The notes beneath the pieces were generated by a model. That model saw only the letters and a list, made by a program, of their open reading frames with translations. It did no database searches and had not been told where the DNA came from. The position numbers and the translations under genes are program-made. DNA of 64,000 nt from Marsupella aquatica (lineage: Eukaryota > Plantae > Marchantiophyta): assembly GCA_973895155.1 (NCBI GenBank), contig OZ316893.1, positions 20,878,955 to 20,942,954 of the forward strand, read 5' to 3'. Position 1 is the first letter of the stretch. The number at the start of each line of letters is the position of its first letter. Shown here one piece after another: positions 1 to 64,000 of the stretch.

Positions 1-668
1 GTGATAGACGAAGACACTAATCCGCTCATTCCACCTGCACTTGAGGTGCACAGTGATTTGGCTCTGTATGACGTACAGAAACCACAGAAGGAACGCCGAA
101 CCCTCTGTTACTATTACCTTGATCGTGCAGACCTTGCTTCTCTGGATGGACACTATTTCAATAATGGCATCCTAATGAGCTTTTGCAAGCAATTGGCAGT
201 ACCATGCGAAAGAAAATAAGATTGGAAGACTCCGTGAAACAGTAAGTAATTTCTCAATGATACTTAATACTGTTCCATGGATAGAGCAGCTTTAGTCTTT
301 GCTTGAGGAGATGGAGTCACACCAAGAATGTGACTGGCGCCGTTCAGGGGGCTCCAGTCGCATTGAACAACATACGGTAAAAACCTCACATCGCGGCTGG
401 GTGATATATTGCGATTCATCTCTCAAAGGAACGGTTCCAAATTCTGTCCACATCCCAGTGTCGAGCAGCATCCTTGCCACCTCCGTATCGAGTAGCACAT
501 TGGCCAGCCTCCGCCAGACCGCTCTCTAATCTCTCCACCGAAAAAGCATCTGGAACCACATCTATCATTGCTTCAGGAAAGGATCTGCAGAGGTGAACTC
601 AACGTATCCAGAATCTCTTCGAAATTCTTACCCAGCATACGGAAGCCCTTCTTCTTTCGGAACCGTGT

Positions 669-857
669 CTATCGCGAATGAGGGTCACTATCACCACCTC
701 GGCCTCCAGGCTTGCGGTAATGCTCCTCTATATGCTTAGCGATGAAGTAGCCTGTGCTGAACAGTGCCTGGATGTTTGGCACCCAATAGTTTTGTGCAAT
801 ATACACTCCAAACATGGTTCCTAGCGTAAATGAGAGGCTGCTCCGGATGATAGGCAT
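669..857 (-). CDS. DUF4535 / STMP1-like small transmembrane protein (62 aa)
   Basis: ATG at 857, MPIIRSSLSFTLGTMFGVYIAQNYWVPNI...AKHIEEHYRKP matches the G-x-Y-I-A-Q-N-Y-x-V-P-N pattern of plant DUF4535 proteins; single exon, TAG at 669-671. Confidence 0.8.
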   Translation of the reverse strand: MPIIRSSLSFTLGTMFGVYIAQNYWVPNIQALFSTGYFIAKHIEEHYRKPGGRGGDSDPHSR

Positions 858-1702
858 TGGAATCTCCAACTCGTGACAAGCCTCAACCCTACTCAATTTC
901 CCTCCCACTGTTAAAGCTCTTGGGTGCGAAACCACTGGAAGGCAGAACGGCTCCCGACTACTAAATCAAGAGCGCTCCACAATAATTGCTCCATCTTGAC
1001 AACATTCATTGACGGCAACCCAATCCAATCCAAACCCTGCATTTTCAAAAGAATGGGTTGTCATTAGCAGGTTCACCGCATCCTCTGCTGCACATGCATC
1101 CACTCAAATCACGGTAACTGATTCGCAAACTGCTGCGGAAAGAAATCATTCCAGCTTCAAAATCGAGTCACAAGCACTGCAGGACATTCAAGACATCCGA
1201 AGGTGTATTCTAGGAAATTCATTATGGCCTCTTCGCCGGCAACTCACCAGAAGCTGAAGCACGGCACTCTCTTGGCAATACTCGTCTCCGCTCACCCTTC
1301 TTCAGCTCCAGTCTATCCATCGCCCATCTTCCGGATGATAAGAAATGTGCACACAATCCCCGGAATTTGTAGAAGAGAAAGTACAATGCTGCTCCTGCTC
1401 CGGCTTTAGGGTAACTTGCGTGACAAGTTTCCGAGGCGTCCAGAACAGGGAGAAAAACATAAGCAAGCCCCAGGTGTTGGGTTTAGGCTTTATCACACTG
1501 CTTCAAATGTAACATCGGAGAAACCTTCCTTTCGAGTGTCATTGTTTGTATTTCTGCTTATTTGTTTAATTCCGTTCGCCGTTCGAGTGTCGTGTCGTAC
1601 ACCGACCAGCTTTCATTATGGCGGGTACTTTTCATCTCAATACTCGTGAGCTCCATTCTTGTAACGGCGCGAATCGCTTATGTGGGAGGGGAGTTGGATT
1701 TA

Positions 1703-1919
1703 CAACTTTGCAAATGACTTCTCGATAGAAGTGAGCTCCGTAGCGAAGTTTCCCAATCAGCGGACATTAATATCGAAATCAAGGCTGGCCAGACAAAATA
1801 TGCGAGGTGCTTCGCAACTTTGCAAACGATTTCTCGAAAGAAGGGAGCTCCGTAAGGAAGTTTCACTATTCGTTAATATCGACATCAAGGCTGTCGGGAC
1901 AAGATATGCCAGGTGTTCG
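1703..1919. repeat. Diverged tandem duplication, ~112 bp x2
   Basis: CAACTTTGCAAA...TTCTCGA...GAGCTCCGTA...TTAATATCGA.ATCAAGGCTG starts at both 1703 and 1815. Confidence 0.8.
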
Positions 1920-4900
1920 TATGACCACACAGAAGATGCTACAGTTATAGCTCCATATGCTGATTGCTGCAGCATAATCGTCTGAAGGAAGCAGTTGTTG
2001 CCTGCCATATCCACCGTCTGTGAGCATGCACCATCGCACCTGCACTCGTTGGCCATCGCACCTGCACTCGTTGGCAGCTACCTTTGCTGTTGTAATATGG
2101 TGAACAAGACAATTACCCGTCTCTTCCGTAAAGTTGAAGGAGGTAGCTCCAACCGCACGGTTGTGTGCTCCTGACGAACTTTGAAGCGTTGTTTGAAGTG
2201 AATGCGAATTAAATAAGACAAACTTTGAAACTTTGGTCACAAAGGTTTTTCACAACAATCCTCTGTCGAGCTTTGTTCGTGATCAAAGTACTTCCTTTTC
2301 AAGTTTTGTAGAGGCTGTCCAATTCCTGCAGTAGGGCATTGCTCTGTATCTGAATCTGGACCAGGCAAGAATCGGTCCTCTCTTCCTCTTGGTTCCATTT
2401 TGGGTCGATCTTTTCAGTATTAGGTTTGAGTCTGTGTTACAAGGATTGAACTATGATTTGTCCCAAATGCGTGCAGTTTCTTGGTGTCCACTAATTTTGC
2501 TTGGGATTTCCTTTTAAAGCATATTTTGTTCTCTCTCGTAAGTTAAGAGCTTTGCTTCAGTATTTATAGTCAGGTCGAGTTGGTCTCTGACTTCAATGAA
2601 TTTCGATTCAATCTTGTCGCGCCACCATCGTTCTCAATTGAATGCTGTCCTCTCGCTCCATATAGTCTATGAATTCGATCTTCCAGTGCTATTTGGATTG
2701 TAGACATCGATCTCATGTCCCATGCACCCTGTTCGAAACTGGATCGATGTGCAATTATATCGTTACGGAACCATCCAACTGCTTGTTCTTATAACTGTCT
2801 TTCGCCAGGATGCTGTCCTGCTCCTTCATCCATCTGTCGTCTGCACATCAATTGAAGTGACCATCTAGATCGAAGACATTAACAATTGTGGGTTAACCCT
2901 ACAGTGAAGCCGGAATGGATCCATAATAGTAGAAAACAGGTTGCTTCCCGTGTCAGTACACATCGTGTAATTCAGGCAAATGAACAGAATAGGTGGATGC
3001 CATGGCCATTCACTGTCAATCTTGCCTTCCAGACATTGAGGCTTCCAAATGCCGGTATGTGATACAGGTCTCCATTTGCGGAAAATTGATCTTGAAAGTG
3101 CCGCAATTTGCCAGCAATAGGGGTCTGCTCTTCGAAGGAGATGCTAGCACTAGACATATGCAACATGATTTCTTTGCGTTGGTCTCTGAAAGAGGACCTA
3201 TCAACTGGAACAAATTGCATACTCCCATCCTGATCAACAGACTCGAAAAGTATGGCAGCTGACAGGATTGCAGTGGATGCGGGAAAATAGAATATTGTCA
3301 ATTGCACAATGAGATGGAGTATTGTCCCACAGATTCTCTAAGAGACTCTGGGAGTAAATTCATGCCACAGACTATACAACGGATTTCAAGAGACGAAGCA
3401 ACCATCAGGGTATAGCATCTTGCATACCCAGGTAGATAAGGTACTGGCAGTAATTTGATTGGATGTTCCTTCTGTGGGCTGTCCTTCGTCAAACTTGTAG
3501 TATTGGGTTGTTTTTTGGCATTGCAACCAATCACACCTACTGAATGAGCCATGATTTCAGTTAGTCCCACGGGGATTAGATGCCCCAGTGCAGCCCTGAG
3601 TCTCAAGGGGATTAGATGCCCCATTGCAGCCCTGACCCATAGTAAGGCAACTCTATATATAGGGGAAGCACTGGAGGGTACCGTGCAGGCAGTTGAGCAC
3701 TGGCCAGTCTCATGGAGGGTGCTTCTCCTGCTCCAGTAGTTAAATTGATTGTTTGGCTGTCTTTCTATTGGAAGACTTGACATCTGTCCCCCCTGAGTGG
3801 TCTGCTTGGCATTTCTGACCTTTGGTCTACTTTGGTGATGCCCTTTGGGCAGCCCTGTTGTATGCTGACCTTTTTGCTTCTTGAATTGAGAAAGATCTTT
3901 GAAGGCAAAAAAAAAACAAATGCTGAGTGAGAGGCCATGCTGTCAGTTGCCATGGGGAATGTCTGTATGTTATTTTATTTTATTTTTAAGGGAAATATGT
4001 GAGACCCCACAGAAAGGGAAGAGTCAGCCACAATAATTAGGAAGAGTCAGCCCACAATAGTTGAACCCAAGACCTATCAGTCTCTACTCATTCAAGTGAG
4101 CTACCACAAAGTCATCCCTCTCTGGGCATGTATGTTATTAAACACCCTGAACTTGCAAATCTTGCATTGAACCAGGATCAGAGAGGACATCTTTCAGGCA
4201 CTTCATTTCGAAGTACTAACAGTGAGAATCTCCTCCTGACTCGCTTAGCAACAGAGAAGGCTAAGCCTCATAGATTTATACAACCTCATGAGGAATGACT
4301 TAGGGAGGACCAACATTATCCTGGCTATACTTGGGATAAGCAACCTTGACCATATCTATGTTTCAACTGGAGAAGGAGCTGATTTTGAAATGAACTTCAT
4401 TATATGCAAATCCATTGAGCAAAGGAGCCAACCACTGCGAGAGGTGGTCTGAATTTCTAGAAAATACGCACTCCACATCAGCATTTACTTGGGCCCACTT
4501 CTTGCCATGTGGAATTGGTAGACACCAAACTTGAATGGGTCTCTCCTGGACCCTGCATTTTTGTAAAGCCAATTGCAGCTGTTTCCACTCATTACTCATT
4601 CTAGATTCAATCTTAGAGAGAATGCAAAGATGACAAATGAATGAGCACCTTACGTCTTGTGACCCACGTCTTGTAACCACCCTAAGTTTGCTGTTCTGGT
4701 TAGAAATAAATAAATTAAATGCAGTACCTAGAAGACTGAATAAGTACTTACTAGCTAGATTGAAGTGTTAGGGAAACTCCAAGCCTGATTGGAACCAGGT
4801 GGTGACACAATTCAACTGAACAACTAGAATACAAAAAGTCATGTGACACTCATTTACTTTAACTATGTCTCACTTTCAGGCACAAGGGTTTGCAATGGTT

Positions 4901-4967
4901 GGAAAAAGTCATATCTCACCCATTCACTCCAAATCTATCATATCTCACCCTGTTTTTTGGTACCTAT

Positions 4968-5483
4968 CCGAATCTCCAGTTGCCTGGGAGACAATATATA
5001 TTAGTTTAATTGATTATCAGATTGGGTGTTTTTTAAATTTTTTTTTTTAAGGAAGCGAATACTTTATTGAAAGGAAAGAACAAATACATCAGAGTCCCGT
5101 CAGGGGAGGAGACAGGAGGGAAGAACAAACCAAAGAAAGGTGGCTGAGAGCAGGAGCACACCAAGAGAGAGGAGAGACCCAGGAACCACCCCACCAAGTG
5201 CCTAAAGGAAGGAGGCACCGACAAAGGGATGGGGGGGGGGGGGGGGGGCAACCAGAAACCGAACAACCCATGGGAAGGAGAAGAACCATCAACAGCAAAC
5301 AAGCCGGACCCCAGCCAGAACCAAACCGAGCAACCGACCCATACTTTTCGGCTGGCTGCCAAAAACCACCGGTGCCTGAACATGATCGCCTCATCATCAA
5401 CCACCGCCCCGAGCCATAGAATGCAAGATTGGGTGTTTTCTTCTTACAATAGTAACCAAACCCAGGAAACTTTGGAGATGCTC
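4968..5483. mobile_element. Degenerate PIF/Harbinger (Tourist-like) MITE interrupted by a retroelement
   Basis: Right end CCCAGGAAACTTTGGAGATGCTC followed by TTA; imperfect left inverted copy GAATCTCCAGTTGCCTGGG at ~4970. Confidence 0.4.
5033..5425 (-). mobile_element. 5'-truncated non-LTR retroelement (LINE 3' end or SINE)
   Basis: Minus strand ends in AATAAA followed by poly(A); flanked by the 14-bp direct repeat AGATTGGGTGTTTT at 5019-5032 and 5426-5439. Confidence 0.75.
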
Positions 5484-6463
5484 TTAGCTCGTAGCTACCA
5501 AGATGTAGATGATGGTTACTTACAGTAAACTAAACAAGGTTGTTGGAATAGGTTGGTACAGTATTAAAAAAGGGACTACAACAAGGAAATTATCATCTGG
5601 ACTAAAGAGAGTGTTGGAATGACTACTGTAATAAATAAACTAAAAGGACGCCTAAAAACAGGGGATTTTACCAGACTGGGTATCCACTCCTTACACTAAG
5701 AAAACCCAAGAACCTTTGGATAATTATATATTCTTGGCTCTTACCAAGACTCCAAGTATTTTTACTTACTGGCGTTCTTGATTTTTCCTCTATTTTTCTC
5801 TTTGTAATTTTTATTTAGGGCGTTTATTGGGAAGTATTGATCGATTCACAGTCAGAAATTTGGATAAGCCGATTCTGAAATTACTCTACTCTGCCTTGAA
5901 TTAGTAAAGATAAAAATCTCTCACTTAGTCTAGTGTATTGACATCCTATAACATTATAGTTCATAATATTGCTGAAACTTATACTTAGGCATTTATAGCC
6001 CCTGAAAAGCCCTCCTTTTTTGGTGGCATTATGGCACTCAATGCCCTGTGAAGGACTTTACCATGTACCAACATGACAGTGCATGCTTAGAGAAGTCCTA
6101 TTGGAGATGCTCTCTGCTCGTACCAAGATGCAACATGACTAACCAACTGACCACAGCCAGTTGACCAGGGAAGTAGCCTAGAACCTAGAGGTCCCAGGTT
6201 GTGGAAGGTATGTAAGTGAGTCTTTGTGTGGGTGGGGTGTAGTGGTTTCTCCTCCGCCCCTATTTGGGGCCCTGGTTTAACCCCCCTTTCCCTCCTGGTC
6301 TGGGTCCTGCAGATTCCTGGGTGATGTCCCCTTGTGGCTACCCTACATAGAGCAGGAGGTATCTAGCCGTCTCCTTGGATGGGCTGCTTTTCCGCTTTCA
6401 AGGCAAAAAAAGATGCAAGTGACAGGACTTTACTATATACTAATTTACATGACAAGTGTATCA

Positions 6464-6669
6464 TTCCTTGATAAGATGTGATAATATACTGTGTGCACTC
6501 ATTGGCCTGTTCCTTGATAAGATGTGATAATATACTTGATAAGATGTGATAATATACTGTGTGCATTCATTGGCCTGTTACTTGATAAGATGTGATAATA
6601 TACTGTGTGCACTCATTGGCCTGTTCCTTGATAAGATGTGATAATATACTGTGTGCACTCATGGGCCTG
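6464..6669. repeat. 46-bp tandem repeat, ~4.5 copies
   Basis: Unit TTCCTTGATAAGATGTGATAATATACTGTGTGCACTCATTGGCCTG, with one half-unit. Confidence 0.9.
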
Positions 6670-6761
6670 CGGGCCTGCTTTCAGCTATCAAGGCCAAACC
6701 ATATGGACTTTACTATATACTAACACGACACTAGTGCTGCTTTAGAACAGTCCTTTGCAGG

Positions 6762-7064
6762 TGTTGGAATTTGTCAGTCCTGTCCGTTGCTGACTCCCTT
6801 TGGCTCATTGTCGGGAGTTGTTACTCTACTGGCTGTCTCAAACTCGCTGCCGTAGTCGGTAGGCAGTCTTCCCTAGATCCGTTTCGGGATCAGTCTGACT
6901 GCGCCACACTTAGCACAGTCCTAACCATAATTAGTTAGTCTGATCCCGGGATTATCCCTGTCGGCTGCTTGCCGCTGGCGCCTACTTGCGCCCTCACTTA
7001 AGCTGTATATAATGAGCCTCAGCGCTCCCGATTAATTAAGTTTCACACATTGAAAACTTCCACA
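6762..7064 (+). repeat. Copia-A 5' LTR
   Basis: TGTTGGAA...TTCCACA; about 4 differences from the 3' LTR by eye. Confidence 0.97.
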
Positions 7065-7082
7065 TGGTATCAGAGCCAGGTT
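7065..7082 (+). promoter_or_regulatory. Primer binding site (tRNA-iMet)
   Basis: TGGTATCAGAGCCAGGTT directly after the 5' LTR. Confidence 0.95.
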
Positions 7083-7126
7083 CGGGAACCCTCATACTCA
7101 TACTGATAGAGTAAGCGGTAATCACC

Positions 7127-10100
7127 ATGGCTTCAGGCGACGCAACCAAGCTCTCTTTCTCAGATAGCGACAAGTTAACTGGGGCACACAATTAAATTGT
7201 GTGGTCCTTTTATGTTGAGCAAATTCTGAGAGAAAGAGACCTCTGGGAGATTGTCGACCCCACCACGAATACACCTACTCCAACAGCTGGAGGAAGTAAC
7301 GCTGCCCAGCAGCATACTCCCTCACAAGCACAAAGCGCAGCATCAGCATCTTCTGAAGGAGGCGATGCTCAGCAGCGACCTGCAGCTACCAGTGGACCTG
7401 CAGCAGGTGCATCAAAGAGCCTGGCTGACGTCCAGAAGCAGAAGGACAGGGTAATCATTATACTTACCAAGACCGTCCATTCTTCTATTATTCCTATCGT
7501 TCAAAGGCTTAGTAAGGATCCTGCCAAGCTGTGGGCTATCCTTAAGCAAAAGTTTGAGTCATCAGCACTCCAGCGAAAGTTGGATCTCAAGTCCGCTCTT
7601 GCTGAAGCTCGCATGAGTGAGGGGTCCTCAGTGGAGGCCTACCTCAAGAAGATCGAGTACCACGTAATGCAACTAGGCAGCATAGGAGAGGAAATAGACG
7701 ACAAGGAACTCATTCATATTGTGCTAAGAAATTTGCCTGCAAGCTGGTCTGCGTTCAAATCAGTCTATAGTGTCATGTATGCCAAGGATCCTCTAGCCAC
7801 TTTTGCAGATCTGGAGGAGTATTTACAGGCTGAAGAATTCAGTCGTAAACCACACAACGAAGCTGATGAGCAATCTCTGCTTGCCCTCACTTACCCAAAA
7901 CGTGGAGAGGGAAGTAGAGGTCATCGTGGACGCGGAAGGGGACGTCATGACCGAGGAAGACCTCATAGAGCATATGATGGTGGCCCAGATCGACGAAACT
8001 GCAACTTCTGTGGGAAGCGAGGCCACTGGGAAGCTGACTGCTTCATTAAAACGGCTGACACAGAGATCAAGACGATGTCTGTGTCTCAGTTGAAGGACCT
8101 GCACTCGAAAATCAAAGACATCAAAGCCACTCCTGCATCCAAGGCGTACTTTGCTGAGGGGGACATTGGAGACAACAACTCTGAGTTTGGTGAATCCAGT
8201 GATCCCAAATCTTCACTCACTATTGAAGCAATGCTCAGTGAACTTGATGCCAACAGCACTGAAGACAAGACCTGGATTCTTGACAGTGGAGCCTCAGCTC
8301 ACATTAGTCGAGACAATAGTGGTTTTGTGAATCTTACTGGAGGTGCCTCTACCTCCACTGTCCTGACGGCCAATGGCTCTAAAATACCAGTCACAGGATC
8401 TGGATGTATTCCACTTTCAGGAAATAAATCTATTCGAGATGTTTTGTATGTACCGTCTATTGCTAGGAATTTACTCTCCGTTGGCAAGTTCACTGATCAA
8501 GGCCACTCCGTGCTGTTCAATTCATCTAGCTGCTATATATTTGATCCAAATAGACCATCACAGACCTACCTCAAGGGCTATAGAGATCCTCGTAGCAAGC
8601 TATACAAGGTGAAGTTGCCAGACCGTCCTCCCGGGAGAAATCTAGCTAAGACTACGCTGCTGCACCCCAAGCTATCTTCTCAATGTCACCTGGCCGAATC
8701 ACGACTATGTCAAACAAAGCTCTGGCATCAACGTTTGGGACACTCTAGTCATCAACGTATAAGCTACATGATCCGGAAGGAGTTAATCACGGGAGCTCCA
8801 TCTTCACTCCCTACCCCTGACCAACTATGCGAGACTTGCATAAAAGGGAAGCAATCTCGTCATCGCATACCTAAGCTTGCAACATCTCGTGCAACTAAAA
8901 CTCTGGAATTAATCCACTCTGACCTCTGTGGTCCCTTACCGGTTGCCTCTCTCTCTGGAGCAAGGTACATAATGACATTCACTGATGACTTATCTCGACA
9001 CTCATGGGTCTACTTTCTTAGAACCAAAGACGAAGCCTTAAACAAATTCAAAATCTTCAAGCAAGAAGTCGAGACCTCTCTCGGCGCAAAAATCATGTGT
9101 CTACGCAGCGTCAGAGGGGGAGAGTATATGTCAGATTTATTCAGATCATTTTGTCAGCAGCAAGGCATACACAGGCAACTCACCGTAGCAGGAACCCCTC
9201 ATCAGAATGGGGTAGTAGAACGTAAAAACCGGACCCTTCTTAATATCGTACGTAGCTTGTCAATTGGCTCGAACTTTCCAGCCTACCTATGGGAAGAATT
9301 GGTCAACACAGCCAATTACATCAACAACAGATGTAGCACACGAGCCTTGAATCTCTCTACCCCCACTGAATGTCTCACGGGTATCAAACCAGACGTCAGT
9401 CACTTTCGTATTATAGGAAGTACAGCACATGTCCACATACCCAAAGAAATGCGCAACAAGCTCCAGCCAAAATCAATCCGAACTGTGCTTATAGGCTACG
9501 ACAACAATAGCAAGGCATATCGTTGCTTCGATCCAGAATCACGTAAAATCCTCATTTCTCGGGATGTGATCTTTGATGAGTCCACTCAAGGGGATTTCTC
9601 AACAACTCAAGTTCATCAACAAGAAAGCATACTCAACTTGTTCCCGTTTGATGACAACTCTGATAGTGAGCCAGTCACTGCAAATCAGGTTCCAGTTGTT
9701 GACTCAACTACTCCTGAAATGGACCCGCCAACCTCAGACTCCATCGACAATTTACCAATGGAGCAGGCAGCTGAGATTCCTGACTCTTCATCAAACTTCA
9801 CCGATACTCCAACGGCTGTTCCTGAACCACGCCAAGTCCGAAGAGCACGTCAACGGGCATCACAACGAGCTCTCCAACGAACACGATCACCATCTGGTAG
9901 GATGACTTTGCACCCCTATTGGCTTTCTGATTTTACAGCATACATCTCAGAAACCACCGAGCAGCTCTTCCTGGCCCTACTTGCTGAATCTATCGACAAT
10001 ATCTCAGTCAATGATGCTCTCTCCGACTCGCGCTGGGTCAGTGCTATGCAACTCGAAATGGATGCACATCGCAAAAATGGCACCTGGGAACTTGTCAATC

Positions 10101-11608
10101 TCCCTCCCGGAGAGAAAGTGCTTTCAGCCAGGTGGGTGCTTAGAGAAAAACTTGACCAAGAAGGAAATGTCAAGTTCAAGGCCCGGGTAGTCGCCAGGGG
10201 GAATGAGCAATGTGAGGGATTGGACTACGAAGAAACCTTTGCTCCCGTAGTCAAGTGGTCTACAGTCAAGCTGATAGTAGCACTTGCAGCGTCTCTTGGT
10301 TGGCCCTTATCACACATGGATGTAGTGACGGCATTTCTCAACGGCACTCTTAGAGAAACAATCTACATGATGCAACCCCCAGGGTTTCTGACCCCAGGCC
10401 AAGAAAAGCTGGTATGTAGACTCAGAAAATCCATTTATGGGCTCAAGCAAAGCCCTCGAGCATGGTATGAAGAAGTGGACTCCTTCCTTCGCTCAATTGG
10501 GTGCAAACGTAGCTCCCTTGATCCCAATCTGTATACTATGCATAGGGATGGAAAAATTGCAATCATTCTGCTCTTTGTTGATGATCTTCTACTCACTGGT
10601 AGTGGAATAGATCTCATAACTGAACTAAAGGAGCAGCTGAAAGCAAAGTACGAAATGAAAGATCTAGGAGCAGCAAAGAGATATTTGGGCGTTGATTTTC
10701 TTGCTACAGAAACAGGGATACTACTGCATCAGAAGCACTACTCAGATCAACTCGTTCTTGACTATGGTATGGATAAATGTAAGCCTGTAGCCACCCCGTT
10801 ACCAGAAGGCCTTGAGCTCTCTGCGGAGACCAACACTCAAGACATCGACTCCACGGATTACAGTCAACTTGTTGGGAAACTCATATATCTCACTAACACG
10901 CGTCCGGACATTTCATTTTCAGTTGGATTAGTGAGCAGATTTATGAGTCAACCACAACAAGCTCACCTTGATGCTGCCATGCACATTGTTCGCTATGTCA
11001 GTGGAACATCTGATCTGGGAGTATTCTACGCCAAGGATAGTCCACTTGACTTAGAAGGATTCACTGATTCTGATTGGGGAAATTCCTGTCCCGACACGAG
11101 AAGGTCAACTGGCGGATACATATTCAAGCTCTCCGAAGGTCCAGTCACCTGGAGTAGCAAAAGGCAACCAACGGTGTCCCGGTCCACCACAGAAGCAGAA
11201 TACAAAGCACTCTCGGATGGTGCCCAAGAAGGAGTCTATCTTAAACGGCTACTCGAAGAACTGCAAAGTAATGACTCTCCTCCAAGCAAAGTCCATTGCA
11301 AGAACAGCGACGTCACAACAGACCTGGTGAACGCAACCCCGACACTTCAAGACTTACACTTAAATTGTGATAACATGAGCGCTGTTAAGCTTGCAAAAAA
11401 TCCAGTGTTCCATGCCCGAACAAAACATTTGGAAATACATCACCACTTTGTAAGAGAACGAGTATTCGAAGGGGAACTTTCTATACATCACGTCAAATCT
11501 GAAGATCAAGTAGCTGACATCTTGACAAAGTCACTGTCGAAGATAAAGTTCATTAGAAACTGAGATGTATTAGGAATGCGATCAGTAACCCAACTACAGT
11601 CAGGATGA
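7127..11608 (+). pseudogene. Copia-A gag-pol polyprotein, nearly intact
   Basis: ATG 7127; premature TAA at 7193 (KLTGAHN*IVW) and a probable premature TGA at 11561. Zinc knuckle CNFCGKRGHWEADC, PR WILDSGAS, IN HSDLCGP, RT YGLKQSPRAW/LFVDD, RH FTDSDW...ADILTK. Confidence 0.93.
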
Positions 11609-11678
11609 TTGACACCCATAGAGTAAATTCTCCTCATTAAGGCCACTGACATTGCTCTATTTAGCCTAGTCTCAATTT

Positions 11679-12158
11679 CTAGCGCGCTCTAGCTTGCTCC
11701 TTCGCTAGATACAATTCTGCCTCGCTACGAGTCTTGAACGACTTATACTTGTTGCCTCGGAAGCCGCTCACTAATGGCTCTGCCTCCTCCCAAGTAGTGT
11801 AGATCCCCGGGCGTCGACCTCGTGCCACAGCATAATATCTTCTGGTCAACTCCTTCGAGAAATCTTGAGCTCCGTCTTCTGTTGGCAGGCATTCAGGATC
11901 TCCCTTGCATACAGGAGCGCTTGGCTCTAATGAATGCATCATCTCTCCAGCTGCCTCAATCTCTATCGAAGTGCCAGTAAGTGACACTGATGTCTCTGGA
12001 TCCCCAACAGGGGGAGTCGTCTCTTCTGCTCGGGGTGTGCTGCCATAACTACATACCAAATAGTCGTAAGCACTCCGGGAAAGCGCCGATATGAACTCCA
12101 ACAGGGAAAGAACCAAATGCATCACTGATTCCTTTAACGTTGCCTCCTCGTGTGCCAT
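11679..12158 (-). CDS. Antisense extra ORF of Copia-A with a C-terminal RNase H1 hybrid-binding / caulimovirus viroplasmin domain (159 aa)
   Basis: YYAVARGRRPGIYTTWEEAEPLVSGFRGNKYKSFKTRSEAELYL fits the HBD pattern; ATG lies in GCCATGG context; TATATA at 12192-12197. Confidence 0.85.
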   Translation of the reverse strand: MAHEEATLKESVMHLVLSLLEFISALSRSAYDYLVCSYGSTPRAEETTPPVGDPETSVSLTGTSIEIEAAGEMMHSLEPSAPVCKGDPECLPTEDGAQDFSKELTRRYYAVARGRRPGIYTTWEEAEPLVSGFRGNKYKSFKTRSEAELYLAKEQARAR

Positions 12159-12291
12159 GGCTGTCCGAACTCTGGGTGCACTTATGTCATGTATATACTT
12201 AGATCAAGTCGACTCATAAGGCTGCGTCATTTCTCTCTCTCTCTCACAGCTAAATTTATGTCGACCTTGGTGGTCACAGCGAGCCACGGTC

Positions 12292-12300
12292 GAGAGGGGG
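12292..12300 (+). other. Copia-A polypurine tract
   Basis: GAGAGGGGG immediately before the 3' LTR. Confidence 0.85.
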
Positions 12301-12603
12301 TGTTGGAATTTGTCAGTCCTGTCCGTTGCTGACTCCCTTTGGCTCATTGTCGGGAGTTGTTACTCTACTGGCTGTCTCGGACTCGCTGCCGTAGTCGGTA
12401 GGCAGTCTTCCCTAGATCCGTTTCGGGATCAGTCTGACTGCGCCACACTTAGCACAGTCCTAACCATAATTAGTTAGTCTGATCCCAGGATTATCCCTGT
12501 CGGCTGCTTGCCGCTGGCGCCTACTTGCGCCCTCACTTAAGCTGTATATAATGAGCCTCAGCTCTCCCGATTAATTAAGTTTCACACATTGAAAACTTCC
12601 ACA
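12301..12603 (+). repeat. Copia-A 3' LTR
   Basis: Direct repeat of 6762-7064, followed by GCAGG. Confidence 0.97.
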
Positions 12604-14734
12604 GCAGGTTCTCACTGCTCGTACCAAGTATCATTACAAACAGGACAGTGCATAGAAAAGTGTGTTCACGTACTGACGCAGTCACTCACTCGTGTCATGG
12701 ACCAAACTAGTCAAGCCAAAATTTTCCCCTTGACGTGGGGAAAGCTTCCAAGTAGATAACGCTTGCGAAAGCTTGCCATCAAATCAATTGCATTCGATGA
12801 AATCTGAAAAAGCAGAAGTAGGTATGTAGGCACGAGGTAGGTAGCTAAACTAGAGTCACTAAACAATGGAGATGACCTTTTCCACGGAACGATGGTCATA
12901 GATTACGTGACTGGGCAATATCCCATCTCAATTGGGTTGCTCCATGCTATTGTTTCCGTACTGACGCTTGAAAAATATCCTTAACCCAATATATTCGTTT
13001 ATTGGTTTTTTGGACGACTACAGTAGTTCTGTGAATTTTGGTCCAGCCGTAATTAGATACTACAAATTAACTTTAGAACAAAACTTCACACGATCGAGGA
13101 GCATCTAAATGTGAGAATCCTTGATCACTACAGTTGAACAAGAAGCTGGAAGTTCAATTATCCTGACGTGAACAGTGGCAGAAGGAGTAGCTGGAAGTCC
13201 AATCATCCGTTGGCAAAACAAAGTAACAAACCGACTTGACAATAGAACAAGAGTCAAACTGGACTTCCTCGTCACTTCAGTGTGGGCCAGAGTCATGGGA
13301 AGAGGTACTAGTGAATAAAAGGAGCCAGACACGAGCCACGACACGAGCTGGACCTCATCACGTCGGAGTGTGCCACTTGTGAAGAGGTATCGTAGTCGTG
13401 AAGAAAACGTACGAGAACAACGCAAAGAAAGGACAAGTTTCCGGAAATAGCCACCTACCAAATCATGCGAATCAAAGTAACAAGTGGACCTATTGTGTCT
13501 AGTTGTGCCAAAAGCACACAGAGTCATATATGTAAGACAATATCGTATCACGCAGAAGCCAAGAAAGTATTCAACCCCGTCTACACTCTCATTCTTAAAT
13601 TGTAAACTAGCACGAGAGCTAAGAATTCGGCTTAGAAGTCAGGAACCTTGAGCCTTGCCTCTGTCTGCTTTTCTACGTCAAAACCCTGAAGTGGTCACTC
13701 TGCTCACCTCCAATTTTTTCCCATCTTGTCTCTACTTTATTGGCTTTAAAATCCCCTTTATTCTCAGTGTCCCCAGGCAGGGATCCGGTCTCAGTCGAGG
13801 TCTTCTTGTTTAAGCTCTTTTTATTTTTTTGCCTCTTCTTGTACCTTTGGGATCCTGTCTCCCTGTTTTATTATTTGGCAGTGTGATATATCTAAATAAG
13901 GAAACTAAGGTGGACCCCAAAGACCCAACGAAGTCCTGAATATATATAGAACCTACTGTACTAGATCATCTTTCTCCGCCAAAGCTCGACGATTTGTTCA
14001 CATATGTAGGACTCATCTTTCTGCGCAAAGCTCGATTTGTTGATATAGGTAGGACCGGATGCAGGACTACAGTTGAGTCAAAGTCCAGATCCGTTCATGT
14101 TGGACCAAAGAAGCACCGTAAGAACTCAGGAACATACCTGGCACTTTCGAACCGCGACTTACAATTTGGTCTGTTGTAAGTTGTTTTTCCCAAAAGTTAA
14201 ATTGGTGTCTTCTGTGTATACGTTAGGGTGCAAAAATGTCATCTTGAAGACTCTTCTCTTGTGCAAGAGGTCAAATTGACGACCGAAAGGTACATATCTG
14301 AGAGCTAGGATTATTTTTTTATCTCACATGTTTGACTTCTAATAAGTGTTCAATCTCCTGAAACAAGGGTCCTTCCAGAGTCTACTCGGATTGTTTGTTG
14401 GAAAGTACGAATTGTAGCTAGTTATCTATGTCCGGGCTCTCCGACAAGATAGGATTTGAATATGAAAGTGTGAATAATATCTCCTTGGCCCATGCTGATT
14501 TAGTCCACGCGGCAAATCTCGTCCCCTATATTTGTTCGACGAGCTCGATCAAGTGGAGGCACCTGTACATCCTTATTTAGCTTTGCGTTTTTGCGTTTGA
14601 AGTACTCGATCACATTATTTACCGGACCTCAGGACGTATACAAGGAGGCTGTGGTGAATCAAGTTTCTCGGATTGAAGACTGACGAGAATCGTTGGGCTC
14701 GGAAGTAACAAACTCGAAGGCACAGAACAGGGGA

Positions 14735-14755
14735 GCTTTGGAAGAGGCAGTACAA
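14735..14755 (+). promoter_or_regulatory. miR408-like target site in the phytocyanin 5' UTR
   Basis: GCTTTGGAAGAGGCAGTACAA vs the miR408 complement GCCAGGGAAGAGGCAGTGCAT (16/21), ending 10 nt before the ATG. Confidence 0.65.
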
Positions 14756-14765
14756 ACAGAGCAAA

Positions 14766-15651
14766 ATGGCGGGTCGACAGGGAGGCACGCTGATTGCGAT
14801 ACTGGTAGTCTTAGGGTTGATGCATAGTGCGGCAGCCACAACTTATGCTGTCAATGTGCCTGGTTCGAATAATGGTGGCTGGGGTTTCGTGACGTCTCGG
14901 AACTCAACTTCGTACGACGACACTTTTAAGAATACCCAATTGTTCGTTGGAGACATTCTCAGTAAGCCCTCCTTGTCGCTCAACTAAGTCTTGGGAAATT
15001 GGTTTCATCGCAAAGTCCAAAGTTTGATTGGAAATTTTGCACTTCAAGATTGTGTTTCTTTGAGCTCGTGCGAGTGAACATTAATCATCATACGTTAGGT
15101 GCATTTCAGAATTTATGGTCGGACACAAGTTCTGTCCTGTCTCTCAGCCAACCATTTCAGCGGAGAGCTGAGCAATAGGAAAGAGAATCCTCACAAACTC
15201 CTGTTCTTCGTCGACATTTACGCAAATTGTGAACTCACTAATCACCTAATCAAAGGTTGTTGCATGGCTCTGCCGACGTGTAGTCAGCGTTTGATCTTGA
15301 ATTTTCAAATTTTGGTGTGCAGCTTTTACATTTGCCGACAACGTGCATGATGTCTACGAAGTATCTCCAGCGGATACTCTCAGCTGTAATTTCTCGAGCC
15401 CCATTCACATGTATACAACTACTGTGAATGTGGCTCTGGACACCGCCGGTCAACATGGATTTATCTGCAGCTTCCCTAGCCACTGCGTGACTTTCGGGAT
15501 GCACTTGCTGGTGACAGTACGTAATGGCGCTCCGTCTGGCCCTGCGTCTGGACCTACATCTGAACCTCATAATGCTGCTTCGTTTTTGCGCGCTGGATCA
15601 GGAATGATAGTGGGAGCTCTGATCGCTGCTTCTGCACTTCTAGCGCTTTGA
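14766..15651 (+). CDS. Phytocyanin (uclacyanin-like blue copper protein, predicted GPI anchor); exons 14766-14961 and 15323-15651
   Basis: Signal peptide; GT-AG splicing gives FVGDILTFTFADNVHDVYEV; Cu ligands H, C, H, M (FICSFPSHCVTFGM); Pro/Ser linker; hydrophobic C-terminus. Confidence 0.92.
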
Positions 15652-18600
15652 TTCAGGTCTTGGATTCCAATGCTGGTTGTAACATCAGTGTAAGCGATAC
15701 CATCGCTCGACAGTGGCCAACATGTTCACTTGACTTACAAGTTTCGAGCAGTTTGTTCAGAGCCTGCAAAACTGAGCGAAATTTCTCGAGGGCTCCGAAA
15801 TTTCTCGAGGGCTCGTACTACTACTTCCTTCGTTCTAATCCTTCGTCTGTTTACCTTCGGGAAATTCTGTCGCAGAGGTTATGAATATACCCACAGAGCG
15901 CACAAATCTGTAGCAGTCACGTCATCTGAAATCTGAAGTACTTGTTTCATTCGTTCAATTCTTTTCTAGGTTGAGGGGCGATTGTCCAGTTTTCAGTGTG
16001 ACGTTTCTCCTCAACCATAGCAGTGATATTTCATCGATCCCAACACATAAGCAGGCGTGACTCTTCGATTTAAAAAACACTTTGAGAAAGAAAATCGATA
16101 GATTTTGGCTTCGGTAGGATACCGGCCGTGTAAATTGTCATCATAATTAAGCTTGAGTCCTATAGTGCAGTGACGCTTCTCCTGGCTGAGGGGTGAGCCC
16201 TTTGACGAAGCATTGAGAGGATCTTCTATCCTGAGCTATAGAGATGTCAATATCTGAGCTTAAACTGTGCTGTAAAATTGTACCTACTACCATTTATGAT
16301 GACAGATTATCTTTGTTCTTGAAAATTCAATTTCTGACGACGAAGGCTAGGAAATATTTGCATTGGATGGCTTCTGGGAAAGTGAGTGAGAGGCCAGTCG
16401 CGACTAGAGACTCCTCCCTGGAAACAGTTCTTCCACAGTAAAATGGCTTGCAGATTCAATTTGAAATCGTTTTGGAGATCGTAGCCAGTTTGATTGATTA
16501 ACTGATGCTCGTGGCGTTCCTCCAGTTGAGAATTTGTTATTTAGTGCCACTGTCAAATTTTAACTTAACCCAAGATTATTGATGCCTGATGCGCTAAGAT
16601 ACTTTGACCATTCCTCAAATTAAATTCATTGCATAATTGTAATCCTTAGTGGGTTGTTGAGGAGATCACCTATGATCCACTATCAACTCCACAGTCTGGA
16701 CTGCAGATCTCTATGATCCACTATCTACTCCACAGTCTGGACTGATGCTGAAATGACTCCAATGATGTGGCAGCCTCACTTTGAGAGTCACAAACAAACA
16801 GCAAATGCATCGATGACAAACAAAATCAATAAACATGCCATGAGCACCCATGGACCAAAATGTTTGACAGATTGTTGGAGTGGACCATCACAACTCAGAT
16901 GGATTGCAAACAACCTTTTTTGTACTCAAATAGCACTTTTCCTTTGCAAAACAAATTATACTTAATTCTAAGTCAACTTTTCCATATCTATCCCTATGAA
17001 TATATATATATTTGACTACAATATTCACCATTTATGCTTATTAGTCTTCTTAGTTTGATTTCTACTTGGATGACGCAATTTGGATCCAAAAATACAATTG
17101 CACTAGGCCCAACAATATTATTAGTATTCATGTTATACGGTGTGCATGCTTGAGCTCAAATTTGCTGAACTACTATTTACCATAAGGCCCTGCTAACAAG
17201 GAAGTTAATACTAATCCTTCAGTTGAACTATTTTTTAAATTATTTTTTTCAAATTTGTTTATTCTGCTTGATCCCCAAATGCAAAAGAAGGTAAAAGAAG
17301 CCATAAGTGGCATAAGAAAGTCATAACAGGGAAATTTGAAATCAAAAGAAAACTACCATTCCCAACAAGAAACCAGGCAGACTGGCATAGTAGGAAGTCT
17401 TTGTAAGTGTCTACTAGCCACAATCATCAAGGCCGAACTGCAGGTCACCAGTCATCAGAACCAGACACAGCAGGAGTGCAGGACCCCAAGACAGCCCTCA
17501 TCAAAACAATTCCAGCCTAACTACCCTTCATAGCAGAATTCTAGTATGCTCTGGTTCTAAGAGGGCCCGAGCTCCAGTTAACCTGGCAATCTTTTGAGGT
17601 GAGCCTGAAGCAGCGGCCACAGCTGAGAGGTGGTCAAGAACCTCAGAAATGACAAGCAATTAATTAAAGACCCGCCTCTTTGATAGAGCAAAAGTCTGGC
17701 CATTTTGTGCCAGCCGGATGCACCATATAGCATGCTCATCGTGGAACATGCTTTTGTCTTGTAGTGATCCTAAAGTAAATAAAATATGAGAGCATAGCTA
17801 GAAGGATAAAATAATGTAAGTAAAGAGTCTATCAAGAAAAACACAATGACCGATGAAAAGTCCAATCAAGTTTTATGACACAACACATTTGTTAAGGTTT
17901 GTGCACTTAATTCAATGTGCCTTATGAATGACATTCATTTCAATAGAAACCATAAACTTAGGAAAGAAGGACATGAGGGGAACTTAAGACACTATGTGTT
18001 CATGTTATTCATAATGTTTCTCTCACTCATGAGAATACTTGTTTCAAGTGGTGGAGCCCGTCGGTTTCATCTCTAAGACATCACAAACTTTAAAAGTCAT
18101 AAGGGGCTGCCAAAATAAGTTCAAAATACTCTAGAATACCTTAAATTAAAGGGGTCTGAAAATTAATTTAAAATGTATATCACACAAAAGACACAAAAGC
18201 CGCCCCTTGATTAGGCATATTGAAATAAAAACACATTACACAAAAATCTGAAAGGTGGATTCACCATAGAACCTGATATAAGACAAAGAAGGGTATATAA
18301 AGTTGACTTCCTCACAGAATTTAGGATTAGTTCAACCAAGTCCAAAGGCACGATGGAAAAGTTGTCCTGCCAGCCATCCATGAGCTTCAGCCCAGATCCT
18401 TGAACTATTCTTAACTCTTACTATTTTCTCTTTCACACTTGAAGACAAACCCAAATATCATGCAAGTTGAGATCATTTAACTTTCTCGTCAATAAAATAC
18501 ATCTATATATTGCACTTACTACCAAATCTCCAAGATAGGATTCCCAAGATATGAAACCCAATTATAGGAAACCCCAGGGAAAGCTGGAGACCAAATATAC

Positions 18601-19184
18601 AATTAAAGAGGCCCCAAAAGGACTAAATAGTCTTGAGCAGCAAATAAAAACACCTACTACAGATAGCAAACTGAAAAGCGTGGTAAAGTTCCAAAAGTAA
18701 AGTAAACTGCTAAGGAGAGTCACAAGAAGGAATTTGTCTTGAGGCACATGTATAAGATAGGCACATGTATAAGATGTAGAATATATACAAAGAGAATTTT
18801 TTTTGAAGGGATTTATCGCTTTAAAATTGAGTATTCGAAAGGAAACAAGGGCAGCTACAGTAACTTGTCAAATATCTTTAGCTTCAGAAAGGCCACCAGT
18901 TCCACTTACAGGGAACATGCACAAGGCAGCTACATTTGTTTATGTAGGACTACAGTAAAACTTGAGTCAAAGTCCTAATTCAAGCATTGGACCAAATGAA
19001 CCGCGTGAGAACGAAGGAACCCCACTTTTGGCGTCAGTATGTACCATCTCGAATATGATCAGTTGTAAATTGCTTTTGAAAAGTCCCATTGCTGTTTTCT
19101 GTGTGAGGGTGCAAGATGTCATCCTCAGAGAGTATCTTTAATTTGGGACTACATCAAACTGGCAACCCTAAGATGCCAGGACAA

Positions 19185-19529
19185 TGTTAGGATTTACTCT
19201 TAGGTCTAGAATTACGAATGTACAGTAGTTAAGGCTAACCTTAGTCGCAGACTTGGTTAGGTTAGTCATGTTGTGCACACTCTATAACCAAGCGGTGTTT
19301 GCTTGGAGAGGTGGAACTTAGGCTCATTGTTACGGAGCTAGTTGAGAGATAGAGAGAGCTTGCGCTGTGGATGCTTGGTATGGCCGGTCGACCTAGAGTG
19401 CAGTAAAGCTCGTGTGTGTTCTCGTGGACGTAGCCTCATGTGGAGGTGAACCACATATCTCTCTGTGTCGATTCTTGTGCGTTGGATGGTTCATGGGCTT
19501 GCCGTTGCGATTATCGTCTATACTTAATA
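19185..19529 (+). repeat. Copia-B 5' LTR
   Basis: TGTTAGG...CTTAATA; about 9 differences from the 3' LTR by eye. Confidence 0.95.
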
Positions 19530-19531
19530 AT

Positions 19532-19543
19532 TGGTATCAGAGC
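19532..19543 (+). promoter_or_regulatory. Primer binding site (tRNA-iMet)
   Basis: TGGTATCAGAGC, 2 nt after the LTR. Confidence 0.92.
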
Positions 19544-19857
19544 ATGCCTGGGAGGTGACGAGGTTTCTTCGTGATGGGTTTTCCAACGTTCAGTGTCGGT
19601 GTTGCATTCGGAGTTTCATCGCATGAAACTCGAATGTGTGTCGATGAGCGGATAGATTAGTGAGAGGGCTTTCTATCGGTGTATAGAACTTACTGGTTGG
19701 TATCTGTGGTGTGGAGGAATCGGAGTTTGCGTCAATCTGGAGTTTTTTTCGTGTTTGACGGTATTTTTCGGGGGAGACCAGAGTTTGTGTTATTCAACGG
19801 TGTGAGCTGTGTGGTGCGGGAGACGCCGCATGTTGTAGCTCAAGTTGAAGATTGAAG

Positions 19858-20153
19858 CTCGGGGGTTTCACTTCCACAAAAATGGCATATCACGTGCGAC
19901 GAAGGATAGGGTCATTTTATTGGTTCTAAGGGAAGACTTAAGAATTTTTGTAGAAGAACAATAGGGTCTTTTAAATTCAATTTTGAGACTTATAAGAATA
20001 TTAGGGTCTTTTTAATCCAATTTTTAGAATATTCCAAGAATATTCCAACTTTATAGGGGTTAAAAAATTAATTTTTTTTCTTACATTTTAGGGGGTCCGA
20101 GGCCTAAAACCGTCGCAGGCGATGGGGAGGTCCCCATATAGTGAGCCCCCGAG
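19858..20153. mobile_element. MITE with 8-bp TSD (CTCGGGGG-terminal family)
   Basis: Ends CTCGGGGGTTTCACT / AGTGAGCCCCCGAG; TSD GATTGAAG at 19850-19857 and 20154-20161. Confidence 0.9.
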
Positions 20154-20569
20154 GATTGAAGAAACCTGATCATTTCGGTAGCTGAGTTGCTGCCGAGTAA
20201 AAGAGGAGTTCAGGTTTTTTCACAGGCTATGGAGTTTGTTCACATCTGAACTGGGTTTTCTCGTCGCCGTGACCAACTCGAAGGAAGAAACGCAAAGTGC
20301 TACGACTCAACGTTTTGATCGCGGCTAGGCGGTCATTTTGAGTCCGGGATTGGCACTTGACGTGGAGTGAAGGCGACGTGACAGAAAGTTTTTTCTCTGC
20401 TGTCACCTGCTTATCAAACAATTTACATGACAAATACGTATTTACTCCTACTAAAATTGTTTGTTATCGTATGACGGGAACGTGGAGGGACGCTATTAGG
20501 ATTCTATTGCATGTAGGATGAGTATGTTTATTTCCGCTCCCAGAAATGTAATTTTTGATCAAGTCTACC

Positions 20570-20814
20570 CTCGGGGGGGTCACTATCTGAAGGGTCATAC
20601 ATCACGTGCGACGGTTTAGGTCATTTATGACCCCCCTAAGTCACTTTCTAGAAAGTTGTACGGCACCAATCATATGATGACATGTATGCATTTTGCAATT
20701 AAACAACCCTATATTTCCATAGAAGACTTAATAAGTCTTCCGCCAAAACCATTTAAATGGCCCTATACTTCGTCGCACATGACATGCCACTTCCATGGAA
20801 GTGACCCCCCCGAG
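20570..20814. mobile_element. MITE with 8-bp TSD, nested in the solo LTR
   Basis: Perfect 15-bp TIR CTCGGGGGGGTCACT / AGTGACCCCCCCGAG; TSD AGTCTACC at 20562-20569 and 20815-20822. Confidence 0.92.
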
Positions 20815-21756
20815 AGTCTACCGACTAGTCGCTCTGCTTTTGATCAAGTCCCATGGACTACACCACACACACACTCCTACTGGTCGTTTGTGGAGTGCTG
20901 TCACCACCCCTCCTACTCACATGGTTGACCAAACCGTGCAAGGATTCCTTAGATACTTCTTGGGGAAAGAACACAATCTTGAACCAGAAAAGATAACGCC
21001 ACACCAAAACTTGAGGAATCAAACCAAATCCATATCTTTTGGCAAAACGTCGTAACACATTGCAAGGACAACCCGGCCTCCTGCCGTCTGCCCAACTACT
21101 GCCTCACTGGGGCAAGTGCTACACCTCTACCTCACTACTCTGGCTTGATTCCCTCTTCTGACTATGAGCTAACCTCCCTAAGAAAACACTAGACTGAGTC
21201 CCCCCCCACTACTACGGGGCTCTCCCCTAAATACTCAAAACAACACACCAAAGCACCCCTCATGGGGTCACAAGGATGGTGGCTACTCTAGCGGCGCCGC
21301 TAAAACCTTCACGGAAGAAATCCCTAATCCTAAAGCATGCGGCACACACATGCTCAGAAAACCCTAATCTAACAATGGGACCGACTGTGCCTTCGACGGC
21401 GCTCCAACCTTGCTCCGTGAACCGCGAAAATGCAAGTGACCCCACAATTACCGAAACTAGGTGCCACTCTGATTGCACCTCTGAACTCAACCCTAGGTAG
21501 CCCTGCTCCTCCTAATCATGAATCACAAAACCGCTCTCGAAACGGATGCCAAACGACCAAGTTATGGCCATTTCAGTATCACTTACTTACTAACTTCGTC
21601 GGGCCCTAACTTACTCATCCTGGCTCCGTTTGAGGAGTGCCGCCTCTTGTTGGAATCAGCTCCGTGAGCTCCTTCCAACAAGCCCGTGAGTGCACCATTC
21701 CAAAAAGTTTCAAAATCCAGAGGTCGTACGACAGGTCCGTACGGCTACCCTAGTCT

Positions 21757-21912
21757 TCCTCCTCACTCACGGTGCCATGGCTTGAGCCCCGTGAGTTGGT
21801 CTCCTGATCAGTCCTCCTCCTCCTCACTCACGGTGCCCTGACTTGAGCCCCGTGAGTTGGTCTCCTCATCAGTCCTCATTCTCCTCACTAAAGGTGCCTT
21901 GGCTTGAGCCCC
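21757..21912. repeat. ~61-bp tandem repeat, ~2.5 copies, inside the solo LTR
   Basis: TCCTCACTCACGGTGCC..G.CTTGAGCCCCGTGAGTTGGTCTCCT.ATCAGTCC repeated. Confidence 0.85.
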
Positions 21913-24058
21913 GATCCTCCTGTTCGCCACCACCGGTTCGTTGTAAAAGGAGGGGGTCCCTATAATTGTCGAAACTAAAATTTTCTCAGAATTCACTTCT
22001 GAAAACATATCTGAGGAGCCCTCCTCTTCCTGATCATGGCTCCACAAACGGTGCACAAAACAGAGGTCAAACGGCCAAGATATGATCGTTTAAGTTTTTA
22101 CGGGGCACCGTCTCCCTTCGTTTCGTCCGTACAACACGTTTCCCCCGGCTTTGCAAAACATAGATCACGGTTTCTCCGTATGTGCTACTACCTCCTCCTT
22201 CCCTTGCAAAGCTGGGACCTCCTTCCGTACAACCTCAAAACCCTCGTATTCTCAAAAAACGTGATTTGTCGTATCTCCCCCGTCTTAGCTCCGTTTCAGC
22301 CGAGTGACACATCGTTGGATTCAGCTCGGCGAGCTCTTTCCAACAAGCCCGTAGACTCCTGATTTTGAGATGGTCAAAAATCTGATGTTTGTACAACCAG
22401 GGTCCGTACATACGTTCAAAGCAAGCACAAGAGGGAAAGGGTTTAGGGTTTAGGTATGGGTGGAAACCCCACAAGTGACAATAGAGAAAGAAGGGAAGGA
22501 AGAAAGTGTGAGGGCCCCTTCTACGGATGTGTTCTTCTACAGAGTGCCCCTCTACGGAGTGGGGAACGGAAAGAGAACAAAAACCATGTGAGGACCACAC
22601 AAAGGGTGAAGGGGAACACAAGTGTGAGAACCCCTTCCTTCTAAGGGCCCTCCCACCATCACTACTCCAAGATTGCCTAGTTTGTTGTTTTACGTGTGTT
22701 GAGGTCCCTCGAGATGTCACTGTTTGATATAGACCTAAAATCAACTAGAGAACCTCAGTTTCGCATGGGGCTCATTGAGGGCTTCAAAATGAATCCAAAC
22801 ATGACCATGTTTGTAATAGTACTAGCGCAACAACGTCTATTTTAAGTTTCAACATTTTCTATATTTTGGTCATTCTTCCTGTTTTGCGCCTTATGTGGAG
22901 CCTCCGACCAGCCCCCACCCCTCCAAGATGCCCACACCTTGGCTCCAAGTCATTGGGCTGCCTTGTGGCCTCCTTGTACCCCCTCAATGGTTCCCTTGTC
23001 ATACATCATCGCCGACACCCCTCTCAACTCCGGCCTCCGGTTGTCGCATCCATTTATTAGAATTAACAAAAATAAAAAATTTAAAAATCCAAACACTTTT
23101 ACTACACCTACTTGTCTTTCTACTTATATACGCAATTATAAGTCATCACTAAGTTACTACCAGGTTTGGGGCCCTGTCACATCTGCTGGAGCTGCAAACT
23201 GTGCCGGTGCAATTCGACAACTTTTTCCGTCAGTGGCGTTCACTTTTCTCGTGTAAAGCGGCAACGGCGATTAGGTTTGTAAAAATGGCCTCTTTTGGTG
23301 ATCAATTTGGCATTTTTATTGGGTTACTATAGGGCGAATTTTTTCGTGTGTATTTTTTCATGTGTCCGATTTTTTGTGTGAATCTTTTTTTGCTCGCCCT
23401 TTTGTTCGTCCTCCCGACCGGCCCCTCCCTCCGGTTGCCACGAGGCTTGTACTCTCGAGGGTACTTGCGTACCCCCGACGCGGCCCTGCCCCGACCTCGT
23501 ACACCCGACCTCCCTCCATACACACCTGTATTTGGTTAAAGGGGCCTTTAGACCCCCTTTAGGGCCAATTTATTAATTCCTTTTCCGGCTCCTTATTGGT
23601 TATCCCTTGTGCTGGGACCTGCCGCCCCGACTTTAATCGGCTGGACAGGGGGAACGGCCCCCTGTGAGACCTGTCGGACTGTGCGGGAATATTCCCAAAA
23701 ATAGAGAGCTGTTTTTTGGCCGTCCGACAAAGATTCCGCGCGCCGAACGGTAACTTTTTTGGTTCTTTTTTGGCAAGGTCGTAGCCATTGAAGTTAGCAA
23801 CGCGGCGCACCAATCAAATTGCAATTCCGATGACGGGTTGTCCTTGGCATTTTGGTTATTCCCTGAGGTGGTCAAAACAGGGGAGTTTCCCAAGGTTTTA
23901 CCCACCCCGACCAAAATTTGAATAACTTTTCCGTCGAATTTTGATTTTGATTTTGGTTTTCAGTATTGGACTCCTAGCTTTGTGGGCTGCGCGGCGGTGT
24001 TGAGTTTTGAGTTTTTTGAGAGATTGTGAAAAACGACATTTTTTTGTGATTTTCTCAT

Positions 24059-27000
24059 ATGAGTGATTCGGAGGAGTTTTTTGAAGATGTGGAACTTGAA
24101 GCACGAGGATCACTGCCACAATTTGAGGGGCAAAGAGAGGAGCAGGAGAAAGAGCATGTGACATCAATACCATCACCGATGCGGCGTGTGGTGGAGGAAG
24201 CAGTACTACTACCGGAGCTCACGGTAGTGCCAAAGAAGAAGATGGGGACTTTCAAGCTTGGGGGACCCAAGTATGAAGTGACAAAGTATGATGGGCGCTC
24301 TGACTACTTGCTATGGGAGAAGCAAGTGAATGGAGTGCTCTATGCGTCACGGATGGGCCAACTGCTGAGCCCTCATGAAGACGATGTTGATGAGAAACAA
24401 TGGGACCGCATGCAGGAGCAGGGAGTGTGGTGTGTTACACTCTATCTCATGCCTCCCATCATCAAGCAGTTGGGTGCACATAAAGATTGCATGTCCTTGT
24501 TTGCGAAATTGCAGAGCAAGTATCACCGCAAGGAATTGTCAAACCGGCTCTATACTTCCTACAAACTGATGAGTTTTAGAATGAAGGAATCCGGTACAAA
24601 ATTGCAGGACCATATGGACGCTTTCAACGACATGGTCGTTGACTTGGAAAACCTTGGGGAGACTTTGAATGATGAGACGAAGGCTCTGCAGCTTCTCAGT
24701 TCATTGCCTTCATCTTACCAGTCCCTATCACGGGTGTTGTTGCATCGTGATAGGGATACCATTTCATACAATGACGTGGTAAGTTATCTGTTTAGTGATG
24801 ATCTTCAACAAAAAATGCACATCACGTCACAGCCTTCATCATCTAGTGCTACCCTCAATGTTAACCAAGGGAGGAGTATGCAGCGACCAACTGGGGACCA
24901 TAGAACCCAGTTTAGATCTAAATCCAGATCTAAGTCCAGGGGTAAATCCCCTCACAGGAGGCAGGCAACATGTTGGAAGTGCAACCAAGTTGAACACTTC
25001 AAGCAAGACTGTAAGAAAAAGACAGCAGAAACTTCATCGACAAATGTGGCTAGGGCTGATGGAGAAACTGATTTACTCAATGATGAGTATGTTTTATGAA
25101 GTCGGGGGTATGCCCTGTGCACGTCATCTAGGAGAGCAGATGATGTGTGGATTCTTGATTGTGCTTGCTCTTTTCATATTTGTTACATTCGTGAGTTTTT
25201 CAGTTCTTACTCTATTTCAAACGGTTCAGTTCTAATGGGAAATGATCACTCCTGTCAAATTGAGGGAATTGGGTCTGTGAAGATTCAAATGTTTGATGGC
25301 GCTATGCGCACAGTGTCCAGAGTCAGGTATGTACCTGGCATGCGTAAGAATCTGATTTCACTCAGTGTGTTGGATTCAAATGGTCATCAATGGAGCGTTA
25401 TTGATGATGAACTTCAAGTCAGGTTGGGAGAGACAGTGATTTTGAAGGGGAGCAGTCAGAAGAATTTGTATGTGTTACACGGCAATATTGTATGTGAAGA
25501 GGCCAATGTAACCAAGTCTCACGAGGAGATGACTCAACTGTGGCATTCACGGCTAGGCCATATGAGTGAGAAGGGTTTGGCTATCTTACGGAAGAATGGA
25601 CTCATTTATGATTTGCAATCTTGTAAATTAGAGTTCTGTGAGCATTGCATTCTTGGAAAGCAACATCGTCGTGCTTTTGGTGTTGGTACTCATCGTTCCA
25701 AAACGGTTCTTGAGTAGATACATAGTGTCCATCCCCGACTCCCTCACACTCTGGAAAGTTGTACTAAGTATCATTTATTGACGATTACTCAAAATTTGTG
25801 TGGATTTATTTCATGACGCATAAGTCTGATGTCTTGTCCATTTTTAAGAAGTGGAAGGCCCAGGTGGAGAATCAGACTGGAAACACGCTCAAGTGTTTGG
25901 ATACAAGGGTGAAGAGTCTGAGGTCAGACAACGGCGGGGAGTACACTTCAGTAGAATTTGAAGAGTACTGTTCAGAACAGGGGATAACTCGCCATCTCAC
26001 CACAGTTTATACTCCGTAGTAGAATGGTGTCGCTGAGAGGCTCAATCAGACGCTGTTGGAGCGGTCACGGAGTATGTTGAGCCAATCAAATTTACCACAA
26101 GAATTTTGGGCAGAAGCTGTCAATACCGCAACTTATTTGGTAAATCTTTCTCCTTCTAGTGGGCCTCATTCACAATTGGAGGACCCAAAAGGAACGTCAC
26201 ACTCAAAAGTGACCATAGTTTATTATGCTTTTAGGACTTAGGCCTAATGTAGAGTGGATTCAGATATTTGGTCCACCTAGAGAGCCTTACTAATCAATCT
26301 ATTCATTAAAAGTGAATTATTATTCAATTTATGAACATTTGGGCAATAGAAAGTGTATATTTGGCCTTCAAAAAGTGTACAATTAGGCAAGAAACAAAGT
26401 TGATGGCCATCAAATGTACCACCATGTTCATCATTTGTAAATGAAGTAGGATGAGACTCCTTCTAGTCAAGATCATTTTTGTCACCTCAAGTTTACAATT
26501 GATCATTTAGGTGTAGAGTATTATACCATAGTGTACCTTTTGGGTTTAAAAAGTGAACATTTAGAGGCCTAAAAGTGAACAAAATAAAATACACTTTTGA
26601 TGAATAGGGTGAATTAGGATATCATTTTTAGGGTGTAATGAGATGATATAGAGAATTTGATGTACTATACTTAATAAACATCCTATAGGTTGGTAACATT
26701 CATTAAACTATCTAGCATTTTAGACTTTGAAGCTTTCCTTATATGTCCTTCAAAGATTGATAAAAGGACTTGTCACGCAACGGGTCACATCATTTCAGGA
26801 CTCAAAAGGACTCTAATAAATGTATTTTAGACAATGAAATTTTACCAAAGCATGCATACTAATAGCATAATCTTATATGTCAAAACTTAAATAGTGACAC
26901 ACACTAAACCTTTATGTACAGGACAAAAATAATCAGTAATTTTGGCTTATTTAGGGCCATCAATAACAGGATCCCTTAAAACAGTTGAAAACTTGATGTA

Positions 27001-29391
27001 TCTACATGGTGAGGTAGGTTACACCATGTAAAATAGTCTTGTGAAAAAATTAGACTTAAATGTCTTGAGATAAAATCATGATGAACCTTTTTCCATGTTA
27101 CGAAAGTCATTTTTCACTAAAAAAACATGTTTTTGAGTCTTGAAAGTGGTTCCTGCGAGGTACACCCAATTGTGAATGAGACCAGTGCTATCAATTTCAA
27201 AACACCGTTTGAGATGCGCTATAAGCGGCAAGCAGACTATCATGGCTTGGTAGTTTTTGGAAGTGATGCATATGCTCTCACACCAAAGCAGAATATGACC
27301 AAATTGGATCCTACCTCCAAGAAATGTGTTTTTCTTGGGTACCAGAGTGGTGTGAAAGCCTATAGGCTATGGGATCCTATTGCCTGTAAGCTCGTTGTCA
27401 GTAGAGATGTTTCCTTCAATGAATCCAGATTATTGAAGGAGGGGGAGAATACTCAGGTCTCCCGTACTGACAAAAGAAAATCTCCTATCCCGGATCTCAT
27501 TGAGGGGGAGATTGGTCATGAGGTGCATGACCAAAGAGAAGGAGTTGCTCCAATTATGGAGTTGGTTCCTGTGCCAGAGGAACCAGAGGAGTTTGTTGAT
27601 GCTGGTGAGCAGCAAGTGGATGCTGTTGAGCTTCAATTTGTACCAGCACACGGAGATCAACCGGAGTCATCGGCTAGAAGAGCATCTGGTCGCACTGTAC
27701 GCGCTCCACCAAGGTATGGACAGTGGGTTGATTCATCTCAGTTGCAAGAGGAGGATTTTGTTACTAACAATGAGGGTGATGCGTTGATTTTGGAAGAAGG
27801 GGAACCTTCTTCATTTCATGAAGCAAGTGCTTCAAAGGAGAAGCAGGAGTGGATTGCAGCAATGCAAACGGAGATGCAGTCACTCAAGGACAACAAAACT
27901 TGGGAGCTTGTCAAGCTGCCTGAGGGACAGCAAGTGGTGGACAGCAAGTGGATATACAAGCTGAAGGATCAGTCCACGGGAGGTGGATCGAAGGTCTAGT
28001 ACAAGGCTAGGTTGGTAGCCAAGGAATTCACACAGAAAAAAGGTGTGGATTACAATGAGGTCTTCTCACCAGTTGCTAAGTACTCAACAATACGGCTATT
28101 GTGTGTGCTTGTTGTTATGTTTGGTCTGCTGCTAGATCAGATGGATGTTGTCACAGCTTTCCTCTATGGCACCTTGGAAGAGATGATCTTCATGAGACAG
28201 CCGCTAGGTTTTGTGAAGAAAGGGCAAGAGAATTTGGTTTACAGATAATTGCTGAGATCCTTGTACGGGTTGAAGCAGTCACCAAGACAGTGGAACAAGC
28301 GGTTTGATGATTGGATTCGTGCACAAGGTTTTCACAAGAGTGTGTTTGACCCATGTGTGTATCTTAAACTGGTGAAGAATGCTATTTTTGGGTTCATTGT
28401 TTTAGTACTTTATGTAGATGACATGCTTATTGAGGCCAATGATAGGTCTGAGATTGTTAAGCTCAAGGCATTGCTTAGTGTAGAGTTTAAGATGGACTTA
28501 GAGCCACCTAAGAGAATTTTGGGTATGGAGATCACTAGGGACTTGAAGGCCGGTAAACTATGGTTGATGCATAGCAGTTATGCGAGGAAGGTAATTGCAA
28601 GGTTCAACATGGGGGATAGCAAGCCAGTAAATACCCCATTGGCTCCACACTTCAAGTTGTCATCAGCTTTCTGTCCTACGGATGACACAGAGAAGGGGTT
28701 GATGTCAAAGGTTTCATATGACAAGGCAGTGGGGAGTCTCATGTATTTGATGACTTGCACTAGACCTAATCTTGCCATGGCTATGGGCAAGGTGAGCAGG
28801 TACATGCCGATCCCAAGGAAGGTACACTGGGAAGCAGTGAAGTGGATTACTCGGTATTTGAAGGGTATCGTGGATCATGGTCTATTGTTTGATGCACATG
28901 CTGATAATGCTAGATCATTGATGGGCTATGTAGATGCTGACTATGCACAGGATCTGGATCGAAGGAGGTCAACAACAGGTTATGTGTTCACACTTGAAGG
29001 TGGATGCATAAGTTGGAGGTCTACTTTGCAGAAGTGTATTGCTCAGTCTACTACAGAAGCGTAGTATGTTGCAGCAGCGGAAGCAGCAAAGGAAGCGATT
29101 TGGTTGGATAGACTTATCACTGAGATGAGATTGCCACAGGGGAATGTGAAGCTCCATTGTGATAGTCAGAGTGCACTCCACCCTGCTGTGAACCAAGTGA
29201 TGGACAGCAGAGTGAAGCACATCGACGTCAGGTACCATTTTATCAAGCAGGTTGTGTCTGATAATATGTTTGAGCTAGTCAAGATTGACGGTAAACACAA
29301 CCCGGCTGATGCTTTTACCAAAGTGATTCCTTTGGAGAGTTTTTCTAAACACCGTGATGCGTTGCAGGTTTTGCAATTACCTCACAAGTAA
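24059..29391 (+). pseudogene. Copia-B gag-pol, degenerate
   Basis: Gag with CWKCNQVEHFKQDC, PR WILDCACSFH, IN LRSDNGGEY, RT YGLKQSPRQW/LYVDDML, RH YVDADYA...ADAFTK; several stops, an indel in IN and a 1-kb insertion. Confidence 0.95.
26162..27183. mobile_element. Non-autonomous TIR DNA transposon inserted in the Copia-B integrase region
   Basis: TIR GGCCTCATTCACAATTGG / CCAATTGTGAATGAGACC (17/18); AGTG on both sides; excision restores NLSPSSAINFKTPFE. Confidence 0.93.
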
Positions 29392-29583
29392 GGTTACTTA
29401 ACATTTGTGTAGATACTGAGATATGCTCTTGCTCATTCCTTGTATAGGCTACGGCTTAGTTCTGGTCTACTCTCGTATAAAGAGGGAAAAAACCGGTTTG
29501 GTTTTTCTTTCCAGAACTTCCCGCTGAGCAGTCATATTGGTAGCAGTCTTTACCCTCCCCTAGACCAGAGTCAAGGGGGAGAT

Positions 29584-29928
29584 TGTTAGGATTTACTCTT
29601 AGGTCTAGAGTTACGAATGTACCGTAGTTAAGGCTAACCTTAGTCGCAGACTTGGTTAGGTTAGTCATGCTGTGCACACTCTATAACCAAACGGTGTTTG
29701 CTTGGAGAGGTGGAACTTAGGCTCATTGTTACGGAGCTAGTTGAGAGATAGAGAGAGCTTGCGCTGTGGATGCTTGGTATGGCCGGTCGACCTAGAGTGC
29801 AGTAAAGCTCGTGTGTGTTCTCGTGGACGTAACCTCATGTGGAGGTGAACCACGTATCTCTCTATGTCGATTCTTGTGCGTTGGATGGTTCATGGGCTTG
29901 CCGTTGCGATTGTTGTCTATACTTAATA
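29584..29928 (+). repeat. Copia-B 3' LTR
   Basis: Direct repeat of 19185-19529, followed by GACAA. Confidence 0.95.
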
Positions 29929-31064
29929 GACAAATCAGTTTATCAGTTCACTTGAATCTTTTTCTTTGCAAGAAAGAACCATAATTTTTTTTAAAGAAGG
30001 AAAAAACAAAGTACAAGAAGTGAAAGGAAAAGACGTCCAAAGAGACCAACATGCACCAAACAAGAAACAAAACGCAAGTGTGAGAAGGGGGAATTTACTA
30101 GCACTTCACTAGTGGGAAGGACTAAGGTTTTTTTGGTTGGCTTCATCTCTATTTCCACTAAAAAAAAAAGGGCATTCAGGCCAAATTTTCTTATTTGGAA
30201 CAAAAGTGTGAAATAGGTATGCAGGTAAATTTGTGAAGGTTCTGAATTTATATCTACGCATCATATAAAATGTTAATTTGCGCCCATCTTAGCTTAGCGT
30301 TCTAATTTTGGGTTGAATTTTGCTAATGTGTACGCGTTAGCAAAAGTGTAAATTTAACAAAAGTGTAAATTAAACAGGTATGCAAGTAAATTTGTGTCAT
30401 CAAGGCTCTACGTTTACATCTACGCATCAGATCAAATGTTAATTTGTGCCCATCTTAGCTAAGGGTTCGAATTTTGCAGACAAAATAGTGTTCTGCGTGT
30501 ATATCTAGGCAGCAAGTCAGAAAAGTTGGTGTCCATCTCAGCTTAAGGTCCGAATTTCACAGAATATAATGGGGAAAAACTCTGAAGGGATTCAGCGCAT
30601 GTCCGTGCAGGCTCGATCGAATCGAAGTGGAGTTCTTTTCTCTGTTGGGACTTATTCCAAATGCGACAAACGAGACCTGGACGGCGCAGGAGTGGTGCGC
30701 ATTGGATTCGAATAGTATAATTTGGATTGATTGCTCGAAATGCATGCCCGATGAATAGTTATCTGCGTCCCGTGCCGACTCTCCAACGTGCACGGTAGGA
30801 TTTGAATATGACAGTAAGAATTATGTCCTCGGTAACATATATACCCATGCTGATTCAATCCACGGGAATGTGTTGGAAATATCGTCGTCTCTTTTTTTTA
30901 TTTTGTTAGTGAGCTCAAAGGGAGATTATGTCGAGCCTTATATAACCGTGCATCGGAAGTACGTACTCACATCACAGGACCTCGATCAGCACGTTTTTCG
31001 CTATGGTGAGCTAAGTCCCCTGGATTGAAGACTGATACACATCGTCGGGTTCGGAAGTAGATGA

Positions 31065-31085
31065 GCTCGGGAAAAGACAGTGCAA
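31065..31085 (+). promoter_or_regulatory. Degenerate miR408-like site of the second phytocyanin
   Basis: GCTCGGGAAAAGACAGTGCAA (16/21 to the miR408 complement), at the same position relative to the ATG as in copy 1. Confidence 0.55.
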
Positions 31086-31095
31086 AGAGAGCGAA

Positions 31096-32016
31096 ATGGC
31101 GGGTCGGGAAGGTGCGCTGATTGCGATGCTGATAGTTTTAGCATTCGTGCAGCCAAAAATTACAATGTGAATTCGCCTGGTACAAATAGTGGCTGGAGTT
31201 TCCTAATTTCGAACACTTCGTACGATGACCTTTTCAAGAACACCACATTCTTCGTCGGGGACAGTTTGAGTAAGCTCTATAGCTTTTCTGTTTCAACTTT
31301 GCCTTGCGGAACTGCCCCCATCTTACTTTTAAGGTTCGATTGGAAACGTTAACGGTAAGGCTATATTCCCTTAATTTGAGCTAGTCGATATTAGTCAGTT
31401 CTATAGCATAACTGCGAAACAAATTCTGTCCTATCGCTCAGCCCGGGTCTCAGCCAACCATATATTCCAGCGCAGAGCTGAGCAGTAGGAAAGTGAATTA
31501 TCACAAGCTTCTGTTCTCGTAGTCTAGGACGCAAATTGTAAAGTCACAAATTATTCACCGGAGCGAAGGTTGTTGCATGACTCTGTCGATGAGAAGTCAG
31601 CGTTTTGATCTTGAATTAAAAAAAATTGGTGTGCAACTTTTGTATTTACAACCGGTGTGCATAATGTCAACGAAGTACTTCCAGCGGCTATCCCCGCCTG
31701 CAACAGCTCGAACCCCATTCACACCTACACACAAACTACGACTGTGACTCTGAACACCGCCGGTCAACATGCATTTCTCTGCAGCTTTCCTAGCCATTGC
31801 AGCACTTACGGGATGCATTTGTTGGTGACAGTGGGTGCCTTCGCGGGCCCTTCTGCGGGCCCTGCTGAAGCACCTCAACCTATGCCAGAACCGGGGGGAG
31901 AGCCAGGTGGAGGACAGACAGGAGCACCATCACTTAGCGCGGCTTCATTTCTGCGGTCTGGATCAGCTATGATCGTTGGAGCTCTGATCGCTGCTTGTGC
32001 AGTTCTAGCGCTTTGA
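31096..32016 (+). pseudogene. Phytocyanin paralogue, pseudogene
   Basis: Homologous to 14766-15651. A deletion in the signal-peptide region frameshifts exon 1 (MAGREGALIAMLIVLAFVQPKITM*), and the acceptor AG is AA at 31635-31636. Exon 2 keeps the H, C, H, M ligands. Confidence 0.88.
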
Positions 32017-34043
32017 TTCAGGTTTTGGACTCTCTAATGCTGGTTCGGAGGACATTAAGTTTCAATTTTGTTGGCTGGCGTCCATTTCGTGTACATAGTG
32101 CATGCCTGCAAAGGCTCGAGATGGATCTGGAACGTGAGTGCTCGACAACCCACATTTTCACTTCACTTGCATCTTTCAAGCAGCTTGTTCAGAGCCTGTA
32201 AAACTCGGCAAATGCAATGGCTCTCAAGTACTGGTGGTAGTAGATCGTTCTCATTCTAGATCTATTTATATTAATTTGGGAGACTTTTCGAAGTCTTTGG
32301 AACTGTTTCAAAAGGTTATGAATATTCTCACATTCCGCACAAATCTATAGATATTACGTACCTGAAAGAGCAAGAGTTTCATTAGTTACTTTTCTTTCCT
32401 AGGTGAGGGGGAATGTCCAATTTTCAGTTTTCTAGAATTTGTCCACAACCGTAGCACCCATATATATTAATTTGGTGAAATCATACAAGCACAGCGCTTG
32501 TTTGCATTGCATATCCCATATCAGGCCATTTAATTTTCAAATCGTGACTGTTGAAGATCGATCATAGCCAATCAGTACGTTTGATTAGACATCCTGTCTG
32601 ATAGCTCATTCGATCACTACCTGATGTTGGTGATGTTCGTTCCGTCCGTTAAGATTTAGTAGCACTGTCTGTTACAATTTAACGTAACCCGGGTCATTCA
32701 AGATTAATTAATATTGATCCCTGAAGTGATAGATCGATAGCTTGGCCATTCCTCAATAATGTATAACTACAGTCCTAGTGGGATGTTGAAAAATATCGCC
32801 TTGATCCGTTTTGATCTACTCCACACAAGACTATGATCTAACAAAAGGGGACACTAACTAACTAACAAACAAACAAATGCATCCATGATCGATGATAAAC
32901 ATAAAGAAAATGGAAAAAGAAACCAGGATGGACTGAGACCGTGACCTTGCTCATCCCAAGGCCATAAATTCATCAGCCAGTTAGACCTGAAGGACGGCGC
33001 CCTCACTTTTGTGCTGCAAGTAGTTGTCCGGGCACCCCGATTAACTCAAAACTTACTGCTGATTAATTTCTGGCAAACTTGTGGTTTTGTTTAGAAAAAA
33101 TTGGATTATTTCTTGAATCTCAAAGTTTCATAATAAGTTTTCTGATGTCGAATTAATACTACTTGACAAAGTCTGTGATTTGTTTTAGATTATTTGTTCT
33201 ATTTCCAGTGAGCACAAAAATCATGCATGGTCGACTGAATTCAACTAAAGAAGTCAACGCTTCACTTATGTAAGGTGAAGGACACCCTGAGGAATTTTGG
33301 CATATATATATATGAGAGTTTAACCTTTGAGTTTAACCTGTCAAAGGTGCCACCCGTGTCTTTTTAGACCTTATGCGCCAGTCCATCCGAGCTTCACAAC
33401 CAACCCACTATCATAATGAGGTGGTAGTAAATCACGGAGCTTCGCAACCAACCCACCGAGACTATGCCCAAGGCAGAGACATGGAATTGTGCTCGTACTC
33501 CAACAATATTTGAACACCCTTGACCCAAAACAAGAATATCATGTTACATCCTACTACTCACTATCCTGCTGACTGTACGTAATCTGCCCGGCCGGGAAAC
33601 AATTTAGTCGAGACGGCTGTTGCTTAACTTTGGCATAAGTAGTTGTAACCTGAACTTCAGCCCCCGCTTCAGTCAAATATATATTTGAATAGGGTGGGAT
33701 TATTGTGGTCACGTTACAAGAACTCTCGGTCAATTGACTATTCAATACGTACGTGTGACTTGATGAACTTTGGTTGGGGCTGATTAAGGCAGAACACACG
33801 TTGTAATAGCATAATGTTGTTCATTAAGCACGTACAAGAAAGGAATTTGCTTCCAAAGAGATTTACTTTAAACCACAGCTAATTAAGCGCGAAGAAACCA
33901 CCACCAAACTTTGTCAGGAGCAGGATCGATATTAGAAACTGTTACCTTGAATCCCAGCAGCCTGCTCAACGCATTCAGCAATCAGCTGTTAAGATAAGAT
34001 ATAACCTTACGACTTTTCAATATTCTGACAATGGAGGCGTCAG

Positions 34044-34073
34044 TAGCATAGCATAGCATAGCATAGCATAGCA
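34044..34073. repeat. (TAGCA)6 microsatellite
   Basis: Read directly from the sequence. Confidence 0.9.
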
Positions 34074-37000
34074 TATATAACGCGTGTCACGGTCCTGAAT
34101 GACTGGCGTTTTCTTAACCATAGTAGGCCGGAGGAGAAAGCTGTCATCACCAGACCATCAGAAGTCAACACCACTATATAACAAATCATAACATAATGGA
34201 ATTAGACGCCTTTGAGTAGGAAATTCAAAGTCACCGCTATAATATAATTGAGATCGAACTAGACAAATAACCAAAAAAAAAACGTGCAACAAACCTTGAT
34301 GTGCCTCCTTTTGGTTGAAAAGTTAGCATTGGTGCTGAAAGAATCTGATGAGATGGAGCTAGAATTCTTGATTATATAAGATCTTGCACATTATGATAGA
34401 GGATCCAAATGTCTGACTATGACTTCATCTGTCAGATTCAGTACGTTGCCCCTTGATATCAGCATGCATAGCTAGTGTCTTAGCGCCGCTGAAAGGAATT
34501 AAGTAGCACAGCAGCCTGGAGGAACGTTATATCCAATAAGCTCTCAACCTTAAGGGAGGCGACACTGATGACAATTAATTCCTTGAAAGAGATTCCGTCA
34601 AAGTTCATGAATATTTCAAACAGGGATCACTTCATTTCAAATACTAATATTTATTTCAAACAGTAATTTCAAACTGTAGTTATATGCATGTGCACTTCAA
34701 GTTCAATTCTGGGTTCACAGTCAAGAACAAACCCGGCAGAATAAAATCTCCATATGATAAATGTTCCAGTACATCGAGCTAGAACAACCAATTCAATGTC
34801 CGATGTTTGCTGTTTGTTGGATAGAAATCGCTGGAAACCTCAACCCATTACCGAGATTCTACAAGAAATACGTACGTACTGTAATATTGAACGACGACTG
34901 AAAACTGTTTGCCTTTGAAACACAATGAGATAACGAATATAACTGCTCAATTCGAATCAAGAAATTTTCAGGTTGATCGATCGAAGCTCACTACTCAAGG
35001 TTTTTGTGGATTCCCTCTACCAAGTAAAGGAAAGTTCTCTCTAGTAATCGTCACGCACCTTATTAAGAGCATCTTCAAGAGCTTCATCACTCAACTGACT
35101 GCCATTATTGCCCACTATATTAATTACCACAGAAAATGGCGAGCAATTCTGTTGTAGTGATTTCTGCTGCAGGGTTGTTGCAGAAGACAGTAAACACTCT
35201 TTGAAAGCCTGTAAAAGAGAGTGTAACCAATCAGTACTCTATGTAGCTAGGTATGACCATGCATATTGGGTAAGGAAGACCGCATAAATACCTTAAACCT
35301 TGCAAATTTTGTAACCAAAAATGCAAAATCTAGGCCTGAGCTAGGCTGTCACACCTTGATCGACAAAAGGCCCACGTACGGTTGGCGAAAACGGTATGTC
35401 GATGAAAAGTTATGATATGACACGATGTGGTAACTAAACTTTTTGCAGTCTATGTCTCCCCTCAGCCGTGTCTCCCCTCAGCCGTCTAGACATTGCGACA
35501 TTGCTGCATAAATTAACATAGGATGAGAAAGTGTGTATCTAGCTCCTCAACACATTTTCGGCCAAGTGGTCGGGACTGAATGATTTAATTAATGAACATT
35601 AATGAATCGATGTCGATGTATTTACTTCTCCGACATACTAGAACAATTAATTATTTTTAAGGATTCTACTAGCATAACATCCACCTCGGGAGATCGACGT
35701 GCTTAAATGCTTCTTGAGTACATGATCAGCATCGGATTGAAGAGCATTAAATTGGTTTAGCCATTTCCGAAAGCCGTCAGTGACAGCCTTACATTACAAC
35801 CTGGCGAGATGGCCTTTGTCAGTACAAATCCGTTCAAATGCCGAGATGATCTCCATAGCTCCAGTTGGAGTCGGGAAACAAGTTCTATTTACACTTGAGC
35901 TCCGAAGCTAGAGTCATCAGATGCTTTGAACAGTAACCATAAAAATTCATACTCAAAAACTTCACTAGACTAAAATGTCTTTCAATAATTTGTCTCAGAA
36001 GCTAACTGCCGTCGCATCTATTCTCCAAATGTATGCAACACTTCGCAAACCACGTACAGAGCAGATTGTAAAGACAACTATCGATCACTCTCGTTGTCAC
36101 CCGACAGAAAGGATCCAGGTGATCGAATGTGGGAACAACGGGGAGGAGCAGGAGAAGGAGGAGGATGATAAGACAAAGTTTGTCTTGAAATAGTGGGAAC
36201 ACTTACATCCTTATGCGTAGTTTCGTAGATATATATGGCAGAGAACAAGTAGCATTGAACCGACATAAGAGTTGACGTTTCCATAACTTATTTATACATT
36301 TGTAAGATCAGGTACGTTAGGCTCGATCATATATATATATACTTTAATTAGATATTTTCTTCAAAATAAATTTCCAATATCGCGCTTAAGTCAGGGAGCT
36401 CCCTGCAAGTAGAGAATATATACCATAGCTGCAAGCTAGCCAGGCGTGGCCATTGAAGACTTAGCCGTTCTCTACGACTATTTAGCAATGTCGAGTGAGC
36501 CGCATGCTCGGCGATCCCACACCCCGCACACAAGTATTGCTGCAGCAAGGTCGACTTGGTTAGTAAACTGAATTGAGCACGCGCGCTTACAATAATTGAT
36601 TAATGGCTGTTCTTGACTGGCTCTCACTTAAAACGACCCATGCATGTGTACATACAATCAGTTTCCACGAATGCAATGGCTCTCTCGTGAAGCGTGTTCG
36701 ATTTCATCTATAACAGTCTGCCGTTGATATTAATTACTTATATAAAGGTGCTGGTCACATAATGTTCAGCAACTAACAATGTTCTCTCAGGTTTCAGATT
36801 GGTGCTACTTTTCTATTGTAAACGTCAATTGAATTGTTAAAACTATGAAACTAGCATCGCTACTCGATCTAAGATCGGGTGTTGTTGTCAATCATTTATA
36901 GATCGAAAGTCGCAATCTGGAAGCTACACACCTTTTCAGCGACGAAGCACGCCAAGTTTGGGTTGCAGACAAGCTTGCTGCTTGTGGGACTCTTAATTAG

Positions 37001-38185
37001 TGACGCTCCTCCGGCCACCCTGTTGGCAGTAAACTCCACAGATCGATGGACTTGGCACTTGAGGCAGAAAAAAAGACACAGGCAGTAGCGCAGATTTCGA
37101 ACAAATTAACAAATCAGATCGAACGGGTATGAGTAAGAGGAGCGGGTATGAGTAAGAGGATCATTTTTTAAGCTGATGAATCATCTGTTTCATTATTTTT
37201 GCGGAGCAGACCTTCCATCGAGATCTGCCCACCAACAACAGTATGCGTTTGAACCACGAGGAGGACCAGGACCAGCGTTGATGCACGAGTACCAGGACCA
37301 GCGTTGACATATAGCAGAATGCAACGTGTCCACTTACGTACGTACGTCAGATGGAAATATCTAATAGAAGGCGAAGACCATGTGTTTCCTGTATATAGCA
37401 CTCTGAAAGATGGATGTGCTGGATTTGCTTTCTTTCAGAGAGCTATCTACAAGAAGAACATGCTCGTTGTCTTCCATTTGATTGCTCCATCTGATTGGAC
37501 GTGGGTACGCTGCATTGTGCTATTAACGGTGCTCGTGCCGCCCTCCTTGTACGTGGTACGTTCCAAATGCATCGATCGACTGTTGTAGGTGGAAGATGCC
37601 GATGAAAGGCCGGTCTGCTACGCATACATGATGAAACAACATGATTATGATATTTGAGCATAAGGTATCTGACAAACTAAGCCGGACTGAAAAGCACTCA
37701 TCTGGGCTTCACAGAGCGCTAAGGAGTTCAATCAGCTGCATGTCTAGATCAGAATAATATTACAACCAAAACGATATGCGCGATAAGGATGTAGGCGCGG
37801 GGAACTAATGGATGGTAGTATGCGAGAGTATTCGATCATTGTAGCGGGACGGAGTTGCAAGAAGAAAATGTCAAGGTGACCGCGGAATATTGGGCTGACC
37901 TGAGTGGTTTTGTAAGCTTTCAGTATGTGCAGTCGGCCATCTGACCATGAACACACTTTTGGAGTCACTCGGGTGAATGTTGCATGAAGCTGCAGGACTT
38001 GCGGGGCCTTATACCGTCCTTGGAAGTGGCGGAGAGTAGCCCGTGGCGTTGCCAAACGGGGAACGAGAAATGATACTGTTGCTTAGGATAAGCGTTTTTG
38101 GACTATGGATCCATCGATTCCGGCAGCAGGTGACGAGGTGAACGTACTCTCATCGATCCCCGTTGGTGCCCTGGATACTTTGGTG

Positions 38186-38325
38186 ACACTATTGTGGTGA
38201 ACGGGAAGATTTGGCCATATGTGGTCGTTCACCACAATAGTGTGAATATCTGGATGTTCGTGTAATTTCACACTATTATCGTGAACGGGAAGATATGGCC
38301 ATATCTGGTCGTTCCCCACAATAGT
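38186..38325. repeat. Tandem pair of ~58-bp near-palindromes (84-bp period)
   Basis: ACACTATTGTGGTGAACG...CGTTCACCACAATAGTGT forms a perfect 18-bp stem; the second copy has the palindromic core AGATATGGCCATATCT. Confidence 0.85.
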
Positions 38326-41300
38326 ATCAGCTGACTAAATGCGGCCAGCGACCAGTACGTGCTTCTACCTCTCGCTGGACCAAGCTAGGAGAATTGATAT
38401 GTCATCAAAATCGGGACGGATGGAGGGCATATCGCCGCTCCAGTACGTGATTGTCGTTGTGATCGATCCTATCGTCTGGCTCCCGGCCGCTGAAAGGGTA
38501 GATTGCATTGTATTTCGACTTCGAAAGGCTGCAGAACGGCACCACTATAACTCCGCACGATCCAGGTGGACCTTGAGGGACCGAACATATCAGAATTATA
38601 ATCTCGCATCTAGCTGCAGGGCACTGCATGGCAAGGTAAAGTAAGGATCTTGTACATACTAGTAAAATTTGCCAATATCATTGCTTAAACAACAGGCGGA
38701 ATGGACGCTCTGTGTACGTTCTCAACTATCCGAAAAGAATCCGGCACATTTTGGGGTAGGCTACCTTCCACAACCATCAGATCCGGTCTCAAGCGAATGA
38801 TTCTATAAAACGCGTTTCGGTCCTGAGGAAGGGCATGCAAAAATGTCGGAGGAAACTTGTAACACGACTTGTTTTTAGGGATACTGTACTCCTGCCGTTG
38901 ATATATACAACCTCCACAAAACCTGAGTACGGAAACAATATCTATTATTGTCTATGATGAGGCCTCCACAAGCAATATCTATTGTCCTCGCTGGTCTTTC
39001 TTATCCTCCTCGAAAGATGAGCTTTGATTGTAAGTTACAGTAACGAGTAGAAAGCCTTGTGCAAATATTTGACGCCTCTCCGGAGATATTCTCGTGATCG
39101 GGATACTGGAGGGTTAAGTTGACCACCTTTTCCCTTAATTCCGTGCCCAAGGCACCTGGCACACAACCGTCTAGTACAAAGACAAACAAATTCTCAAATC
39201 AAACAGGAGCGGATCGACCTCCACCCTAGCCTGCAGGAGGTCGTCCAATACACATACCGAAATGGGACCAATCTGCTTGCCTCCGTGATCGATCTTGCGT
39301 CCTGATTTCGTGCACCTGCTGTCCTGACAAGGATCCCCGTTCTTTAAAATGATCGAGGCTTCGAAGCATGGAATCGAATTGATCAGCCGTAATAAATTCC
39401 ATATGTTGAAGGAAAGGACGGAAGATATCAGAATTGGTTGTCATCACCTATATAGGGCGTGTGAAGCACGAGGAACGTATCCCGAAACGGGCTGCATCCT
39501 TCGGAACCGGATATCTATTTCTACGATGGTAGTTCTACGGTCGACCTCCGACTGTCTCTTGAAACTTTCAAAATATATCATTGGCCGGGCCACAGTGTTA
39601 CGCGTTACAAGTAATCAGTGAGCCACGTACGGCACAAGGAATCAACGGACTCGAGATCAACGTACTAACGATTTACTGTCGCACCCCCGGTCGCACCCTA
39701 GTCTAAATGTGCCGATTTACCGCCTATGTCGTTGTTCGGTCTGCATGTTGCAGATCTAAGCTTGCCACTGTTAGAAGTGTTTGCAAGGTGCACATCCTAG
39801 CACTAAATGCTTATTTATGTATAAATCGGAGCTTCAACAACTTTATAATTAAACCGGAGTCGATCTCCACATATTCCCAGGCGGATGACAGAGAAGTGGG
39901 GACTAGCTTTCACTGGTGATTTTCCTTGAGAGATCGATCAATCTCTGGTGAGTATCGCACTACAACGACTGAACGAAAGATAAATTAACAAACAAGAATT
40001 CATGATGTTCAACTTGTAATCCAAATATACCGAAATTAAAGGCTTGAATGATTCATAATTTCTCTAGCTTTCAACGCAGCTTCTCTCAAGTCACAGACTA
40101 CAGTGGAAACGAGTTTGTTCGATCTCCTTCTTTATTGCGATTAGGCCAAATATTGCTTTCAACACGTCACAGACAGATTCAACTGATAGTAGGAGTACTG
40201 GCTAGTTGTGCAGGGCCGGAAACTACTCGACCATATAGTCCCCGGCCCAATGTCTATGGCATTTAATGCATTCAAGTTACGCAGTAACAGACGAGTATTG
40301 CCAGTACTGTACGTACATGGTGTTCGTTATATCGATCGAAAGTTAAGAGGTTCCAAAAAATCCTTCCGATTACATCCATATATACCCTCATCACGAGTCA
40401 GCAAAACAATCTTGCGCGCCCGACTGTGCAGCTTGAGGGAAATTTAGGCCATCTTGCCTTAGCTTGGCGGAGGATCGAATTATACATGTCGGCTTGAACT
40501 GTGGCTTTATCGCGAAGAACACTGGTCCCCGCACTGGACGTCAACAACGCTAGTGTGAAATAGCTAGCTTTTGGACCAAAGATTGTGTACTCATACCATG
40601 CGGTTAGGAGATTTTCCTCCTTTCTTGCTATTCATCGCATCCAGTTGACTGTAACTTCGTTTGGACCTGTTCAACACTGACTCAAGAACGTGCACTTTAA
40701 AGGCTGTTAGTAGAATCATGAGCTTGAGATTAAGTGTCATCCAACTAAATGTATAGAGCGCTACATTATCATTCCATGAACCAGCCGGATATAATAGACA
40801 TCATGTGTAATCTTATGACGTTCGTAGTGAGATTGATCGAACGACTCTATATATATTGCCAGTGTATTGCTTCAATATATGCTAATCGAGGTAGTTTTAA
40901 TTCTAAACTAGGCTCTTGATTTAAAATGATGCTCACTTCTTTCGCGTCAAGCACGTACAATTTTGATATCACACAAGTCCTTTAATATCTCGAATGAATA
41001 TACATGTTGCATGCAGTCAACAGGTAGAAATCTTGGTTCACCTTGAATCTCTCAATTCAGATCAGATTTGATGAGCTCATAGGTCCGAGCCTCGTCCTCC
41101 TCCCTTAATTCAGCACAAGCACAATCTCACTTGCGGCAGTGGTCGGCTGCTGTATTACATCATTTGGGCAAGTGAGACCACAACTGAATTGTCAGTGAAA
41201 GTAAGACTCCCGTTCTGTCGATTGATATAAGGTCACGCAGAATCGTTGTCCAGAGCAAGCTAGTAGACGATGTTTGTGAACAGTCATGCATGCTCACCAT

Positions 41301-41461
41301 AATTCAAGGTGCTCTCCGCCACCGAAGGAGCTTCTTTGGATGTTAAACATCTGCTGCAAGTATCACGGGTGAAATAATATTACATACCAATGCCTCCATC
41401 GTGATGCCAGTCCATGACACTACCCCGTACCCACGCCCAAGCTAGTTACAATTTTACAATT

Positions 41462-41846
41462 AAGACACGCTGCTTGCACTGAGGGGAGAGAATGCACTCG
41501 ATTGTTCTCGGTGATCTAACACTTTTGATGAATGGAACGTGCCCCTCGCAGGTACGTTGGAAATGGAAGGGCTCGACGGGGCATCGACCTCCTGGCTAGA
41601 TGACTGATCAACTCCAAAGCCCGATTTGCCGGCAAAAGTAAGCTCCAATTGACAGCCACAATTATACAAGACACGCTGCTTGCACTAAGGGGAGAGAATG
41701 GATTGATTGTTCTCGGTGATCTAACACTTTTGATGAATGGAACGTGCCGCTCTCAGGTTGGAAATGGAAGGGCTCGACGGGGCATCGACCTCCTGGCTAG
41801 GTAGCCTGATCAACTCCAAAGCCCGATTTGCCTGCAAAGTTAAGCT
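41462..41846. repeat. 206-bp tandem duplication
   Basis: AAGACACGCTGCTTGCACT... starts at both 41462 and 41668 with high identity. Confidence 0.92.
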
Positions 41847-43744
41847 GAAGAGTTATAGATCACGCATAACTTAAAGTCTGTAGCCAGAGTTCACACATAC
41901 AACGAATCACTCATTCGACACTCAGACCAGAGCGGGTTGGCCTTCAAGAGGAGCGAGCGCCCCTTTAATCTGATGTGATACCAAGTCGAAGCCGGGATGG
42001 GCCTCCACGTTTCCCAAATGGCTCCGATAGACTTTGGGAAAGGGGATAGTCCGCAGCAAAGCCCTCCCTGTACTAAGACAATACATTTTTGTCTTGGTCA
42101 GCTAACATGATACTTGTTTCACGGAAAAGTGCAATTTGATAGAAAACAATAGTGCTAACTTTGCAAATTAGTTACTTTCTCAAATTTTAATGAAAATGAG
42201 CCTATATTAGGCTACTTAGACCAAGCCACCTCTAAGAGCTGCCAAATATTCTTCTAATCATATATATGAAAAGAGAAATTAATGTGTAAATTATTTGGTG
42301 ATAGAACAAACTTTGGGAAATAGAAAGCTAATAGCGTAGGTACTAATTAAGCAAATGACAGTGTAAAGGGTGTCACCATCCATGGAATTGTATGGTTCAC
42401 TAGTTTTGTCCATATATCAGGTTACATAATATTATTGATGCCTTCCTCATAGATGTACTTTTACTAATACTACTACCTATACTACTGAGTGGTTGGATAT
42501 CAATTGAAAGACGCATTTTGGTAGAAGCCGGTTATCTCAAGCAAACATTCCCATCTTCATAACAAATTAACAAATCTTGCCAGTTGAATCATTTGCTAGA
42601 GAGGTTAGCTACACTTTCATCAAAGTGACAGTAAATTTTTGCGAATTTTGGTCGAGATTTTTATCATAAAATGCAGAGGGGTAAATTCCATTACATTAAT
42701 GTTTATTGTGTTAATATGAAATATATAGGCTTGCCCTTTTTTCCTCTCATTCTCAAGTTGCCTTGTAGGGAGCCACAATCATCAAGTTATGGGCCACAAA
42801 CTCCCATGAATTACCAAAATATGGTCCGCCAGAGCACTCTGTCCAACATGGTGGTGCATCCAGGCTTTAGCTTCAGATATTGTAAGGTCTTCATTATTCA
42901 GTAGTCAGGTTACCATTCAGAATTTACCACGTCGTCCTACTAGTTACTTGGCAGTAACATGTTCCCCTTACCTGTCACTGTAACTGGTCTGTTATATTTA
43001 GTAATTTGGGCTCCATTCCTTTTAAAGCGTCCTTGTCCATGACAAGACCTGGATCCACCAGGTTTCACCATTATTAGACCATTTTCTTGAAATTGTGGAG
43101 CAAAGTTTCACCCTAAAGGGAAATGTGAAAAAGTGAGAAGTATTGGACACTTGTCCTTTTATATGGACAGTGGTGGTTTAAGTTGTTCATTCAAAAGAAC
43201 TTCTGTGCCTAGATCTTCTGCATTGTGCTGATGCTCGAGACACTGGTGTTATATATATATTAGAAGCTCCACCTAAGACAACTGTAAATCTGCAGGATGC
43301 ATGCATAATAGGCACGTAGTAGGATGAACATGTTATATGGGTAGGCCATAATGGGCAAATTAAGACCACCACTTAACTATATAGCGCGCAGAAAGAGGGG
43401 CAGTGACAGCCAGCAGCCACTTGTTTGAGATCGAGAATTAATTAAGGCAAAGCAAAGTTTAGACAGGAAGATGCAGGAAGCATAGCGTAAGGGAGCCTTA
43501 AGTACTCTGCTGGAAGCTGATTAATATTAGGCACAATATTATTTTAGTATATCCAAATATCCACCTGGTGCCCAGAAATCATTGCAAAGCCTCAGGATAC
43601 AAGGCAATCACATGGATGTTGCCACGCCTGGTTTTCACTGTGGGACATGGTGTCTAGTACTTGTCAGCCACGACAAATGACAACTTGTCGGCTCAAAATG
43701 GGTCATTATTTTGTCGGGTATTCCTTTATATTCCCCGGCCGGGA

Positions 43745-43905
43745 CTGACCCCCCAACCCAACCTCCCGACCCCATGACCCCCTGACCCAACCCCTTGACC
43801 CAACCTGACCCCCTGATCCGACCCAACCCCCCGACCCGACCCTGACTGAGCCCCCCAACCCTACCCCCCAGACCAACCCAACCCTCACCCGACCCAACCC
43901 CCCGT
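43745..43905. repeat. C-rich (CCCGA/CCCAA-type) low-complexity tract; G-runs on the minus strand
   Basis: Many C3-C6 runs separated by GA, AA or TGA. Confidence 0.8.
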
Positions 43906-44540
43906 TACCCGGTCGGGATCGATCGGGGCGACATCTGTCGGATGTCGGACCTCAATGCCCTTATTTGTTGGACAAGTTCAAACCCAGTTGCCACATCAAC
44001 TTTGCACTTAATTATGGAACCAGCGAGACCAGTCAGCTACTGTACTTCCCGGGCAACCTCCTGTACGTATGGAGTATCATTGGATGGACTGAGAAGTCTG
44101 TACAACGTATTCTGATCTGAAAGCTAGTTAGAGACATGTCTATCAATGCCTGACTAGTGAAGAACCACTTCGAAGTGTTGGCCAGCAACCGGGCCAGCAA
44201 CGTTTACATACCTTTGTTGCTAGCTCCATACGTTCATTCACACCTATATATACCCCTTTGATTCATCTACACAGGACTCTTTTAGCATTTGGGAGTGTAG
44301 GTGATTCAAAGCTGTCAATCAAGCTAGCTGTTATTACTTGCTAGTGATAGCTTGTATAAGCTCTTATTTCGGTATAACGTTATGTCTCGGTCAGAACAGA
44401 TTTACATTTCAATTCTCTTGTGAAGCAAGTGCGTGGATCGAGCTAGTACGTTGGCCATCTATCCACTCGATCTAACAAGTGCACTGAGTTTGCAGTAACC
44501 ACAGTGTCCAAGTCTGTTTTTGACTTCTTGACGGCTGGAG

Positions 44541-45140
44541 ATGGAGCCTCCAAGCAATCAGCCAGAGAGTGCAGACCCCAATATTTCTCCCCAGGTGCCA
44601 CTACGCGATTCGGCCGCTGGAACAAGAATTACAGGGCAAGGGGGGAACGGGTCAGAGATGGGGTGCCCAAGTTCTTCCAAGAAGTCAAACGGAGTTGACA
44701 CTAACAATCCGCCGATGCAACCTCACGATTCCAAGACTGGAAGCAAACTTGAAGGGCAAGGAGAGAACGATTCAACTTCTGAGACAACCATTGAGAATCA
44801 AAAGAGGGAATGGAACTTGATTCTCCAAAAACTGGGGGAAAGTGGGCCAAATACGTTTGACGATTCGAACACTGGAAGCAAACTTCAATGGCAAGGGGCA
44901 AACTATTCAACTTCTGAGACAACCATTGAAAATGACACGACGAGATCCAACTTGATTCTCCGAAAACTGTCCAAACTTGGCCAAAATACATTAGTGGAGT
45001 TGAAAGATTCTCCCAATAGAAGGGTGGAGTTGATTTTACAAATTGCTGAAAACCTACAAATTGCAGACTCTGAAATATGGTTGTTCTTTCTTTTGCTAGA
45101 TGACATTCTCCAGCGGCCTGAGCTCAAGAACTTACATTAG
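44541..45140 (+). CDS. Hypothetical 199-aa protein with an internal 45-aa duplication
   Basis: ATG-to-TAG ORF; in-frame 135-bp repeat at 44725 and 44860; TATATATA near 44245. No recognisable domain. Confidence 0.4.
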   Translation: MEPPSNQPESADPNISPQVPLRDSAAGTRITGQGGNGSEMGCPSSSKKSNGVDTNNPPMQPHDSKTGSKLEGQGENDSTSETTIENQKREWNLILQKLGESGPNTFDDSNTGSKLQWQGANYSTSETTIENDTTRSNLILRKLSKLGQNTLVELKDSPNRRVELILQIAENLQIADSEIWLFFLLLDDILQRPELKNLH

Positions 45141-45953
45141 CTAGCATTAATTGAATAGCAAATGCATGTCATGCAATGGAGGTTCCACTTGAATTCACCA
45201 GCCATCCTTTCCATATATACATGTTTTAGCGCTCATTAGCAATTGATGATTTCCTTGAATGTGAGCCTGGTGTGATCTTATACATCGATAGGGTATCTAA
45301 GCTTCTTGTTGCATTCAATTGCTGCTCACCAGCTAGGTGGATTTGTTGGCCGCTAGCCATAGATAATTCAGGGATGATATGCATCCCCACCATCAAATTT
45401 AATTTCCTATTATGTCAAGATGGGGACCAGGATGGGGATTCCTAATGTATATATCCCATCTTACTACCGTACCTAGGGTATTGTTGAATGGGATATTTTA
45501 GATTTGAGGCATCTTCTAACCACCAGTTGCCACTCTCCAGGTAGCCTCCTACAAAATTGGGGCCTCTTACTTTGGTTTTCCACAAGTTGCCCCAGTAGTG
45601 GCCAACGATAGGCCTATCATTAGCCCTCCTCCAGTTGTGTAACCCTTCCTGATCGAATTAAATCATACGATCGAATTAAATCATATGATCGTATGATTTA
45701 AATTGCAATAATAAATCTAATGGAAGCAGACCCAGTGCATCAACAACCCATACTGTCTAGACACTAAACAACTTCTTAGAAATCAATGGACCCCCTCGTT
45801 TCTTAGGATAATTAGGGTGTTTTAATTCATGAGCTCAATTAGTTGGGAGTTTGTGAATTAATGAATGCATCCAAGGAATTATGGGTTTCTCATGACTTGG
45901 ATTGGTTTTCTGGAGCAAATAATTTAATTTATTATTTATGGAGAAAAGGTTTT

Positions 45954-46028
45954 CTTGGGGGTCTCATTATATGGAGACCTCCCCATCCCGACGTTTTAGG
46001 TCTCAGATCCCCTAAAATGTAAAATTAA
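45954..46028 (-). mobile_element. Terminal fragment of the CTCGGGGG MITE family
   Basis: Aligns by eye to the reverse complement of the right end of 19858-20153 (TATATGG.GACCTCCCCATC...TTTTAGG.CTC.GA.CCCCTAAAATGTAA). Confidence 0.7.
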
Positions 46029-46677
46029 TCCATTGACACCCATGTTCACCAAGGAATGTATGTGATAAAGTGAAATCAAATTTTAGCTAGGTGGTTTTGA
46101 GTCTCCCGGTGGTCTTGGTGTGTGCTCGTACAAAAGAGAACGCACGAAAGATAGAGGAGATCTCTCTGGTTATTAAACGGAAGTTTGAATATGGAGGAAT
46201 TGAGTTTTTTGACAGTTTTCGTTTACACTTTAGAAAATTCATGTTTCTACTATTCCTGATTGATTGTTTGTGAGTTACATTGAGCATTACCGCCACAAGA
46301 CAAACTAGAAGACAACACTCAGCTATTGGCGAAAGAGTGCTTTAGTTGTCATTTCAATGGGAAAACGCACAAAATGGACGAGCCATCACTTCACGTGAAG
46401 GTTGTGTAGTTTTTTGACAGATTTCATCAAGTACTAAGGAGAGTTATTATTTAGTTTTACAATGTAAGGGTTCGAACTATGTATATTTCTATCGATTGGT
46501 TTTTTCAAATTTGCAAACAATTGAAAAATACAAACATTTTGATGTAAAACACTAATATATCATTGACAAACATCAGAATGATAACTTCATTTTATTATAT
46601 GATATCTCTTATTTTGTATTCTGGTTTCTCTTAGGCTTAATACTTATGGCATGGCGCCCCAAAAATTACACTGTTTT

Positions 46678-47023
46678 GGTCAATTGCAAGATTGAGGGGG
46701 GCAAAAGGACGCAAAAAGATTAGCTCAAAAAGGAGAGAAAAAGGACTCAAAGATCATAAAGATTTAGTTAAACACCACTTCCATAAAGGTTGGACACACT
46801 TCCAAAATTGTTGTGCACACTTCCAAGAAGATTGAGACTTCCTAACAGCCTGGACACAATTCCAAAGACTTGGCCTGCAAGATCTCACCATCCAATCTCA
46901 ACAAACTAATCCTAGCCATTTGATGTAACACCTTGTCCACCCCTTGTAAATTGGGAAGCATTTGAATCCTTTTGGTGGAGAAATTGGAGATCCTTTTTGC
47001 CCCCCTCAAGCTTGCAATTGACC
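46678..47023. mobile_element. MITE with ~32-bp TIRs
   Basis: GGTCAATTGCAAGATTGAGGGGGGCAAAAGGA / TCCTTTTTGCCCCCCTCAAGCTTGCAATTGACC, flanked by TTTT on both sides. Confidence 0.85.
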
Positions 47024-48915
47024 TTTTTGCCACAAACATGAATGTGCGCTTTTATTACTGTCAAAATAGGATCTTGCATGTTTGTGGCTAATTGTGCTGA
47101 TGTGGCGCAACCTCATGGCAGTGAATTTGCAAGGGACCTCTCATGGGGATCCATAAAAAAATATTATTTTTTATCCTCTATAGAGTTGAAATATTGAAAC
47201 AACCCTAATGTTCTTCAACCAAAATTTAAAAGTCTTTCACTGAACTCAATATAAAAACTCTATAAAAACTCCATACTTATTCTCGCATAATGGGTTTGAA
47301 GAAAAGAAATATGAGGACTGTGGGGATCAACCTTGTCTCAAATTCATAAACTAAGCCCTTGCTTGTATACTAGAGACAACCTGCTAGAGGCCAAAATGTC
47401 CATTGGACTATCCTCTTTATATCCTCTTGCTAGAAGGAAGGATCTGAAGGGGCTGATATTTATATCATTGTATCAAGAGGAAGGAACTGATATTTCTATC
47501 ATTTTTGTTTAATTTTTTAATTTTTAATATTTATATCATTGTTGTCTTGACTGTTGTCTTCATATTATCTTGGTAGAATATACAGGACTCTAAAGTAGGA
47601 CTCCAGATTTCACACTCTTTCTTTCAATGTGAATTAAAGCGGCAGGCAATCAGGGCATTTTAATTGTAAGGAATGTCTAGCTCAGATCTGAAGGAGGTGA
47701 AATCGAAAAGCTTCGAAAACAGGGGACATAGGTTATAAGATTAGCTTTGAAGAAAATAGGAGACATAGATTCTAAATTTAGATTTGACTAAAGTTATTGG
47801 TCACACTCAATGTTGCCAAACATTCAATTTCTAGGTTCATGAGATAACACAGAAGTGCAAGTTTTATTTCATAATTTTTCTTCAATAATTATTTTTCACG
47901 ATGAACTTTATCGATCACCCACTTCGAGTTGGATGGCTGAGTACAAGTGCGAATCACTGAAGACACTACGGTTGGCATGAAACATAAGGGACCTCTATCC
48001 GAATAGTTTCTGCCACACTTGATCAGTACACCACTCTCTAAGCAGCTTCACTTCAATCAATCATAATACGCGAGAGACACGGGCGGAGAACAAAGTATCT
48101 AAAAAAACACCTTCTTAATTACTTGCCTTCTCAGTCTCCAGTTGGCTTATGGCATAAACTTTAGCAAATCCTACTTCAATTCCCAGCCAACGAACATGGA
48201 CCGAGGAGCAGATTTCGTCTCACTGGAGAGTGCTCCTCGTTCAATTCTTCTTTATAAAAACACGGCTTCCGTCCTATCCCCCCAGGTCACACTCCCTGGG
48301 GCGGGAACTTATTTGGAGCTGGACAGCTGCAGCTTTGGATAAGGATGCCAAAAAACAGAACGTGAAAAAGATCCGCAGGAAAGCAATGATAACAGAGTCA
48401 CTGTGATCTAACTGATGTCATGGAGCAGTCATCGACTAGGAGGATATTTTTACTCGTATGAACATAGATATCAAAGTCAAAGCTCCAAATATTCAACATT
48501 CTCCCCGGAAATTGTGAAACCACACTTTATTCTTAAAGTTTTCCAAACCTCTCGACCTAGCTAATTCCTAGATGTACATCACATGTATTTACATTGGTTA
48601 AAACTCCGTGAAAGCAAATCATCACTAATGACAATGTATCAATCTTGGAAACAGCATTTATGTAAATAGTGAAATAGCTGCATCTATTCCTATGAGGGTG
48701 TCTCCCATGTATATTACTACCTCATGCCCCGAGCCTTTGCCATGGGTTCCTCTGTGTAATCCAAATTTGATTGATACATGCCATGTAAGTACGTTTCCCT
48801 CCATTTCTTCAATGGATCTGAACTGCCAATCCAGATCACGTACACCGTCCCCAGATAATAACCTAACTTAACTGTTTTGTGTATATGAGATCCAAGCCGT
48901 AAGGTTTACAAATCC

Positions 48916-55714
<6,799 letters not shown>

Positions 55715-58700
55715 CACGGCTGAAACTTGCTAAGTGTTGTATAAGGTAAGGACGTCTGAGCCTGGAGCGATTGAGCCTGCATTGAGCAACATGCATGTGC
55801 AAGCAAACCCAAAGGGTCAGGGAAAGTCCTTACATCTGGGCAACAGATAGAAACAACTCCATGTCCACTTTAACGGACATTTCATTTCAGATCACTACCA
55901 GCTATTCAACAAGCCAAATCTACACCTGAGTGCATGTAGAGATGGACACAGGAAAGACATCTAGTTCCCTAACAAGCATTGCGCATATCACTCGCTGTAA
56001 ATTCATTCATTTTCTGCAAAAGGGACGATCTCCTCTCTAATTCATGATACAAAAGACATCAATCCTGCAAGTACTTACTAGCGACTTTTTTCGTTCAGTA
56101 CCTCAGTTGGCTAAATGTCAGATTCGTTGGGCTTGTTGTCAGTGCTAACGCTTGTGAGACTCGCCAATCATGTTCATTTGCACAACTTGGGGTGCAGTTG
56201 AACTTTCAAGCGTGAAAATTCGGACAACTGAGGACCTCAAGATAGCGGAGACGCGAATTTCCCGTGTCTCACTCGTGAGACACGGTCGATTACGTCGGAA
56301 TTGTACAGATCGTTGTGAACGAGTTCCATATCACGGGCTATCAAGACGAGCTGTTGTCTCTTGCTGTTCTTCAATAGCAGTAATGATGTGATGACTATGA
56401 AATTTTGATGTACCAGACACCAATAATGTAGATCCCGGAAAACTATCCATACTGTACGATAAGCAGCGCATGTCGAACAGAGCGTTCCAGTTGCCACCGA
56501 ATGACTCCACGTTTGACATAAGCCACTTCTGAGTGGGCATCTTTCTGATGCATATGCTACGTGGCAGAGTGAGATGTGTTTGGAACTCATGCTGAGGCAG
56601 CACAGGCTCACACAGCACGAATACAACCTGAGAAATTGTCAGAATTGGCGCAGAATTGCAGAATGTTGATGTTGCGTGCTTCCTCCAGTTGAGGAGAAGT
56701 TCACTGTATATTCAACAGCGTTGGGCAATGTGAAAATGTGCTGGACGCTTTGAAGGAAAGACACGTGGTGTTCACTTTCACTGCTGACAAATGTGTCCCT
56801 ATGCTACTCGAGTAACGAGAGCATATTGGATTATTGGGAGCATATTGAGAACATTCAGAACATAACTAAAGTGTCGTTTGGCTGTGAGCATGTTGAGAAC
56901 ATAACTATTATTATTTTACCAGAGTGTCGTTCGAGCTTGTGAGTCAGGAGCCTAGTACAGTGCAGTGCAGTGCTGTGCTGTGCAGTCTACTCTCTCGTCA
57001 TGCATGTGTCCAGAGCAGAGTGGCTTTTCCTTGAGAGACGGAAACATGTGCCTTCTTTGTGAGATTGGCTCTCTGTTTTTTCTTTTGCGCCAGAGTGGAG
57101 AATGTGACTTCTGTAAACGAGAAGATGCTAAGAATATTTCATATTTACTTTTCCTACTTTGGACCCTAGATTTAAGGAAAACCGTCACATTTGGGCCTGT
57201 GGAGAGGTGGAGACTGCCTAATTAAAGACAAAAAGCTTGACCACACCTGCCCCTATAAAGGGCTATGGGCAACCTCTAGCTCTCATTCTAAAGAGTACAA
57301 GTTCAGAAATGGGCTTTGAGCTCCACAAAAGGTGCCGACTGCAAAACCTTTTTTTGACAAGTACTCCACAACAAATGCTAGTGTTCCACCTTTTATGGTG
57401 AGTAGTGAGACAAGTGCTAGTGTTCCACCTTTTATGGTGAGTAGTGAGACATGGAACAGGCTTTTATAGTGGCAGGTGTGGCCAAAAGTAGTGAGGACTT
57501 TTCAGTAATGTGGAATGTAGCGAGTTTTAGAAAAGTCGTGCTCTGTCGTATTCGTTGTTAGAAACGATAGATCCAGTCACGACTCTAGAGACTCGGGATC
57601 CTACCACCTGGCAACGAGGGCGAGGAATTGGCCCCACTGAGCTATGGTCTGACATGGAAGTTTCCTGTAGAATGTCAAGTGCACTCTTTACAGTGAGAAA
57701 TTCACTTTGTGGTACCTCGACTTCCATGTTCAAATTGACTTCGTGCACCCCTTACAAACTGTATAAAATGGGGCTCGAAGCGCGAGAGGAGTGGTCTATA
57801 GTTGTGTTTTCTGATGGGGAAACCCGAGGGAAGATTGATTTGGGCTATCGTATCTTGAAAACTCTTCTGGGTCCCTCCACTAAATGCTGCCTCCCACATC
57901 CACGGCCCCGCACATTTCAAATGTGAAGACATTAGGGTGCATGTCTTCACATCCGTCGCTACTCGACCCAGCATCTTTCGATCATAAAGTCGAGCCTTCT
58001 CCTCTGCCTAACAAGCTCAAGGCGACCCAGAATCTTTCGATCAAAAAGTGAAGCCTTCTCCCCTGTCAAACCAGCTCAAGGTGCCCTAGTGGCAGAAACC
58101 GCATCGATGGAAGAAGTGTTGAGGTTAAAACCTACTACACCGAAATATATCCACAAACTCCATCCAAAATTGGGTGAACCAAATTCCGGCTACAATAGAA
58201 TACCTCCCGCAACTGGAAAACTATTTTCTTCTCATTTCTTTCTATCAAGCCCCACCAAAGAGTGGGGTTCACCGAGCCTGCTACAATAGAAAACTTCCAA
58301 CAATTAGAAGCATTTGCTTCTCATTTTTCTCTATCAAGCGCCACTCGAAAGCCGGGTACACCAACTCCTACAACACTCGAAGACCTCGAACATTTAAAGG
58401 ATATTTGCTTCTCATTCCTCTCGATCAAGCTAAATGGGCAGGTGGGCAAGCTCGTGGAGGCTGGACCCACATGGTTGTAATAATTTAGATTTCAAAGAAG
58501 ACGCATACTGAATGATGGAAGGGAGTGTGCGATCGAACACGTGAAATGGCTGCCCATCAGAATCTCATTTTGCTGCAGATAGAGTCGACGTAGCAGGGAC
58601 GATTTCAATCTCGCCTCACAGAAATCAGTGGAAACATCGAGAGGGAGAGCACAAATGTTGCTGGATTCAAGCAAGGAATCCGCTACCTTGGGGACGCATC

Positions 58701-58908
58701 GGCTCTCTGGGTGTGCTAGAAGTATGCCGCTCTCTCCTCCAGCAATTGTCGTGCCCTCCTGACAATGTGCTCCTATCCTCTCGTTGCAGCACGATCGTTT
58801 TGCTCAGGCTCCACTACTAGGACACTTGTGACAATGCGGGTCAGCCTCGTGGCTTCCCGAGAAGGTCAACACTTCCTAAAAGCCGGGTCAGTCCCCCTGT
58901 AGAGTTTA

Positions 58909-60824
58909 GACCATCTCCAATGGTGTACTCTGTTTCGTTACTGTCTACATTAAATGTACCATGAAGTGTTGATCGATTTTAGTACACTCTACATGTCAAG
59001 ATGCACCGTGAAGAGTTCACGGTTTTTAGTACACTGTGCATATCCCGTAAAGGAATGTAAAAAAAACACCCCAACTGAAAAAATGGGACCAATACCGTAT
59101 TTTTTGTTGACAGGGTTTTCTCTTATGGAGACCAAATGTTCACGGGGTTTTCTCTTGTGGAGGCCAAATCCTGCTTTGCTCCATCCACAATTCAGGAATC
59201 CATGATGGAACTCCATAGATGGTTACCTATAGGCCATTGGGGAATCAAAAAACCCCTCAAAAAACGGAGGAGTTGGCAACAATTGAGCAGAAGGCAAATG
59301 AACCTAGACCAAGATACCATTGGCAGAGTCTACATCATTAATTGCAGTTGCCCTAAATCGAAGGGCAAAGGCTATGGAGTGTTTTTGAGAATGATTCAAC
59401 TATTGCAAGTTAACCTGGGCTCACTGGATGACCAAGCCAGAAACTTTGTGCTGCTCAAATGGGAGGCAGTAGAGACAGGATTGCAGAAGCAGCTCAAGCA
59501 AGTTAAACCATTCAGGAGGAGCTGGTTGACTTACCACTCGATTTACCAAGGAGTGTGGTTGATCAGGAGAACCAGGCTCTGGAGGCCTGACATTCACTTG
59601 ATAATCAATCTTGGCACAAAGATTCAAATGAAGAATTAAATGAGCTAGCGTTGCATCAATCTACTCCTTCCAACCCCATCAATCTATCAGACATGTTGGA
59701 TGAGGAATATGAAAATCTTGGGGGTTCTTTTGCAGAATTCAGCAATCCCAACGGGCTTCAATACCAGGATGTGAACTCCTCATCTGGCATCTCCATGAAT
59801 TGGCCACATATGCTCAACTAATTAAGTGTGCTTTCAGTTGTTGAGCATTGGCAACATCACTAATTAGTCCCACAGCATGATCCTATGCTGCCACTGCACC
59901 TCAGGCCTATCAAACAGGTAATCATGTGTCAAATTGGGATCTCATCCTCAATTGTCATATTGTGTAAGATCACCACAGGTAGCCTTACAAATCAATTTCA
60001 TTATTTTGGTCTCTACCTACTCCACCATCAAGAGGAATTATGAACCATGGAAAAACGAGCATACGACACCCCAAAAGAGAGCTCAACATTGTTCTGAATT
60101 GATCCTCACTACTTTCTAGCAAACCACATTCACTAGGCACCTTGAGGATTGTATCCTACTTGAGATTGCTATGGATGTAAATTGAGTACAATTGGCATCA
60201 GTTTTGGGTGGAGCAATTTGTGCTGCAAGCGCCCATTGATTGAGCCTTTCATATCAATGAGTTGGAAATCAATTACTGATGAAGGCCAAGAAAACAATGC
60301 ACGTACATAGAACCTTTGTGAAACATTGGAGGCTTTGGGCATGACTGAAAGCTTCAGTCAGCAAAGCAATGTCCACAGAACGGATGAGGATTTTTGAGTG
60401 GGACGGCATGGCCATGAGAAAATGGAGGAAAACCCTTTGGGCAGGCCATGTCTCTTCTCTGCAGTCTAACACGTGTCCACAAGAAACCCCTATCTAAAAT
60501 ACCCCATAAGTTGCCATTGGGGTTGGCACCACTCAGCCCATACTCCCAACATACTAAAGTTAGAGTGGCCAAGAAATCCTACAGGGTATTTAATGTATAT
60601 AGTGCAAGAAACCCATTATAGTAGGAGATTTTTTCATGAATTTTGTATTCAGTCAATGCACAATTAATTATACAGCCACTCATATACAGATCAAGTAACC
60701 AAAGAGCATCACAAATGAATTTCATTCCAGTAACCCATTGTCGGTTGCCTTTTTTGCTCAACCTAACTGGGTCTAGTCAACATGGCATTTGAGTAGACTA
60801 ACCCACTACCTGTTTGAGATGCTC
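58909..60824. mobile_element. PIF/Harbinger-type element, non-autonomous or degenerate
   Basis: TTA|GACCATCTCCAA ... TTTGAGATGCTC|TTA, with subterminal GGGTTTTCTCTT / AGAAACCC motifs. Confidence 0.7.
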
Positions 60825-61559
60825 TTAGCTCGTGCTAACTGTCAGCAAACAGCAGATCTTGATTTAAACAAGATAATTCTGCTCAAGTGCAACGTCTGTG
60901 TTTTTGTTTTATTCTGGATTCAAAGGTAGGGACCTCAAAGGGCCAAAATATTTTGGGCCCTAGCTTGCCCTGGGAAGTCCACAGTCTGTGCTGTCAGGCC
61001 TCACACGGGAAATTCAGGCATGTAAATTGCGCTCTATGAAATGATAGCAGGAGTCAAGTTGAATTGGCCACATTCTTCATGACTGTGTACATGCGAGTTG
61101 GGCCTTAGGGCCATCTTGCATCATGTGTAGAGTCAGGCCTTTGAGTTTCCAACATCAAATTAAACACTTGACATGCCAACATTGAGTGAGATTTGTAAGC
61201 CTTAACCTACTCCTTAGGCAGGCCTGATGGCATATTGGGTAGAGACCCAAGGGTAACGGCCAATACTGTCCAAGCCCATGAGGTCCCAAACCTTGAAACT
61301 AGAATAAAACAAAGAGACAATTCTCATTCCCAATAGGACCCTGTAAATTTTGGATGTGGAAACTACAAGCTGGACCAGTCCAGCTTTGGTAGTTCACACA
61401 TAGCAGGGTGAACAGAGAGTGTGAAGATCTGGATCTGCATTTTACCAATACTTTTGGGAGTGATAAGGGCTAGAAACTTGTGAGATGATACATGCAAGGC
61501 GGCCCTTGACAGATAAGATAACCCAAGTTTGGGCTAGGGTTAGTAGTCTGAGGTACCAA

Positions 61560-61730
61560 TACCATGCAAGCAAGTGAATGTTCTCAATTTGACATTTTCC
61601 CCATAATTGTGAAGAAACGACACTAAATATATCACTAGGTAAACACTCTCTACATAGCAAACTCACTAGACGTCTCTCACTAGCCAGAACTTGTGTCAAA
61701 TATTTTTTCTTAAAAGTTAAGTTTTGAACT
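61560..61730 (-). mobile_element. Possible highly degenerate LINE RT fragment
   Basis: NLTFKKKYLTQVLASERRL...GKCQIENIHLL loosely resembles the LINE RT motif YKILxKVLAxRL...GRxIxDNILL. Confidence 0.3.
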
Positions 61731-62349
61731 CCCTTCTTGGCTAGAGAATTGTCTGGTTGTCCATGTGGAGTCCTACAAAAAGTGCACTTCAACTCCACAT
61801 CCAGCCAAAATCAAAGGCAAAAACAACCATAGGGCAGCAAAGAAAATGTTGCCAACAAAGAAATTACTAACTGTGGCTTGCATCATTCATAAAAACCTTC
61901 ACATAGGTTGTTACCCTTGATCCAGAATGTGACAACAAGCTCGTTTGCGGCACACAAAAGCTTTACAGTCATGAGTGTAGGTGCACCCAGTCAATCATTT
62001 TGAATGTAAGGGATAGGGTATGTTAATTAGATCAATGAATGAAGGTCGGGTACCATTAATAAGTAAATAGTGCATAGTCTCATATAGAGTAGTTAAGTCG
62101 CCTGTGTGTTTTAGAAGTGACTAAACAGTAAGGGAGTGTGAGACACTAGTAGAGTGAGATGCTAACTACCATCCATCAAATAATCTCACACATTCTTTTC
62201 ACAGTAAGTAATTTACTTGCAAAGTCTCATTTATTGCCCAATGCAAGCTTGTTGATAATATTGGGCTTGTAGGAAGGCACAGCCAGAGGCACGGTAGATT
62301 TTTTTAATCAAAAGTAAATTATTATTATTTTTGCGTGAACCCCACAGAC

Positions 62350-62713
62350 TGTTAGGTTATGCCTCTAATATAATCTATATACTTCCATAGTACTAGCTAG
62401 ACTTCAGCAGACTATTCATGATAGCACTAGTTGAGTTCAGGTTCCCATAGACCATGGGAGGGGGTATACCTAAGGGGAACACAAACTTGTGCTCACACTT
62501 GACGGTTCACTCTAGAGGAGAGAGAGAGTGAGAGAGTGAGAGGAGGAGCTCTAGCACGTTGGCTATGGCGGGTGTAATCATTTTGCATTAGTGGATTTCT
62601 CTCACGATTGTGGACGTAGCCCAGATGGGGGGAACCATGTACTTTCTGTGTTGGAATCTATGGATAAATGTTCACACATGTTGGTGTTATCTCGTCTAGA
62701 TCATATCCCAACA
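62350..62713 (+). mobile_element. Solo LTR (copia-like), 364 bp
   Basis: TGTTAG...CCAACA with CAGAC TSD (62345-62349 and 62714-62718); shares the GTGGACGTAGCC...GAACCA motif with the Copia-B LTRs. Confidence 0.88.
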
Positions 62714-63839
62714 CAGACGAGAACACAGTCGGGGAAACAGACAATGAAACCCAAAGGCAACAAGCCACAAAGGGCAATGGGACAGTAGAGTTTGAAAGTG
62801 GCAAACTAATATGACGTCTCCTTTTGAGAGTCCCTTCAAGATAGAGAAGGGAACCAATCTAGTGGAGAGCACTATCAGATCAACCATATTCAGATGATTA
62901 ATCCAGGGCAGTTGATGAACTATAAAGAAATATACTATTATATGTTAAAGCTGAAAAGGTAGGACAACCTCAAAGGTTGGTAACGTACATCATATCCGGG
63001 CATCATATACTAGTAGTAGAATTAGATAACTAGTAGCCACCTCAATTGGAGAAAGATGACCTAACTCCACTTCCTAAAATCCTGATCTGCTCCTCCTCTA
63101 GTAATGCTTGGCGTGACAAGTAGGTCTCATGTGTTTCTTGTTCAGTCAGATGTTCTTGTCACCACAGTGAGGTGGTCAAGAGCTTCCAAAATGAAAAGTA
63201 TTGGGTCAAAAGTCTGACGTTTGAACGGGCAAGGAGGGTGAGGCCCTTGGGCAAGGCATATAGGCACATAGCGCCTTCCCTAGCCTGCATGTCCGCCCCC
63301 ATGCCCATCCTGCATGCTTTGATATTTATGCCCATGTCTAGATTAAGAAAAACTAAGTATATTAACTCCTTTAATATTCCAAAATTCAATAAACAAAATT
63401 AAAAAATAAAATATTCCAAATTTTGGTTTTTTTTTAAATTATCTTCCCTTATAAATATAAAAAATAATTGGATTTAAAAAACCCAAAAGTTCCTAAACAA
63501 ATCTTTGTAAGTCTTTCTTCAGAAACTATAAAATGACCTTGTGCTTGTTGCACATGATATGTTATTCTTGCCAAAGTGAAACCCCTGATGTATCATAATG
63601 ATAAAGACAAAAATCACAAAATTTATCCTCAACAGCTCAATTTCATTCCCGTCAGGATCCAAAAGACAGTTTTAACACACTTTGAGAGTTTTATGCCAAC
63701 TAATATGAGGTCGGAGGAATATTTATAGACTGTCTCTCCCATGTCCTAAGCAATTTAGCTGCTATGCTCATAATGATGTGGGTGACACTCGCGTCCACGA
63801 GTGTTGGGTATTTACTCTTACGTCTAGGTTAGGTATGAC

Positions 63840-64000
63840 GTGGTTGGTACAACAACGTGGGTTGGTACAACTACGTGGTTAGGTACAACTATGTGATTAG
63901 GTACAACTATGTGGTTAGGTACAACTACGTGATTAGGTACAACTATGTGGTTAGGTACAACTACGTGAATAGGTACAACTATGTGGTTAGGTACAACTAT
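63840..64000. repeat. 18-bp minisatellite running off the window end
   Basis: Unit GTG(G/A)TTAGGTACAACTA(T/C), about 9 copies visible. Confidence 0.95.

Follow-up and report, generated by a model that had tools for sequence, protein, structure and literature searches.

Antisense accessory genes have been described from the Ty3/gypsy elements Retand, Ogre, Grande and RIRE2, in which open reading frames (ORFs) named aORF-3R or eORF-3'R lie between pol and the 3' LTR (PMC7264820; PMC11963269). According to these reports the genes are held in common across copies and families, their products are predicted nucleic-acid binders, their regions measure 2.9-6.6 kb, and the domains recognized in them are TRP28, the plant mobile domain, DUF390 and SMC. 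Their function is presented as an open question, partly because the products resemble nothing of known activity (PMC7264820). Among copia elements an extra ORF past pol is known from SIRE, whose env-like eORF-3'F is sense, longer than the ORF reported here and without a conserved domain, while the Bryco and Osser lineages are characterized by a primer-binding site for half-molecule tRNA-Met (PMC6317226). The REXdb survey counted extra ORFs only from 250 codons up; its table of eORF domains occurring in at least five elements has no copia entry and no PF01693, and its accessible text makes no mention of Marchantia (PMC6317226). Because of this minimum length and the absence of Marchantia from the text, this main survey was bound to miss an ORF of 159 codons.

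The isolated hybrid-binding domain (HBD) of RNase H1 (PF01693; PDB 3bsu, 1qhk) binds RNA:DNA hybrid with a Kd of 0.2 µM, dsRNA with 4.9 µM and dsDNA with 23 µM, a preference of about 25-fold for hybrid over dsRNA (PMC5737507). In the human domain W43A or loss of F58-K60 ablates hybrid binding (PMC6846478). The same motif occurs in caulimovirus P6 (TAV/viroplasmin), an accessory protein of a reverse-transcribing element that is translated from an mRNA of its own and has a short N-terminal helix preceding the motif (PMC3836500; PMC5670102). In CaMV P6 a deletion in the miniTAV, overlapping the RNase H-like motif, abolishes replication (PMC3836500). Within a transposon PF01693 has been reported in capE of the Pleurotus Helitron helpo1.3, a DNA transposon with no link to reverse transcription, where it is described for the largest copy (PMC4289320). 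ORF2 of a barley pararetrovirus gives only a weak TAV match (10.1101/2025.06.08.658526).

Here we present a Ty1/copia element of the liverwort Marsupella aquatica which carries a gene for an HBD protein in antisense orientation. The window, i.e., the whole stretch of DNA analysed, comprises 64,000 nucleotides of contig OZ316893.1; the features are listed in Table 1. Like the aORF-3R genes the ORF is antisense and lies between pol and the 3' LTR; it differs from them in its copia instead of gypsy host, in its size (159 codons in a gap of 0.7 kb) and in its domain, PF01693.

Table 1. Features of the element and its antisense gene, in coordinates of the window.
Feature	Position	Strand	Evidence
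Left target-site duplication GCAGG	6757..6761	+	sequence
5' LTR, TG...CA, 303 nt	6762..7064	+	4 differences vs 3' LTR
Primer-binding site TGGTATCAGAGC	7065..7076	+	sequence
gag-pol, one frame, Gag-PR-INT-RT-RNase H	7127..11608	+	Pfam, frame check
Clade-specific RNase H insertion, ~18-26 aa, predicted extra helix, bounds approximate	11270..11353	+	alignment, model
Antisense accessory ORF, 159 aa	11679..12158	-	ORF list, shuffle test
RNase H1 hybrid-binding domain (PF01693), aa 107-150	11709..11840	-	Pfam, alignment, fold
Acidic, proline-rich, variable linker, aa 40-106, predicted disordered	11841..12041	-	model, alignment
Conserved hydrophobic N-terminal helix, aa 8-39	12042..12137	-	model pLDDT 71-96; helix profile
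TATATA, candidate antisense promoter element (weak)	12192..12197	-	sequence
Polypurine tract GAGAGGGGG	12292..12300	+	sequence
3' LTR	12301..12603	+	paired with 5' LTR
Right target-site duplication GCAGG	12604..12608	+	sequence

The host element belongs to Ty1/copia by its LTRs, 5-bp target-site duplication, primer-binding site, polypurine tract, PR-INT-RT-RH order and RT of the RVT_2 type. A Pfam scan of the element recovered Gag, protease, integrase and RVT_2 in copia order, the RNase H fold of its pol was confirmed by a structure model, and Rfam gave no matches within the element. The first-pass annotation, made from the letters of the window, had placed the ORF inside LTRs bounded by a target-site duplication, which is correct: GCAGG stands on both sides and the LTRs differ at 4 of 303 nt. 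It had also put the pol stop at 11608; this holds for the far gag-pol stop (11606-11608), but two earlier in-frame stops (7193-7195 and 11561-11563) were overlooked. Since contigs of other copies have different letters at both of these stops, the copy in the window is a damaged one. The primer-binding site, which we take to be the complement of the 3' end of initiator tRNA-Met, is of the ordinary TGGTATCAGAGC type, and membership in Bryco or Osser was rejected on this presumed assignment. Membership in SIRE was rejected on the orientation of the extra 3' ORF, antisense here and sense in SIRE.

The antisense ORF runs from a GCCATGG start without interruption, as first described, and occupies 480 nt of the 683-nt gap that separates 11608 from the polypurine tract, i.e., most of the space behind pol. 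An ORF of this length on either strand arose in 6 of 2000 base shuffles of the 683-nt gap. The TATATA reported 34 nt upstream is present, at a distance of 33 nt from the antisense ATG; as a promoter signal it is weak, because the leader would be very short, a uORF of two codons intervenes, and TATAWA occurs in 3.8% of 45-nt bins over the whole window. The adjoining minus-strand stretch 12198-12250, upstream of the ORF, contains a GA repeat, a TGACG motif and two short upstream ORFs, which may have a role in its regulation. The earlier statement that the ORF has neither a TIR nor a target-site duplication of its own stands within the range of the check applied to it, which found no inverted repeats of at least 40 nt. 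Origin of the ORF from a nested element was rejected because the layout is common to the sister family described below.

The domain identity proposed in the first-pass annotation is borne out by the Pfam profile: PF01693 scores 71.6 bits (cut-off 21, E 6e-20) over model positions 1-44 of 44. No other Pfam family was found in the ORF at E<=0.1, and the RNase H catalytic domain is therefore absent, as had been supposed; none was detected by Pfam in 7/7 homologues either. Residues 107-150 align with the RNase H1 HBDs of yeast and human, whose structures are solved. The architecture first read from the translation (hydrophobic N-terminal helix, acidic linker, C-terminal HBD) is seen in both sequence and structure model, the latter giving a helix at residues 8-39, low confidence over 41-103, and then the HBD fold. 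The modelled HBD superposes on 3bsu with an rmsd of 1.2-1.4 Å; the Foldseek E-values are only 0.002-0.03 because of the shortness of the domain. Searches of the ESM Atlas with the whole protein returned basidiomycete PF01693 clusters (best 0.92), and with the helix no usable match.

The protein shares with RNase H1 the sequence and fold of the HBD and the equivalents of human W43, F58 and K59, which are kept in 7/8, 7/8 (as F or Y) and 7/8 family proteins, respectively. It differs from RNase H1 in that the HBD is C-terminal and stand-alone, with a family-specific helix ahead of it. The equivalent of K60 is S or A in 8/8 family proteins; at this position other HBDs have S in 61/181 and K in 62/181. 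The replacement could lower the affinity for hybrids. P54 of the RNase H1 domain is replaced by an invariant arginine; R134, at a position where other HBDs have mostly S, K, P or A, is invariant in the family and may compensate for the missing K60. The family HBDs are basic, with 8-11 K+R vs 5-7 D+E. An RNase H1 enzyme was ruled out by the lack of a catalytic domain, and an RNase H1 retrocopy was rejected because this domain is absent and the domain order is wrong. P6 is a sense-encoded protein of 420-530 aa with further RNA-binding and translation domains, whereas the ORF protein is antisense-encoded and short. Whole-length superpositions on P6 give rmsd values of 17-37 Å, and a part common to both is therefore demonstrated for the HBD alone; each also has an N-terminal helix, for which the superpositions do not establish homology. 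Assignment to the caulimovirus P6/TAV proteins was rejected, the ORF protein having 159 aa, lying within a copia element and demonstrably sharing the HBD only (PMC5670102; PMC7102451).

The element is present in four public sequencing runs from two studies, one of them possibly the source of the window itself. An 810-nt contig of run X3 matches the RNase H at 122/150 positions (11114-11263) and 148/189 positions (11345-11533) and the HBD at 126/154 positions (11686-11839), in the same orientation and with 169 nt between the RNase H and HBD matches vs 153 in the window. Contigs of 2900 nt (X1) and 3008 nt (X2) contain the same HBD variant. On the basis of these contigs there is a sister family, about 80% identical, with the HBD at the same place and in the same orientation. 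Its HBD is conserved to the same degree as its RNase H, and spacer and linker gave no alignment at the 80% setting. Direct linkage of the HBD ORF to copia is seen in this family and one sister family only.

Substitutions were counted for 18 of the 28 differences of the 810-nt contig, the rows of the other contigs being left out. Third codon positions of the antisense frame account for 15/18 differences (p 1.9e-5), and 15/17 changed codons are synonymous (p 1.4e-8 vs 22% synonymous sites). In the worst case, with all 10 remaining differences non-synonymous, p is 1.7e-4, or 0.013 vs a 33% expectation. This shows the HBD to be under purifying selection. A plus-strand gene as the cause of the third-position bias was rejected because the frame sharing the third positions has stops in the HBD stretch. 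Summed over this stretch, depth is greatest for the sister family in which the HBD is ungapped; depth is not equal to copy number. Damaged forms of the ORF were also seen: a 1-nt deletion at 11937 in contigs of 2/4 runs, a weakly supported 344-nt skip (11929-12274) in 2/4 runs, and a contig departing from the ORF at 11745 in 4/4 runs. Broken ORFs in some copies are what dead copies would be expected to show, and the contigs give no copy shares.

Further proteins with helix, linker and HBD were found (P0001/P0006, P0050, P0086, P0099, P0149, P0181). These six homologues are 34-48% identical to the ORF protein; by region, identity to it is highest for the HBD (57-73%), lower for the helix (25-47%) and lowest for the linker (16-25%). 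A leave-one-out helix profile scores 7/7 family helices at 29-42 bits, against at most 10 for 200 shuffles, and 7/7 homologues scanned pass the PF01693 cut-off with an RNase H match in none (0/7). In P0002 the HBD is present and the helix absent. Two further designs of hydrophobic N-terminus, linker and one HBD (P0318/P0182 and P0184) were left out of the family because of helix-profile scores of -0.8 and -0.9 bits; they have possibly reached the same design separately. In an HBD tree (60 rows, 48 columns) the family takes 2 changes, which is compatible with a single origin; the domain is too short for a donor to be named. A viral scan for homologues found none, and a metagenome scan yielded 18 loci, with a copia pol match at 0/18.

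P0099, accession CAM6101554.1, originates from the leafy liverwort Calypogeia fissa, which also provides the nearest named full-coverage relatives of pol (67%); the top pol match is the fragment P0195 (78%). An RT-only tree of 45 chosen rows groups the element with three Calypogeia fissa proteins in a clade of 7 rows (100/99), to which the Riccia and angiosperm matches do not belong, and a 115-row tree, from which 8 short rows were dropped, agrees with it. P0002 and P0195 both lie on contigs of 2904 nt, a circumstantial link to copia pol for one of the eight homologue entries. For P0001 (5467-nt contig) and P0050 (5180-nt contig) no pol contig of equal size occurs among the 120 matches listed, and the Calypogeia pol proteins looked up are on contigs sized differently from that of the Calypogeia ORF homologue.

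The ORF is a real, selected accessory gene encoded by the element, and a family feature instead of a one-off. Its first-pass description as element-encoded is upheld by the same position in the sister family, by purifying selection and by diverged homologues with helix and HBD; sister family and homologues likewise speak against capture of a host RNase H1 by a single copy. Antisense accessory genes are thereby extended from gypsy to copia. No HBD gene in a copia element was found in full-text literature searches (subscription journals, Repbase and bioRxiv supplements being outside their reach), nor in the accessible parts of 10.1101/572842, PMC12884080, PMC13468544 and PMC12885004. In the literature searched and in the REXdb eORF domain table the earlier impression that no such antisense ORF had been described from copia is confirmed. 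As the structure of the domain is solved, its affinities are measured and mutations that abolish its binding are known, the function of an antisense gene becomes directly testable with one protein of 159 aa. A small natural hybrid binder could in addition serve as an R-loop probe.

With its two conserved modules on either side of a variable acidic linker and its lack of a catalytic domain, the protein looks like a tethered reader. The reading we tentatively prefer, at somewhat less than even chances, is that the antisense product acts as a tethered, non-cutting clamp on the RNA:DNA hybrids of the element, keeping host RNase H off. Transcription of the gene would start from an antisense promoter of its own, located at or close to the 3' LTR, and the HBD would bind RNA:DNA hybrids and, more weakly, dsRNA. 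The N-terminal helix would tie the protein to itself or to Gag/Pol, providing avidity and placement at reverse transcription, and competition with host RNase H1 for cDNA:RNA intermediates would result in more cDNA. The hybrids which a retrotransposon must form are the intermediates of reverse transcription. In yeast without RNase H1 and H2, cDNA:RNA hybrids of Ty1 are increased and its mobility rises about 12.5-fold (PMC4214602). Shielding is preferred because of the roughly 25-fold hybrid preference of the HBD, the hybrid nature of these intermediates and the restriction of Ty1 by RNase H in yeast. Against it stand the S or A at the K60 position, which could lower affinity, and the contigs with a damaged ORF. 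Reverse transcription also takes place within particles that host RNase H may hardly be able to enter, the Ty1 effect in yeast may run partly through DNA-damage signalling, and a tight binder could hinder the element's own RNase H too. If shielding is true, host RNase H would be a real restriction on plant retrotransposons, with an evolved counter.

A more specific version, doubtful on what the sequences offer, is that in a clade of liverwort copia elements the protein is specialized in counteracting host RNase H1, as a decoy made from the enzyme's own HBD. If true, this would be the first retrotransposon counter-defence against RNase H surveillance and a 'mini-P6' arrived at independently of the caulimoviruses; the same reader could steer integration to R-loops as well.

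The RNase H of the element offers another, unlikely, explanation, in which the protein is a helper in trans: its helix would dock on RT-RNase H, with the clade-specific insertion as a possible site, and lend the HBD that copia RNase H lacks, for processivity. The insertion follows the first long helix and adds 18-26 aa with a predicted helix; the RNase H model gives no hint on its role. The spacing of two RNase H motifs was measurable in 67/124 pols (not in 57/124) and is 60-68 residues in 22/67 and 41-43 in the other 45. Of the 45 RT-tree rows 19 carry the insertion, all 13 of a well-supported clade plus 6 adjacent ones, and it is absent from the Riccia and angiosperm matches measured. The HBD gives RNase H1 affinity and processivity (PMC5737507), the ORF linker resembles the RNase H1 spacer, and other plant retroelements have gained an extra RNase H, the aRH in Tat (PMC6317226). 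Fusion to pol would, however, be simpler than a separate antisense gene, an HBD is found in none of the pols fetched, the insertion clade (19/45 rows) is wider than the known distribution of the ORF, and most copia elements manage without such a helper.

Distinctly less probable is a silencing suppressor, a dsRNA binder that would hide sense/antisense RNA of the element from Dicer. HBDs do bind dsRNA (PMC5737507), P6 with the same motif suppresses silencing (PMC3836500), and antisense transcription would itself yield dsRNA (PMC7264820). The affinity is nevertheless about 25-fold lower for dsRNA than for hybrid (PMC5737507), and suppression by P6 maps to its N-terminal D-I and survives deletion of aa 166-201 (PMC3836500). 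As CaMV P6 keeps suppression in D-I after the miniTAV deletion that kills replication, this reading is weakened, and the shielding of dsRNA from silencing put forward in the first-pass annotation is less likely than was implied there.

In chromoviruses chromodomains have an integration-targeting role. An adaptor of this kind, improbable here, would read chromosomal R-loops with its HBD and recruit the integration complex with its helix. The architecture of reader, linker and tether would suit, and in yeast without RNase H more Ty1 is found at the R-loop-rich 5' flanks of tRNA genes (PMC4214602); only one insertion was seen here, though. Lower still we place a self-limiting factor, by which the protein would block the element's own RNase H steps, capping copy number, and would be retained because of the damage that unchecked families do to the host. 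The restriction factor p22 encoded by Ty1 is a precedent, a non-cutting hybrid binder can presumably be dominant negative, and a separate antisense promoter would permit opposite regulation. Long retention across diverged families is, however, more easily explained by a benefit to transposition, and the highest summed depth, which is not copy number, belongs to the sister family with ungapped HBD.

The helix has a best 19-residue hydropathy of 1.9-2.1 in 5/7 helix-bearing proteins, which would suit a transmembrane segment. A membrane anchor or a protein of the movement type, by which the element's nucleic acid would be attached to plasmodesmata or membranes, is nonetheless very unlikely, as the value is 1.4 in the ORF protein and 1.1 in P0050, both with a mid-helix glutamate, and the conservation of the helix is sequence-specific, not compositional. 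Least credible and largely refuted is a passenger, a captured host or microbial gene fragment without a role for the element: HBDs are promiscuous (4400 PF01693 representatives at E<=0.001), a fungal Helitron has one too (PMC4289320) and damaged copies exist, but the synonymous bias, an HBD conserved like the RNase H, the two-module pattern retained across proteins 34-48% identical, and the usually sense orientation and few copies of transduced genes (PMC7264820) stand against it.

Some further observations concern the surroundings of the element. Directly upstream of the insertion is a tandem repeat with a period of 46 nt (6464-6696). Contigs of runs X1 and X3 link both flanks (6736-12616) via 40 other letters, a pattern resembling that of an unoccupied site in another allele or at a paralogous place. 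A second, decayed copia element (19185-29928) has the target-site duplication GACAA and LTRs that measure about 345 nt and end in TA. About 4.5 kb with 61-nt tandem repeats lie from its 5' LTR to gag, and its integrase region is interrupted by a gap of about 1 kb; the element gave no match to the HBD. A duplicated segment (15290-15667 and 31604-32032), 78-86% alike, apparently encodes a hydrophobic C-terminal tail and possibly belongs to paralogous host genes.
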